A stretch of 64,000 nt of DNA. Origin: Phoronis australis. Taxonomy: Eukaryota > Animalia > Phoronida. The translations under genes and the position numbers were made by a program. Position 1 is the first letter of the stretch, and each line of letters starts with the position of its first letter. Shown piece after piece: positions 1 to 64,000 of the stretch. The notes beneath the pieces are model-generated. The model was not told the DNA's origin. It did not search any database and was given only the letters and a program-made list of their open reading frames with translations. The stretch spans positions 739,565 through 803,564 of the forward strand of contig NMRA01000078.1 of assembly GCA_002633005.1 (NCBI GenBank). Reading direction: 5' to 3'.

Positions 1-205
1 AACTAAAATTGCCACTAGGGGGCACATCGGTAGTCGGATCCGTCCGAAAGTTCGCACATGCCGTCCCATTCATGAATGGAACATATGTGCCAAATTTCAT
101 GAACGTATGTCAAAGGGTTTTGGAGATAGAGCAGCGGACGCCGGACGCCGGACGGACAGAGATGACGGCATAATGCGTCCACATATAAATATGTGGGCGC
201 ATAAT
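1..205 (+). mobile_element. 3' end of a Helentron-associated (HINE/DINE-1-like) non-autonomous element, same family as 5041..6460
   Basis: Shares CCACTAGGGGGCAC, CCAAATTTCA, a GGAC-rich tract and the terminal stem-loop ATGCGTCCACATATAAATATGTGGGCGCAT with 6160..6460. Confidence 0.6.
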
Positions 206-208
206 GAA

Positions 209-960
209 TAAGTACAAGTCGCATGGCACCTTTTGCCGTTTGTGGATCAAAAGGGAAAATCAATAATTTTACAATGGGATCTTGAATTGCGCCCCCGTTA
301 AACACAATCATTCAATCCCTAATCCCCTTCCGTACCTCGTTTCTGCCTGGTTATCTGAAAATGCATATAAACTTAATACTGCCGGGGATCAGGCAACGAC
401 CTCGATACGAATTTTCTAAAATGGGAAAGCGCCAAGGCTCGCTAATGAAGTAAGAAACAATAAGATTTTTGCTTCATTCATTTCATTGTGTCCGAGTTTA
501 CACAAGACATTTTGAATTATACTGCAGGGCGTGACATCCAACTGTTTCATCAACCATAGCCCTGCGCCAAAATGACGATATTGAATGTTGACCAGTCTCA
601 GATTCGTCTGTATTATACATCGTCTGCTACGCCGGCCAATGCCAATCCACTATCACTGATTTATGTTCAGCAAGACGATATCAACAGAAGTTTCATTACA
701 CGAATTAGTTTATTACGTCTACAAAGTTCAAATATTTTTGTTCTATGTTCGTCACTTTGTGGATAATTGAATTTTAACACTGTTTTTATGTACTCTAGAT
801 CAGAGTCTAGTGCGACAGAGATCACACTATGCCAGACACTTCATTGCCAATTTGTTTTGCGAAGTGTCCTTTACCCAGCTACTTCCACTACAAGATGCTC
901 AGGTTAAGGTCACGTCTATGATGAGCAAACTGCACCCAATTACCGATAAATCTAATTTTC
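209..960 (+). repeat. Dispersed ~750-bp repeat, copy 1 (unclassified)
   Basis: Colinear, clearly similar to 16059..16790 (AGTACAAGTC..GGCACC, GGCAACGACCTCGAT, CATAGCCCTGCGCCAAAATGAC, CTTCCACTACAAGATGCTC, TGCACCCAATTA). Confidence 0.8.
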
Positions 961-1750
961 AAATTTTGCCTGTAGAAGATCTCCCAACCCCACCCGGGTT
1001 CCGCATCCCCGTCGAGCATTCACCACCACGTTCCTTTCAAAACCCAGGCAATAGAGGGATCCCACTTCTCATATTCGCGTGCGGCAATGGGCTTTGCACC
1101 CCATTTTGGCCATTCACCACCATGCTCCTTTCAAAACCCAGGGGAAACACTATTAATGAGCATAGCATCTTTAAATTAGCTTGCTTGCTGCCACCACTGA
1201 GATTGCGAGTTCAAATCCGTGTCGCTTCAAAAGTGCCAAAAATGGTGCTACAAAATTTAAGCTGGTGAGGGTTCCCAGACAAGTGCTTTGTAGTGACCTG
1301 TGAGTAATCGAGAGAAACAAATAAGCACAAGAGAATCAAACACATGTCCTTAAAGTTAGTGTTGATAAACTAAGTACAACACGTTGTGAAAGAGGGACTT
1401 CGGGGATTAAAACTAAACATGCTATTAACGAAAGTTTGCAGAAGCTTGTCTATCAAAAAGCGAAAAAGTTAAATCCAACATCAGTCTTGACTGTCTTGTT
1501 AAGCAACTCTATCCTTGACATCATCAATTTAATGTATTTCGACCGTCCCAAGTAGGTGAATTGACTATTCCAGAAACAGTACTGGGATAATGGAGGCCAA
1601 TTCCTCTTAATTATTTGGTGCTTGTTTTACACTGAATCTTGAACTGGGGTTTGCCAGATTATAAATCTACAATGTGATGTCACATATTAAACATATGGTG
1701 GTGTTGGTTGATGGTTTAATACTACCAGTATAGGAAACCACTTGGAGACT

Positions 1751-2190
1751 CATGATGGCATTACGTGGCCAACTACATATCATCAGTGCATGTATTGACA
1801 CCACCCCGAGCTTCATGATGGCATAATGTGGTTGACTTCACAGCATCAGTACATGTATCGACTCCACCCTGAACCTCGTGATGGCATAATGTGGTTGACT
1901 TCACACCATCAGTGCATGTATTGCCACCATCCTGAACCTCATGATGGCATAATGTGGTTGACTTCACAGCATCAGTACACGTATCGACACCACCCTGAAC
2001 CTCATGATGGCATAATGTGGTTGACTTCACAGCAACAGTACATGTATTGACACCACCATGAGCCTCATGATGGCATAATGTGGTTGACTTCATACCATTA
2101 GTACATGTATTGACACCACCCTGAACCTCATGATGCCATAATGTGGTTGACTTCATACCATCAGTACATGTATTGACACCACCCTGAGCC
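1751..2190. repeat. 63-bp minisatellite, ~7 copies
   Basis: Unit CATGATGGCATAATGTGGTTGACTTCACAGCATCAGTACATGTATTGACACCACCCTGAACCT recurs at 1751, 1814, 1877, 1940 etc. Confidence 0.95.
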
Positions 2191-2286
2191 TCAAGGTGGG
2201 AGTAGCTGGCTGACTTCACACTCACAGTACACCTGATCTTCACTTCAGCCTGTACCCCTAAGATGAGCATGCTGTGTTTCCCTTAC

Positions 2287-2397
2287 CTATATCCCTCTCA
2301 CTCCGCTCAAGTATCTTCCTTGATAATGCACCCCTGAAGACCCTCCGTAAAAGTCCATCTTCTGATTCACTTCCTACAACTGCATTATTCAAGACAC
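2287..2397 (-). CDS. Internal coding exon (phase 1-1, 111 nt) of a secreted/membrane protein: end of signal peptide plus propeptide, (G)VLNNAVVGSESEDGLLRRVFRGALSRKILERSERDI
   Basis: Minus strand: branch-like CTAAT and TTGTTGTAG acceptor, open frame, AG|GTAAGG donor. Phase matches the exon at 37268..37316 and completes a plausible signal peptide (..NAVVG|SESED), followed by an R-x-x-R site. Confidence 0.65.
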
Positions 2398-5040
2398 CTA
2401 CAACAAATTAGATCGATTTACATCATGATATACACACGAAAATGAAATTCAAGAACACAGTTGCCTTTTACCCCACTGGCAGTAAGATGACTAGAATCTC
2501 GCATTTTTGGAAGTCCTGTGTTTTATAAAATGTGCCCAGGGGGCGCAATATGCCTTTATATTTTTATGCGGTAATGGCACAAAAGCGCACCCCAAGAATA
2601 TCCCTGCATCTATGCTGAAAACTGAAAATTTGAGGGGCTGAAAAACAATACAGGCCAACCGTATAGGGACAAATTGATCCCAAAAAGTAATGACAGTACA
2701 CCATGGCCATAGTCAGAGCTTTCACTCTTGATCTAAAGTAAAAGCGGAATTACAAGGAAATTTACCAGTAAAAATTCTTCAGTTAGTTGCACAATATCAC
2801 AGGCACATTTCATTTCATTAAATTTCTCATCAAAAATATTTTTTTCAGTAAAAATTTACTTTGCTTTTAGCATGGTGTGTATGGTGTATTCGTTACCAAA
2901 CAACATTTGGTAAAATTTAGAGCGTTAGCAAATGTCCTCTGAATTCGGCCACCTAAGCGATTCCGTATTAAGAATTTTCACGCCATAATAGTCATTACAG
3001 GTCACCTTTGCTGATAACAGAATTAGCCACTATGGCGGCAAAACTGTATTTTGTTTGATTTAACTTAAGTCATGTACTGTAATCTCATTTTGAACTATGA
3101 CAAAAATAATAACTGTACGTAATGTTTAATATTTGACCACACATCAGGCCTTTATGCAGCATATGTCCCGGGTGTCCAAATGGACGCCCTAGCACTAATA
3201 TGGACGTCCTTGCCAGGGCGCCCAATGCATCACTTGGACCCCACTATTAACAGGAACCTTTCAAGTTTGGACACACACACAAATTGTAATGATTACTGTG
3301 AAGCCTATGAAGAGTCATAATGGTGGCTCTTTTTTCAAAGCAGGAAGAAATATAAAGTAAATACTTTGTATATACAATGTTGCTATGCTCACACTTGGTT
3401 GATAGCATTGTAAGTCTTGGTCTGCACAGTTTTTTAGTAAAAATGCTCACTACAGAAGGCTGTTTTGAAAACTTAAATGTAAAAACCTTGGTCTATGCAT
3501 TTTTTGTAAAAAAATCTGTGTGTTTGGGGGGATTGCTGGGGGTGGGGGGTTACGCGTCGTAATCGTGGACGCCCTGGAATTAATCGGGAATCCCATTGTG
3601 GACACCCTATTTTCGACATCCTGGATAAAGGCCTGCGACACAACATAATGCTTAGTTAATTGTAGAACCAGTACACATACATCTTATCAAAATCAAAATT
3701 TACCAACAAAAATAAATATCAGGAAAATTGTACATTGCTTGTTTGAATGGAATTACTGTCATAGGGCAACACTAAAGTAAACATCTTTCATTATTGCATA
3801 CTTCAGCAAGGTATTCTCAGACTCTGGCTAATAGACCTAGGGGTTCTACCAGAGATGAGGAATACAGGGTATGCTTCTCAGAAGAGCGACTTTTTCACCA
3901 CCTGTTTCTATACAAAGGCTGGCTTTTTAAAAACAATCTTGTAACTCCTGTCAGAAATAGTCCAGTACACTCCTTGCTTATGGATAATTGACAATGACAA
4001 CAGTATGAATGGGGTGAAACAATTGAAGTATTTCACTACATTCTGCTTTAGGCCAGCCAGCAAGCACTGTGAACCACATCCCATCTGACAGGTGTCGACT
4101 TAACACAAGTGTTTATTCAGAAAACAATATCAAATGCACAATTAACAACTGGTATTATTGTAAGCCTGTGGCCCAACCAAGATTCAACATGGATGCCTTA
4201 TGTTCCCTTGTGGATGACATGAAGTTCACAGCTGGGTCATCACCATCGACAACAGTTTTAGGGATCAGACTACTGACGCCAGGCTGCTCTGAAAAATGCT
4301 GCGACTAGTACATAGAGACCCCCCCCCCCTGGCTTTCTCAAAAAAGAAAAATTGTCAGAATTCATCGAATCGGACTTCTCTCAAGGAGCTAGACATTTCA
4401 TTAGTCCATATTTCATAAGATGTGCAAAAATGATTTTAATTATCAACTTACATATATTGTGGCCACAAATCAATCAACGATCATTTTGTAGTAGACGTGT
4501 TCAGGTGGTTATTCAATCTCTCTCAAGGTGGCACTGTTCACTTTCTGGTTTTCAGAAACAGCAGATAGGGCGTGTATCGTACTTACGCAGAAAATGTAAG
4601 GCAATTCCCAAATCATTTTTATGTTTTGATCACTTTGAAAAAGTAAAACGGAATTTGATAAGTTATAATTTGGAACTTTACACAGGATCTTGTGAATTTC
4701 CACCCCCACTGCAGTACAATTATTAGAAAACTTCCACTGATAAGCGACCCTTGCTTGCATACCAAACCAAGTTCAGTCGGTGAGACCACTGGATATGACA
4801 CACAGCATGAAACAGAAAATGAATGTCCCACCACTATATATGTAGCATTGGAGCTCCGAGCATTATGTAAAATACATATATTTCACTGACGGTTCCAGAA
4901 ACATATTTGCGAAATGTATTATTAAGGGGAAATCAAAAATTGGTTGGACTTCACAAACAGTCGGCTGGACTGCAAATTCAAATGGCCAATGACGAAACGT
5001 GTTGTCCGGACTTCAAAACACGATGGCCTCACCAAAAAAA

Positions 5041-6460
5041 AACAAGACCGACGCTGAGCGTTGAAATGCGCCCACAAATGCATCCCAAATGGTGTGCTTT
5101 TAGGATTGTTTATTTGTATCATCAAAATGGCCACTAGATGGCGCAAAATACACCAAATCCGTTTGAAAACCAGAAAATGTCATCGTTTCTTTAAAAGAAA
5201 GCCACTTACCAAATTTCATTAAAATTCGTCAAGGAACTTCAGAGAAACAGAGGAAAACGAAAAAAAAAAGAAATTGCCACTAGGGGACAGTGTTGCTCGG
5301 ATCCGTAAAAAGCCGTCGTCTTCTCTTGTTAACTTCATATAAATACACGTGATAAATTTAATAAAGATTCTGCAGAGGGCTTAGGAGATACAGGTATGGG
5401 TGCAAAAAACGCCACTAGGAGGCGCCACGTTATCGAAGTCATCGGAAAATCATCGTCAACTGTCCCATTCATAACAACGAACATCCGTGCCAACTTTCAC
5501 AATCATCCTTAAAGTGGTTTTGTTGACAGAGGGACGGACGCCAAAAAAACAGACTCGAAAACAACAAAAATGGCCACTAGTTGGCGCAAACTAGGTCTAA
5601 TCCATCTGAAAACGGGAGGAAAGCGTCATCTCACTAATAAATGTCTATGTGTCAAATTTTGTAGAAATCCGTTGAGGACCTTTGAAGATACAGAGGTACA
5701 CGTAAAAAACTAAAATTGTCACTAGGGGGCACACCGGTACACCGATCTGTCCGAAAGTTGTCGCCGTCCGTTGTCAACTTCATATAAATAAATTAGCTAA
5801 ATTTAATAAAGATCCTGTAAAACATTTAGGAGATATAGCCATGGGCGCAAAAACAAACAAAACTGCCGCTAGGAGGCGCCACAGTAGTCGAAGTCGTCAG
5901 AAAATCATCGTCAATTGTCTTCATCATAGTACAAACAAACATGCCAATTTTCACAATCATCCTTAGAGTGGTTTGGTTGTTAGAGGGGCGGACGGCAAAA
6001 AACAGACTCGAAAATAGTAAAAATGGCCACTAGATGGCGCAAAGTGTCTCAAATACATCCGAAAACAGGAGGATAGCGTCAACTCGTTAAGATGCCTATG
6101 TGCCAAAATTTCATGAAAATCAGTAGAGGATGTTTGAAGATAGAGGCGAACGTAAAAAACTAAAATTGCCACTAGGGGGCACAGCAGTATTCGGGAGCCG
6201 TATTTGGGAGCGGTATTCGGGAGTGGTATTCGGGAGCGGTATTCGGGAGCGGTATTCGGGAGCGGTATTCGGGAGCGGTATTCGGGAGCGGTATTCAGGT
6301 CCGTCCGAAACTCGTCGCACTCTGTCGTCAACCCCATAGGAACACACCTGCCAAATTTCAATAAGATCCTGCAAGGGGAGATATACAGCCGCGGACACCG
6401 GACGCCCAGACTGAGATGACGGCAATATGCGACCACATATAAATATGTGGGCGCATAAAA
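5041..6460 (+). mobile_element. Helentron-associated (HINE/DINE-1-like) non-autonomous element with internal ~150-bp subrepeats
   Basis: Subterminal inverted repeat ATGCGCCCACA (5066..5076) / TGTGGGCGCAT (6446..6456), 3' stem-loop CCACATA-TAAA-TATGTGG, A-rich flanks, internal tandem subunits. Family assignment is inferred from structure. Confidence 0.65.
6186..6298. repeat. 13-bp minisatellite (GGTATTCGGGAGC)n, ~9 copies, inside the element above
   Basis: Directly visible. Confidence 0.95.
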
Positions 6461-7536
6461 ACTAGTTAGCTAGACCCAAAACCCGATCACCGGTGCTATA
6501 ACCAGTTGGCCGGTGATTAAACAAAATGGGGACTTGCTATGAATGTCTCAAAGTATTCAAGAGACACCTAGTGTTTATTTTTCATACCAGTCCATTTTAC
6601 TCAAAATAGGCGATTTGTTTAGGTCTGGCCAACAAATTTTTTGGGGTACCGCCATCTGGTTTTGAGGAGCCTGCCAACCTGTCTCAAGGTCCGACCACCA
6701 AGTTAGAACACCAGCCATTGCGTTTTGCTGTCCAGCCAGCTGGTTTTGAAGGGCAGGCAAGTGGTTATGAAGTCCAACCAATTGTTGATTCTCCCTAAAA
6801 ATTGCCAAAATAACTTTAGTCTTTTTCAATAGCTTCTAACACTATTGTGAATGATCACAATTTTTCAAAATACGATGCATTAGTAGCTTCAGTACAGAAC
6901 TTGAAAATGCCACTGCACCAGTATTTTTGCCACCATTTATCGGTTATAAAAAAATATGAAAGGAAAAATGCATCTATCCATCACGCTGTGCCCTCCTAAG
7001 TAAGTGATTTTACAGCAAGGATAATTTAGAGACTTAAACACATCCCAAGCATATACGCTTTTCTTCAGTAGAAGCACATTTTATATTAGGGTTAACACAC
7101 CTTCTCTGAAAAAATTCTTCCAGTGTTTATTTCCAGACAATCCCACACTAAATCAGACCACCTCACCCCAGTTAGTAGAGAACAGTTTCACTTCCTATTA
7201 CGCAGGACCGAACCTAAAAAACTCTCCAACAATAAAAAACAGCATAAAAAATGTTGTTATGACAACTCTAGGAATGGCTACCTAAAGTGCATGAATTTCA
7301 TAATAGGCCGAGAGCATAATTCTGGCATAAAAATTTACTTCCTGAACAAGAAGAGACAAAAGCTGATTTAATTAGAAGCTGAAAGGAGTTCTAAAATATT
7401 ATGGAGCACCCTAAAATGTTTGAACTATCAGGTCAAATGCCGAACTTGTACACTATGGTGAATTGGGCTGTACACCAGAGCGGTACATTCCTTTCAGTAG
7501 CCTTGTAACATAGTCCCAAGGTGCAATAGGCATTTA

Positions 7537-8880
7537 CCGTATTCGTCCTAATAAGCGCCCATGCCCCTAAAAATGCCCCCACACGTTTTCAGACTTCGCT
7601 AAAAAAAGTGCCCAGTTCATGAACTTGTACATGCGAAAAATGCCTTACCTACAGTTCTAAAATTCTACTATAACGAATTCCAATTTATCAATAAGATCCG
7701 AATGTCCTGAAAAAATCATTGTGCGCGGAACTTATAGACCATGAACCTTGCCGCTTTGTCGCTATTTAGCCGTGACTACACACTTCAAACTTTCACCATA
7801 CTTCAAAAACGATGGTTAAGTTTTTCTGATCTTGCGTGTAACATGCCCCACCACGGTCAGGCCTTTCAGAACAGACGCAGCGTACTGGTCAACGGGATTG
7901 TATTGAATCTTTCCCATACAGATTTTTCCCCCTCAACAGGAAACCAAATTTATATGCACATGAAGACTACAAAAATTTGACCGTTGTTAAAAGCACGTGG
8001 CCAAGAAGCATGCACTACATACATGCACCTGTCATCGAATTTAATAGTCTACGGAAACTATCAATTCATGAAACCAGGGTAGAATAGCATCGGCAAGAAA
8101 TAAATATTGGTACTAATTTCCGTAAGTTTCTAATACCATAAAAAACTTTTGTGTTATTTTGAAGAATATTTATTTTAATAAATCACAACTGCTATTTTTA
8201 AAGCCAAAATGACCCAGCGATAGCGAACACTTTCGCACCCGAAAATAATTGTTAGACTGTCACACATCCAGTCACTCAGTGACTCAATGACATTTGATAT
8301 CGGCCTTACCGAGCAGATGAGACCAGCAAGTGCTAAATAAAACATGTTCTGCTTTAATACTTTTGTTAATTTCTTTAGATAAAATGCACATCGTTTACCC
8401 AGACAAATGAACTCTATGACAAGCACGCGCTCGCTCAAAACATGCAGACAAACTAACGTCACGTGACAACAACATGCATAATCATCCACAGATTTTTCTC
8501 GTATTGCGGAGTACACTCTAGTGCAGATTTGGACTTACCGGTAATCTGCAGTTAATCCCAATTCCGCAAAAATCACAGGGACGCTATTTTGAAAACTCAA
8601 GGACTTCAGATAATTTGTTGAATCGAAACTGTATTTTTATTCAGCCAGGCTGCAACGCATCAGTCGACAAGTTTTCACCCTGGGATTTCAGCACAATTTT
8701 CAGAAAAATGATCATAATTTAACAACGAAGTTTGATAGAAATGCACAAAAATTTTGAAGAAAGTCTATTATACAGATACGTCACAGAGCGTAAATTTTGA
8801 TGAATCCTAGCTTACGATTTCATCCGTTTCAAAGACCGGGTTTCAGCCATCTTAGGCTACAATAAGCGTCTACCTCCTTG
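7537..8880 (+). mobile_element. Non-autonomous Tc1/mariner-pogo-like DNA transposon, copy 1 (right TIR decayed)
   Basis: Begins TA|CCGTATTCGTCCTAATAAGCGCCC; body colinear with 10270..11454. Confidence 0.65.
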
Positions 8881-9090
8881 AAACAAATATGGTAGTTGAA
8901 AGGGGAAAGTATTTATTCTAAGAGAAACAGTTTTTCTTCTTCAGCATTCCCATGATGGGTGAGATGTATGCATGTCTGGTTCTCTTCTGCAGGGTAGGTG
9001 GTACAGGTACAGTAGGTCTGCCCACTGTCTAGCCGACATGTTCCGTCTTCGTCCTCTTCATGGCAGCACATGGTTATATCATTGGAGTGG

Positions 9091-9390
9091 CCTTCTCCTA
9101 GACTGGTTGTCTTCCATGGCTGATGAGCCCAGTCTGCCCAGGTTTTAATGTGAGAGTTGTCCTTCTCGTAGGTGACAGGAGCAATGTTTTTACAGGGTAA
9201 GGGAGTTGTTCTTACGCCCAACCCTAGCGTGACCCCAGGGAGTGTTTGGGGTGAATTTCGTCTGAACTCCACCTTTCGACCTGCCCGGCATGGGTAGCCC
9301 TGCCAGGAGTTTTAAACTCCCGCCGGGAAAGCTCTAGAGGTCACGGAGATACGCAAGCTGTTCCGCCACGACAAGGCATACACCCCAGTA
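9091..9390 (-). mobile_element. 5'-leader fragment of an RTE-clade non-LTR retrotransposon or RTE-derived SINE; structured RNA
   Basis: Minus strand reads GCCTTGTCGTGG..GCTTGCGT..GAGCT..GCAGGGCTACCCATGCC..AGGTC..CAGACGAA, then GGGTTGGGCG..CCCTGTAAAAA, then AGACTGG..CAACCAGTCTAGGAGAAGG. These blocks resemble RTE/BovB-type 5' UTRs as I recall them. Nested stems are visible; no ORF follows. Confidence 0.6.
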
Positions 9391-10025
9391 AAAAGTGAGA
9401 TTACTACAGTATTCACTTCAAGTGGGGCAAAGGGCAAACTGCAGCAGTACAACATGATGTACTCTCTATTTAATAGTCCGACTGTGCTGTGCTGTGTTTG
9501 AAGAGGCTCAGGTTTGCTCCGCGAAAGTGGATGAAAGAACAGGAGCAAAACCTGGTGACAAAACTGATACCCAGTGACGACTGGCATGTCAAATTGTGGA
9601 ATAAGTATTGTAGTGCAGGGCTCGACATAACGAGCTGCAGGTCGCATTTGCCACCTGAAATTTGGAAATGCGAGCTGAGATTTTTGTCAGCTCGTATAAA
9701 GTCGCAAAATGCGACCTGGAATTTCCAACGAATGCGAGCTGAGTTTTTACACTTCTCAACAGATACCCGGCAAATACGAATCAGGTCTTGTTAATCCGAC
9801 TGTTATTTGGTTGTTGCCAAATAGAAGTTCAAAAGAACACTAACCGAGAACTGCCCTCCCGATGACTTGTAAGCATGTCGCGTGAACATGGGATATACAG
9901 AATCGATCTTTGACGCGTTTCATTGGCTAACACTTTCGGCCACTTTTGTAAATTCCCGGATTCGCGGAAGAAAGTTTCGGGCCACTGCTTAACACGTGAT
10001 AAAACTTCACAAAACAACGGTGTTT

Positions 10026-10224
10026 NNNNNNNNNNNNNNNNNNNNNNNNNNNNNNNNNNNNNNNNNNNNNNNNNNNNNNNNNNNNNNNNNNNNNNNNNNN
10101 NNNNNNNNNNNNNNNNNNNNNNNNNNNNNNNNNNNNNNNNNNNNNNNNNNNNNNNNNNNNNNNNNNNNNNNNNNNNNNNNNNNNNNNNNNNNNNNNNNNN
10201 NNNNNNNNNNNNNNNNNNNNNNNN
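10026..10224. other. Assembly gap
   Basis: Run of N. Confidence 1.
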
Positions 10225-10269
10225 AAAAAAATTTTGCACGGGTCTTCTAGACCACCAGCGGCACTGCTA

Positions 10270-11454
10270 CGTTTGTATTTAGCCGTGACAAAGTAACGCA
10301 GCGCTTCAAAAAGAACGCAACAGGGTTGCTACGCTCTCGCGACGACCGTGTCCCATGGTCTGACCTTTCAGTAGACACATCGACTGTCTCATGAATAAAA
10401 ATAACTCGGTGTTAAACGCACGTGGCCAGGAAGCGCGCGCTACATAACCTGTCATCAAAGACATTAGTTGGCGGGAACTATCCATTCATGAAGCGGCAAG
10501 CATAGCATCGATAAGAAACGAATATTGGAACTAATTTCCGACAATTTCTAATACTATAAACATGTTTGCGTTATTTTTGAGATGGATTGTTTGATTAACC
10601 ATAATTGGTGTTATTAAGCCGAATATCCGATAAAATGACAACTGACAGTGAATGGTTACACACCCTTACACCGAAAAATAAGTGTCAGATAGTTACGTAC
10701 GCATTCAGCTACACGGCGACTAATATGGGCCTTGCCGAGACAAATGTCTAAAGTTTTTAGCACGAGACCGGCAAGTGGTGAATGAAACACGCTCTGGTTT
10801 AGGCCTACTGCTTGTGTAAATTTCTTTAGACGCATTTAGCTAGTTAGATTGCGTGGCTCTGGCCGAAAGACAGTCTCTGCTTTGGCAAATGAACTCTGGT
10901 GACACGCACGCGCTCGCTTACTCGCCGACGAACTTCAAAACAAACGTCACGTGACAACAACATGTGTGTTCGTCCAGGCATTTTTCTCGCCGTGTTGCCG
11001 CTCATACTTGTAGATGGCACGTTGCACAGATTTATACTTAAACCTGCCGTTAATCCAGACTCCACGGGAACTTAAAAACCTTAGAGACGCTACTTATAAA
11101 ACTTAATGAGGATTTCAGGTAATTATCGAAACCATTTTTATTCAAGCATTGAAGTCGCCATATCGAAGACGGCGATTTCGAAGTAGTCAGTTGGCGAGTT
11201 TTCGCCCTGGGATTTCAGCACAATTTTCTGTAAAATGATCGTAATTTAGCAGCAAAGTTTGACAGCAATGCACCACAGTTTTGTTGAAAGTCTTTCATAG
11301 GTTACATATACGTCACAGAGCGCAAATTTGATGAATCTTAGCTTCCGATTTCACCCGTTTCGGAGACCGGGTTTCAACCGCCTTGGGTTATAATAAGCGC
11401 CCCCCTGAACCGAACTTTTCTAAGCGCCCTGGGCGGTTATTACGGCGAATACGG
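10270..11454 (+). mobile_element. Non-autonomous Tc1/mariner-pogo-like DNA transposon, copy 2 (left end lost at the gap)
   Basis: Ends GGGCGGTTATTACGGCGAATACGG|TA, the reverse complement of the TIR at 7537; body similar to 7760..8880. Confidence 0.65.
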
Positions 11455-13810
11455 TATATTTATAGACTTTTATAGCCTGGTTCATCATTAGTCAATTGTC
11501 ATCATTACTGTATTTGAAACATCCTGTGTAACAACAGGATTGCTTTGAACAATGATTTATTGTTGAATCCCCAGATTTGGTGCCCCTCGCCACCAACAAA
11601 GATTTTTTTCCATTCGTTGTTCGAACATGAACAGAATGTCACCAAGCAATTGAGTTCTTGCTGATCCCGTAGTGATAATGTTGTATAAATGCCATTGAAG
11701 TAGCGTAACTTGCAGCTACAACTCAAACTGTGTCGAGTGTTTTTTGTGTAAAACCCCCACTCAAATATGAAGAGCTATAGGTCTGCACAGGAAATGAGAC
11801 TCTCAGTCCATCACTCCTGTTGAATTGTTATCGGGCAGACTCATGCCATCAAGTACTCAGTTACACCCTTCAAGTGATTGAAAGAGGTTCACCAAATGGG
11901 TAACTGGGATTTGACAGGCTGGTTTTCACAGAGAAAACAAACAACAGTTGGTCATGTGAGAAAGATAAAGCCATTCAGGCATTAAGCTGGTCTGTGAAAC
12001 CACCAACACTTCATCTGTCTCAATCAGTCAGGCTGGTACTTCCCGCTGAAGCTACAGAGTCTGAAAGGACTACTGAACATTTGATGTACTGCATCAACTC
12101 AAAGATGACCATAACAATGTTCTTGTTATCATAAACACTCTTGTTCCACAGAAAGTTCAATTCCATAATGTTCATACACCCAAGGTTGATGACCTTAGTT
12201 CCACCCATAAAAATATATCCTTCATTGTGACTTCATTCATAGGGTTCCGTATACTTATTGACCAACTCACACATTGATTCACACCTCAAATCTGTCATTT
12301 CAAGAAAGTTCCCAAAAAGTTAGGTAATACCAGATTTCACACTGAAGCATTTTCTCTAAAAACAATTGAGCTATTAGATGTCTCTCACACTTTTCAGCCT
12401 TATATGTTTTGATCAAAACCGCGAAGGCAACTTTAAGGGGTCCCAACTATATGTCAGAAAGCCCTATACAACTGGTTAATTTCAACGTATCATTTACAGT
12501 CCCCATTACACTAATGTCGACGTTTTGGGGAGTTACAGTCAGTATGAACAGCAAATTTCACTTCTGGATCGTAGTTAACAGTGCTAGTTAACTTCGCAGT
12601 TCAACAGGTGAACTAACAATAGATGCGTCATGATGGCTCAATAGCTTTTAAATCCACCTCTTTACTCCACAGTTAACTCTCGCTGTTAATTTACGATTCA
12701 AGACCGAGGTTAAGATGTATTCCCATTGACTGAAGCTTCGATGTTACCAAAGCTCAGAGCCAATAAGTTACACTTCACTGAACGGTTGGTTTTAGGCGTT
12801 ACTCTTTAGGGTTCCCAATAATAGCCATACACATTTGTGCACCACACACTACCCCCCCTTGCAAGCGTACAAAAATAGTGATGTTTTATAAGGTCTATTT
12901 TTACATATCTAGACTCGTGCTAGCTGCTTGCCAGCTCGCCATTGGCGAATTATGAGTGGCACTGGCAATGGCAGACTATAAGTCTATTCGCCAACTTGGC
13001 GAATGCTTTTGCAACTTGACAACAAAAATTAATTTCGGGAAACCTAATCTTGTGTCAACTCGGCTCGAATCAAGTCGCCACAACATTCTTACTTCGATTA
13101 AAAGTCCTAGGCTAAAAATAGCAAGCGAATGTTCCATTTCATGTCTGTCACGTCCCCCCCTCCTTGAAATCACTTTTACAGCAATGTTCAACTGTGTAAT
13201 GCCCATGTGGCAGGTGTAGGGGGAACCTCTGCCAAACCTTTAACGTCATAATAAAACCCATGTTGGCTGACATCCCCTCCAACGTATTAGGCTGCTCTAT
13301 GACCTTGGGAGTATAGACCATTTTTTTCTGAAGGCAAGTCTTTTCTTACAGTACATTTATGAAAAGGACCTGTGCATAACATGAAAAATAAAAACTTCCG
13401 TCTATGTAACTGTATTTTTATCATTTGCAGGGGTTGGGAAATGAGACAGTATTTGGCTAATAACTTTTGAAAATGGCTGAAAGCTGCTTCTAGCGCAAGC
13501 CTAATGTATGTATCAAATTATAAATGTACGAGAAAGTTAAATGCCAGCGTTGCCTTTTTCTGTGATATACCGGTAGTATAAAAATATAACATTAGTTTCA
13601 AACAATTCCTTGTGTATGTGTTTCCTCTTAAACTAAATTTGAGTCACATGGGGCGATACAAGGTTGACAACATGTTGATATCGTTGATCCTGGGTATAGT
13701 TCAGTGGACTTCTCACAGCCAGCGAGAAAAATTAAGCCAAACCATGTGCTCTCATTGAAAATATACAGCAATCTTGCTTTTCTACTTAAAGATCCTAGGA
13801 GGTCCTCTTA

Positions 13811-14310
13811 AGGTCCTTTCACATTGACGTAACTCCAGTCTGAGCGAAGCGTCGACGTAAACAGCGCAGTTAACCAGACCGTTAATACTGGCTTCAGTAG
13901 TTAAAAAAACATCGAAGTAAGCGGTTGGTGCCACTGTCGTCATCAAAGTTATCGCAAGGTAACGTTGTACGCTAAGATTTTTTCAATGTTTCAATTTGGA
14001 CAAGTGCCAAGTGACATTAAACTTATTTTTAAATCGATTGGTTACTATTAGAGCAAAATATAAGGAGCTATTAGTGACGGCACTTGACCCTGTAACTGTT
14101 GACGATAACAGTGGCACCTGGGATAACTTCGATTGGACCGAAGTTAAGCGTTCATACTGAACCGCAGCATCGACACTGCGCTATTAAATCCACCTATTAA
14201 CTGCGATGTTAACTGGAGCTGTTCACTGCGATCCAGAACCGGAATTAAGCGTTCATACTGACCGCAACTCCCCAAACCATCGACGTGTCGACGTTAGTAT
14301 GAAAGGCCCT
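13811..14310 (+). mobile_element. 500-bp PIF/Harbinger-like MITE
   Basis: TIRs AGGTCCTTTCACATTGACG / CGTTAGTATGAAAGGCCCT flanked by TTA on both sides (3-bp TSD). Related copies at 17617..18126, 34078..34893 (inverted) and a fragment at ~12505..12640. Confidence 0.75.
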
Positions 14311-16058
14311 TTAGTGAGGACCTAGCCTCTGAAATCCACCTAGCTCAGTATCTGTGGTTAAGGCTTAAGCGATGACTGATAGGTACCATAACACCAGTAT
14401 CCCAAACCACAATAATCACTTGATATAAACAAGTTGGGTAACCCCTCTCAATATGTTGGGTGTTGTGTTTTTGCCCCTTCATAAAGCATGCCAAATCCAC
14501 TATTTGCTTCAGGATTGCCATTCACCTAAGGCAGACATAAACAAACTAAACATCAAGAGCAGAGCAGGACAATGAATGCGCTCAATACTGCAGATATAAC
14601 TAATTAGTTAACAGTGTTTTATGACAGAAAAATTTGATTTTTGACGTCACCAATCAGTTATTAATTAGGTAATGTGGACATATCTTTTTACTAAAATTAG
14701 CGAAAAGAAAGGTACGGGCATCATCAACAACATAGTCAAATTTTATTTGAAAAAGATGAAATCTCAAAACAGCTGTAAAGTTACCTCAATTCTGATTTCA
14801 TAGTGGTTTTAAGCAACTTCTTATTTATTGACGAAAATAATGAAAATCCTACTTTTTGGTAGCCCCTCAAGCAAAATTGAATTTTAAAACGATTTCTGGT
14901 TGAGTTTTTGAGAACACTGCTTAAAGCATTGTAGTGATTGAAAGTTCCATATGAACGCAAACAATCTGTTTGGAGATCGGAGGTTCCGATATCCGATATT
15001 AGCTTGGACATTTTGTCTTGGGTAATACGTAAACTTAACTTTAGTGTCATTGGAGTTATCAACAGATGTCACAGGTAGGAATAGGGCATGTTATAGCACC
15101 ATGTAGCTTCCTTAATGTAACAGCCTTGGTTTCCACATCCTATTAAGTTGATCTCAAACCTTTTTAGTGGCCTCCATTTTAACTCGTATATCAAAAAACT
15201 AAGCTTTGTCAATTAGCATAGTACATATTTTCTGAAAGAAAAATAATCGGGGAATATAAAATTATGTTTTATTCATATGTTTTGTATCAGCAGTGTTATT
15301 AGGATAACACTTTTTTAAGTCAAAATTTCATTTTTAAGAAAGTTGCATTCATAGCAAAATAATCCCTCGGTTGATTATAATAAAACCTTAATTTTTAAAC
15401 TAAAACTTCAGTTACCTCAAAAAATCTGTTAGGAATTTTAAATTAGTCTTTTCGTTTGGTTTCTATGACAAATCAACTCGCAAAACGTAAGGTATTTTGT
15501 AAAAAATAGAGGTCATATTCGCCTTTGTTACATTACACAAAAACAAGGCTTATGTATCAAAAAATCCTAACAGATTGGTGAGTAAATAAAAGAAGTTTGA
15601 AAAGTTTCAGAGAAATCCATCATGCCATTTTCGAAAACTCATGTTCCCAAGTTCAAATTAAGTCGGTTTGCTGAAGCCAAGAAAAGGCCAATTCAACTGG
15701 AACAAATGAAAATCTTAAGGTCTTCCGTTAATTCTTCAGTGAAAACTTGTTTTCGGTCAACATAACCTATACATGCCTTAGCAATGTTCACTATTTCAAC
15801 ATTCATTCACTATGTCAACTGAATTTACAGTGCGTAATTCACTTAATTATCGCTAACTCAGGCTTTCCCCTACATGTAAACTTCTGGGTGGCCCGCCACG
15901 CTCCTTTTTGGCCGTGCCACTCATAAATCATACTCAAATTGACCACGACACTGCTAATCATGACAGGGAAACTTCACCGCCACGCAAAAATCTCTAGGAG
16001 AATGATTGCTTTTAATAAAAATGATCGCTAGTAAAAATGATCGCTATCAAAAATGATA

Positions 16059-16790
16059 AAGTACAAGTCACACGGCACCTTTCACCGTTTGTGGATCGAA
16101 CGGGAAAAATCATAATTTTACACTGGGCTCTCAGTCAATCCCCTTTCGTACCTCGTTTCAGCCTGGTTATCCGACAACGCACATAAACTTGATACAGCCG
16201 GGGACCAGGCAACGACCTCGATCCGAATTTTCTAAAATGGTGAAGCACCAGGGCTCACTAATGAAGTGAGAAACAGTAAGCTTTCTGCTTCATTCGATTG
16301 TGTCCGAGATATTGTGAATTATACTGCAGGGCATGACCTTCAACTGTTTAATCAACCATAGCCCTGCGCCAAAATGACCATATTGAATGGAAACAAGTCT
16401 CAGACCCGTCTGCTTGGACTGGATTATTCATCATCTGCTATGCCGACCAACGCCAATCCACTATCACTGATTTATGTTTAGCAAGACAATATCAATGAAG
16501 TTTCGTTATACGAATCAGTTTATTACGTCTAAAAAGTTCAAATATTTTTTGTTCTACTTTTGTCACATCATGGATAACTGAATTTTATAACACTGCTTCT
16601 TGTACTCAAGTGCGTCTATAACTGTGTCTCATTACAGCGATCACACTATGCCGGACACTTCATTGCCAATTTGTCTTGCGAAGTGTCCTTTACCCAGATA
16701 CTTCCACTACAAGATGCTCGGGTTAAGGTCTTGTCTATGATGAGTAAATTTGTATAATGCACCAAATTGCACCCAATTAAATCTAGTTTC
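16059..16790 (+). repeat. Dispersed ~750-bp repeat, copy 2
   Basis: Colinear with 209..960. Confidence 0.8.
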
Positions 16791-17616
16791 AATTTGAGCT
16801 ACAGCCCTTTAACCTCTGACCTCGAATAAGTACTAAACAAATATCCACGTGGATGTACAGTTCTATGGTAGTTCCGCAAAATCTTTTTTTTGCTACACAG
16901 TATATATTTCGTATTTGAAGTTCCGCGAGAATGAAGATGAGGTATTTTGCTAGACATATGTGAAACATAGTAAAAATGGCCCATTTTTGTAAATAAGGTT
17001 TTGAGATATCCTTAACCTCATCAGTGTTCGCTACAATGCAAAGGTTCAACGAATTTAAGTTTACGGACGCACATCTGGTACTATAGAGTTAAGTTACGGT
17101 ATAAAAAGACATTTTGACCACCACCACCAACAGTAGACTGGAGGTCTCATCAGATGGGCATGAGGTCAGTGACTGTCCATTAGGAAACAGTGACATAACA
17201 TTGTGCCAGACCCCATTCTGTTTCATCAGCAAAGAATGAAAATAGCACATGTCAATCAAGGCTATCACTTTCAACAAGACTTAAGATCCAGAACTCTTTG
17301 TTGGAAAAAAGAAGAATTGAAAGTGACATTCACTACTTGCACACAACGGTGGCGCTGCAAAAATGATTGTTGTTTAGGGCACAACGCCTAGTTTTAGCAT
17401 CAATGCAAACGTAAAAGTACGCGGGTTTCAAACATGCGGAACCATTGTAGCTGAGACAATAACGCCTCGTTTTCAAGTATAATGGCGAATTCGTGCAAGT
17501 AGTGAATTATCCGCCATGAAAGTGGTTTTCTGAGATAAAGCCAGATAACTTCAATGGTCAACTCCCTTGTTAACAAAGCTAAACCCACTTGACAAATGGC
17601 AAGAGTGTTTTAAATA

Positions 17617-18126
17617 GCTTTTCATACTGACCTAACTCTGGTTTGAGCCGAGTGTCGACGTAAACTGCAACGTTTATTAAACCGTTCATAGTGGTTTTGG
17701 TATTTAACGTACATCGAAGTAAACGGTAGGTGATGCTGTTGCCATCAAAGTAATCGCAAAAGTAGCGCTGCATGCTAAGGTTTTTTTAAGTGATAATTTG
17801 GGAGAATTTATATGTGCTAACTGACATGAAATTAATTTTTAATTTTTAAATCGATTGGGTGATTATTAAAGCACAATATAAGTAACTATTAGCGACTATA
17901 CTACCCTTTTATTGTTGACGATAACAGTAGAACCTGGCGATAACTTCGAGGAGACCGAAGTTGACCATTATAGTGCACCACAGCGTCGACACTCCGCTGT
18001 TAAATTCACCTGTTTACTGTGAAGTTAACTGGCGCTGTTAACTTCGATCCAGGATTCAAGTTAAGCATTCATGCTGAGCGCAACTCTCAAAAACATTGAG
18101 GCGTCAATGTTAGTATGAAAGGCCCT
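17617..18126 (+). mobile_element. PIF/Harbinger-like MITE, copy 2
   Basis: Colinear with 13811..14310; ends GTTAGTATGAAAGGCCCT. Confidence 0.7.
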
Positions 18127-18814
18127 TGTGTGTACTTAACTGGCAAAATCATCGGTCTTGACTGGAACTCAGTACCAAGAATTGGGATTTGAATAAACCC
18201 AAAAACACAACAGATTTGATTGTTGATCAAAGCTGATGACTTCCAACAATAACCCCCAAAATGCGTTTTTCATTCATAAACCCAATTATGTTCCTACAAT
18301 AAAGTTCAGGCTTAGAACTAGAAGACTGAATAGCTAAATTTCACCAATGGGAGACTTTAAAGACGTATTGGGCGCTGATCACGCAACCAGTGACAGACAA
18401 TTTTGTTGCCACCTGGCTGTGTAAACAGGTACTACTTCTTTGCAGAAGGTGGCAATTTAGGGGAACATGTTTGACTTCGTGCAAAGACCCTTTTATGGTG
18501 TATTTGATGCATTTTATATAAATAAAGTGATATTGTCGTCTAGAGTTAACTAATATCGGGTCTCACGAAAAGTATCGCACAATGATACTTGAAAATCTCT
18601 CAACAGCAACGGCTGAATCTTGCACACTATTCTTAAGCTCTGTCCCATAATTTTATGGAAACTTCAGTACCAACTACTAATCTCCATTATTATCTCCCGA
18701 TGTTGTCGAGCCAGCTGATGAGGAATCAAAAAAGCCGGTCCACAGTCCCACAAAAGGGAAAGCCCTATAAGAGATTAGGACGCTCCATGACATAAGAGGA
18801 GAGCATTCTAAAAC

Positions 18815-19303
18815 CAAGGCTTGGAATGACCAATGACGAAAAACGCGGAAATTTTTACGGCCCAAAACATGCTTGAAGTAGTCGATGGGGACCCTTTGCC
18901 GACAAAAATCGGGAGGACTAAAAAATAAAAAAGGTACCACCTCCAGAACTGTGCAACTGAGTCTTTTTAGCTCGTCCGTCCAATCCCACCTCTACACATT
19001 TTTGGGCTGCAGAGTCGTAGTATTTGTCACCGCGGTTTACAATCACACGAGACGCCATTGAAAAATCCACCACGCTATCCCAGATGCCCCGGCAATGTTG
19101 ACAATTTACGTTCCTCCGAAACATAAAGAGCAATTTCTGCTTTTCGAGGTGAAAGTCGTCGGCAACGTCGCGGTAAGAAAGGAATTTGCCGCGGAAATTT
19201 TATATCAAATCCGATTTTTTTACGTGAAAATATAATAAAATACGCGGACAGAACATTTGAAAAAAGCGGAAATCCGCGTTTCCGCGGAAAATTCCAAGCC
19301 TTG
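18815..19303. mobile_element. 489-bp MITE, possibly hAT-like
   Basis: Perfect 13-bp TIR CAAGGCTTGGAAT / ATTCCAAGCCTTG and subterminal GCGGAAA repeats. No clear TSD, so the superfamily is uncertain. Confidence 0.6.
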
Positions 19304-22300
19304 TACAATTGATTTACATTTTGAGCGTCGAGGATGACACTAATTACTACTAATATTTGAAACAAAAGTAACTGGCACTACATCCGAGAAAAAGTGTCAG
19401 AGATAAGTCCCGTGTTTTGTATTCATAGAGGTGAAGATGCACATTTTTACATTATGAGGGACATATGACTTCCTTACAAGTGCTTTCAGAAAAACAAATT
19501 ACCAGACTTTTTATTTGACAGGTCAGTTTCTGCATTAAGAAAACAGGGGAAGTCCCCACGCTGGAATAACATCAATAACACATGATTAGTTTGCTCTAAT
19601 TACTACCATTACAGGTCCACCCAACATTGCATACTGCCCAACTCTGGTAAGCTCAGACACCACTAGACAACCACACCTCAAGTTGCAATTTAATATTTGA
19701 CTCCACCTGGGAGACAGCCGTTGACCCAAAAAACCCACAGTGGCTCAATGAACATTACTAGCAGTGGGGCGCTGAATTCCTAAAATTATCCCAGAAGAAA
19801 CTGCTCAGACCAGGTTTCCGCCATATACAAGCTAAACTTAGCATTAACCATCTGCATTAACTTGAATTGGCTGATCAGCAGGATTTTCCAAAACAGCTTG
19901 TCTGTCATACAAGCAAATACATCCCTGGTGAACAGAACGCGAGCAGACAGATAAAATACAAATTATCAGAAAGAATACCTAGTGTTGTAAAATATTGGGG
20001 GACATGTGCCCCTCTGTCCATTTTCAAATACCTGTCAACAATTAAGACTTCATTCAACAACGAATGAAGACAACTATAAGCACTTTACCAGTTGGACCTG
20101 TCTATAGTCTTAACACCCATCACTAATTGAATAAACTCAACATCAGGTGTGCACACTGTACAGTCCCACATGTTAATGTACTGAGCAAAAAGGGGACTGT
20201 ACTAGCCACACAGAGTGATACTGCAGCTTAATGAGCATGACAGATGACGGACAGCCGACAACTCCCATCACCTGTTGCGGTTTAACCAGGTAAAATATTT
20301 GACAGTCTGACAAGTGAATGATAATGATCTTATACACCTGTCAACCCCACACCAGGCAAACAGACATGTATTCTCTGTAATTATGATTTCATAAACAATG
20401 CACGCTTTATTGCCCATTTCAGTGAAAGATTTACCTAATGCTAAGAATTGACCAGTCTCCCAATACTTCAAGCTCATTGCATTGGCTTTAAAACTCGTCA
20501 CGTCTAAGTCAAAGTCATCGCGTCGAAATTCAAAACATGAGCAGTGGCGTGTATTACATTAGCCAACAATGGAAGATTTTTACTAGGAACTAGAGTGCTT
20601 TCAAAGTCAACTGTGTTATTTGGGAGACGAAAATCATGACAATGAAACTCACAGCAATGACCTGGAACGAGTATGGGTGTCGATAACGGGAAAAGTACCT
20701 CTGTATGCACTTGGTCCTATGCTCACGGACTTAAGACTACAAGGAAATGTTTGAGCTGGCGGGGAGTGAAAGTGAACAACAAAGCCAGACCCAGTGTGAA
20801 GAAAATAACTTTGCTTCATGGCACGAAGTGAAAATCATGATTCACCGTTAGCTCAGCACATACTGAACACAGGTAAAAAAATTAGACAAAACACTGAAGG
20901 GCTCCACCAGTTAAGAGACTGTGGCAATCCTCTGGACATAAATGGGTGTGCTATGTTCACTTAACCTTATCACACTCTCAACAGAGTCCTCTCAGTATGT
21001 TACACGTTTGGAATGTCAAGGGTATTGAGAGATGGTACCTCAGAAAAACCTCAATGAGGGCAGTCTCTTATAGGCTACCACTACAACAAACCATGGTCCT
21101 GTATATGCCCAAAGTACCGCCACCCCTTGCTTGAATTGAAATTGCTTACAACCAATGCCTTGGCAACTAAAACTCGACCATCTTTGAACATGATCTGATC
21201 CAATGGCAGTGTTCACTCCGCAACTGACAACCCAAACCTATAGGAAGCATGCTAACACCAGCCAATAAGTCCCAGAAGCCCATGGCCAGTAAATGTCTTC
21301 ACCATTACACTATTACACATTTACTTGCCTTGATACCCACTTGGCATTTATTAAGTTTCAGTGAGCTAATCATTGGCTTGTTGTTGATAAGCCTAATTTA
21401 AAGCAGCAAAGACATTGTTAATGGTGGCAACACCTAATCTTCCAAACTGCTCGCTATTTTTACAACAGGGTTACCGGCCATTCAAGCGTGTACTTAAGTG
21501 CCAGCAAATCAGGCGCATGGACACCTTGTAGCATGCCTTGGGAGAACAGTGAATAACTTAACCCAACAGTTCTTCCAACAAGATAAGGCGATATTAGGAC
21601 AGAAATTGGACTGAATCAAAAGTTGGCGTAGGGTTTATTGGTCGACCTTTGAGTGAAGTTTGGTTTTAAAGGTTGTTTTCACTTTCCATGCGAGACCATT
21701 TCCAAACATTTCCGACATTACTTGATAACCAAATATGTTGTTTCCAAACAATGGTTATGACCCCAGATATGCTGGAAAATAATTATATTACGAGGCTTAA
21801 TTCATGAAATTCTTGTCTCATCATATACAAACACCACATAGGGTAGAAAATATCTCATATATAAACAACACATAAGGTTTAAAAAACATAGTTAGTTCAG
21901 GTTTGTACCCTTTTGAAACCATAGCATAATTTTGGCCAGTGCGATTAAATTATCAGTTACATATAGTCAGCCATACATTAAAAATCAAACATCAGTAACT
22001 TCCAACTTTTGAAATGCATTGCCCATCTGTAGTACAGGGTCACCATTGTTGCAAGAACCACCACCCCAGTGAGTTCTCTGATTTCACATCATACCAGGGA
22101 TCTGGGTACTATTTCAGCCCTCCTTAAACTGCTACAAGTCACTTACAGGGGTTCCACACTTGGAGAGCAAGTTTCCTCCACAGGATAACTGGTGGAGACA
22201 TGGGTGTCTATTGCCCTTGAATTAATGACTTTAATCTTGGCAAACACTAGTAACATAATACTTGTGATGAAGTCATTATTACAAATCTACACCAGCTTAT

Positions 22301-25300
22301 CTAGGGACACTATGTGTTCATTGCTCCCAGTCAGCACTGATTGCCTGGCAACATGTGTTAGATAATAAAAACAACTTGGCAAGTTTTTCACATTAGCAGT
22401 ATTTTACATTAGTAAACAGTTGTGGGTTGGACCAAATGCTATCGTTTTTCGTTAAACATTTTTGCCAATATTCAGAAACCTAGATATGAGACTGTTTGAA
22501 AAGAGTCACTTTTGCTGGCGGGTTTCAGTTAAGCCTACTGTCGGCCTTAAAAGTTGCAAGACGTGTCCGTTGAGAAGTTGCATGATTTTGTACAGTTGTA
22601 TCACGAGACTCACAACAGCAGATATCAGACATGATAAACAATAAATTAATATCTAATTCGCGTCACATTCGTCATAGTTCAAAACAAATCATTGCTCTAC
22701 CAAATACAAGGTTTTCTTACGTCCACTGAACTGAACCCATGGCAGGCAGTGAAAGTAATCTGTTTCAACAAAATTGTGGATATTTTAAATCCTACCAGCC
22801 AAAAAGAATGTTATTTTGTTCACCCATCCCAGCCAAGCGCAAAATACAACTTCACAAATTCGTCAGCCAGCTGAGTTCATTTTCTGAGATTTCTGTTATT
22901 TTCCTTGACTCTAGAGTTTACTTGGTGTTCCATATAGCTTCATACTCAATAAACTCTCAATAATACCTCTCACTTATGCACTGCCGGTGGAAAAGTTGGA
23001 CAGAGGTGAAATGCTCGACCTTAGCAACAAGTTGTCAGCAGAACCTGCAGCGTCACGGGACATTTTGCAGCGTCGTACACACAGCACAATTTTGATGTTG
23101 GCTGGCATGTCACCCCGTCAACACAATACACTTGCTAAGACAGCACCATGCATATAACCAAAAGACTGTGATCACACTAGCTCTTATAGAGAAACTCTTG
23201 CATCTATGAGACTCAGTCATGAAAAAGGTAACATCACCAGCAGTAAGATTATTTCTTTGAAGGTACCTGTCATGATAAGACTTCAGTTGCCAGGTTGACT
23301 TGCCATAAATCGACCAGTTGGGGTCATCGTGATGTTCTATTCAGCACTGCTGTACCTTGGTCTAAATTTCCTGTGTGATTTCATTTTGCCACCAAGACAA
23401 TTGCCGAGAAAAAAAGACACATTACCTGCACAGGATGAATATTCGAGCAAACAGAACAGTGCCTAAATCGATTTTGGTTTCCATACTATAAACAGTGAAA
23501 TGCCCAAGTTTCATCCAATAGGTATAAATCGATTAAAAACAAATCCAATTCGAACTTCAGTGGAAATGGGGCAGATGTTTCAATTCATAACCTCCAGAGA
23601 CAGGTTCAGCACCATGTTTTACGCATAATTCCCAAAGAGATTTGAACCCCAAACTGATTCAAAGGCTTTCAGTGTAAACAGATTATTACTCAAGTCAATC
23701 TGAGGGCCATCAGTTGATAAAGCACCAACAAGTGTCATGCCATTGTGGTTGTTGATTGGAGCCAGCAGGGTCAGTGATGCCAGACAATGAGAACCACATG
23801 TTGGCACTGGCAGTCCAATAGGGGGCGGGGGGGGTCATACTTAAGAAAAGGCAGCACCAGTGAAAGTCAGCAAGACCACATGCTCATTTGTGATACACAC
23901 TAATATGGTGGTATTGGCAGCCCAAGAGGGGGGCTTATGTTTCAGAAGCTGCATTTGTGATCGAGGTAAGGCAATATGGTCGTATTGTAAGCAAAGAGGG
24001 GACCATGCTCAGGATCAACACTAACACCTGAAAGTTAGCAACAGCATCAGCTGCACATACGATAGTATGTGGCAGCCCAAGAGGGGGGTCGTGCGTGGGG
24101 AGCAGCCCTAGCAAGTGAAACCTAGCAAAACACCATGTGCTAAATTTTATGGGGAGGGAGACATTTGAGGCCTGATCTCGCAAACCTCACAAGACACAAT
24201 TAGCGTCACCTAACTAAATCCTAAGGAAGACGGAACACAACATTGCAATGGGCAGTGATTACGGTATATGAAAAAACCCAGATGGTTGATGGATATGGTT
24301 TATGTTTATGCAGTATTTTTACTGTATAAAGGGAGTGTCTGCAATAAAGTTTACCATGTCCTACACATACAACTGGAGTTTAACAGATCATGTTCCAAAT
24401 CAATGCTAAACAGGGAAGGCAATTTCTGGCCCCTGAAAATGTCAGTCTGGCCCGTCACAAAATAGCAGCTGAACACATCTCGCAGAACTTTAAAAGCATT
24501 CCCATGAAGACAATTTCTGGCACATTCATAGCTTCTATGAAACGTGAAAATTTAATACAGAGATTTTATAGGGCAATCTTTCACAACTTTATGAAAGGAA
24601 TTTTACTGTACAGCAATCTACAATAAATAGTTATGCGTGGTTATAAATTATGACACTGACATCGTACAAACAAGAATCATGGCACTTATGAAGACTAAGT
24701 ATTCTTGCCTATTCTTAATCTACGGGTGGGTAAAGTTGCTTTGATTCAGAAACCAACAAGGCCGAACAGTAACATACAACTTCATCAAATTTTTCAACAA
24801 AATAGGAAGAAAACCTATCTGCAATTTATTACTTGTATTGTACAGCAGTCATCAATAAACACACAATAGAATACTTTAAACTGCAGTGAGCTTATGGAAA
24901 ATGGAAATGACTGCTTTTTGTTGGATTTCAAGGAAATTTTAACTTGGTCAAAAGTAGTGCTCTTTCGACACTTGATCAAATGTGTTCAAAATACACAGAA
25001 CTGCAGAGTGGAATTTTCAAAATAACGTTAGACTTGTTTAAATTTCTGTTGGTGCATCTTAATTATCGACTTTTAAAGCATTTTGAGCATAAGTCATTCT
25101 CTTGATTTATGAAGGCTTCGTTCCGAAAAACTTGGACCTATTTCAAAAACCAACAGTTCCCTCAAAAAGACTAATATGATTGGAGGAATAATATTTTTTA
25201 AATCTCTGTTCAAAGTCTACTAAAACTAAAAAAAAAATACATAGTGAAAAAAATAAAGACCAGTACATAAAAATCATAAATTTTGTTAGAGAGAAAATAT

Positions 25301-26160
25301 ATATTTGGAAGCGTAAGAGCTAACAGAATTTAAGATACTTGTACTTAAGTACAACCTGGTAAACAAGGTTCACAGTTACCTTTAAGAACCCAATTTTTTT
25401 CCACTGAACAACAGGCATCATACTTGTTCTCCAAATCTGGGACACCTGTAAGTGACTAATCCTAATGACATTCACAAACTGAAACCAAAAGATAACCTTT
25501 TAATGTCAGTGACGGAAATAGGATTAAGGTTAAATATTACGCAATGGTAAATGTGACAATTAACAAATATGATAGACACCCCTTCTCGATAGATCACACA
25601 AAATTTATCAAACAAGATAGGCCAAAACTTGTCATTTCTCCCAGTGTCAAGTCCCGGAAATTATAACAATAGTGTTTCAGGTCCAACTCATAATGAAACA
25701 AAAAACCTGCCCGGAGATTAATTTAAGAAAAAACATACCAAAAGACAGGGCCTTGTTTCAAAACTTTTAGACTGTGCCAGGTTACCATGACGACAGTTGT
25801 CTGGAATCAAAACATTAGGAAAACCCAAATGGGTGCACAGGAATGTTGGTATCACATGAGAAGATGTTTATAGGAACTTCAGTTGCAATAGCTTGAGGTT
25901 TGGGCAAGGAATGCAGGAATCACATTATTCAAGAGGTCAAGGGAAATCTTGTTCAGTCATTGCTGATAGGACTGGGCTACTGCCCACTGATAATAGTCTG
26001 TACCACCTTTGCTCTGCATCAATCAGAAATCTAGATTAAGCTGTTAAGATTAGATTTATCATGGAAATCTACATGTTCTTAGAAGCACAACATTGTTTTA
26101 CGTTCCATTACCATCTGTGCTGTTAAACACAGAATGGACACACCAGATGTGTTTACACAA

Positions 26161-27000
26161 TAACTAGAACAAGAACTTTGTTAAATCCAGTGTGAATGTG
26201 CTTGGCTCAGGTCAGGCAAGTTTCAGACAGAGATTGAGTCACTGAAGTGGTGGCCCTATCTCCCCAGTACTGACTGCTGGTCGTGTGCAGTAGTCAATAT
26301 CGCAATATTGCGGTAGAAAGCTATTAGGATGTTCAAGTAGTTGTTCGTTCTTTCTGAGAGTTTCGCTTTTCTTTTTCGGTTTTGAGAAACATAAAAGAAA
26401 TGAGAGGGATTTAAAGAGTGACACTTGGAGAAAGAAATTAAAAATTGAAATGTGACGTCAACGTCGTCAAAGCCAAGAACATACACTATCATGACCCCAA
26501 CACTTCTTACAAAAACACATTAGATAAACTGGAAGGAGATATATTTACGTACTAAATTTGAAAAGGTTTGGTCAAAGAATTACGGAGATAGAGCTCTGCA
26601 AACAATTAGAAAAGTTACCGTCACAGCGTCACCTTGCGTCTGATTTCACCCCAGGAAAAGTCCTCTGGCTATTGACTAGGTAAACATTGTACATAAATTT
26701 CAAATGATCAGATGAAAACTGCAATCTCTAGCACAAATAATTGATAGGCTAACAAAGTGCAGCTACAATTAACTAATCAACAAAGGAGCAGCCACCTGAG
26801 CAGTAAATCCTGAATATCGTGGTAACTCGTAGCAAGTAACAGCTTTCATATACTGATAGTCCACATACAAATTTCAGACATATCCGCCATGATAGATGCC
26901 GAAGATACGGCACAAAAACCTGGACATTGGAGACCAGTGGACAGAAATCTCCAATAACTCGACAACGATAAAACATAAGAGAGAAACAAAGGAGATATTT
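26161..27000 (+). mobile_element. Possible second Helentron-associated-type interspersed repeat
   Basis: Recurrent AAATTT(G/C)A..GGAGATAGAGC / GAAGATACGGC motifs at ~170-bp spacing, reminiscent of the 5041..6460 subunits. Termini not resolved. Confidence 0.3.
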
Positions 27001-28075
27001 GCGATAGCCCTGCTAATGATCATCTGCGTCCTATGTTCGTTTAAAAGAGGAATTCAGTAAGAGAATCAATGAATGAATGTGCATTTTGGGGAAGAAATTG
27101 CACGTGTCACAGGTGTAAGATTGGGAATGGGGTACGGTAAGGGTGTACCTTTTTAGTCGGCAGCTCTTACGACAGATTGGGAGCCTTAAACATTTTATTT
27201 GGCAACCTGCGATTTTCAGTTTTGACGACCTCAGGTTTCGTTTGGCGACTTGGATTTTCGCCAGGTCGCCAGTGGAGAGCTGCGAAGGTCATAACTACAA
27301 TTTGGAACCTTTCCGCATCCTAGGCAATGTGATATGGAAGATGTTTTATGACTTGAAAGTTATCTCGATGTATATGAAGGTAAGTAGTGATCTTGCTCCC
27401 CTGCCCCCCCCCCNCCTGCCCCCCCCCCCGCCCCTCTCAAAGTATGAATACATGCTTCTGGAAAACATTCAGTGGCCCCTTGATTCCTAGATAATTGATG
27501 AGTACCAGCAATGTATGGCATTTCAGTGGAATTTCATCTGAAAGCTTCATATTTCAGTTTACAAAAATAGACAAGTTCAGCCTAGAATTGATTATAACTA
27601 CATGCTCTAAGTTGTTTGTTTAATATCGCATGTTTACTGCCTTCAAGCCAGCTCAGGGGCCACATAGAAAGCAATAAAGCAGTTTGGCAGCATCAGGCAA
27701 AATCCCAACCATATCCGCGTTAAAACTTAAGCTTTATAGCCCTGAAATATTTTTAAGTGATACGCTATCTCAATTCACTTTTTAGATGAGCAATTGATCT
27801 CGAGACTCTCGTTCGAGTTTCTACTCGGTTTTTTGTTAGAGCATCATCACCCTCAATCGTAATAAGGAAGAAAAAAATGGAGAACCTCATTTTAACTTAT
27901 CAGTTGGCTAATGATCCAGGCAATCGTGTCTGGTTTTAACCAACTTCTTAAAGTGCTAGGCTAAATAAAACATTTAGCATAATCTAAATGGTGGGTAATT
28001 AGACCAATTGCTCTACGCAACGCAACGATTGTACCATGAGAGAAAAGTAATCAGACAAAATATAATTTCCCTTGT

Positions 28076-28240
28076 CATGACGGCAAAAAATGACTCTATG
28101 ACTATTAATGCAGCAAAAAATGACTCCATGACTATTAATGCAGCAAAAAATGACTCTATGACTATTAATGCAGCAAAAAATGACTCTATGACTATTAATG
28201 CAGCAAAAAATGACTCTATATGACTATTAATGCAGCAGAA
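28076..28240. repeat. 30-bp minisatellite (ATGACTATTAATGCAGCAAAAAATGACTCT)n, ~5 copies
   Basis: Directly visible. Confidence 0.95.
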
Positions 28241-31200
28241 AAAACAGAATGGCTTATCCACCTTAGTACTAACTTTTCTGTTCATCCCTCTTTGTTCTCA
28301 GTCAAATGGAAAGACTAGTCAGGCAATGAATTCAACTTCAGACTTGCCCGTATGGCGGAGAATTCCGGGTCGTTTTGTCTGAATGCTTTTGATTTCTTGT
28401 CTACAACTTGAAACTGATATTGAAGAACTTGTAACATGCTAAGTCTTCGTGTCATACCCGGCAGCAACAGATGCGTTTCCAGCATCACTGCATTTAACTT
28501 AGGTCTAAAGCAGTCATGATGTCACAGAGTGATGTTAACAATCACGATTTTTGAAACAACAGGGCTCTCGATCACCTCAAAGGGAAAGGTGCCTGTGCCT
28601 TCTGCGCGGAATGTTTGGGGTGAGATGGAAAATTCTACCCCCAATCACCATCAGTAGCACACCCCACCCCTGCTGCAAGCTCTCACAGCGGCTCTGCCTC
28701 AAGCAGCCAAAACTAACTTTTTGTGCTCTTTTAAATTGTCACCAATGATTCGAGCCTCGAGGGGATTTTTTCAATCATACGTGGGGAATTTTTGGGCGTA
28801 ACAAGAATTTAAATGATTTGCCAACATTTTTCAGTGGAATAGGACTAACGTTCGGCCCCCAAAATCAAGGGATTGAGGACCCTGTTACAATATATGTTTA
28901 TGAACCCCTATTCTGTGGCATGAAACCATCATTTTGATCCAGTATTAGAATTTTGGTTTGGAACCCTTAACTTCGTTTTTTCATAGGTGAGTTAGCATTC
29001 TTGATTACTTGTGATTACATCATGGACAAAACGCAATTCAGCAATTGCTCTAAGATGAGGATTCACAACATTAACTTCTTTTATTCACTCAGAATTTTAA
29101 CTTTGACTTGATTAGAAATTGCGTAGGACCTTTAGCATTCTCTGGGCTTTAGTTGAACTTTTAACTTCTTTTTCATGACATGCAGATGCCAGCCACTTTG
29201 TAAATAGTCCAGTGACTAATTTGGGTTAATGTAACACCATGCCATAACTGCAGTTAAAACAGATCTATGAATAACTTGGAATGTAGTAGCCAAATAACAA
29301 TGACATATAATAATTACTCACAGGTCTCTAAAAGACTTGGAAAAACAACCTCATGACGTAGATATATTACATAATGTAAATGAGGGTTTTCTATTTATTT
29401 ATTCATTTATAACATTTAAAATGAGCCGAGGGTGAGGGTGGCCTCTTCAGACAGTCAACACTGCTTTCAAAGAGGGCCCTCAACAACAGTTACAGGTCAT
29501 AAGTTTCTGCCAATAAATTAGCAGTTTCTAGTGTTAACTGATAACAAATATAGTAGGAAACATCTAGTATTTGTTCCAATTCTTCATCTTGTATTTTCCT
29601 TTTCAAAAAAATATTTCTCCGCAACCGAGGACAACAATTCTCGGGATCTATCATCGACATTAAGTTGAGAGAACACATGAATTCAAAATTAACTAATACA
29701 ATCAGTCTTGAAATATTCCTTCCATGAGAGGACTAAAATTTTGACACCACCAAGAACACCAAGTCATTAACAACTCAAGAAAAGGCGTCTAAGTCCTTTA
29801 GAGATGGCCACCCAGTGTATTTTGTAAGCCTTTTTTTCTTGGAAAACTGTATGCATTAGTGTTTATGGCTAAGAAATGGAAATTATGCAGACACACCGAC
29901 TCATTTCGAGGAGTTCACCTTCATAAGTGGAATCAGGATGTTTGACCTCGAGAGCCAAGAGACTCATGGGCAACTGTGGGTATGATAAAAATCTACGATA
30001 CTATGAGCACAGCACTAGTGAAGCGGGCTGGAAGGGAAAACGTGAGATAGAGTGATACAAGGCCAGTGAAGCCAGCAGAGAGAGAGTTGAGGTTTCATCT
30101 TCCATTGGGAGGAGTTATCAGGAGGTCTAACTGGATTAGACCACACAGTGCACACACTTAACCACACTACACAAACAAGTAGGGCTGAGGAATGTTATGA
30201 AGTCACTCAACCACCAGCTATTGACTCCCTTTGCTAATCTTGGCTTGATACCAAATTACCAATATTATGTTGCAGCACAAGGCACTCCCTAAACTCTTCA
30301 GGAAAACCTGACAGATTTGACTCTTCTTAAAGATATAGGAAAACCCATTGTTTCACAGAACTAAAACGAACCAACAGCATTACCCTTTTGGTGCTAATTT
30401 AGATTTTTTAACCCCTTTCCCACCACAGAAACTTCACTTTCTTTTCAGACTAAAAAAAGTTATCACTAAGACAACATATGACGCAATTTTTTATAATGCT
30501 TACTACAACGTACAATAACAAGAGTTGAGCACAGACAGCGCTAAAACCCATTATATCTGGGCAACGATTACTGAGTAAGTGGCTTAGAGGCTAACTGAAA
30601 ATTGTTCTCCTGCCATTTACGAGTGCTTATGAAAATAATCAGAGACATTCTTCATCAGATATTCTCTCTTTTATTTATTTACGAGCATACATTGAGAACA
30701 CATCGGTTTACGTAGAAAGACAAAGTACACGTTTTGCAAGTCTCGCGTGATCGTATATCATTGCCACGACCTCTACCGATAACTTCGACGAAGCTTCACT
30801 CCGATCGTTCCCACTACACCGAAGTTTCGAAGACTACTGAAGTTTGGCTTTTAAATCCCACTGTTTTCAGTAAAGTTTTGCTTGCAGACTTAACTACCGA
30901 AGTTAAGCTTTCTTACATACAGAGAATTCAGTAAAAGCAAAGTTTAACCTCTAATGGGAATGCGGCTTTTGATCGAAGTTTGAAGCGCAACTAAATAGTT
31001 GAACATAACAAAGAAGTGTCGACACATACAGTGACAATGGATCAACTCCAGCGCCACCAAAGTTACCAGCAGATGACGCTGTTAACAACTGTGCATGTTG
31101 AATTTTTCATCATTCTAATTAAGTATAATAAGTATTTCATTTCAGTTTATTATCAAATATTGAATTTGTCCTATTAAGCCATTATGTCCTTATCACTCNC

Positions 31201-34077
31201 CCCAGTCCTTATTACTACCCCCCCCTCCCAACAGTATTTGAAACTTTTAACACAAGTGCCCACCCTTTCAGTCATGGAAATAATCCTACGTTGACAACTG
31301 GCCAACTCTGACTGGTTTGCACACCACAGAATTTGCCAGTTCAGATCAAAAACACCAAGTCAGTTTAAGTCTTACATTCTCTAAACAATGAGACTATCGC
31401 AAACATATTAGGGGCAACAACAGCATTTTCAAACTTTCACTTTGAGAGTTTGTCAATAGCACATTTGAATAGTTCATGAAAAGCACACATGATTAGGTTT
31501 TGAGTTTTGAAAATTGGACAAGAAATGTCACTTTTACAATCTAAAAGGTTTGTTAAATCTTGCAGTAATATGTTCCTCATGAATTCTGCTGGGGGTGCAA
31601 CATGACTGGGTCTCATACCAAACTACCTGAGGCAGCAATTAGATTTTAAGGTAAGCCAAGTCTCATCCCACTACAATTCCTGGCAAGGTGAAGCGAACAG
31701 TGTAATATTTAACGTGACTTTTCACTCTCTATTAATCCCAGTGATCTAACAAAAATATCACATTCCATGCCCAAACCTCCAGCCTCTCAACAGTTTTGAA
31801 GATTGCCAGTCAAAACACACTTCAAACTGTCCCCATGTTTCAAGAGAAGTAAATACCACACCAGGACAAATCACTCTATATACACACTAATTTACACATG
31901 CTCAGATGACATCACAAGAAATGCTTCCCAATTAACCAGTACAAGTTCCCTAGCATCCGATTTCTGTATTCGCCAATTCCGATCTAACATTCTTTGGAGT
32001 CTAATGTAGGTATGATGTAAATTCTTCATTTAAATGGAACACAAAATGCCACACAGGTGAAATTTACTTTGTCAAATTTCTCAACAAAAATCACTTTACA
32101 TGAAAATTTACTTAGCTTTTTAGCACAGTTTGTATAACATAGCTATTACCAAACAACATTTGGTAAATTTTTTAGCATTTGCAACAATGCGGTAAGCCTA
32201 TGAAAAATCAAAAATATGGAATTTTGGAGATTATTTTTGTCAAGTATTGAATGTTTTAAATTACACACTGCCGATTCAGTAGACATTACGAATAAATGCT
32301 TCAAAAGCTAACATTTAGGTAATGGCATATATATGTTATATAGAGCAAAAACAAGTTTTTCGTCGAAGAATTAATCAGGATACCGTCAGATTTTTTCCGC
32401 TCGTAACATTTCCGGCTTTTTCACCACTTCGGCAAATCCATTTGATTTGAACTAAGGATGACTAGTTCTTGAAAACGGCTTGGTGAATTTTACTGAAACT
32501 ATAAATTTTAATATTTATTCACCAGTCTCAAAAACGCTGTTAGGATTTTCCCTTTTAATGCCTAGTTTTCACACCGTAAGAGAGACGAATATGGCTACTA
32601 TTTATCACAAAAATACATTACGTATTGCAAGTCAGGTTGGCAAAGAAACAAAACCAAATGAGTAATCGAAAATTCCTAACAGAGTTTTCGAAATAAAAAC
32701 AGTTCCCTTAAAATCTACCAAAGTGATATTTCGCTATGAATGTACTGTGCTCGTCCAGGTAACGGACCATGTTTGGATTACCGCCCATCCCCGAAAATTT
32801 CGATTTTTCATGTTTAAGCGCCCATGCTCGGCTTACTGCCCACCCCCCCCAAATTTCTCATGAGCGAGACTTACATAAAAGTATCCTGTGCTTCTGTGAA
32901 CGTTCGTCGCACAAAATTAAGATTCCAAAACGTGCGCAACTCGCTTACCTTTCTGTGACAATCAATCAGTTTTAGCGGAACTTGGACCTTGCCTTACTAT
33001 GACAGTAAAATACCCATATTCTCATGCCCTTTTAACTGAAGGAGACACAATTGTTTCCTTTGGCTCACGCGCGGAACTCATGTCGGCATGTACTGATCAC
33101 TGAGACAGCAAGGCTTACATGCGCGAGCACTGAAATGACCTTGAGACAGCACAGCTAGACAGTCTCGTGGCGTTTCTTGAGTTGAGGCTCGTCTCCGTTT
33201 GAATGAACGTGGATATAGAATACATCGCCGAAGATGGGCCCATTTAAAAAATGCTTGCATGTCCTTCAGTCTGGGAGTACGTACAGTTGCCACACCCGAT
33301 TTGTCAATCATAACCTTGTCACCTTAGAATTTCGGCATTGTTTGGTTGGTGCGCGTTTGGTTGTTTTAGCGTTTTGCAGACGATAAAATGCAAGGCGTAT
33401 GGATGTCTACTTTGCACTATTTTGTGATTCACTCATGTAATATCAAAAAAATTATGTACACGGTATTATTAACCAGCCATGTCGTAACACATTCAAGGTC
33501 ATATGAGAAAATAGGCTTGTTGGACGTTATACTGAGCAAAAAAGTTACAGAAGAATTTGACATGTTCACTTTTAGCACCATATAATCCAATAATGGCAAC
33601 AACATTCTTGTGATTATTAGTTTAGAAAAACATAGAAATTCAGCAAGCACAATTTGGTGCATATCAAGCAGGCCACAAACATGGGCTAGATATTTGTAAA
33701 AGTTCATGTTTTCTGTAGTCTCTCAAATAATAAAAAAGTAATGGCTAAATTGTCTTTTTTTAACGCTCACTACATTGCTAAAAACTGTTCAATCGTGATT
33801 GTTGATGATAGCTGTACTACATCAAGTAAACTGTCTTGTTTATTTTTATTAAAAGTTTTCATCAAATCAAATTTTATTGGTCTGTGGGGGTGGAGAGGGT
33901 AGCAGGTCTTGGGGTTGTGGGAAGTTGGGTTTTGTAATTTGTAAACACAACTTCTTATAAAGGGCAGCGTCATCGCTAATAGTTGCTTGTATTTTGCTCG
34001 AACAATTACCATTCAAATTAAAAATACGTTTTATGTCAATTAGCATATGTAAATGTTCCCAAATTGACTGAAGTTCA

Positions 34078-34893
34078 ACAAACCTAGTTAACTTTGCAAC
34101 TAACAGGTGGATTTAAAAGCGGGGCGTCATTGCTGCGGTGCGGTATGAACAGTCAACTTCGGTCTCATCGAAGTTTTTGCCAGGGGCCACTCTTATCATC
34201 AACAAGTAACAACAGTGTTGTCACTAACAGTTGCTTTAGTTTACTTAAATAATCACCACCTGAATAAGAAATGTTTTATTTCAATTAGCACAAGTCATAT
34301 AAATGTTCTCAAATGGTGCGGTATGAACAATCAACTTCGGTCTCATCGAAGTTTTTGCCAGGGGTCACTGTTATCATCAACAAGTAACAACAGTGTTGTC
34401 ACTAACAGTTGCTTTAGTTTGCTTAAATAATCACCACCTGAATAAGAAATGTTTTATTTCAATTAGCACAAGTCATATAAATGTTCTCAAATGGTGCGGT
34501 ATGAACAGTCAACTTCGGTCTCATCGAAGTTTTTGCCAGGGGTCACTGTTATCATCAACAAGTAACAACAGTGTTGTCACTAACAGTTGCTTTAGTTTGT
34601 TTAAATAATCACCACCTGAATAAGAAATGTTTTATTTCAATTGGCACAAGTCATATAAATGTTCTCAAATTGTCACGTTAATAAAAATATTAGTGTGCAC
34701 GCGATGCATCAGCCTACTTTGCGATTACTTCGATCATAACAGTGTCACATGCTGTTTACTTCGATGTCCAGAATGAATGGCTCAGTTAACTTCGATGTCC
34801 AGAATGAATGGCTCAGTTAACTTCGATGTCCAGAATGAATGGCTCAGTTAACTTCTTAGTTGGTACCAGAGTTACATTAGTAAGAAAGGGCCT
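34078..34893 (-). mobile_element. Inverted copy of the Harbinger-like MITE, expanded by internal tandem repeats (178 bp x3; 31 bp x3)
   Basis: Reverse-complement similarity to 13811..14310. GGTGCGGTATGAACA unit starts at ~34137, 34315, 34493; CTTCGATGTCCAGAATGAATGGCTCAGTTAA x3 at ~34759..34855. Confidence 0.7.
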
Positions 34894-37267
34894 TATCTTG
34901 CTAATTGTCCTGTTAACAGACAGCCAAAGTTCACTTTCATGTCCCAACAAATCAATAGAGCTGTATTTTTAAGATTTTGAACACCCTTCACAACACAGCA
35001 AGTTTCCATTACCCAACAGACTATGATATATTTAGGATCTCATATAATGACATGGCAATGACCATGTGGTTGCCACTTTCCTGTTTAATAGAGTTACATA
35101 ACTAGTGATTTGTTGGTATCCTCAACAACCTTATCAAGAGGTCATCAGAGAAAGCATTATGACAATAATGCAATCCAATAGCTCAACTTCCTCTCCTAAT
35201 CAGATTAACTCCCAACAGACTGAGTGTCAACTTGCAGAATTCTACTGCACATATGTGTGGCCATCCTAAGACACTGGTTGATCCACCAACTTAGACATCA
35301 AACACACCAGGCTGCAGGATGATAATCCTCTTGGGTTGCCAATGCCAACTAATCTCCAGGAGATTTACGTAAATTGAGAAAATATGCTGAAAACCACGAA
35401 ATCCAACAAAATCAAACAAATATTTGTCAAGAACTGTAGCTGCTCTCCAGTTCTATCGGGTTCCTACGACCTCTTTGTCAATACTTGCGACACGTTTAAA
35501 TGGCGAGCCCCCTAATCAGTATGGAATACCGCCACCATCATTCAGAGTTCTGACACTGGCATGCTTTCAATAATTGTGTGTCAAGTTAAAAATTGATGAA
35601 AAGTCCTAATTTTTTACATTTTAGTTATATAATTAAAAACATATCATGGTCAAAAAAATTCACTCAGCTATCGTGGCAAAACAGGAGGCACGCATGAAAA
35701 CAACCCACACACACATGCACGGTAACACCTTGACACAATCGAGGTGTTCAATATGTACTGTGCTATTTGCAAAGTACATGGTGCAAGGTACTCTCACTGC
35801 AGTGACACTAAATTGAGAATTGAATTGCCATGAATACTGGTGTCGCCAGTGCGACTTCAGCTTATGTTTGGCGACCTGGAAAAATTCCAAGTCGCCACTG
35901 CGAGCATGGATATTCCTGGATTGCGCCTTTGCACCATTATCACATAAAAAATAAAAACGCGCAAGGACATTGCAGCACTGTGCACCCCNCCCCCCCGGGC
36001 GCATCTTTTAAAATGCAACACCCTTCCCAAAAATGCAAGATTCTAGTCCATTACGGCGTTTTCCCATTGCTCTCAACTTGTTAGATTCCATATGCCAACA
36101 ACAAGTTGGGAAGATGACCCCTGTAGCCAGTATCTTACACAAATGATTAACTCCATTCTGGCATTTATGGAAGGCCAGCTCTATTTTGTTCGATAATTGC
36201 TCCACTCTCCAACAAGATCATATCTAGCCCGACAGGGCAGTGATATTAAAAATAAAAGTTAAGTTATAACATCTTTGAACATAAACCAATAGCATTTCTG
36301 AAATCCTCGTCGTGTTCAGTTTTTGGATCGCCAAAATCGCCCAACTACAACCAATGTTACGACACTCTATTCTTTCTGAATGAACCAATTCGCTCTGTTT
36401 CACACAGGCCTGTAATAAGCCTGGTAGATAATTGGTCTGCCTGTTGTCATACCGGACAAAATACTGTGCTTGGCAGTTAAAAAAAAGAAGCTGGATGTTA
36501 TCACACCCTCACAACCCTCTACGTCTGGTAAAGTCACTGAACGAGAAAACGCTGTCATGCCCAAACTCTATTGTTTAAGCTGACTGAGCAGGGACACTGG
36601 GGCAACTTGACTTGTGTACATCATGGCTTATCGATGCAATTTAAATATCCCAAAACTGGCAAAAGAATGCAGTAACATTCTTACATATGTATATCAAATA
36701 TCACAGAATGTACATGGGCATGGCAGCGCTATGGTACAAAGCCACAAAGGTGTCCAAAATGGGGGTACACTGTTGACTAGACCATATAGTTCCAATGCAG
36801 GGGTCAGCAAGTGCAAACTAGGACAGTTCATATTAACCATAAATGTACTCAGCAAGACACTTCTATTGAGTTTATGAAACAGTAGACAGAGAAACGTCAA
36901 AGGATTAGACCTCGTGCCGTCGTGGCTATAATTTACTTTTTACGGCTTTCAAGTTCAAGCCTTCAAGTAACGTCGGTTGGAAGCCAAGAAAATTCGGATT
37001 AGCCTTTACTTCTTTTTGATATCATTACGAGAGCAACTGAAAAAAATCTTTGAATTGTTCAATGCTTGGGCCGACAGTCGATCCGGCATTAGTCCCTAAC
37101 TTGGAACTGCCGAAGGCGTCCAGATTCCGCGGGAAGCAGACGACCAACAGAATAACTAGCAAACAAGTAATCATCAGTAATTTCAATGTTTACTTAGATA
37201 ACGCTACAAAATGACAATACAACAAAACAGTGTGTAATTGCGGTAATATAATCAGACTTTAACTTAC

Positions 37268-37316
37268 CTACGCAGCATAAAAAACCCACAGCAAGCAATG
37301 TCTTCACAGGTCCCAT
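37268..37316 (-). CDS. First coding exon, signal peptide MGPVKTLLAVGFLCCV(G), of the minus-strand secreted/membrane protein gene
   Basis: AAG-ATG-G Kozak context, basic then hydrophobic peptide, consensus AG|GTAAGT donor (phase 1), CpG-enriched surroundings. Confidence 0.7.
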
Positions 37317-37700
37317 CTTCAACACGTTGTACTGACACTGCCCGCGAATTCAAAATGGCTTCGAAGTTAAGCGTTGCTCCTCCAAGAAGGTGCCAACGAC
37401 TTGGCAAGTAGGCTAATTATGCAACTCAAGTCAAAGAAAATTAGAGAAAGACGCGTAATCTCGTTGTATGGTTTGATTTCGTGAGAAGTGAAGCGTAACA
37501 ATGACATCAGCAAACCATTCAGCTTGACCGAGGGCGCGGCGTATTTAGTAGGCTACTGTCCACTTCAGTGCGTCGATGGTGAAAGTGAGACGCCTGCCGA
37601 ACAATCAATTTGGGTGTCGCGTTCCAACACAGATTATGTTGCCAAACGATGATCGCGAAGCAGAAACTATTTCCCACTTAGCCAAAACATCAAGATAAAT
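37317..37700 (-). promoter_or_regulatory. Probable 5' UTR/promoter of the minus-strand gene
   Basis: Local CpG enrichment immediately upstream of the ATG exon; YY1-like CAAAATGGC at ~37351. Inference only. Confidence 0.35.
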
Positions 37701-39163
37701 AAGCGGAAGAAACTCATTTGCGTTTAATGATTCATTAACACAAGAGAAGGCTAAATGTCAAACGCATAACCGAAAGTCCTGGTTACGGAGTGCATGCGCC
37801 AAAAACCAGAAAAGAAAGACAGAAAAACAAGAAGAGAGAAATGCAACTGAAGAGAATATTTGTAAACCACGAGTGCTTTGATTTATCCTTCGAAGTCCCA
37901 GGCCATGACATTGTTTTTGGGGCCCCATTTTGTACTGATGAACGCATTTGAATCGTACTCATTCGTACGTGTAGGCTATTTAAAAGATTAGTCGAGGAAA
38001 TTTGTGAAGCACAGTTTTTGCACAGCATATTAATTCACTGGATTTTAAATTCAAGAGGAGAATGCTAGGGAGTGAAAAACTATATTTCACCAGGGACTAG
38101 TCTCTGACAAGAGATAACGGAATCTTCTGTCGCTCTCCTTTTTCGTTGTTCCCGAAATAGTATATCACTAGATGAAAATTGAAAGCCTGACAGATCACAT
38201 CAATTGTTGTTCATTTCCTTTTTTGAAATTACAGATCCTTTTTATAATTAAAGGCCCAGCCCTTGGAGAGGCCCGTTGATGTATTGTTATCGCGGCAACC
38301 CTTTTGATAGGAGGATCCAGGGATGTCAAATGGGTCCGGACCCCTTTTTTACCCTTGATTTTAGTGATGTCAGATCTACAGTTTTCAAATTGTTGACTTG
38401 GACCTCCCTTTTTTAAAAATCTTTGATCCGACCCCCGCCTCTTTAAAAATCCTGGATCCGCCCCTGTGCTTGGTGATTTTTATTAGTAGCTGTTTAAAAG
38501 GCCGCTTATGGAGGGAGGGCCTAATGATACAATCTAATACCTCAGTTTTCCTGTTTCAGTGAAATCGTACAACCTTTTATGCTGAGGAAGGTCATTTCCG
38601 ACCCCTATATTCCACCGAATGCTCCTCCAGAGTCTGCGAGCATGCCATCGGAAATTCTTCATAATATTCTGTTTTGATAAACTAAACATTCGTTGGTTAC
38701 TGATTTACATGTACGAAAAACGAATGATTCATAGATGAGTTTTTGACGCTAATTTTGTAAGAATTGATGATGCTTCAGTTAACTCAATTGCAGACTGAAG
38801 GTGAGGAAATTTTTCCGTTCCCCAAATAATAAAGTACTCAAGACGTTCTTTGCTATCTAAAATAACTATCAAAGGCATGATAAAATTCGAAGATTCTACA
38901 GGGTTTCTCAAAAATGTACTTGCAATTCAGGACAGTAAGTTGTTTATTGACTTAGGAACAAGATTAGCGGTGTAAACTCACNCATTAGTCCCTAACTTGG
39001 AACTGCCGAAGGCGTCCAGATTCCGCGGGAAGCAGACGACCAACAGAATAACTAGCAAACAAGTAATCATCAGTAATTTCAATGTTTACTTAGATAACGC
39101 TACAAAATGACAATACAACAAAACAATGTGTAACTGCGGTAATATAATCAGACTTTAACTTAC

Positions 39164-39212
39164 CTACGCAGCATAAAAAACCCACAGCAAGCAATGTCTT
39201 CACAGGTCCCAT
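39164..39212 (-). CDS. Duplicate copy of the signal-peptide exon (inside the 1.9-kb duplication)
   Basis: Same sequence as 37268..37316 at offset 1896. Confidence 0.45.
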
Positions 39213-42200
39213 CTTCAACACGTTGTACTGACACTGCCCGCGAATTCAAAATGGCTTCGAAGTTAAGCGTTGCTCCTCCAAGAAGGTGCCAACGACTTGG
39301 CAAGTAGGCTAATTATGCAACTCAAGTCAAAGAAAATTAGAGAAAGACGCGTAATCTCGTTGTATGGTTTGATTTCGTGAGAAGTGAAGCGTAACAATGA
39401 CATCAGCAAACCATTCAGCTTGACCGAGGGCGCGGCGTATTTAGTAGGCTACTGTCCACTTCAGTGCGTCGATGGTGAAAGTGAGACGCCTGCCGAACAA
39501 TCAATTTGGGTGTCGCGTTCCAACACAGATTATGTTGCCAAACGATGATCGCGAAGCAGAAACTATTTCCCACTTAGCCAAAACATCAAGATAAATAAGC
39601 GGAAGAAACTCATTTGCGTTTAATGATTCATTAACACAAGAGAAGGCTAAATGTCAAACGCATAACCGAAAGTCCTGGTTACGGAGGGCATGCGTCAAAA
39701 ACCAGAAAAGAAAGACAGAAAAACAAGAAGAGAGAAATGCAACTGAAGAGAATGTTTGTAAACCACGAGTGCTTTGATTTATCCTTCGATGTCCCAGGCC
39801 ATGACATTGTTTTTGGGGCCCCATTTTGTACTGCTAAACGCATTTGAATCGTACTCATTCGTACGTGTAGGCTATTTAAAAAAATAGTCGAGGAAATTTG
39901 TGAAGCACAGTTTTTGCACAGCATATTAATTCACTGGATTTTAAATTCAAGAGGAGAATGCTAGGGAGTGAAAAACTATATTTCACCAGGGACTAGTCTC
40001 TGACAAGAGATAATGGAGTCTTCTGTCGCTCTCCTTTTTCGTTGTTCCCGAAATAGTATATCACTAGATGAAAATTAAGAACCTGACAGATCACATCAAT
40101 TGTTGTTCATTTCCTTTTTTTGAAATTACAGATCCTTTTTGTAATTAGAGGCCCAGCCCTTGGAGAGGCCCGTTGGTGTATTGTTATCGCGGCAACCCTT
40201 TTGATAGGAGGATCCAGGGATGTCAAAGGGGTCCAGACCCTTTTTTTACCCTTGATTTTAGTGATGTCAGATCTACAGTTTTCAAATTGTTGACTTGAAC
40301 CTCCCTTTTTTAAAAATCTTTGATCCGATCCTTCGCCCCTTTAAAAATCCTGGATCCGCCCCTGTGCTTGGTGATTTTTATTAGTAGCTGCTTAAAAGGC
40401 CGCTTATGGAGGGAGGGCCTAATGATACAATCTAATACCTCAGTTTTCCTGTTTCAGTGAAATCGTACAACCTTTTATACTGAAGAAGGTCATTTCCGAC
40501 CCCTATATTCCACCGAATGCCCCTCCAGAGTCTGCGAGCATGCCATCGGAAATTCTTCATAATATTCTGTTTTGATAAACTAAATATTCGTTGGTTACTG
40601 ATTTACATGTACGAAAAACGAATGATTCATAGATGAGTTTTTGACGCTAATTTTGTAAGAATTGATGATGCTTCAGGTAACTCAATTGCAGACTGAAGGT
40701 GAGGAAATCTTTCCGCTCCCCAAATAATAAAGTACTCAAGACGTTCTTTGCTATCTAAAATAACTATCAAAGGTATGATAAAATTCGAAGATTTCTACAG
40801 GGTTTCTCAAAAATGTACTTGCAATTCAAATGACAGTAAATGCATTGTTTATTGACTTAGGAACAAGATTAGCGGTTTAAACTCACAAACAGGACAACAA
40901 AAGGCAACTAAGTTTTTAAATTAAATTTAATTCATTGCTCATCAACTTCGTACGGTTAATTATCTTTGCACTTCCTTGATGATTTTTTAGTTTCCAGTTA
41001 CGGTACATTGTGCAATAAATTTTTCGCTCTCCAGGCAAAACTGAGTCGTTTGTTTGATTATAGCACGTGATGGCTCAAGTCCGGACTTGAAAACAAGATG
41101 TGAATCGTGTTGTAAGCACGAGCGCAGAAATTAATACACCGGAAGTGAATTTTAACTCTCGGCGTTTATACTGAAGTGCGAGGACAAGTTTTTGGGATAC
41201 CCTGTGTACCATTTGTCCCCAGCCACTAGAAACTGTGCTACCCGTGTTTCAAGAAGGGATTTTGAAACAGCCACAAAAGCAATGTTCTAGAGTCTCCGGA
41301 ATCTCACTGTTTCAAAATTTACACCTTCAAAGGATGACTCTAAAACGATTTTCCCCAAACTGGACCATACCTTAGGGCCAGTGCAGATGGATAAGTGCGA
41401 GCTGAACTGCCAGTCTCGAACGAATCATCTGAGCTGACCAGCGGCTAGTCTATTTCATCCAATTTGTATTTTCAGACCTTTGGTTGGCGTGAGCTAAGAC
41501 TTGAGACAGACAGCCCAAATTCTATTCAGCTAAGCATCTGTTGGCCGGCCTCATTGTCACTCTCCATGAAATTTTGTTGAAACACGGTTGCTCAACTTCT
41601 GCCCCCCGTTAAGTTGGTGGTTATCGGAATCCGTAACTGTTGTTCCCTCCCCAAACACTCCCCCCCCCCCCTTTAATCCCATTGCATTGACAGAAACACG
41701 AAACTGTTGAAAACGTAACTTGATTTTGAAGCACCCTGTAGTGGAAACTGCAGAACTGTAATATTAATAATTATGGGTTAGAGTTTCGGGCATGTTAGGC
41801 CGCTGTTCCGCTGCCAATGTTGAATTTTTAACAGTAGCGCTTTGGGGTTTGAAAATGAACCACGCGTACCCGATGAGCCGGCACCTCAAGTCACAGGCAA
41901 TCAATGCGTACTTGAGTGAGCTATTTTTTGAATTTCAATTTTAGGTTTGGCCAACCCCAGGTCTGAAGCGTTCCCTCGATTTGCCACTGGTTACTTTGTT
42001 CTTGTTCGTAGCGGAAATCAAGTCCCATCACTGCAAGGAACATTTTAGTCGTTTCTGCAGCTAAAATATACTGATGATAGATTCCGTTCCTTGTTGTCGT
42101 TGGTCGGTGGAGACCTATTTTCCTGAATGTTTCAGCCACAGGAATTGACATATTTTCTGAAAAAGACTTAAAAGATGAAGAACCGGAACAAATACTAGAT

Positions 42201-45154
42201 ATTGCAAGTTTCCAACTATATTTGTTATCAACTAACACTAGAAACTGTTATTTAATAGGAGTTAAATCATAACCTCTGTTATATTATGGAATATAATATT
42301 TTGTGAGGCTCTTTTTCCAAGAGACCCTATAGAGACCCATGAGAAATTTGCCCCATTAATGTAAGGATTATTACGAGACCGCTTTTATGAACTCGTGTTC
42401 TGTTGCACCTTAACACTATGTCAATGCAGATTTTTTAGAATGTAAGAATTTTACAATTTATGTTGCTCTTGTATAATTTCATTTCACTAAATTTTGTATT
42501 TTCGAGTATTTCTTTACGTCCTTCCGGAGTTTTCACATCAAAATACCATAGTCTGCAGCACCCGTTATTGTCGTTCTCTGACAATTTATCGAAAGTACTA
42601 TTATTGCATGCGGTCCTTACAAAAATAAGTCACCGTCGGCGAACACTCGTTGTTGGAAACCGAAGTTATCACATTGCCATTCAGTTCAAAGTCCATTGAG
42701 GTCTTGGGTGTGGGCCGGGTATAATAATTATAAATTGACAAACAAATGTATCCCAACAGAATTTCCTTTCATTTATTGTCTCCCCTGAGGTATTTGTAAT
42801 TGCACACCTTGGAAACGTCTTATCTTCACTCGCCTGATAAAAATATCAACAAGCTGTCTTAGCCTATTTTGTGGTGACTAGCCTGTATAATTCAGTCAAA
42901 AACACGCATTTTTCAAAACATTTGTTTTGATGCAACTTACATTTTGCTGTGTAAGCACTATTATACGAATTAAAATATTTTGCCTGCCTACTGACCTGTG
43001 TATACATAAGCTCTATTTACACAACCATAATCAAATATTTTACTAGCTTACTGCCAGACGTATTGCATGAGCAAGCGTACGCACCTAACTATACTTGGTT
43101 GTGATCTCGCACTAAGATTCTGGCAGGTATGGCTTACTATTACCTCCAAAGTGCCCATGTGAGACCTGAGAGTGGGATATAAAGAATTCAAAAACACATA
43201 ATTAAGCGGAATTGACCCCTTTTAAAACTACGCTTGCTTTATTCATAACGTTATATCAATTAAAACGCTAATTATTTTCTCCCGTCTCCGGCCACTTAGC
43301 TGTGCTGGACTAGCGTCAAACAAATTTTGCACCAAGGCTATATTTTGCCATGCAGTGTTAAATGTTTGTGCAGTCCATTGACAGGGACGAACTGAGATAG
43401 CTCAACTACACCTAGTAGGCCTACCCTCAACCAGTTGCTGCAAAGCCGTTTTACTTTCAGTTTCCATTCAGAGAGACGGGATGGGCATTCGACACCATTG
43501 TCCTTTTAACAGTATTCCTGTCGCGTTGCGGCAACAATTCAGTTGCAGCAGACATCATTTTTATTAATATTGTTTATAGCACTTACTCAAGAATGAGGTT
43601 TTAAGTGTCAAAATATCCACTCAAGTCTAATTTCACATCGGGGCGATACCTGAGAGACAAATACCACCACCTGCAGGTTAGTCCGTAACATTCCACTACG
43701 CCCTTTGTATCGCATCGCCATCTATTCATAGACTCTTTAACTAAAGGTCAGTTACCCATGTCCTGCGTCTGTTTCCTGTTGAGATGTCCCAGAAAATGAC
43801 GCGTTTTTCAAGATTTGGAGACTGGTGACATGTAGTTGTGTATTATCACGTGGTTAATTTGTTAGCCTACTCGACAATTTGCAATCCACGTTGAAGAAAC
43901 CACAGTTTGATTTGCTCGCTGGTTACTAAATGATAGCGACGAACGAGGCCTAGTGCTAGGCAAACTGACGAGAGGTCAAAGATTGCACGTCGAGTGAGTG
44001 ACGCATTTGGTTCTTTCGCTTCCAGATTGATAACTTACTTCGCTTGATCATCGATAAAGCATGTACCAAAACGATTCGTGGGCTGTCTTCTGTTTATGTT
44101 ATCACTTAAATTGTACTCCTATCAGGGCATGGCTAGGAATTTTCGTAGCATCGCATAAAATGTCATTTGTCCTCAGCCAAGGCTAATGCATTGGGAAAGA
44201 CTGAAAGGCCAATCAAGGGCAACGCTAACCGAATCATGTAATCTACCTAGGCCTAGCCCTTTCATGTGTAGGGATCATTACAGCTGTAGTTTAAATGTTT
44301 CCAAGTTAATAACCTTTGGTGAGTGTGTAAACTACTGGTATGTGTTGACAGGAAACTACATGATTTGTTGGCATTTTGTCACATTTTGGGGCGTGAACTG
44401 ATGGTTAGAATGTGGAAAATCAAATAGTCAAAATTTACAGATTCATGATATATAGCAGTCATGGCTTATCTTTACTGAAAATCTTTGTGGTTTGCCACCT
44501 GCTTTTAAACAGATGGCAAACCACAAAGATATGTGGCTCTTTCGCAAAAGTCTTCTGGGTAATTTCTTGCAGTCCCTGGACTATGTTAAGTCAGATTGCT
44601 AAGAGTTAAGAATGCAACATTCAGTGAGTGGGACTAGGAAATCGAAATGCAAGTGTGGCTATATATAATACGTACAGTACTGTGGTCTAACATGCACTTT
44701 TTATTGGAGGGAGGGGTCAGGCACTTAATTAAAATGTAGTGCACGAGAGAAGCTGTTCAAATGGGTATTTTTTTGCAGTCAGATGCCTTTTGCCATTTTC
44801 AATTTCTTTCAAAAAGGTTTGTTTTATGGATAATAAATCTTCCAAATTTTGTGGTTCGTTGATTATACTATATACTATTGGGAACAGAAATACTCAACTT
44901 GAACTCAAAGTCAATGTCAACCTGCTCCAGTTACTTATTAAGAATAAAGCCACTACAGTCAAAAAGATCATTTGTTGAATTGTAATTCAATCAATAAACT
45001 TTTGTAAACGTCCTTGCATGGGTCTGTCTATGTTACATTAAGAAGGTGAATATCTTACAAAGTGGGCTCCTATTAATTATGTTGTGGCAATTATGGGATG
45101 GGGCCATTGTTCTACAAATTCCTTTTACTAGTCGCATGCATAACTTAAACAGTA

Positions 45155-45330
45155 TAGTGGCGGAATTAGGAGGGATGGGGGGGTTGACAAGGGGGCCATG
45201 GCCCTCCCTAAAATTCTCCCAGATTCCATTTGGCAGTTGGGGGGGTGCGAATATCTGACGGGCAAAATCCCAGCTAATACAGTCTGCCCTGCCCTGCCCC
45301 CCCCAACTCAAAATCATGGATCCGCCCCTG
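45155..45330. mobile_element. Short G/C-tract MITE (AGTGGCGGA..TCCGCCCCT termini); inverted relative at ~57850..58004, similar ends at ~38315..38465 and ~40210..40365
   Basis: Imperfect TIRs; 45230..45295 matches the reverse complement of ~57885..57945. Confidence 0.55.
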
Positions 45331-45477
45331 CAGTAGGGTAACCGAGGTGTGGTGTCAAATCTATTTGCTATGACACTGGTACAGCTTCTTCTCCTGTCAT
45401 GCTAACTTCACGAAATTATGTTGCTTAATTAATATGTTATGTAAATTTTATGTTTTTAGAAAGTCATAAAGAAGTAT

Positions 45478-45557
45478 TGTGCCTTGCAGGATTTGAACGG
45501 TAGTGGCTTGCAAGCTACGCGTGACCGGTGTGGTGATCTTACCACTGTACCATGAGG
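45478..45557 (-). mobile_element. Degenerate tRNA-like/SINE head
   Basis: Minus-strand A-box-like TGGTACAGTGG and B-box-like GTTCAAATCC; no clean cloverleaf. Confidence 0.35.
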
Positions 45558-46386
45558 GATGTTACAGATTGTTGTTTGCGTTTTGTTGTGTAATGATTTT
45601 GTTCTTTAGTTGTGCATGATGATAATTGCTATTGTTAGTAGATTTGTAGGTCATGGTGATAGTTGCTGTGGTATTGATGATCTGACCAAAATACATGTGT
45701 AGGTGATGGTGATAGTTGCTGTGTTTTTTATGATTTATCTACCAACCAGATAATAGATTTGTTGGTCATGGGCACTCGTTAAGACATTTGACTTGGTTGT
45801 AAGTTTTTTTTTCAGCTAAGTTTTCGTAGAGCCCAACAGCAAGGACAATAGAGGTTTCTCATTCCTCTGCAGTAACGTACGATCTGTTACTCAATAATAT
45901 ACATGTCATCAATTGTGACTCCTATTCAAAATCCTGAGTCTGCTCTTATTAAATGGATGAATTTTTATTGTCAGTGCTTAATATAACTTGGTGGGTGCTA
46001 TAATTTCCTATTGACCCGTCCTGGTAAAAAAATAATGATTTCCCTCATCCCACTGTGGCAAGGCATAGGATGGTCTTGCCTGATCTTCAATCTTAGTTGC
46101 AAGACTGTTAACCATAGGTAAGATTCCTCCCAAGAAGAACTGACAATAGGCTGTATAAGGTCAATGGTAAAGTCTTATTGAGGTCATAACCTTGCACTCA
46201 CCTGATTCTAGATTGGAGACGTGTCACAGGAGCTGGCATTGTTTTCAGTCAGTAGGCAGTTAAGGGGTAGTGCTCACGTGATGTCAACTTGCCTGACACC
46301 TATTATCATAGCTAAATGGGCATCATTGTTAAATCAGATTGGTTCTTGCATGATCTCTTTCTCGTATACATCCCTTGGGGAGTTCA

Positions 46387-46455
46387 TGGCTATGTGAATG
46401 TACCCTGGCTATGTGAATGTACCCTGGCTATGTGAATGTACCCTGGCTATGTGAA
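46387..46455. repeat. 19-bp minisatellite (TGGCTATGTGAATGTACCC)n, ~3.6 copies
   Basis: Directly visible, just upstream of the acceptor at 46476. Confidence 0.9.
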
Positions 46456-46506
46456 CGCTCCGCTGTTTTTTTGCAGATGTTTGTGGAGGTTAGTCGAGCC
46501 CTGTAG

Positions 46507-46656
46507 ATGTCAAAAATGAGTGACGGTGTTCGCATGACAAGCTTGACGAGAAGAGCACGAACACACCCTCAGGACATACTGTGGGGAGAGCCTGAAGAAG
46601 TTCAGATAGTGAAAACTATGGACAATAAACTGGGCTTCAATTTTGTAAATGTTCGC
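46507..46656 (+). CDS. Exon 1: N-terminus and start of PDZ1 (EEVQIVKTMDNKLGFNFVNVR)
   Basis: GLGF-like K..KLGF loop; donor CGC|GTAAGT. Confidence 0.8.
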
Positions 46657-49600
46657 GTAAGTTCTTCAGCCAACTATAGTCCTCTGTATTATTACGTGAT
46701 GTTATCGCCCAAATGGTTGGCAGTTGTTGCACTTGTCCTTGTTACTTAGTAAGGTTGTTAAACTGTGAGCTTTGTTATATTGCATCATAACGGATAATTC
46801 TGCTTAACATTGTGCGAGCATGGAAGCGACTTTTAGTTGATTCAATCTCGTGATAGTCTTCTCGATCATTACGGGCTCTCTATTCAAAATTCACGGGGAT
46901 AATAAATGAATTATCATCACAGCTAGGAGCATAAAATCTTTTAAGCCGTGTTTACTTACACAGTCCAACTAGAACAGTTGTATGACTAAGAGGAGGGTTC
47001 ACAAAGAGCTGCTATCACTGACCTTCCAAGCCAGTTTCACTTGTTTATTTATAAACCATTAACTTAAAATGCCAGTTTGCCTAGTTAGACAAATTGCTCA
47101 GTTATGCAAACTAAGCTAATAATTAATTGTTTGCGTAAGGTATGACAAAATACCATTAAAATGCAATATCAATAACCAAAATGTCTGTATTGGGTCATAT
47201 ATTTAATCATTTTTAACAATATGCCGATCTTACCACAGATTCATTTTTGTCCTAGTAAGTCGTTGTTTGTTGCAGGACGAGGTGGAGACGTATTCCATTG
47301 TCACTAGTATTGGCAATGAGTGTACTGTTCAACAAGGTGACTTATCGAAAGGTTGTCGCATCATTGAAGTCAACCGTCACAACATTACGCATGAAAGTGG
47401 TGAAAAAATCCACAGACTGTTGCTATCGACGACCAGCGTCGCCTTCCTATGTGTGAGGAAAGCAACTGGACTCCTACCGTTGTCAAGGATTGAAGATAGT
47501 CACGTAACCAATGTCGCCACTAACCACTTGCCACTTACTAAAACTGGAAGTAGTAGTAGCTCAAATGCCAGTGGCGATCATCTGTCAAATATTACAGGTG
47601 TGATCAAGGACACTAATAATCATGTACAGGTTACCAAAAAGACGAGCAACAGCAGTTCCAATGTCAGCATTGGTCGTCAGTCAGGTATGGAAATTAGGCC
47701 CCTCGTCAAAAATGGCCAAGAACCCCTTCCAACAAAAAGAAGTAGTAGTGGCTCAAACGCTAGTGCTGATCATTTGTGGAGTACTGAAAGTGCCGTCAGT
47801 GTAAACCTGGAGAGTGTATCAGCCCAGGAGAGTGGTGGTCAGCTTGGTTCATCCAGGATCAGACAGGTGGCAGCAGCGGACAATAATTTAATAGGTTACG
47901 TCCTCAAGAGCCCCCACCGCGTCAGATGGCATGAAAGAATGCTAAAACTGGAAATAAAAAATGTTCCCGGCGCCAAACTGCTGGAGAAGAAATGCAAGAG
48001 AAGCAAAGCTGACATCTACTTATTGGTCACTTTGGTTGAGTCTAGCAGTCCTGCTTATGGTGTTTTGAAAGCCGGAGACTGGATTAGATCAGTGAACGGT
48101 GTTCCAATTCACGATGAAGAAACGGTAAATAATGCAATTGCTTAAAGTTTATCGCGGACGGTATTACTTGTAAAGTTGGTTCCTTCTGATCGGTGTGTTA
48201 AGAACATCGCTCTGAGCCCAACAGTACTATAAATTGCAAATGTAATGAACTAGTAGGTTAAATGGCTTGCATTTGTCTATGTCACCATTAGAATCACCTT
48301 TTAAGTGAAACAGCTGCAAAAACAATGGTGTTCTATTGAAGCCCCTATTCAATTCAGCCTTTTGTTATTTGTGCTGGATTGTCCTAATGATGTATGGTAA
48401 CATGGCACGAAAAGACAATTTCACATATTGTTTGATGGGCCTATATTCGATTGTTTTGCTAAGGCTTTGCTAGGACTATAGTTAGCCCAATGCATCTAAA
48501 ATAATTAAATTCTATTCAAGATAGGCTTTAAAGCATCAGAGAAACTGACTGATTTAGACCATTTACTGCTATGAAATTGGTCTCTGCTTAATCATGAGAT
48601 CGTGTACGCGTGAACTTGGAATTAAATATTCATTAAAGTAATCAGATGCTAGTTTTTCTTCAATGTAAAGAAACTTTCAAATTATTGGCGCCACGATCAT
48701 CTGTTTTTTTCCTTTACTGGAACTTGTGTCTCACAATCGAGGAATATGTGAATGGTTAATCAATAATTGTTTGGTGAATAAGATTGTCAAACAGAACAAT
48801 AAATGTCGATAAAAATTACTTTATTTTGTTAAAATGCGATTTGCTTTAGTGCAGTACAAATTTTTTCAACGTGAACAAGATTGTTTGAGTGACCTTGCCA
48901 TATTTCTTAGGGTATTCAAGTTTACGCATACATTATCTTGAGATTAATAAGCAAAATTCAAAGTCAAAGCACGATAGATTAAAGACGCTATGTTTCATTA
49001 ACACTGTGACCGTAATTCTTTAAATTTGTAGCAATTGCTGCTTAGTGACTTCCTGGAGAATTGTGTGTACAAGTATAATCAGGAAACAAAATAATTGGAA
49101 ATAAATTGCGGTTTTAAAAAAACTGTGCAACTAATGCTCTTAAAAACGTGTAAACATATAAAAAGCAAGTAATTCCAAATATTACGCAATTATTATTTGA
49201 TAGTTAAAATCAGTAAATAATAAAAACTGTGCATTGTTTCTTTTGGGTAACAACAGTGCTCATTTACGTAAAAATAGTCCCACAAAACGAGACTTTGCGA
49301 GATTGCAATGGTAACTGGTTCTCCGATGGAGGACCGCGGTTGTTCATAAATTAGTACATCATTTGCACATTCACAATTTAATGAGACTATGTGTCTTTAA
49401 CTTGGATCTTTATCAAATTGGTTTAAGAATTCCCTTGCCTCAATACCGACTTCTTTCTGCCACTTAAATTGAGAGAGTGGTTGAGGTTGACTCGAAGCAT
49501 CCAACCTAATTGGGAAGGGTAGGACAACGCTATTAAAACTTGCAGTGTTTTGACACCATTTGTACTTGATGTTGGTTGAGCCGTGTACATAGAGAGAAAA

Positions 49601-52600
49601 ACATGGATATTCTTAATAAATAGCCGTGAACGCAAGCAGCTCATGTGACGCCATATTGTGTGGAGGTTCACTGTAAACGAACCAATATGGCTGCAGGTGA
49701 ATAGGGACCTTGGTGTATTAAATGCAAAATACTGACAAACAGAAATACGCTAAGCATTATTAGCGGGATACTTAAATTTAAGACTTAAGATTTTCAGATG
49801 AATGTTCTGATATCAACGTAAAAATTCCGAATATATAAGCACTTTGGTACATATTTCATCAAAATCGACCCACTGATTTCAAACTTAGTTCCCTATATCA
49901 TACCAAGTTAAACAGTACATAGCACTCAGCTCCAAACTACAAAATGGCCGCCCGGCTATACGTATACAAAATCATGTGATGGCCAATCTCTGCCTCTATA
50001 TCTATGGTTTGAGTAATCAGTGAGGAAATGAAATTCACTCTTTATAGTGATATGGAGGGTTTGAGACCTGTTTTGTCTGGTTGAATAATCTGGTTTATAA
50101 TTTACATTTCAGGTACTAGGTGAATAAAGTGTCCCAAGAAGCTTTATTGTTGACATCCAGTCACCATGTTGTTTACATACTTTTTATTTTTTCAAGAATG
50201 TCTTCATGACAAAACAAAACATTGACTGACTTTGTTGGAATCGTTTTAACCGAACTAAGTTATTATAAACAGTAAACGATTGTTTTCAGGCACGAAAATT
50301 TCAAGGCATTATAGAGAATTGCCAGGAACCCACAATAACAATGCACGTCCAACGACCGTTTGATATCCTCGAAGCTTCTTCATCCTCGAGTGTCACTCAG
50401 GTGCCCTCTGGTGTCACCCAGGTGACTTCCATTTCTGATATCCGCCACGTGCCTTCAACTTGTGTTGAGAGCATACCTTCGACTTCTGCTAATAACTTGT
50501 TTGAAGTACCGAAAACAGTGTCTACTGATCCTCAACTGCAAGCTGCTTTTAACTCAATTGTATCAAAGGCATTAAACAAACCAACAAATTACTTTCCGCA
50601 GAGCAAGGTTATTGTGATTGGTTCGAACAGTGAGATGGTGGCCAAGTACGTGCTGGGTTGTGATTCGCAGCCCACGTCACATTTGCTGCGCAACGTCCAT
50701 AAACGCGTGGTTCGTGTGAATTGCAAAGATAGGGAAGTATTAATCACACCTCCTGACGGATATACTTCAACAGTGGATGAATGTCTTGCCCACCAGGTGA
50801 TTAAAGAGGTCTTTGAGAGCACGACACTTGATGAATGTGCAAGAGTTCAGATAAGTAAAAGCCTGATGCACAACAACATTCAAGACGTGCGAGGCATCGA
50901 CGGCCAGTTACTAGCGCGGCTCTTGGCTGATGGTGGTGTGGTCAACAGTGCACTCTTTGACCTGGAAATCACCTGTTTGAAGGACACGCCAGTAGCTGTA
51001 GCTTGCAGGCCCATCCTCTTCTCACACCTCGCACAGTTTGTGTTGACATTCAATGTGGATGAACTTCTTGAAAACGGAGAATACGTGATGAGTCGTCTGT
51101 TCACGAACTTAACAGAAATTCGTTTTTTCACAGGAAAGGACACCCCAGTGTTGCTTGTTTGTTGTGGAGCCATGCGTAGTGATGTCGATGTCTGCGGAAT
51201 ATTGGACTCGTACAGTCTACGCTCTCTCTTCTCCTCTCACTTAGTGTACAACAGGTCATCCAAGTGCCCTGTATTCCATCTGTGCATGTCACATGGCAGG
51301 TCATGTGAGAGGTCTGGTGACACTGATAATTTAAAGCAGGCCATCATAAACTATGCTGTACGTTCTAGCATGGCCCCGCAGAAGTACCCATTGGCCAGTT
51401 TTGCCTTCTTAAAGCAGATTCAGAAGATGCGTTCCCAAAAACACTTCATCATAGCTGCTAGCACTGCTCGCTGTGTGCTGGAGGATATTTCCGGACCCAT
51501 CAATTCAGATTATCAACACCAGGTGCTGTCCTGTCTTCACTCAATGGGCGAGATTGTTTACAAAGGTAGGGAATTGTTTCATCAGACATGCCCTGCTATG
51601 GTGATAACCTGGCTCATAGCCTACATTCCTCTAAACAGCCATCCCAACTTAAAAAAAAAAAAAATTCCCAAACTTTGTCTTTGAATTTTAACTTAATTAC
51701 TGTATATTGGCCCCTATGTATAGTCCAAATAACATTTTATTTCTGATCAGTCTAAATGTTTTCCAATTGTTTTGCATTAGGTGTCCATTATACACACCAG
51801 GAAGTGGGTGCATTATATTTTTGTATTGTTTTATCCTTTAAGATGCATAGTTGTGAATATGCGAATGAAGTCATGACTAATACAAACAACCGCTGTCCTC
51901 CAGTATGTCGGAAACCATCCGAGAACCAGTTACCGTAATTACAGTCTCGTTAAATCTTGTTTTGCAAGATTATTTTTTGTAAATTAGTATGGTAAGATTG
52001 CTTTGTTACCCTAATGAAATGAGGTACAGTTTTTATCTGTGTCTATTTCAATGTTTGTTTCTTTTCCCGACTCTTCATGTACTCACAGTTCTTCAGGAAG
52101 TCACTAGGTGGCGCTTGCTACACATTTAAATATTCACGTTTTTTATGAGACGACGTCTTTAAGTTGAAAGGTAGTTCTCATCTACTTTCAAATTGAAGCT
52201 TGCAAACATGTCCTGCAGAAGATACTATGCTCAACTTTTCACCCCCATACGGTCAGCCATGTTGTATGTTGCTGCATGTTTGTATAGATGCAGCACCCCG
52301 TACATTCAGAAGGTCCTGAAGATCTGAATATACGGATAATGTATCGCGATTCTGTGAAAGCACAGGTTCCTACTTCTAGAGGACATGCTCCAGCCTGAAG
52401 GTGGTGTATTTATGAACTGATTAAACGCATTGTATCGTTGTAGATCGGTCAGACTCGTGCATCTTTATAAACACGGACGTACTGTTCGCATGTGCAAAGC
52501 AATTGTTCATGGTACCAGCCAAAGTGGATCAAACACGGAGGTGGCGTAGCGATTGGGAGAAACTGGAACAATGTGGCCTGGCTTCGAAAGACTTCCTCTT

Positions 52601-55600
52601 GGCCCCCAGAGTCACTGATGGTGATGAGGTCAAAGGTCAACACGTGCTGGCTTGCTTCCAGTGGTATGGACTGGTATTTACGTTCGGCGATGAGTTCCTC
52701 CTGCCTCATTTCATGCCGAAGTTGTGTAATCGTGAGCTGAGCCGTACGACATCACTAGACTCTCTAATTAGGACGGGTCGTGAACTCTACATCCAGTTCA
52801 CAGAGCCGCCACATTTAACTGTGATCTACGAACTGTACTCGCGTTGTTCCAAGGAGTGTGCCAGCAGAGGGGGCAAAAGCGATGTTGTGGATAGGTACAG
52901 TGCAGTCTTCAGGCAAGAGGTACTGGAATATTTGATGCGATATACCCCTATGTCCAGCATGATAAAGGTGATAGTCAGGTGAGCAATTAGTTAAAACTTC
53001 ATATTAAATTATATTTAGCAGCTAACAAATTATTTATTTTGCAACTGAAGCTTATAACATCTTTTCGTTACCGTGACAGCTTTTGAATTCCGTTACCAAC
53101 AAAAACATCAAAAACATGTATTTACACAGACCGTTTTCGATTGCATAATGATTACAAATAAATTGGGATGTACAATCGTACTGCCTTAAATGACAAGTGA
53201 ACTGTAGGTGGCGCTGAACATTGTCCATCATGTACTCAGGCATTTGCCATTTCAGGTCTGGGGATGGCGTCCTGAATCCATTTCTCTTGCAACTGCAGGA
53301 TATTGTCAGAGATGTCCTGAAGCACTCATCATACAGCTGTGTTATTGGCCCAGCTTGTCCAGCCAGTGAATGTGTTGAACTGGGCAGCCTGCATGTCCTT
53401 GACCTTGCAGCTCAACCGCCAGTACATTGTGGGATTGAACAGCTGGACACTCATCCTGATGTCTGCAGCTGGTTACCTTCAGAGGTATGTCCGTGTGCAG
53501 CATGCTGTGTGGCCATTTGCAGTAATGCAGGGTCATTTTGCCCCCATAAATTGAGCCTGTTCATGACAATCCTCTCGTTGGTGTCAAGGCAAAAGTTACT
53601 TATTATTGTGTGTATTAAAGATGCATGATCTCATTACATTGTGAATTTGCAAATGAAGTACTAATTTATAAATGACTCTGGGTCCTCCAGTGTGCTGGAA
53701 ATCATCTGAGAGCCTGTTACCATTACAATCTTGCAAAAGTCTCGTTTTGTGCGACTATTTTTATGTAACTGAGCATGGTAATATTTCATTGTTACCCAAA
53801 TGAAACAAGGCATAGTTTTTGCTTATTTCACTATCAAAGACCGCTTGCGTAATATTTAGAATTACTAGTAAGGGTTCACACTTGTTTTTAATTGTATCTG
53901 ATGCGTTTTCTTTAAAGCTGCAAATTGTTTCAACCTTTTCCTGATTATACTTGTACACACAGTTCTCCTGGAAGTCACTAGGTGGCTCTTGCTACAAATT
54001 TAAATATTCATGGTTTAATGAGACATAGCATCTTGAATGTGTATGCAATAGTTCTGTGCCTACTACTACTTCTGGTGCTGCAGAAAACTGGCTACTTGTT
54101 CACATCAGTGGATAAAGATTGCTGATTGTGAATTCATAATTCAGACCACCAACTGTGCACAACACCTTACCAATCAGGATAATGGTTTTCCGGATCGATA
54201 CCAAGAGTGCCTGTCCGTGCCACCCTGCAACCCAACCCACAAATCCAGTATATGCACCTAGAAATGATAGCACACAGCCAATAGGGCCATCCAGGATTAC
54301 GTGGCAGTAGAACTCTCTTTTGTCCCAGAGATAAGAAAGTGCGTGATCTAGTTTTGGAAATCAGGCACATTTTCGTGTCTCATTGATGTCGAGAAGGGGA
54401 AGAATTTCAGGTCACGCATCCGTCATTTTTGTTTGTCCAGTTTATCAAACTTTCTCACTTTGGAGATGCAACCCACAACACAGCAGTAATACTTTGTTGG
54501 CATTGGAAGGACAAATAGAGTAATGCAACCGAGAAAAACTTGTAAAGAATCAGACAATAACAAATAACATGTGAAATCACACAGTAAAATCAAATTACCC
54601 ATCTGAGACAATGTCTGAGGGCCATGGTAACTGTCCAACTGGGTAGTTCATCTATCTTAGACTATGTCTAAGGGCCATGGTAACTATCCAACTGGGTAGT
54701 ACATCTATCTGAGACAATATCTGAGGGGCCATGCTTACTATCCAACTGAGTTGCACATTTGTCATAAGTTGTTTCATGTGAAAGCCTCTTGAAAAAGTCG
54801 TTTGCAGCAAGGTCAATTGGTTTGGCCTTCCAGTGATATTTTATTATAGTGACAAGATTGTGAAAATTGCTTTATCGAGACACTTTATCACCATGGTGAT
54901 TCTTTTACTGTTTATCTTTAATCAGGTGCGTAACCCTGTCGTTAGGGTGTTTGCCTCTGCACATGCCCGGAAACCTGTTTCGATGGAAACCCGACTGAAT
55001 AATATCCCAGAAGGCCTTGCTCAGGTCATCACCAATTTGTATAATATTCCCATGACGTTGGGTAGAGACTGGACTCATTTAGCTGGTAAGACAACTCATC
55101 AAAGTTAACTTTGTTATTCAGTTTGATTCCAATTTACAATGTTCTCTGCTAGATATATTTCTGACTGCCAGGTGTGAATGTATACTCATCCTCCAGGGCT
55201 CATATTACAGACCTCAACATTTTGTCTGGTTGAACCACCTCAGACGTCTTTTTATTTTAATTAAAGCTAAAGGTTTTGGCCTCCAAACGAGTACGCAGTA
55301 TATCTTTGTTTTAAGTCACTTTGAATTAGTGTTCCAAATTTTTGCATTGTTATAAAACTTTGAGCATACTATCGTGGAAGAATTAATAGACTGGCAGCCG
55401 CTTTCATTAATAGAAAGAGTAGTTAGCAACTGCCCCTAAGGAACCCCAAAGAATGCCAAAGGAACCCCCCCCCCCCCCCCCCCAAATGAGCCTTGTGGCT
55501 TGTGAAGGGTTTACCTACTAATGCTTTGAACTAGATTGAATTGTTTAATTGATTCACAACCCATGCCAAATGAGGTCGTATGGAGCTGGCAGGGCATTGT

Positions 55601-56904
55601 TTAACTTCCAACATCCATGGGACAGGCATAAGCACGTCGCATGGTTATCACCTTTGGGGCGCTACCATTGTTTTCTTTTTTGGATATTAATTATTTAACA
55701 ATACATGGATATCTTACCTTGGGCGTACATCAGCTGTTTACCGATAAATGCTTTTCATTATAATCTTTATTATACCAAGTGAACTACGGATGCACCAATC
55801 CATGGATCTCTATGCAACTAGCTTGCGACCTAGTTTCCCATTGGTAATTGCCTGAAGTTGATAGTTGTCATTTTGCCTATTGGGGATTATGGTAATATGT
55901 CTGACATCAGTTTTGAAGGAGAGTAGTAATTGCTAATCATGCCATCTGTTCATTGCCCACAATTTCTCAAAATTTTTCTTAGGTGGTGGCCGTGGTATTG
56001 TAGTTGAACATGGAAACTATTAATTTGGTAATACATGTCTTTCGTGGAAAAAATGAGGAGTAAAATAAAACATTTGTCGGTCACATTGTGTCCTAATTTG
56101 GTGAGATTTTACTGGCGTGTATTTCAAATTCACTTGGTGGCTCCAAGGGTTCTACCAGTAAACATGCAGGCAGTGCTTGATACTGGCAAAAATGTCCGCT
56201 CGAAAATACGAGAGATGGCATATTTGCCACTCGTATTTCCGGATTTGGGCTCATAAAAAGCGGCGTCAGAAAAAAACGCCGAACATCTGCTCAGCACCTG
56301 TATTAGTGATAGAAGTAGGATCAATTTACTGTTCTATTTTACTTCTTCTACTCATATTTTTTAGCGTATACTTACTTATGTATTGATGACATGGGTTCTG
56401 TATCATGTGAAGGGTACCATATCATGTGTAGGGTCCATGCTGACAGAATTTCTAATTGCTCCGCATCTACTCATTAGCACCACATGTTGCTGTTTGTGCA
56501 CTTGAGAAATGTACGTACTCAGTGAAGTACCCATAGGCAGACTTAGGAGTTGCACAAATGACCCTGCCAGCTTCTGGGCATCATTAATAACAAACGACAC
56601 CTAGTTGCTGTTTTTAAGGCTGACATGAAGGTTTTTCCTTTCTGGAATAATGGTCCTTCTTCTCCTCATGACATTGTAAGTTCCTGCATTCTCACTTGTT
56701 TCATTCTCTGCAGCAAAACTTGATCTGACCATCACCGCAATAGCCAGGCTGAAGATGGTTGATGACCCCTGCAGGGCCATCATTCTCAACTGGGCTACAA
56801 CTGGCGCTACCGTAAAGAATCTTTTGGATGTAAGCGAGTCCTTAGAACGTCTGGATGTGTGTGAGGATGTGATGGAGTGGATAAACTCTCAACAGCAACA
56901 ATGA
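46507..56904 (+). CDS. 7-exon gene, 1129 aa: PDZ-PDZ-degenerate Roc-COR-Death domain (Roco-like) protein
   Basis: Exons of 150+849+1276+535+229+160+191 = 3390 nt, all GT-AG, phases 0,0,1,2,0,1 match. Domain motifs run continuously across junctions (PDZ1 exons 1/2, PDZ2 exons 2/3, COR exons 3/4/5, Death domain exons 6/7). Confidence 0.85.
47276..48124 (+). CDS. Exon 2: rest of PDZ1, Ser-rich linker, most of PDZ2
   Basis: TTGCAG acceptor; GDLSKGCRIIEVNRHNI and SSPAYGVLKAGDWIRSVNGVPI PDZ signatures; donor ACG|GTAAAT. Confidence 0.85.
50290..51565 (+). CDS. Exon 3: end of PDZ2, degenerate Roc domain, start of COR
   Basis: TTTTCAG acceptor; ARKFQGIIENCQEPTITMHVQR completes PDZ2; KVIVIG, FSHLAQFVLTFNV, PVLLV; COR-like LSCLHSMGEIVY; donor AAG|GTAGG. 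Confidence 0.85.
52444..52978 (+). CDS. Exon 4: COR domain
   Basis: GTTGTAG acceptor (phase 1); CIFINTDVLF..WEKLEQCGL..FQWYGLV..FLLPHFMP; donor CAG|GTGAG. Confidence 0.85.
53256..53484 (+). CDS. Exon 5: C-terminal COR region with Cys/His cluster
   Basis: TTTCAG acceptor (phase 2); donor GAG|GTATGT. Confidence 0.8.
54598..54750. repeat. ~52-bp intronic tandem repeat x3
   Basis: ATCTGAGACAATGTCTGAGGGCCATGGTAACTGTCCAACTGGGTAG variants. Confidence 0.8.
54926..55085 (+). CDS. Exon 6: start of Death domain (..ITNLYNIPMTLGRDWTHLA)
   Basis: TTTAATCAG acceptor, CTG|GTAAG donor; G-x-D-W-x-x-L-A helix-2 motif. Confidence 0.85.
56714..56904 (+). CDS. Exon 7 (terminal): rest of Death domain, AKLDLTITAIARLKMVDDPCRAIILNWATTGATVKNLLDVSESLERLDVCEDVMEWINSQQQQ*
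   Basis: CTCTGCAG acceptor (phase 1); P..IL.W..GATV..L...LER.DV Death-domain pattern; TGA at 56902..56904. Absent from the supplied ORF track. Confidence 0.85.
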
Positions 56905-59244
56905 CTTGGCTGTGTCAGTATCAGTGTTAAGAGTGCTGCATAGCCTCAGTCTGCCATTTGGAACTCAATATTGTCACGCAGGGAAATCTTATTGTGAACA
57001 GGTGTCCTGGGTTTTGAGAACCAGTTTGATGACAGTTATTCAGTAGAGAAGACTGGTTCTCATATTGCAGGACCCAGTAGGTGACTATTTCGGCAAAAAC
57101 TGTAGGAATGTTTCCCCTCGTTCGCAGCATAGTATGTGTCATGTAGCCAACGTCTGCTTGCGCTTGACGAAATTCGGAATAATTCAAAACCACTGTACCT
57201 CAGAAATGAAGAAATGATTATGTTGGCAATATTTCAGTTAGTGGAGACATTGTATTGCTAACAATGGAAAAGATGTATTGCAGCTCTGCACTATATTGTA
57301 TTGTAGTGAACCTCTGCTTTTGCTTGAATGTGTTGTTTATTGAACAAAATGGTGGACGCTATGTTGATGCAGTGCAAACACAATGTCCTAACAAGAGACA
57401 GTAAAACTGTGAGGCACATCCTGTTCTGGACTTTCTACCTTAAAGAGTTCTAATTCAATTGTAGAAACAGTCTTTTAGAGGTTGGTTTGTACCTATCACT
57501 AACGGGCTCATTCTGAGCGCCACCTACAGCGTAATTCACAAATATTTTGTGAACCCTTTGACAAATTGATGGTGAACTATACTGTAGGAAGTGACGTCCA
57601 GATCATAGAGTCTGTCAAGATGAGAGTCATTATGTCATCGACTCTTGATGTATATTACACCTGCTGCTGAATCTGACAGGAAAACTTATATCTCATCTTT
57701 GGCTACGAGGGATTCTTTGTCTCATAACAGCAACAAACCTTTTCTGTTATTTGTCTGACAACAGCTCATTCCGTTTTGGCTCACCTAACAATCTATTGGC
57801 CAAAACCACTGCTATCCGTTGTGGGCGCAGTAATACATGAATGGCCCATAGGGACGAATACAGAATTTTTTGGTTAGGGGGGAGCAGGGCAGAGTATTAG
57901 CCAGATTTTGCCCATCAGACATTTGCACCCCCGAATTGCCCAGTGGAGGGGGAGGGGGCATGGCCCCCTTGGCCCTCCCCCCCCCCCCCTCAAATCTGCC
58001 ACTGGCCTAACACGTAGTGAGGTTGAGGGAATCTGAGGCTCATTTCATGAAATGTAACTGAACACTAAAATTTGGTTTTGTGCTCCGCACAACTGTTCCT
58101 GAAAAACAATTAAAAAATCTTGCTTGTGCTAAGTGTCTGAGAGTATCATTATTTTGACTTAACTCATGTAAAAACACTTCAGTTAAATTTTACAACATAA
58201 AAAAAAATATTATTATTGTTTGTGGAACGATACATCTGGAAAATCTTCCTCTTTTTGTCATAGGTCATTCTAATCTGTGGGCTTTATTCATTGATTGTGA
58301 TTCATTGATTGTGAATAGGGAGTTAAAAACCAAATTTCTGACTTAAGACTCAAATTACTTCTTATGAAGCGGATCTTTGGAGTGAGCTTTTCGACAGTGC
58401 TGTATATGATATCTGATATTTTTGTAAGCTAGACGTATTTATTTTTATGCAAACTATTTATTGTTTAAATGTCAGTGCTAATTTCCATTCACCTGTACAC
58501 TGTAAAACAAACCAGATTAATTTTCAACAATTTTCTATCTATTTTTATAGTCCAAAGCAATAAATAAATGGGTTAAATTTTTGCCGTCACAACCGTACGC
58601 TTCCAACAAGTCTTGAACTCCCTCTCTGACTCCTTAAATCCTTTATTTTGTACACTCCCGAAAAATTGTAATAATTGTGAACAGTCCCTTACTCGACCCA
58701 CGGTGGAGCTAGTCCATTTCTCGTTCAGTTGACGATTGTAACTTTTTTGAAACCATGTTGTTTACAGGACATCACGTGTACTCCCATCTTACTAAGTATC
58801 TTCTTTTTCGACCACGAATCCCATTGTTCTTCCTCGTCCCCCTCCGATATTATATCTAATATTGGCATGGTACTTATTGAGAGCTTTTATTTAAAGATGT
58901 TCATGACGTTGGTCAGTTTGATAGCAGTTAAAATTGTGTTATTCAAATATTCATGTTGGCGTTTTTTGCCTTCAAAATTGCCAAAGGTGGGTGGACTGTT
59001 GCGGTTTAAACATATCAGTTGTTGTTACAACGAAATAGGATTTGTTTTTGTTCAACCAAATAAAGGTAACTTAAGAAAGTGGCGAGATACTGAATTTTTC
59101 AGGTTTAGATGTGCAGTATAATCCTCATTTCTTAATATTATGCAACTGTCTGCTTATGTACTAGCTATGTGAATTATTCAATTATTTTGCATGATCTCTA
59201 ACACATTAGTGGTATTATTACTTTAATAAAAACAACAACCATTT

Positions 59245-59294
59245 TTAACCGTGACATGTTTCGTGGGAGTCATCCCACATCTTCAGACATTTAT
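59245..59294 (-). ncRNA. Minimal type I hammerhead ribozyme (Penelope-like-element type)
   Basis: Minus strand: AUAAAUGU-CUGAAGA-U-GUGGGA-UGAC-UCCCAC-GAAA-CAUG-UC-ACGGUUAA. Intact core, perfect 6-bp stem II, palindromic ACAUGU minimal stem III, GUC cleavage triplet. Confidence 0.8.
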
Positions 59295-59490
59295 TCTCAA
59301 ATAACCAGCTCAGAGCTATTTACAAAGAAAATTCAGTACGAGTTGGTACAAAAACATGAATGACAACAGAAGTGACAAGGATTTACATTTTACTTATGAA
59401 TGTTAAAGATTTAACTGGTGACTGAGCCATTCCTGCTTTTGTTGTGACTCTGTTCTGATTTTCGTGTTGTATACAGCCGGATGTTTGAGA

Positions 59491-59540
59491 TTAAACGTCT
59501 GAAGATTCGGGATGGTTCTGATGAAACATGTCACAATTAA
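59491..59540 (+). ncRNA. Minimal hammerhead ribozyme, diverged inverted partner
   Basis: UUAAACGU-CUGAAGA-U-UCGGGA-UGG-UUCUGA-U-GAAA-CAUG-UC-ACAAUUAA; stem II has G-U pairs and stem I is weaker. Confidence 0.65.
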
Positions 59541-60215
59541 ATAAGGTTGTGCCTTTATATCACTTGACACATTGTATAAAGTAGTCTCTTGTTCAGAACC
59601 ATTTGTGCAAATAATTGGCTTTTCGTGTCATTTTGTGGGACTGCAGGTTATTCAAGTGTTAGTGAGAATTACTTGACAACGTTACTTATAGCGAAATCAT
59701 TCTATTGTATAGCAACTGTGATATCTGGAAATGTTAACGTTGTGTTGAAGATATTGTATAAGTACATTTTGCTACTAAATCAAACATTTTATATTAATGG
59801 TTTTGGTCAGAGCTAGTGTTTTTAGACACAGCCACATACGTTGTTTGACTAGAGTTTTAGAAACTTTTTTTAAAAAATGCCAGTGCTGTTTGTAGAGTTT
59901 TTAGACATAGCTAGTCATTGTAGCTTGTCTCAAGTCTTAGGAAGTGTTAAATAATATCAGTGCTGAATCTTATTTCGTTTGTATGGATAGTAAGCCCGCA
60001 GCCATGGTTACGTATTAGTGACACCATGTATTGTAATTGACCTATCGCCAGGACTTTGAGTGACTGCTTAAGTAACCAATTAGAACGCAGCATTCNCATT
60101 TCTTAATATTATGCAACTGTCTGCTTATGTACTAGCTATGTGAATTATTCAATTATTTTGCATGATCTCTAACACATTAGTGGTATTATTACTTTAATAA
60201 AAACAACAACCATTT

Positions 60216-60265
60216 TTAACCGTGACATGTTTCGTGGGAGTCATCCCACATCTTCAGACATTTAT
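60216..60265 (-). ncRNA. Duplicate of the minus-strand hammerhead
   Basis: Same sequence as 59245..59294. Confidence 0.7.
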
Positions 60266-60460
60266 TCTCAAATAACCAGCTCAGAGCTATTTACAAAGAA
60301 AATTCAGCACCAGTTGGTACAAAAACATGAATGACACAGAAGTGACAAGGATTTACATTTTACTTATGAATGTTAAAGATTTAACTGGTGACTGAGCCAT
60401 TCCTGCTTTTGTTGTAACTCTGTTCTGATTTTCGTGTTGTATACAGCCGGATGTTTGAGA

Positions 60461-60510
60461 TTAAACGTCTGAAGATTCGGGATGGTTCTGATGAAACATT
60501 TCACAATTAA
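60461..60510 (+). ncRNA. Duplicate of the plus-strand hammerhead, stem III disrupted (GAAACATTTC)
   Basis: G>T change relative to GAAACATGTC at 59523..59532. Confidence 0.45.
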
Positions 60511-62503
60511 AAAAGGTTGTGCATTTATATCACTTGACAAATTGTATAAAGTAGTCTCTTGTTCAGAAACATGTGTGCAAATAATCGGCTTTTCGTGTCA
60601 TTTTGTGGAACTGCAGGTTATTCAAGTGTTAGTGAGAATTACTTGACAGCGTTACTTATAGCGAAATCATTCTATTGTATTGCAACTGTGATATCTGGAA
60701 ATGTTAACGTTGTGTTGAAGATATTGTATAAGTATATTTTGCTACTAAATCAAAGATTTTTATATTAATGGTTTTGGTCAGAGCTAGTGTTTTTAGACAC
60801 AGCCACATACGTTGTTTGACTAGAGTTTTAGAAACTTTTTTAAAAAATGCCAGCGCTGTTGGTAGAGTTTTTAGACAGCTAGTCATTGTAGCCTGTCTCA
60901 AGTCTTAGGAACTGTTAAATAATATCAGTGCTGAATCTTATTTCGTTTGTATGGATAGTAAGCCCACAGCCATGGTTACGTATTAGTGACACCATGTATT
61001 GTAATTGACCTGTCGCCAGGACTTTGAGTGACTGCTTAAGTAACCAATTAGAACGCAGCATTCTTGACACACCTTCGTTTCCAAGCCACCATTTTACCCG
61101 ACAAACAACACGTTGCCACTTATTGTTTGTTTGTCGACATTTCGCAAGTGGGTGAGCCTTGCGATAGGTCAATTGGGGATCCCTGTAAACTGGGTGGGCT
61201 CATTTATCAATGGGCGTTTGTGGATTAGCCCTTGGGCTTCTATACGAAATGTAGCAATGTAAGGGGCAGTATCTTATGAAGATCAAGAACATATTGTTAA
61301 CCATGCTTCCCCTGGGGGGGGCCAGATTAGTGCATGCGTGTCAGTGTACAGCTACCAACCGACAGAGTATAATTTTGAATAACTGTTGGCATTCAGTGCA
61401 TTGCTGGAAGACCTTGAACATGAAAAGGTCAATTTTGATGAGATTTATCGTAATTGAATAGCTTCCATTTATTCTCAGTCGTATCTTCTGGTACAGTATG
61501 GAATTTGGTTATCAATAGAATTTATGATGCAACCAACTACTGTGGTCATTTGCCGAGTAGGGCTGCAAGGTACATATTTATATTCGCTGTGTGTAAATGT
61601 TCAACACCACCTATAGTTTACGTGTAACTGGAGATTTTGAAACGATGGAACTTTCCAGCTGTCACGGTGCTGTAACATTACGATCGTATGGTGGGATGTT
61701 CAAATGATTCTCGTACAAGTACATATAAGAAAGAACTTAATATACGTCTTCATTTGCTCTGCCCATCTTTATTTCCATAATTTTAATTGGGTTGTCGCTT
61801 TTGTACTAAATTTGAATGTTTCGTGTTTCTGTGGTAATTTTTTACACGTGTGTAATGAATGCATCGGAATGGTGCGAAGTGCCTTCAGAGTATTTCACTG
61901 GGAATGCACACAAATCCAACCAACCACTCCCAAGTTTATGCCCAGCTGTGGGCCGTGTAGTCGTTTGGTCTAGTCGATTGAAATGCTGCGTTTACGAGAC
62001 ATTGTGATGTCCGAAAAATGTAATTTATTATTTTTTGTAATTTGACACCAGGTGCCTGACTGTGTGATCCAGGCACACTAGTTTACCAGGTGGCGAGACT
62101 GTCTCATCCACGATTTGGCTCTGAACTCACATAGAACTGCCACGACATTTAGCAATTCTGTTAGAAATAGTTTGGCAGTGACAATTGACAAGGGAAGCAA
62201 AAGAATTTGTAAAAAGGAGAAGTAACTTCTTGGTATTGCTGTTGATGTCTGATAATACAATGCGGCATACTTTGTTCATGCAAAAGTACCATGTGGAGAT
62301 AATCTGATAATCTAAGTAAAAATACAGGCTAGTGTTGGCTGTCAGAGTAAATGTTTATTTTACATAACTTAGAGAGGGAAGTCATGATCAAGCCATTTGG
62401 TGCCACTTTTGTGAATGGTGCATTTGTGGGAGGGTTTACACCTACTACAAACCTGCTTTCTGTCAGTTATAAGGTTTCATTTAGGTCACTAAAGGTCACT
62501 AAA

Positions 62504-62736
62504 GGTCATTGTGGCCTAGTGGGATAAGTGTCGGCTCCTTTACTCAAGGTGGTGGGTTTGAGTCCCACTGGGGCACACTGTTACACCCTTGACTCTGGTC
62601 TGCAGCTCCTCAGCTCAGTTTTAACTGTATGTTAATAAAGCATAAAAATGGTTACATCAGTGCAATGGGCCACCTGAGCGGCCTGCGAACGTCTGGTACA
62701 ACGTGTACCAGACCGCCTGCAATTATGTATTTTTTA
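62504..62736 (+). mobile_element. tRNA-derived SINE-like element
   Basis: A box TGGCCTAGTGG (62512), B box GGTTTGAGTCC (62555), 3' perfect hairpin GTCTGGTACA-ACG-TGTACCAGAC (62691..62713), T-rich tail. Confidence 0.55.
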
Positions 62737-62919
62737 AATGGTCTCAACTAAATGTTTCTTACTGTAATCGAATGAGAGGTGGTTTCTGGGCTTGGAAAAA
62801 TGGACAGTTTGTTACTGCTTGGGACCAGGCTACGTAAATATTTTGTTACCATTCATTCTTCAAACGTAACATTAAAAATAGTTAACAACAATGTTGAGGC
62901 AATGAGGTAAATAACTGGC

Positions 62920-63238
62920 TTGCCAGGGTGGGTCATGTTGGGCATTGTCGGGGTGGGTCATTTTGGGCGTTGTCGGGGTGGGTCATTTTGGACGTTGTCG
63001 GGGTGGGTCATTTTGGGCGTTGTCGGGGTGGGTCATTTTGGGGGTTGTCGGGGTGGCTCATNNNNNNNNNNNNNNNNNNNNNNNNNNNNNNNNNNNNNNN
63101 NNNNNNNNNNNNNNNNNNNNNNNNNNNNNNNNNNNNNNNNNNNNNNNNNNNNNNNNNNNNNNNNNNNNNNNNNNNNNNNNNNGTTGTCAGGGTGGGTCAT
63201 GTTGGGCGTTGTCAGGGTGGGTCATTTTAGGCGTTGGA
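62920..63238. repeat. 25-bp G-rich minisatellite (GTTGTCGGGGTGGGTCATTTTGGGC)n spanning an assembly gap (63062..63182)
   Basis: Directly visible on both sides of the N run. Confidence 0.95.
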
Positions 63239-64000
63239 CATGATCTCGAGCAGTACCTTTCAAGCCTGGACACTATTTCTCATCTGAGTGAGGAACAATG
63301 ATGTAGACCCGCTCTATTGTGGTAACAGGTCATGGCGAGGGCTTCTTTGGTGGCATCATGGGTTCATGGCAGCTTTGAGGAAGTTTCATTTGAAACTAGC
63401 AACACTGGATACTCATTCACATACCAACATGTTTATTGGCATACTGTTCTAATATATATCGGAGATTGTTAGGCTCTGGAGATTCTAAAAATTACAAACA
63501 ATGCCGAGTACAATACAAAAGGCTGGCCTGGACTGTCTGAGATCACTCGATAATAATATAGAGAACACGAACAGACAAAAACCTGAGAAAATACATTGTA
63601 AATAAAGGGGACTACTATCAGTAAAATCGAACAAAAATCACTGCTTCAATTGCCCACTTTTCACAAGCTTCGAAGAGAATGTCTGCAATTTTTCGAATAG
63701 CTGTCTGATAGCATCTCCACTAGAGAACTTGACAGTGGTGTACCTTAAACATTGGAAATGCATCGAGCAAGTAGTGCTGCATGAAAATGCAGCAAAATTA
63801 TGCAGGGAAAATTGTCATAATTTTCAAAAGATTTTACGCATTAAAAAAACGTTTTTCAACTTATTCTGTACTGGCATTTCGCCATGAATTCGATGAAGCC
63901 AGACAAATTTTGCGGATTTATTTTTTGGGAACTATGTATCTAGTACATATTTGACACTTCAGCAGAGCTGGAGTAAATTAGGAATAAGTACTGATTGTAA

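Follow-up and report, generated by a model that had tools for sequence, protein, structure and literature searches.

The locus examined here lies within a stretch of 64,000 nucleotides of Phoronis australis DNA (contig NMRA01000078.1), referred to as the window. It raises the question whether two PDZ domains, a Roc-COR unit and a death domain are encoded in one protein and, if so, what such a protein might do. Seven exons, modelled on splice sites and phase, give an open frame of 1129 amino acids (Table 1), in which all introns are GT..AG with matching phases, the single stop is terminal, and the four motifs quoted in an earlier note on this DNA are all present. The start at ATG 46507 is supported by a TAG in frame immediately before it and by the first tryptophan, which is residue 26 in the Phoronis protein and in its counterpart from Lingula alike.

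Sense-only RNA from the plus strand was found on the exons in all three RNA runs, which stem from one study, with expression low and similar across the runs. The exon-normalised summed depth, from the PDZ through the Death exons, was 29 in the last of the 11 coding bins and 9.5 to 18 in the other ten, compared to 0.7 and 1.4 in two intron bins. The RNA reads contained eight coding variants (four synonymous, four not), a number that does not suffice to test for selection. A PDZ gene and a separate Roc-COR-Death gene, fused by the gene model, could be suspected at the intron between 48124 and 50290, which is 2.2 kb long and repeat-rich, and which is spanned by no read among the joints listed (15 of 203, all repeat-derived). 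However, this intron cuts PDZ2, so that the last strand of the domain shares an exon with the predicted pseudo-Roc. The Lingula records carry all domains in one chain and RNA depth is even across the gene, and two separate genes are considered extremely improbable.

Table 1. Positions of the gene features in the window
Feature	Position	Strand	Basis
Probable non-coding 5' exon	45883..46117 (left border uncertain; GTAAG donor at 46118)	+	RNA on the sense strand only, bin 45883-46343, 3/3 runs; donor site; borders deduced
First coding exon, aa 1-50: PDZ1 start with KLGF loop	46477..46656 (acceptor 46475-46476; ATG 46507; coding 46507-46656)	+	N-terminal register common to Lingula
Exon 2, aa 51-333: remaining PDZ1 (to ~47470), Ser/Thr-rich linker, most of PDZ2 (from ~47900)	47276..48124	+	Pfam, Lingula alignment, PDB matches
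Exon 3, aa 334-759: PDZ2 end (final helix and strand, to ~50358), linker, predicted pseudo-Roc (~50596-51360), first half of COR-A	50290..51565	+	Profile, language-model and fold comparisons
Degenerate G1/P-loop, aa 444-451: first Gly retained, Met-Val-Ala for Gly-Lys-Thr	50620..50643	+	Alignments; in the model only two residues lie between strand 1 and helix 1
Degenerate G3, aa 561-566: Asp to Cys, Gly to Asp	50971..50988	+	Alignments; Gly to Asp in all three family members
Degenerate G4, aa 623-628	51157..51174	+	Alignments
Exon 4, aa 759-937: COR-A end, most of COR-B	52444..52978	+	Atlas match; z 10 against Lingula
Exon 5, aa 937-1013: COR-B end, Cys/His cluster common to Lingula	53256..53484	+	Lingula alignment
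Exon 6, aa 1014-1067: linker, then start of death domain	54926..55085	+	Lingula alignment
Last coding exon, aa 1067-1129 and stop: remaining death domain	56714..56904	+	Pfam Death
3' UTR	56905..57868 (right end not fixed; first polyA-like hexamer 58109; repeat overlap near 57012-57062)	+	Sense RNA at exon-level depth in 57408-57868

The earlier note had expected profile searches of the spliced protein to return two PDZ domains, COR, Death and a weak Roc. One PDZ and the death domain were returned by Pfam, both above the cut-off (PDZ2, E 2.6e-7 in exon 2; Death, E 3.3e-5 in exon 7), but PDZ1 was not matched in the exon frames searched, and Roc and COR were matched neither on any of the seven exon frames nor in the Lingula protein P0003. 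The PDB sequence search with PDZ1 gave eight matches at E 0.1-1.3, all eight of which we take to be PDZ entries, and PDZ1 resembles PDZ2 of Lingula (z 8.8, 300 shuffles). By the Pfam profile for PDZ2, and by the weak PDB matches and the likeness to Lingula for PDZ1, the Phoronis protein is assigned two PDZ copies. The carboxylate-binding GLGF-type loop is kept as a KLGF type in PDZ1 and is degenerate or deleted in PDZ2; it is intact in both Lingula PDZs. The linkers are rich in serine and threonine (28-32% S+T). For the death domain of exon 7, the PDB search yielded weak, mixed matches only; the nearest solved death domain to that of Lingula by sequence is p75NTR (E 4e-4), not MyD88 or FADD. 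Kinase, ankyrin repeats and LRR had no Pfam match in the model exons or in P0003, as the earlier note had held, and no kinase-coding frame was seen upstream in the window.

Roc-COR ancestry, likewise proposed earlier, was recovered by other comparisons. The hhalign probability of Roc-COR against Roco protein profiles was 94-96% (best of 30 column shuffles, 1.2%), and the top Atlas matches were Roc/COR-A (0.90) and, for exon 4, COR-A/COR-B (0.98). The check by AlphaFold and Foldseek suggested in the earlier note gave structural likeness to Roco proteins, which account for all ten top matches of the predicted fold; LRRK2 was superposed over 238 residues with an rmsd of 4.1 (VIA Z 16.1). Since 36 of the 41 rows of the alignment guiding this confident fold are true Roco proteins, the fold match is partly circular, and exon 3 folded by AlphaFold from its single sequence reached a pLDDT of 33. 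An HMM of bacterial Roco proteins only did not separate the family from decoys, a eukaryote-like Roco HMM scored the family sequence P0004 at 3.4 bits, below the top decoy at 7.1, and PDB sequence searches with exon 3, exon 4, P0003 and the alignment A2 gave no Roco match. Taken with the circularity of the alignment-guided fold, the profile, language-model and fold comparisons assign to the protein a predicted Roc-type G-domain fold followed directly by COR, and hence the character of a Roco protein. At the COR-B end, the Cys/His cluster shared by Phoronis and Lingula is possibly a metal site.

The predicted model keeps the G-domain fold; its P-loop is shortened and approx 45 residues are inserted. 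A conserved insert sits between G1 and G2. The P-loop GxxxxGK[ST] is missing in 5/5 family sequences, and the position of its lysine is Val in all three lineages, the G1 register being one on which two alignments disagree. G3 (DxxG) is the most conserved region of Roco proteins (PMC6337361). All three lineages have lost its Asp and carry Asp where its Gly would be; the 36 comparison rows carry DxxG by selection. The guanine motif G4 ([NT][KH]xD-type) is missing in all three family members. The position of the switch-I Thr of G2 is aligned to a non-Thr residue, in a half that matches the profile no better than chance. Since all three lineages have Val for the P-loop Lys and Asp for the G3 Gly, the alignments point to a single, ancient loss of the G motifs. 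The Roc domain is a predicted pseudo-GTPase, probably incapable of binding or hydrolysing GTP, and its predicted G-domain fold without G motifs would place it among the class I pseudoGTPases. Of the "Roc-like region" described earlier, the Roc origin stands, but not a merely divergent state, as none of the family members found retains the nucleotide-binding motifs.

The first P-loop Gly, the Val and the Asp at G3 are invariant across the three lineages. Together with the conserved insert, this would suit a Roc that still binds nucleotide or another small ligand via a rebuilt pocket, making the protein a new sort of switch, and one p190RhoGAP pseudoGTPase does still bind GTP (PMC10211241). Such a pocket is nevertheless very unlikely, given that G1, G3 and G4 are all lost together, that the phosphate loop is cut to two residues in the predicted model, and that the Asp found where G3 has its Gly would be expected to repel phosphate. 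Other class I pseudoGTPases, namely AAGAB (PMC12490416), CENP-M and the middle domains of p190RhoGAP (PMC10211241), likewise combine a G fold with missing G motifs and serve, or are predicted to serve, as binding modules, but come from GTPase families other than Roco; a Roc or LRRK case is not named in the available text of either source.

In a tree of 39 rows, from which the near-duplicates P0005 and P0007 were left out, the three family members grouped together (100/100) on long branches. The rows hold no DAPK1 or named animal Roco, so that the parent subfamily is not placed. The branch to the family exceeds four changes per column against every active Roco compared. This distance bears on the possibility of a pseudoenzyme regulator. 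Such a protein would use COR to form a pair with an active Roco present in the same animal, be it DAPK1, LRRK or a further Roc-COR-Death protein, which it would inhibit or move elsewhere in the cell, while its PDZs would direct the pair to its target. COR-B, by which the Chlorobium Roco dimerises (PMC6337361), is kept at 29% identity to Lingula (z 10 for exon 4), active kin are often regulated by pseudoenzymes (PMC10211241), and LRRK and DAPK1 genes occur in protostomes and deuterostomes (PMC4104024). However, a shared interface is doubtful because the family is so distant from all active Rocos compared, and no paralogue lies within the window; a regulator of this kind is regarded as distinctly unlikely.

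The protein is not confined to Phoronis. Lingula anatina XP_013402390.2 is collinear over the full length (21-39% identity per domain) and has the same PDZ-PDZ-Roc-COR-Death order in one chain. P0003, in which Pfam finds both PDZs and Death, aligns to residues 423-1128 of the model at 25% identity (E 1.6e-45 in a 7-protein database). Besides the domain order, the two Lingula loci (LOC106168013 and LOC106163420, "uncharacterized protein") share the N-terminal register, the lost G motifs and the Cys/His cluster; unlike the Phoronis protein, that of Lingula has 1427 amino acids, longer linkers and the KLGF loop of PDZ2, and it was deposited without a domain interpretation. The two Lingula records (XP_013402390.2 and XP_013396460.1) are 98% identical. 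A third sequence (P0004/P0007 frame) begins and stops at the exon-3 borders and has the same layout of PDZ2 end and pseudo-Roc. The family thus comprises three lineages found, with an identity of about 21-25% between members in the Roc exon.

Among four phmmer matches in total, P0001 and P0002 were rejected as bacterial Ig/cadherin-like repeat proteins matching only a 50-residue Cys/Thr-rich stretch. Word-based homologue searches with exon 3 gave nothing, the same search with the Lingula Roc-COR region returned that region only (1 of 5642 candidates), and no relatives were found in metagenome or genome contigs. Because the brachiopod Lingula has the same build, the gene likely encodes an old, undescribed, switch-less scaffold and not a one-off shuffle. 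The lineage-specific origin by domain shuffling assumed in the earlier note conflicts with the shared order in Lingula at about 25% identity and the shared exon-3 borders of the third sequence; the architecture itself and the idea of an adaptor are upheld. Neither a PDZ-Roc-COR-Death nor a pseudo-Roc protein is described in the literature searched, which is consistent with the earlier view that this is not a described family; Figure 2 (about forty animal domain combinations) and the supplements of PMC11378527 and Marin's 2008 papers, which could bear on novelty, lie outside that scope. The locus identifier LOC106168013 was found in no paper of that literature.

Among characterised proteins, DAPK1 ends in a death domain that comes after its Roc-COR (PMC6337361), and Pfam likewise places Death after COR in the Phoronis protein. 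As judged by domains and motifs, the latter differs in having two PDZs instead of kinase and ankyrin repeats and in its lost G motifs. With LRRK1/LRRK2, MFHAS1 and prokaryotic LRR-Roc-COR proteins the Roc-COR unit is shared by profile and predicted fold, but LRR, kinase and WD40 are missing, as are P-loop, DxxG and G4. Also comparable are invertebrate Roco repertoires (Trichoplax Roc-COR with Death, CARD, TPR or LRR; anemone NG1 and NG3), in which kinase-less or shuffled Roc-COR is joined to death-fold or TIR adaptors (PMC4104024; PMC5094078). These were found through a recognisable Roc, however, and in Trichoplax they have expanded to at least 17 genes, whereas no expansion was seen for the Phoronis/Lingula family. 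The word PDZ does not occur in the main texts of these two papers.

Death domains also serve as plain interaction modules, as in ankyrins and UNC5. A junction, polarity or trafficking scaffold using its death domain in this way, and taking no part in cell death or immunity, would accord with the tandem PDZs and Ser/Thr-rich linkers, the missing repeat sensor domain, the near-identity of the Lingula records and the lack of a paralogue in the window, the similar low expression in all runs and the resemblance of the Lingula death domain to p75NTR. The low identity among members is more like that of fast-evolving immune or death adaptors, though, and Roc-COR with Death, CARD or TIR recurs among invertebrate candidate immune genes (PMC4104024; PMC5094078). 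Such a scaffold is judged unlikely.

The preferred explanation, given slightly better than an even chance, is a PDZ-PDZ-Roc-COR-Death protein without GTP-binding motifs that works as a nucleotide-independent signalling scaffold. The PDZs would dock on the tails of receptors or junction proteins and hold the protein at the membrane, and the Roc would neither bind nor hydrolyse GTP. As the Chlorobium Roco is a dimer when nucleotide-free and a monomer on GTP (PMC6337361), a standing COR dimer may be expected by analogy. The paired death domains might then engage a death-domain receptor or adaptor, and activity would be set by PDZ-dependent localisation and clustering, replacing the GTP cycle.

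A broader proposal, to which somewhat less than an even chance is given, is that of an old, overlooked animal family with a sponge-to-brachiopod reach: Roco pseudo-GTPases that gave up the GTP switch in favour of clustering guided by their PDZs and that connect the tails of receptors with signalling through death domains. If true, the LRRK2/DAPK1 family would gain its first pseudo-GTPase branch, one that escapes Pfam since no motifs remain in its Roc. Surveys resting on a Roc profile (e.g. PMC11378527) would overlook a branch of the family. A direct link from PDZ to death domain, of which none was found in the literature searched, is suggested as well. There is continuing debate (PMC6337361) on whether Roc-COR serves LRRK2 and DAPK1 as scaffold, as GTP switch or for dimerisation; a Roc-COR kept across distant animals without nucleotide motifs, presumably a Roco always free of nucleotide whose oligomeric state, structure and partners are open to study, would isolate the GTP-independent job and make that job testable.

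The gene on the forward strand comprises seven coding exons with GT..AG introns and agreeing phases, according to a reading of the window and a splice-site test, and its ATG is preceded by an in-frame stop; the phase-consistent 1129-aa open frame described in the earlier note was reproduced. Of the remaining long frames listed for the window, none resembled an additional gene, and a tblastn search with the model as query turned up no paralogue in the window. Spliceosomal introns, together with PDZ and death domains, mark the DNA as animal. Expression was evaluated for region 44500-58300 in three RNA runs of one study, plus one DNA run. Reads on exon bins had a single orientation only. Depth was compared in 17 of 30 bins (repeat-bearing bins, among them that of exon 5, were omitted). 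Summed per exon fraction, it amounted to 9.5-18 in all coding bins but the last (10 of 11), which reached 29, whereas two intron bins gave 0.7 and 1.4. Since exon-bin depths are similar, expression is alike for the exons of PDZ, Roc, COR and Death. The read joints listed (15 of 203) were all repeat-derived, with no exon junction of the model among them; junction 48124->50290 is supported indirectly, since it falls inside PDZ2, whose last helix and strand share an exon with the Roc region. A false fusion of PDZ and Roc exons is an unlikely rival explanation. The gene is real and expressed, and its PDZ-PDZ-Roc-COR-Death architecture is nearly certain.

Low, sense-only RNA was also seen before the gene, at a stretch with a donor site that is possibly an additional 5' UTR exon (see table). 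The gene and its surroundings contain high-copy repeats, which reach a contig depth in the thousands and show RNA reads on both strands; two pairs are mutually inverted. Two near-identical tandem duplications, each with a single N at the join, are probably two haplotypes set end to end in the assembly.

Positions of the gene model, repeats and additional features
Feature	Position	Remarks
Gene model	window 46507-56904 (+)	1129 aa
Possible 5' UTR exon	window 44500-44960	donor site at 44624
Pro...Trp extension, PDZ1 and PDZ2	window 46576-46590, 47900-47930	
Pro...Trp extension, Lingula	P0003 residues 20-30, 380-392	
Tandem duplication	window 37087-40886	1.9 kb, 97.6%
Tandem duplication	window 59121-61063	0.97 kb, 97.1%
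MITE-like 315-base element	window 59235-59550, 60206-60520	one per duplication copy; ~68% to own reverse complement
High-copy repeats	window 45156-45330, 57868-58003, 48978-49400, 53615-54038, 54300-54500	
~63-base tandem repeat	window 1734-2279	open frames on both strands
Myotubularin-LRR-Roc-COR-kinase frame	L122:576-5981 (-)	1802 aa

Only PDZ2 and Death were above the Pfam cut-off in the model, and no other Pfam domain (PDZ1, Roc and COR included) reached it. PDZ1 gave eight weak matches in a PDB sequence search (E 0.1-1.3), all of which we take to be PDZ structures; its z-scores with the two PDZs of Lingula were 8.8-9.5. The domains expected in the earlier note were recovered by these routes and, for Roc and COR, by the ESM Atlas, profiles and a guided fold. 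PDZ1 keeps its binding loop; that of PDZ2 is degenerate in the model and intact in Lingula. A similar Pro...Trp extension at the start of both PDZs in both species hints at a PDZ pair derived from duplication of one module.

A phmmer search with the Roc part against 1.84 billion representatives yielded four matches, two of which were discarded as bacterial repeat proteins. The Lingula anatina protein XP_013402390.2 (P0003; 1427 aa, annotated 'uncharacterized', with a second record 98% identical) contains PDZ twice and Death according to Pfam and corresponds to the model from N-terminus to end (PDZ1 25%, PDZ2 28%, Roc 25%, COR-A 21%, COR-B 29%, Death 39%). Two ENA frames (P0004 and P0007) start with the last PDZ strand and end at the residue closing exon 3, borders which suggest that a third species shares these intron positions. 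Because Lingula is collinear and these borders coincide, the architecture is common to distant animals and no recent shuffle; the lineage-specific domain shuffling proposed before is not supported.

In the ESM Atlas, exon 3 fell into Roc/COR-A clusters (0.90) and exon 4 into COR-A/COR-B clusters (0.98, with low recognition value). True Roco loci were collected via a switch-II pattern, a length filter retaining 71 of 120 prokaryotic and 14 of 51 metagenome loci; Pfam Roc was present in all 11 loci checked. The eukaryote-like Roco HMM gave 21.6 bits for P0003, 9.0 for the model and 3.4 for P0004 (best of 402 decoys 7.1), and the combined HMM 18.1, 7.7 and 7.7 (best decoy 4.4), while the bacterial HMM did not separate the family from decoys. 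Compared profile against profile, the three-member family reached 94.0% with eukaryote-like, 96.4% with all and 38.5% with bacterial Rocos (best of 30 shuffles 1.2%). By region, the earlier Roc-like/COR assignment held clearly for the C-terminal half of Roc and marginally for COR-A and COR-B (reached by 0 of 40 shuffles, with a narrow margin); the N-terminal half of Roc did not exceed chance, its score being reached by 11 of 40 shuffles. Exon 3 alone gave no usable AlphaFold fold. With a 41-row alignment, pLDDT was 84 and pTM 0.82, a partly circular test since 36 of the rows are true Rocos; the same circularity applies to the Foldseek top ten and VIA top five matches, all Roco proteins. The model is Roco-derived and not a canonical Roco GTPase.

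Among the metagenome loci, four related Roc-COR frames (L121, L139, L145, L150; 584-605 aa) have a long run of acidic residues ahead of G3, and their COR-B is followed by a Cys cluster; no P-loop lies within the same frame. These four resemble an expanded Roco family of animals, carried on host DNA. The frame of a further locus, L122, has the IMLRK-type build reported for Entamoeba in the available part of PMC4104024.

The P-loop pattern occurs in none of five family sequences. In G1, Gly is retained after the first strand, and where Gly-Lys-Thr is expected the three lineages have M-V-A, S-V-A and Q-V-V; in G3, Asp is missing and Gly is replaced by Asp in all three, and the G4 motif is lost. 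Roc domains normally carry all five G motifs, DxxG being the most conserved (PMC6337361, in the part available). The shared replacements point, at the sequence level, to one ancestral loss; in the tree, the three family members group at 100/100 on long branches. The Roc of the model is very probably a pseudo-GTPase. In the predicted structure, two residues link strand 1 to helix 1, and the insert between G1 and G2 is folded; a rebuilt ligand pocket is a rival reading of this region. The accessible portions of PMC12490416, PMC10211241 and PMC5593906 name no Roc case among pseudoGTPases.

Roc-COR is joined to Death or CARD in DAPK1 and in Trichoplax (PMC4104024) and to TIR or Death in anemones (PMC5094078), as far as the available text of both papers goes. 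The word PDZ does not occur in the main texts of PMC4104024, PMC5094078, PMC6337361 and PMC11378527, and the parts of PMC8195603 and PMC9573974 at hand mention it in other settings. The PDZ-PDZ-Roc-COR-Death family was not described in the literature searched, a scope that took in few subscription papers and not the one figure listing animal Roco architectures.

In the available part of PMC6337361, the Chlorobium Roco is a dimer in the nucleotide-free state; by analogy, a standing COR dimer would be the simplest expectation. The protein may act as a scaffold whose PDZs would dock on the C-terminal tails of membrane proteins and which would display death domains without a GTP cycle; as a whole, this mechanism is about evenly poised between right and wrong. 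Rival roles are a regulator of an active Roco and a non-immune junction scaffold. The solved chain nearest to the Lingula death domain is p75NTR (E 4e-4). PDZ-binding tails are present at the ends of p75NTR and Fas, which leads to the specific idea that the scaffold might bind a death-domain receptor at two points.

Follow-up and report, generated by a model that had tools for sequence, protein, structure and literature searches.

Organization and Expression of the Gene

The window, by which we mean the whole 64,000-nucleotide stretch of the Phoronis australis contig that was analyzed, carries on its + strand a gene that we modelled as seven exons spanning 46516-56904 and encoding 1126 residues with a single, terminal stop codon. 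The domain order of the protein is PDZ-PDZ-Roc-COR-Cys-rich-Death, distributed over the exons as follows.

46507..46656, + strand: exon 1 (coding), start of PDZ1; spliced contig over 46477-46654
47276..48124, + strand: exon 2, remainder of PDZ1, a Ser-rich linker and most of PDZ2; flanking introns in RNA
50290..51565, + strand: exon 3, end of PDZ2, linker, helix alpha0, the entire pseudo-Roc and the first half of COR-A; RNA
52444..52978, + strand: exon 4, COR; gene model and RNA introns
53256..53484, + strand: exon 5, end of COR-B and a Cys-rich knot; 46% identity to Lingula over 54 aa
54926..55085, + strand: exon 6, first part of the death domain; gene model, RNA and Lingula alignment
56714..56904, + strand: exon 7, remainder of the death domain and stop codon; Pfam PF00531 at 23 bits (cut-off 22.6)

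Residues are numbered from the ATG at 46516; there is an alternative ATG at 46507, and an in-frame TAG at 46504, just 5' of the first ATG, lies inside the spliced contig. All six introns are GT-AG and in phase, and all are supported by RNA data, as reads of the raw runs X5, X6 and X7 (about 18-19% of each run was examined) and as spliced contigs (X4). The reads spanning introns 2 to 6 numbered, for X5/X6/X7, 5/1/12, 4/3/3, 2/3/3, 6/2/2 and 10/3/4, respectively, with X4 spliced contigs in each case. Intron 1, at whose joint two allele letters occur, was crossed by three reads in X5 and two in X6, in addition to X4, and is absent among the joints listed for X7. Over the Roc region we counted 92 reads from the three runs, at a depth of mostly 2-12, all stranded for a + transcript.

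The initial annotation had described this region as an intact open reading frame. A stop-free frame of 471 codons does exist (50269-51684), but in reality it is exon 3 of a spliced gene. The frame is indeed without stop or frameshift, as had been said, and no indel allele occurs among the RNA reads. The openness of the frame had also been taken to argue for maintained function; that proves the weaker argument, and the claim is better carried by splicing, by expression and by a Lingula orthologue with the same losses.

In exon 2, Pfam matches PF00595 (27.2 bits, in two stretches) and PF17820 (E 2.6e-7). The stop codon that closes the frame of this exon was rejected as a real terminus, being intronic, since the exon ends at 48124. 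PDZ is all that Pfam reports in the N-terminal exons, with no kinase or ankyrin repeats, and in exons 3-5 there is no match at E up to 10, neither Roc nor COR. PDZ2 (47918-50358) is without a clear Gly-Leu-Gly-Phe-type binding loop and shows a gap against the Lingula PDZ2, which has the loop; judged from this alignment, the usual mode of peptide binding may be absent from Phoronis PDZ2. No other block is as well conserved with Lingula as the Cys-rich knot (53320-53478; 46% over 54 aa), which aligns with the P-C-x-x-C that follows COR-B in 48 of 65 bacterial Roco references; it is likely zinc-binding.

No paralogue was found within the window by tblastn, and the 89 stop-to-stop frames of at least 72 aa outside 46000-57000 gave no Pfam hit above the curated cut-off, a screen that genes of small exons would escape. 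The window also contains two tandem near-duplicates. One, of 1.9 kb and 97.6% identity (37087-38981 and 38983-40886), may be either a real duplication or a pair of haplotypes joined end to end in the assembly; the other, of 0.97 kb and 97.3% identity (59126-60095 and 60097-61063) with an N near the junction, is likely an assembly artefact. Short high-copy repeats at 45168-45601, 54282-54715 and 56886-57300, the last just past the stop codon, have very deep partial coverage on both strands with loose ends and are likely dispersed mobile elements. Tandem repeat arrays lie at 1749-2232, 28083-28243 and 34137-34670, with periods of about 63, 30 and 178 bases.

An Orthologue in Lingula

A phmmer search of 1.84 billion representatives returned three hits, of which one is genuine, P0007, Lingula anatina XP_013402390.2 (E 1.5e-7, query residues 3-325). 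P0005 and P0006 were rejected as homologues, being bacterial Ig/cadherin repeats that match a stretch of 48-50 residues. The whole gene model aligns with XP_013402390.2 over 760 aa at 24% identity (E 3e-45); both PDZ domains align and the C-terminal ends coincide. The Lingula protein shares the PDZ-PDZ-Roc-COR-Death order and, like the Phoronis protein, has broken G1-G4 motifs; it differs in its length (1427 aa, with longer linkers), in having Arg at the Lys site of the P-loop and in retaining the Thr of G4. Pfam finds in it PDZ and Death (PF00531) only, neither Roc nor COR. Both this record (LOC106168013) and a second, 98.2% identical to it (LOC106163420, XP_013396460.1), are labelled 'uncharacterized' and not annotated as Roco; from their identity the two are likely alleles. 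We found no literature on either accession, and neither appears in the PMC8195603 supplement files searched, which are part of the set.

Four protein searches yielded one orthologue cluster in total. The word-indexed searches among them gave no homologue among 2915 candidates with the Phoronis piece, and P0007 as the sole homologue among 5194 and among 191 candidates; the method is insensitive at 24% identity, so these counts do not establish that the family is small. Sequence searches of the PDB gave no Roc, returning three weak unrelated hits for exon 3 (E 0.43-1.1) and, for Lingula, death and PDZ domains with weak unrelated chains. In a tree of 41 rows the Phoronis and Lingula proteins pair at 100/100, on branches of 2.49 and 1.32 changes per column; because of these long branches, and because none of the references was identified as a DAPK1, the pair cannot be placed among the Roco subfamilies.

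Homology to Roc and COR

The central part of the protein falls into two regions.

50605..51369, + strand: pseudo-Roc G domain (residues 436-690); HH profile match, structural match of the model
51370..53319, + strand: COR-A and COR-B (residues about 691-955) in exons 3-5, boundaries approximate; HH match

Reference Roco proteins were obtained by scanning genomes and metagenomes for a switch II motif, which gave at least 243 loci; 101 of the 243 had an open frame, a P-loop and enough downstream sequence and were kept, 82 of them after removal of redundancy, and long-insert eukaryote-like Roco sequences were added. All six of the references that were tested carry Pfam Roc and COR-A. One metagenome (L122-L201, contigs Ga0209960_*) is rich in closely related, intron-less Roco genes of eukaryote-like type, which form a large family and carry a long insert between G1 and G3.

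A two-sequence profile of the Phoronis and Lingula proteins matched 37 Roco references with an HH probability of 97.9 and a score of 104, compared with 13.9 for the reversed profile and at most 26.4 in 40 column shuffles. The two parts also match separately: COR (residues 691-860) with Lingula at a probability of 94.9 and a score of 54.6 (shuffles at most 18.8), and Roc with Lingula at 89.8 and 46.1 (40 shuffles, at most 19.9), which supports the Roc homology asserted by the initial annotation. Phoronis COR scores 33.8 even without Lingula (172 shuffles, at most 23.8). Phoronis Roc alone (255 residues) reaches 23.6 against the Roc profile, which exceeds the scores of four further segments of this protein (13.9-14.5) and is not significant against 198 shuffles (mean 13.5, maximum 25.4); since the score lies inside the shuffle range, the Roc identity is not provable from the Phoronis sequence alone. 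The two-species profile shows a Roc-COR homology that Pfam misses.

Language-model (Atlas) searches point the same way, both of them made with the Lingula protein, not the Phoronis sequence. With Lingula residues 670-1050 the search independently retrieved Roc/COR clusters (top score 0.94, 207 of 256 features), and each of its 10 best hits with an assigned family belonged to the Roc/COR family or clan. With the Lingula C-terminal part and Ras-family clusters excluded, the nearest cluster was auto-named DAPK1 (0.94, 197 of 256 features), a lead only; 4 of the 10 best hits shared a family.

AlphaFold gave no fold from the Phoronis single sequence (pLDDT 33.9); with the orthologue and 39 canonical Roco rows it gave a model with pLDDT 72.9 and pTM 0.70. 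The top Foldseek match of this model is 4wnr; by structural alignment, LRRK2 9cho scores best with Z 16.9 and rmsd 4.2 over 253 residues, ahead of 4wnr with Z 16.2, rmsd 4.1 and 227 residues aligned, and Rab-type GTPases score lower, at about 13. Because the alignment contained Roco rows these values are partly circular, and the model supports compatibility with the fold, not its discovery. The order of elements is that of Roc, as had been noticed at the outset, with strands and helices and then COR in Roco order. Taken together, the profile matches identify the stretch as a homologue of the Roc G domain directly followed by COR, and by this tandem the protein belongs to the Roco family.

State of the Nucleotide-Binding Motifs

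The three peptides that the initial annotation had quoted for strand 1 with G1, for G3 and for G4 lie in frame at 50605-50649, 50968-51051 and 51145-51174, respectively, and the consensus GxxxxGK[ST], reported as absent, occurs neither in the 1126-aa model nor in its Lingula counterpart. We assigned motif columns from 30 realignments with random reference subsets. Conservation of G1 and G3 in the 39 references exists by construction, these having been selected on those motifs, and is not counted as evidence; of the motifs outside the selection, T-x-G-[IVL] is present in 36 of 39 references, and 31 have the G4 Asp.

50620..50649, + strand: remodelled P-loop (G1); realignments, predicted helix start
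50665..50904, + strand: insert of about 80 residues between alpha1 and beta2 (456-535); block pLDDT 34-51
50929..50931, + strand: G2 (switch I Thr), commonest position D544 (Lingula E781); register unsure
50974..50985, + strand: degenerate G3, C559 for Asp and D562 for Gly (Lingula D812); realignments
51163..51174, + strand: degenerate G4, C622 for Thr/Asn and M625 for Asp (Lingula T872, K875); 27 of 30 realignments
51298..51333, + strand: G5 region and start of alpha5, S668 retained; reference alignment

In G1, the column of the first Gly is occupied by G441 (Lingula G691) in all 30 realignments. The second Gly column faces A448/A698 in 20 realignments and M446/S696 in 8, the Lys column K449/R699 in 20 and V447/V697 in 7, and the Ser/Thr column Y450/M700 in 17, A448/A698 in 7 and, across a gap, S460 in 4. 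On these alignments the P-loop most likely carries a two-residue insertion, keeps a basic residue and loses the Mg-binding hydroxyl. The view that the catalytic motifs had been replaced thus needs qualifying: G1, G3 and G4 are lost, but with G441 and probably K449 retained the P-loop has been remodelled rather than erased. In Ras-like folds helix alpha1 begins near the P-loop Lys; here it is predicted to begin at S444, two residues past G441, where block pLDDT values are 89 and 70. The insert that follows alpha1 aligns with Lingula at 60 positions, 13 of them identical.

G2, about which the initial annotation was silent, is lost as well. The switch I Thr column faces D544/E781 in 12 of 23 scorable realignments, and a separate alignment gives another register; none of the five commonest placements has Thr, and neither protein contains T-x-G-[IVL]. 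The degeneracy of G3 and G4 is as had been described, C559 standing at the G3 Asp column in at least 23 of 30 realignments, the G3 Gly being replaced by D562/D812 in 25 of 30, and C622 and M625 standing at the [TN]xxD of G4. PMC6337361 singles out the switch II region as the best conserved of Roco proteins, so its loss here goes beyond the usual drift of a variable motif. Both species have the Ser of G5, as do 27 of 39 reference rows; G5 is described as variable among Roco proteins (PMC6337361).

Acidic residues E445, D544 and D562 are predicted to lie near the phosphate site, and Lingula has Asp or Glu there too. From the aligned columns, G1-G4 are broken in both species, partly via identical changes, and A448/A698 and D562/D812, new states that the two proteins share, suggest a single ancient loss.

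Allelic Variation

The RNA reads and one spliced contig show no variant inside the codons of G1, G3 and G4 and no indel (run X5 lacks coverage over part of G1 and G4), which excludes assembly error as the source of the motif loss. Between 50540 and 51570 there are 13 allele differences, 10 of them amino-acid-changing and three silent (pN/pS 0.96), of which five come from one haplotype in X6, at low read depth. One allele, R626C, adjoins G4. None of the 10 amino-acid-changing alleles falls at a position identical in Lingula (78 of 340 are identical; P 0.07). Among the 40 of 429 differences listed, 11 codons are affected in exons 1, 4 and 7, seven with a residue change, so that the gene is variable throughout; in exon 1 (46516-46656) all five affected codons listed change the residue, two via double substitutions. 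A pN/pS near 1 fits relaxed constraint or diversifying selection, and purifying selection on Roc is not evident.

Interpretation

We favor, at a probability of roughly 60%, the reading that this Roc, devoid of the G1-G4 motifs, is a conserved class-i pseudo-GTPase that is GTP-free and forms the fixed core of a PDZ-PDZ-Roc-COR-Death adaptor. The protein likely serves cell-death or immune signalling as a fixed scaffold and not as a switch.

The mechanism that we propose has three steps. Firstly, the domain would, with high probability, bind no Mg-GTP, because the Ser/Thr of the P-loop has become Tyr/Met, the Gly before the Lys is Ala and the guanine-reading Asp of G4 is gone, and because the predicted alpha1 extends over a phosphate site with acidic residues. 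The column of A448 is presumably that of the same P-loop Gly as Rac G15 and RhoA G17. The mutants Rac G15A and RhoA G17A are in use as nucleotide-free forms (PMC3608494). Secondly, with no GTP to open the tandem, Roc-COR would, we are somewhat inclined to think, be held in a single state; the simplest candidate is a COR-B dimer like that of nucleotide-free CtRoco, which GTP opens (PMC11052575). Thirdly, at about even odds, the PDZ pair would dock on membrane-protein tails and the death domain would recruit death-domain proteins, so that clustering, in place of a nucleotide cycle, would set the signalling.

A bolder version of this proposal is doubtful. It would make the pair representatives of an old and unrecognised family of animal Roco proteins that lack the switch and go unseen by Pfam; acidic residues would take the place of the nucleotide and lock Roc-COR in one state, and the dead G domain would serve as a fast-changing sensor or decoy surface. 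The target might equally doubtfully be, for example, pathogen factors that act on GTPases, the domain being wired to a death domain and two PDZ anchors.

It is also conceivable, though we judge it unlikely, that Roc became inactive long ago and has been drifting since, retained because COR folds against it, with the PDZ, COR and death domains doing the work. The pN/pS of 0.96 on 13 differences, the long branches of 2.49 and 1.32 changes per column, and an identity to Lingula (78 of 340 positions) no higher than in the rest of the protein would all suit such a spacer. A drifting domain agrees less well with the new P-loop and D562 being common to two very distant proteins, with a shared alpha4-beta6 stretch (14 identities in 41), and with the absence of all 10 amino-acid-changing alleles from Lingula-identical positions (P 0.07).

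Less probable again is a class-ii pseudo-GTPase, one that would hold a nucleotide or another phosphate ligand via Gly and Lys/Arg without hydrolysis or switching. G441/G691 in 30 of 30 realignments, K449/R699 in 20 of 30 and the retained G5 Ser are what such a site might use, but it would have to manage without Ser/Thr for Mg, with Ala at the second Gly, without the G4 Asp and with a helix predicted over the P-loop.

That the region is no G domain at all, and merely a chance alpha/beta pattern ahead of a COR-like region, we consider very improbable. The lack of any Pfam hit at E up to 10 or of a Roc match in the PDB by sequence, together with the Phoronis Roc score within the shuffle range, would be expected under this view, but it leaves unexplained the Roc-only profile match once Lingula is added, the Roc/COR language-model neighbors of the Lingula piece, and strands, helices and COR in Roco order. 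Most improbable of all is a pseudogene or assembly error, to which the low read depth (mostly 2-12) and the many amino-acid-changing alleles might point, against six canonical GT-AG introns, in phase and each seen in RNA, a list of alleles free of stops and indels, and the loss of the same motifs in the Lingula orthologue.

Roco proteins are regarded as GTP switches. A Roc-COR whose motifs disappeared a single time, yet which persists in two very distant animal proteins, would be a counter-example, a tandem retained as a scaffold. It would also offer a natural 'never-loaded' Roc-COR for the question of how nucleotide affects Roco dimers. The weight of the finding is limited by a family of two; because such Roc-COR proteins escape Pfam, further examples probably lie unnoticed among PDZ and death-domain proteins labelled 'uncharacterized'.

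Comparison with Known Systems

Among the papers listed in a literature search over titles and the beginnings of abstracts there was no motif-less Roc and no PDZ-Roc-COR-Death protein, and we found none linking Roco with pseudoGTPases.

With DAPK1-type Roco proteins (kinase-ankyrin-Roc-COR-Death) the Phoronis and Lingula proteins have in common a Roc-COR followed by a C-terminal death domain (PMC6337361), but they are without kinase or ankyrin repeats and have two PDZ domains instead. DAPK1 binds and hydrolyses GTP (PMC4104024, PMC6337361). The best structural matches of the model, the Parkinson's protein LRRK2, LRRK1, CtRoco and MbRoco2, keep the G motifs and cycle with GTP, and their LRR and kinase domains are absent in the Phoronis protein. 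Judged by its residues, the Phoronis protein lacks what an active Roco GTPase has at each of G1, G2, G3 and G4.

In sequence and predicted structure the Phoronis domain is instead a G fold with degraded motifs, as are the class-i pseudoGTPases p190RhoGAP pG1, AAGAB, CENP-M and the fungal dynein LIC. It resembles pG1 in the predicted extension of alpha1 over the phosphate site and the acidic residue at switch II; in pG1, nucleotide binding is blocked by an alpha1 extension, with an acidic side chain at the gamma-phosphate site (PMC5593906). These proteins are of unrelated origin and none has a COR, and their non-binding was shown by structure and assay, whereas that of the Phoronis Roc is a prediction. 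What is distinctive in the Phoronis protein is a motif loss shared across a deep animal divergence, combined with a PDZ-PDZ front end.

What the first reader, a model, noticed from the sequence alone, without database searches (positions are those of the whole stretch)
59213..59560. Back-to-back inverted pair of minimal hammerhead ribozymes on opposite strands
Seen: two ~90-bp imperfect inverted repeats about 165 bp apart, each with CUGAAGA-stem II-GAAAC-AUG-UC, pointing away from each other. Stem II differs between copies (GUGGGA/UCCCAC vs UCGGGA/UUCUGA) yet both pair, a covariation-like signal. Known: minimal hammerheads with a palindromic, almost absent stem III are a hallmark of Penelope-like element pseudo-LTRs, are thought to cleave as dimers, and these pLTRs often occur inverted. 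Inference: a ~350-bp ORF-less Penelope-derived unit that could self-cleave in both polarities, 2.3 kb downstream of the Roco-like stop codon. The + ribozyme could cut read-through or long-3'UTR transcripts.
Basis: partly seen in the sequence, partly recalled or inferred. Interest (0 to 1): 0.75.

Follow-up and report, generated by a model that had tools for sequence, protein, structure and literature searches.

The report
Head-to-head Penelope stub in 3' UTR
The two mirror-image self-cutting RNA motifs are real, but they are likely the decayed ends of a Penelope-type jumping gene in an already described layout; only one strand is transcribed, it is predicted to zip both motifs into a hairpin, and the RNA reads show no cut.

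Summary
In detail: two type I hammerhead cores point away from each other (predicted cuts at 59253 on -, 59532 on +), far beyond chance. The layout is published for Penelope-like element ends (opposite-strand dual hammerheads; inverted 5'-truncated copy with a one-sided tail), and this scan found it before in other genomes. It recurs in this genome and in 16 of 16 non-redundant homologous pairs in unrelated metagenome loci. No RT or GIY-YIG was found, so Penelope origin is inferred. The functional reading fails. Stranded RNA-seq shows only the + strand, as part of a long 3' UTR, with no depth step, end pile-up or circle. The + motif is the weaker one (U.U at 10.1-11.1; its fold costs about 48 kcal/mol against the arm-arm hairpin), and 27 of 28 spanning reads carry an allele that breaks the dimer palindrome, so the intact allele is barely tested. 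The 970-bp 'tandem copy' next to it is the second haplotype, an assembly artefact. One loose end: the arms carry different stem II versions and may come from two subfamilies. Ordinary; low interest.

The parts
59191..59375 (-). Left arm: 3'-terminal (pseudo-LTR-like) piece of the repeat family, read on the - strand; inner boundary approximate
   Evidence: Paralogous contigs cover 59191-59332; arm-arm homology to 59362 and weakly beyond
59191..59225 (-). One-sided extension of about 35 nt with no counterpart in the right arm; candidate PLE 'tail'
   Evidence: Paralogue ends at 59191 (3 contigs) versus 59216-59222; arm homology stops at 59226; 30-40 bp tail described in PMC8557442 and PMC3846280
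59247..59292 (-). Type I hammerhead, intact geometry: CUGAAGA, extra U after A9, 6-bp stem II with G10.1-C11.1, palindromic stem III, 3-bp stem I; predicted cut after 59253
   Evidence: 39.7 bits, E 9e-9 with a model built from other loci
59376..59409 (.). Central head-to-head junction region, approximate
   Evidence: Between the stretches covered by paralogues; weak self-complementarity to the centre
59410..59558 (+). Right arm: second, inverted terminal piece
   Evidence: Paralogues cover 59410-59463 and about 59500-59540; arm alignment
59455..59476 (+). Candidate 3' splice site (branch-like CTGAT, pyrimidine run, ACAG) 22 nt upstream of the core; a similar motif lies in the left arm; no spliced reads seen
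   Evidence: Sequence; paralogue loose ends at 59316/59317; no joint here in RNA. Inference only
59493..59538 (+). Type I hammerhead, weakened: stem II in shifted register, U.U at 10.1-11.1, 2-bp proximal stem I, core predicted to be locked in hairpins; predicted cut after 59532
   Evidence: 26.3 bits with stem II dropped by the model
59530..59530 (+). Polymorphic G/T site in the stem III palindrome; the T allele removes self-complementarity
   Evidence: Copy 2 has T; RNA reads 7/8, 4/4, 16/16 T; duplex -4.6 versus +2.8 kcal/mol
56713..56904 (+). Last coding exon of the host gene (Death domain)
   Evidence: Pfam PF00531 E 6e-5; RNA depth 7-15
56905..60095 (+). Long 3' UTR containing the element
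   Evidence: Continuous one-strand RNA depth in all bins of three runs, zero in the upstream intron bin
60097..61063 (.). Second haplotype of 59126-60095 placed in tandem by the assembly (artefact); holds the allelic copies of both hammerheads
   Evidence: 97% identical, joined at a single N; flat contig depth across 59121 and a two-allele bubble; RNA carries copy-2 letters

Best explanation
This is likely an old, ORF-less insertion of a Penelope-like retroelement: two 5'-truncated end pieces joined head-to-head, each with a type I hammerhead motif, now lying in the transcribed 3' UTR of a host gene, where it is predicted to fold into a long hairpin and likely does not cut. Shown: both motifs; the inverted arms; paralogues including other back-to-back pairs; + strand-only transcription without a visible cut; the allelic nature of the neighbouring duplicate. 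Inferred: Penelope origin (from architecture and motif type, no ORF found); formation by the truncation-plus-inversion route described for these elements; the one-sided tail; inactivity (from folding energies, allele data and low published activity of such motifs). In the active parent the motif would work as a dimer of same-strand tandem copies through the ACAUGU palindrome; here each strand has only one copy.
For: Motif geometry equals that published for PLE hammerheads: unpaired base between 9 and 10.1, G10.1-C11.1, 6-bp helix II, small palindromic helix III; dual motifs 100-700 bp apart on opposite strands already reported (PMC4209133). Inverted 5'-truncated copy and 30-40 bp one-sided tail described (PMC8557442; PMC3846280). 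In 61 metagenome loci with the same core, all 20 homologous opposite-strand neighbour pairs (16 non-redundant) are divergent, spacing 25-501 nt; the 5 convergent neighbours are non-homologous. In this organism 19-25 contigs per DNA run were laid, 14-20 only partly; one contig holds two arms in opposite orientation about 90 nt apart: variable spacing fits variable truncation. RNA: depth downstream/upstream 1.02, 1.17, 1.19; no end pile-up, no joint in the element. Hammerhead-ready fold of the + motif costs 48 kcal/mol with both arms and 10.6-13.5 alone; core bases pair with the upstream arm with mean probability 0.90. A common allele breaks the palindrome.
Against: No RT or GIY-YIG domain in window 54001-63002 (six frames), in 33 of 35 long ORFs or 150 of 164 short ORFs of the metagenome loci; no genome is held, so PLE linkage is unproven. 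None of 16 arm-arm differences falls in the 17 core bases (p=0.01, though the pair was picked for intact cores). The + stem II still makes 6 pairs after 7 differences (p=0.035 under random change), and contigs of other loci were laid on the + motif, so pure decay of one template does not explain the arms. A U.U at the base of stem II is tolerated in an active axolotl hammerhead (PMC7229834 section 15). No convincing target-site duplication (only a 7-mer). RNA depth is low (2-17) and almost all from the T allele.
Confidence: 0.8

Rival explanations
1. A self-propagating, non-autonomous two-armed element whose ribozymes of both polarities are kept by selection, with viroid-like ambisense RNA processing.
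For: Cores identical while stem II differs yet pairs; at least one other clear two-armed locus and joints that suggest more; both strands fold into long rods.
Against: Spacing differs between two-armed loci here (about 90 nt between laid pieces; a joint skipping 112 nt) and runs 25-501 nt in other loci, so there is no fixed unit; few copies; no abundant RNA, no circle joint, antisense depth at most 0.73; cuts pointing outward on opposite strands cannot release a unit-length RNA from one strand.
Confidence: 0.08
2. The + hammerhead has been co-opted as a 3' UTR cutter that lowers the host mRNA, with a functional G allele and a null T allele.
For: It lies in the expressed 3' UTR on the right strand; core intact in the G allele; U.U at the stem II base can be tolerated; the RNA samples hardly test the G allele.
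Against: No same-strand partner for dimer folding; fold disfavoured by 10-48 kcal/mol; published in vitro activity of such motifs is nil as monomers and low as dimers; one contig of run X8 (RNA status is a guess) bridges the site with G at 59530.
Confidence: 0.07
3. The 970-bp tandem duplicate is a real dimeric non-LTR retrozyme that supplies same-strand dimer partners.
For: Two copies 970 bp apart at 97% identity in the window.
Against: Single N at the junction; same pattern at N 38982 (2 of 5 single-N junctions); one contig crosses 59121 at flat depth and the copies form a half-depth bubble; RNA carries the copy-2 letters.
Confidence: 0.02
4. Terminal inverted repeats of a DNA-type MITE that resemble a hammerhead by chance.
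For: Inverted arms, no ORF, several copies.
Against: Chance near zero; the motif family shows strong stem covariation (0 of 500 shuffles); paralogue changes cluster in loop II and stem ends; arms unequal and homology reaches the centre.
Confidence: 0.02

Closest known systems
Minimal type I hammerheads of metazoan Penelope-like element pseudo-LTRs, variant with small palindromic helix III (Cervera and De la Pena 2014, PMC4209133)
   Same: Core, unpaired base between 9 and 10.1, 6-bp helix II, short helix I, palindromic helix III, ORF-less dispersed copies, pairs 100-700 bp apart on opposite strands.
   Different: The + copy lacks G10.1-C11.1; no link to a PLE ORF shown here; cleavage not assayed.
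Inverted-pLTR insertions with one-sided tail of endonuclease-bearing PLEs (Arkhipova et al. 2013, PMC3846280; Craig et al. 2021, PMC8557442)
   Same: Head-to-head arms, homology reaching the centre, about 35 nt extension on one arm only.
   Different: No ORF between or beside the arms, no clear target-site duplication, arms about 20-25% apart and possibly of two stem II variants.
Non-LTR retrozymes (Cervera and De la Pena 2020, PMC7229834; Li et al. 2026, 10.64898/2026.07.22.740005)
   Same: Non-coding, type I hammerhead with weak palindromic helix III, thought to derive from PLE pLTRs.
   Different: Those are head-to-tail tandems giving abundant circular RNA; here one copy per strand, the apparent tandem is an artefact, and no circle was seen.
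3' UTR hammerhead of rodent Clec2 genes (recalled; seen here only as a term count in a search listing)
   Same: Hammerhead motif in a transcribed 3' UTR.
   Different: Recalled as a monomer-competent, conserved, active ribozyme; here dimer-type, polymorphic for a disrupting allele, and no cut seen.

Membership tests
PLE-type minimal type I hammerhead | Catalytic core CUGANGA / GAAA / NUH | tested here: met
   Both arms
PLE-type minimal type I hammerhead | Unpaired base between 9 and 10.1 and G10.1-C11.1 closing pair | tested here: inconclusive
   Met by the - arm; the + arm has U.U (0 of 37 distinct relatives have U.U, 25 have G-C)
PLE-type minimal type I hammerhead | Palindromic, very short helix III | tested here: met
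   ACAUGU in both arms of copy 1; broken in the + arm of the second allele
PLE-type minimal type I hammerhead | Family of genomic copies with changes outside the core | tested here: met
   up to 8 contigs differ at loop II position 59269; core changes are in single contigs
PLE-type minimal type I hammerhead | Self-cleavage as dimer | not testable with these tools
   No assay; RNA-seq shows no cut but mostly samples the T allele
Penelope-like element insertion | Link to an RT plus GIY-YIG ORF in some family member | tested here: inconclusive
   None in window 54-63 kb or the loci scanned; genome not held
Penelope-like element insertion | Head-to-head inverted 5'-truncated copy | tested here: met
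   16 of 16 non-redundant homologous pairs divergent
Penelope-like element insertion | 30-40 bp tail on one arm | tested here: inconclusive
   About 35 nt extension 59191-59225 from paralogue ends; outer boundary uncertain by about 10 nt
Penelope-like element insertion | Target-site duplication (optional in the literature) | tested here: not met
   Longest flank repeat is a 7-mer lying inside the tail, about chance level; no empty site available
Non-LTR retrozyme | Head-to-tail tandem with a hammerhead in each unit | tested here: not met
   Apparent tandem is allelic
Non-LTR retrozyme | Abundant linear and circular monomer RNA | tested here: inconclusive
   No back joint and only UTR-level depth, but library selection is unspecified and small circles may be lost
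Viroid-like ambisense ribozyme element | RNA of both polarities, each self-cleaved | tested here: not met
   Antisense depth 0 to 0.73 in the element's bins versus 1.4-17 sense

The most novel reading that the evidence does not exclude
The two arms descend from two different active hammerhead subfamilies (distinct stem II versions, identical cores), joined head-to-head. Such hetero-armed insertions would mean that inverted Penelope ends are not always made by self-primed fold-back of one template, but also by switching between two element RNAs or by insertion at an older copy, and they could propagate as two-armed units.
Probability: 0.25. Interest if true: 0.45.

Novelty: new member of a known kind. 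Interest (0 to 1): 0.15.

Why it matters
As it stands it is one more example of a described retroelement footprint. Two modest uses: it is a natural G/T allele pair in an expressed 3' UTR, which allows a clean in vivo test of whether PLE-type hammerheads ever cut host mRNA; and if the arms prove to come from two subfamilies it would bear on how Penelope elements make head-to-head insertions, which PMC3846280 leaves open. It also warns that single-N haplotype overlaps can mimic retrozyme dimers.

Tried and rejected
Rfam: no hammerhead hit at E up to 10 in 57000-62000 or at gathering score in the whole window. No genome held; the metagenome records could not be searched as genomes. No RT or GIY-YIG by Pfam (2 duplicate long ORFs and 14 short ORFs were left out). 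Tandem retrozyme reading rejected. ADAR-scar idea (lead from e1-9106339): the 16 arm-arm differences are mixed (5 A/G or T/C in one direction, 5 in the other, 6 transversions), no skew; editing in RNA reads could not be judged because 139 difference rows were not shown. Target-site duplication not found. No run holding the stretch is on record as RNA; this blank is no evidence. No look-alike stretch among earlier findings by sequence. Lunse et al. on dimer cleavage is not held and was seen only as cited in PMC6765202. Literature search for hetero-armed or template-switch pLTR pairs (6 listed) showed nothing specific in the listing; this is one search, not proof of absence. Supplementary alignments of PMC4209133 were not looked at and may hold closer relatives. 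Compensatory stem I differences between arms in four metagenome pairs were set aside, as the search pattern selects one of the two forms.

Full report
Observation. The two motifs are at the stated places. On +: CUGAAGA at 59499, a 17-nt stem II region, GAAA, the palindrome ACAUGU, and C17 at 59532. On -: CUGAAGA at 59286 and C17 at 59253. Simulated windows gave 0.05 relaxed hits per 64 kb and no strict hit in 40. The inverted repeat is 76 nt at 79% without gaps, 164 nt apart. With gaps it covers about 135 nt per arm and continues weakly to the centre (0 of 1000 shuffles reach the score). Rfam detects neither motif.

An independent family model. A pattern scan of metagenome contigs for the core alone, without asking for stem II, gave 61 loci; several hold animal-type protein domains, and their source was not determined. 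Of 37 distinct stem II regions, 20 form at least 4 pairs from the base after the extra U (shuffles: mean 0.5, maximum 4 in 2000); 10.1-11.1 is G-C in 25, G-U in 4, A-U in 1 and never U.U. Thirteen of 42 motifs with the same stem II length as the window's aligned without gaps; 9 of 10 stem pairs show changes on both sides, covariation 0.61 against 0.24 (0 of 500 shuffles) and at most 0.15 for slid controls. A model from them (the core is shared by construction) scores the - motif 39.7 bits, the + motif 26.3 with stem II dropped, and the second + allele 19.0.

Orientation is a rule. Among neighbours within 700 nt in those loci, all 20 homologous opposite-strand pairs (16 after removing 4 duplicates) are divergent, spacing 25-501 nt, arm identity 0.78-0.97; the 5 convergent neighbours are unrelated motifs (scores 20-32 against 89-384). 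In 12 of 16 the arms meet within 40 nt. This is the published PLE layout. PMC4209133 (parts 1-2 of 4 read) reports dual minimal hammerheads 100-700 bp apart on opposite strands, the unpaired base after position 9, the conserved G10.1-C11.1, palindromic helix III, no activity as monomers and low activity as dimers. PMC8557442 (passages), PMC3846280 (passages) and PMC8969392 (passages) describe the inverted 5'-truncated copy, head-to-head junctions and a 30-40 bp tail on one side. Earlier agents of this scan reached the same reading on other genomes; these are unchecked notes, not support.

Copies in this organism. Four DNA contig sets of one sample were laid on 59050-59750 at 80% likeness. 19-25 contigs were laid per run, 14-20 only in part. 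Paralogues cover 59191-59332, 59410-59463 and about 59500-59540. One contig, seen in all four runs, holds two arms in opposite orientation about 90 nt apart; other joints (a 112-nt skip; three opposite-strand joints at the same depth in X2) suggest further two-armed loci with other spacings. Differences cluster in loop II (59269 in 6-8 contigs), at 11.1 (C to U, still pairing) and in stem I; core changes occur in single contigs. Paralogue ends at 59191 versus 59216-59222 define a one-sided extension of about 35 nt. Summed depth is not a copy number, but the contig counts point to a small family at this likeness. No RT or GIY-YIG domain was found near the element or in the scanned ORFs of the metagenome loci (33 of 35 long, 150 of 164 short), so Penelope origin rests on motif type and architecture.

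The neighbouring duplicate is an artefact. 59121-60095 recurs at 60092-61063 (97%), joined at a single N; the same occurs at N 38982, 2 of 5 single-N junctions. One contig crosses 59121 at flat depth, and 59500-59669 splits into two 170-nt contigs of about half depth with 0 and 8 differences. Thirteen of the 21 substitutions between the copies appear among the rows shown for the RNA runs with the copy-2 letter. The locus is single and the sample heterozygous, so no same-strand dimer partner exists in cis.

Transcription. Three stranded RNA runs (18-19% of each read) give continuous one-strand depth from the last exon (Death domain, stop at 56904) to 60095, with zero in the upstream intron bin: the element lies in a long 3' UTR. 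Opposite-strand depth in its bins is 0-0.73. The intact - motif is therefore not expressed in its active sense in these samples. Depth downstream over upstream of the element is 1.02, 1.17 and 1.19; no place where many molecules begin or end and no joint in the element were listed. At 59530, 27 of 28 reads carry T, which destroys the palindrome (duplex -4.6 to +2.8 kcal/mol). These data therefore say little about the G allele. One 176-nt contig of run X8 (RNA status a guess) bridges the site with G.

Folding. In + RNA the complement of the - arm is made first and pairs with the + core (mean probability 0.90, also for prefixes ending just past the cut). Forcing the hammerhead fold costs 48 kcal/mol; even alone it costs 10.6-13.5, because a 10-bp local hairpin holds the 5' part of the core. 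The isolated - arm forms stem II with probability above 0.8 and costs about 6.

Against my reading. None of the 16 arm-arm differences lies in the 17 core bases (p=0.01), though the pair was noticed for that reason. Seven lie in the stem II region, yet the + version keeps 6 pairs (p=0.035 under random change), and some paralogues were laid on the + motif in preference to the - motif. A U.U at the base of stem II is tolerated in the axolotl HHR_Amex2 (PMC7229834 section 15), so the + motif is weakened, not proven dead. I could not retrieve paralogue sequences to settle this.

Comparison. It works like, and is most likely, a PLE head-to-head stub. It is not a non-LTR retrozyme, which is defined by head-to-tail units (PMC7229834 passages; 10.64898/2026.07.22.740005 part 1 of 5 and a term search), and it fails the both-polarity test of viroid-like elements. 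The host gene has PDZ and Death domains; 'Roco-like' was not confirmed.

Verdict. Real feature, known kind, no sign of a host function. Interest 0.15; best explanation 0.8; the hetero-armed reading has probability about 0.25 and would deserve about 0.45.

Noticed in passing
window 37087-40886: A second haplotype-overlap duplicate: 1.9 kb at 97.6% identity joined at the single N at 38982. Gene models across it would contain false duplicated sequence.
   Followed up: partly
window 47207-56904: Host gene with a PDZ domain exon (47207-48145), a 471-aa exon with no Pfam, PDB or homologue hit (50269-51684) and a C-terminal Death domain; architecture unexplained, Roco identity unconfirmed.
   Followed up: partly
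window 57004-57073: A 22-nt inverted repeat matching a very abundant, expressed genomic repeat on both strands (RNA depth 400-700 against about 5 around it); likely the end of a short high-copy element.
   Followed up: no
window 57820-58419 and 60035 onward: Further high-copy repeats inside the same 3' UTR; the one starting at 60035 has an inverted 18-nt match at 61157-61174.
   Followed up: no
window 62920-63250: A 25-bp G-rich minisatellite running into an assembly gap.
   Followed up: no
L003:625-971: One inverted plus four tandem 87-bp units, each with a hammerhead core: an inverted end joined to a very short retrozyme-like tandem.
   Followed up: no
L023:2067-2159 and L059:1282-1327: Divergent hammerhead pairs only 25 and 45 nt apart, so truncation reaches to within about 12-22 nt of the core.
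   Followed up: no
window 59455-59476 (+) and 59316-59336 (-): A 3' splice-site-like motif just upstream of the hammerhead in both arms and in paralogue loose ends; PMC4209133 reports an intron end next to helix I in Drosophila virilis Penelope. No spliced reads seen.
   Followed up: partly
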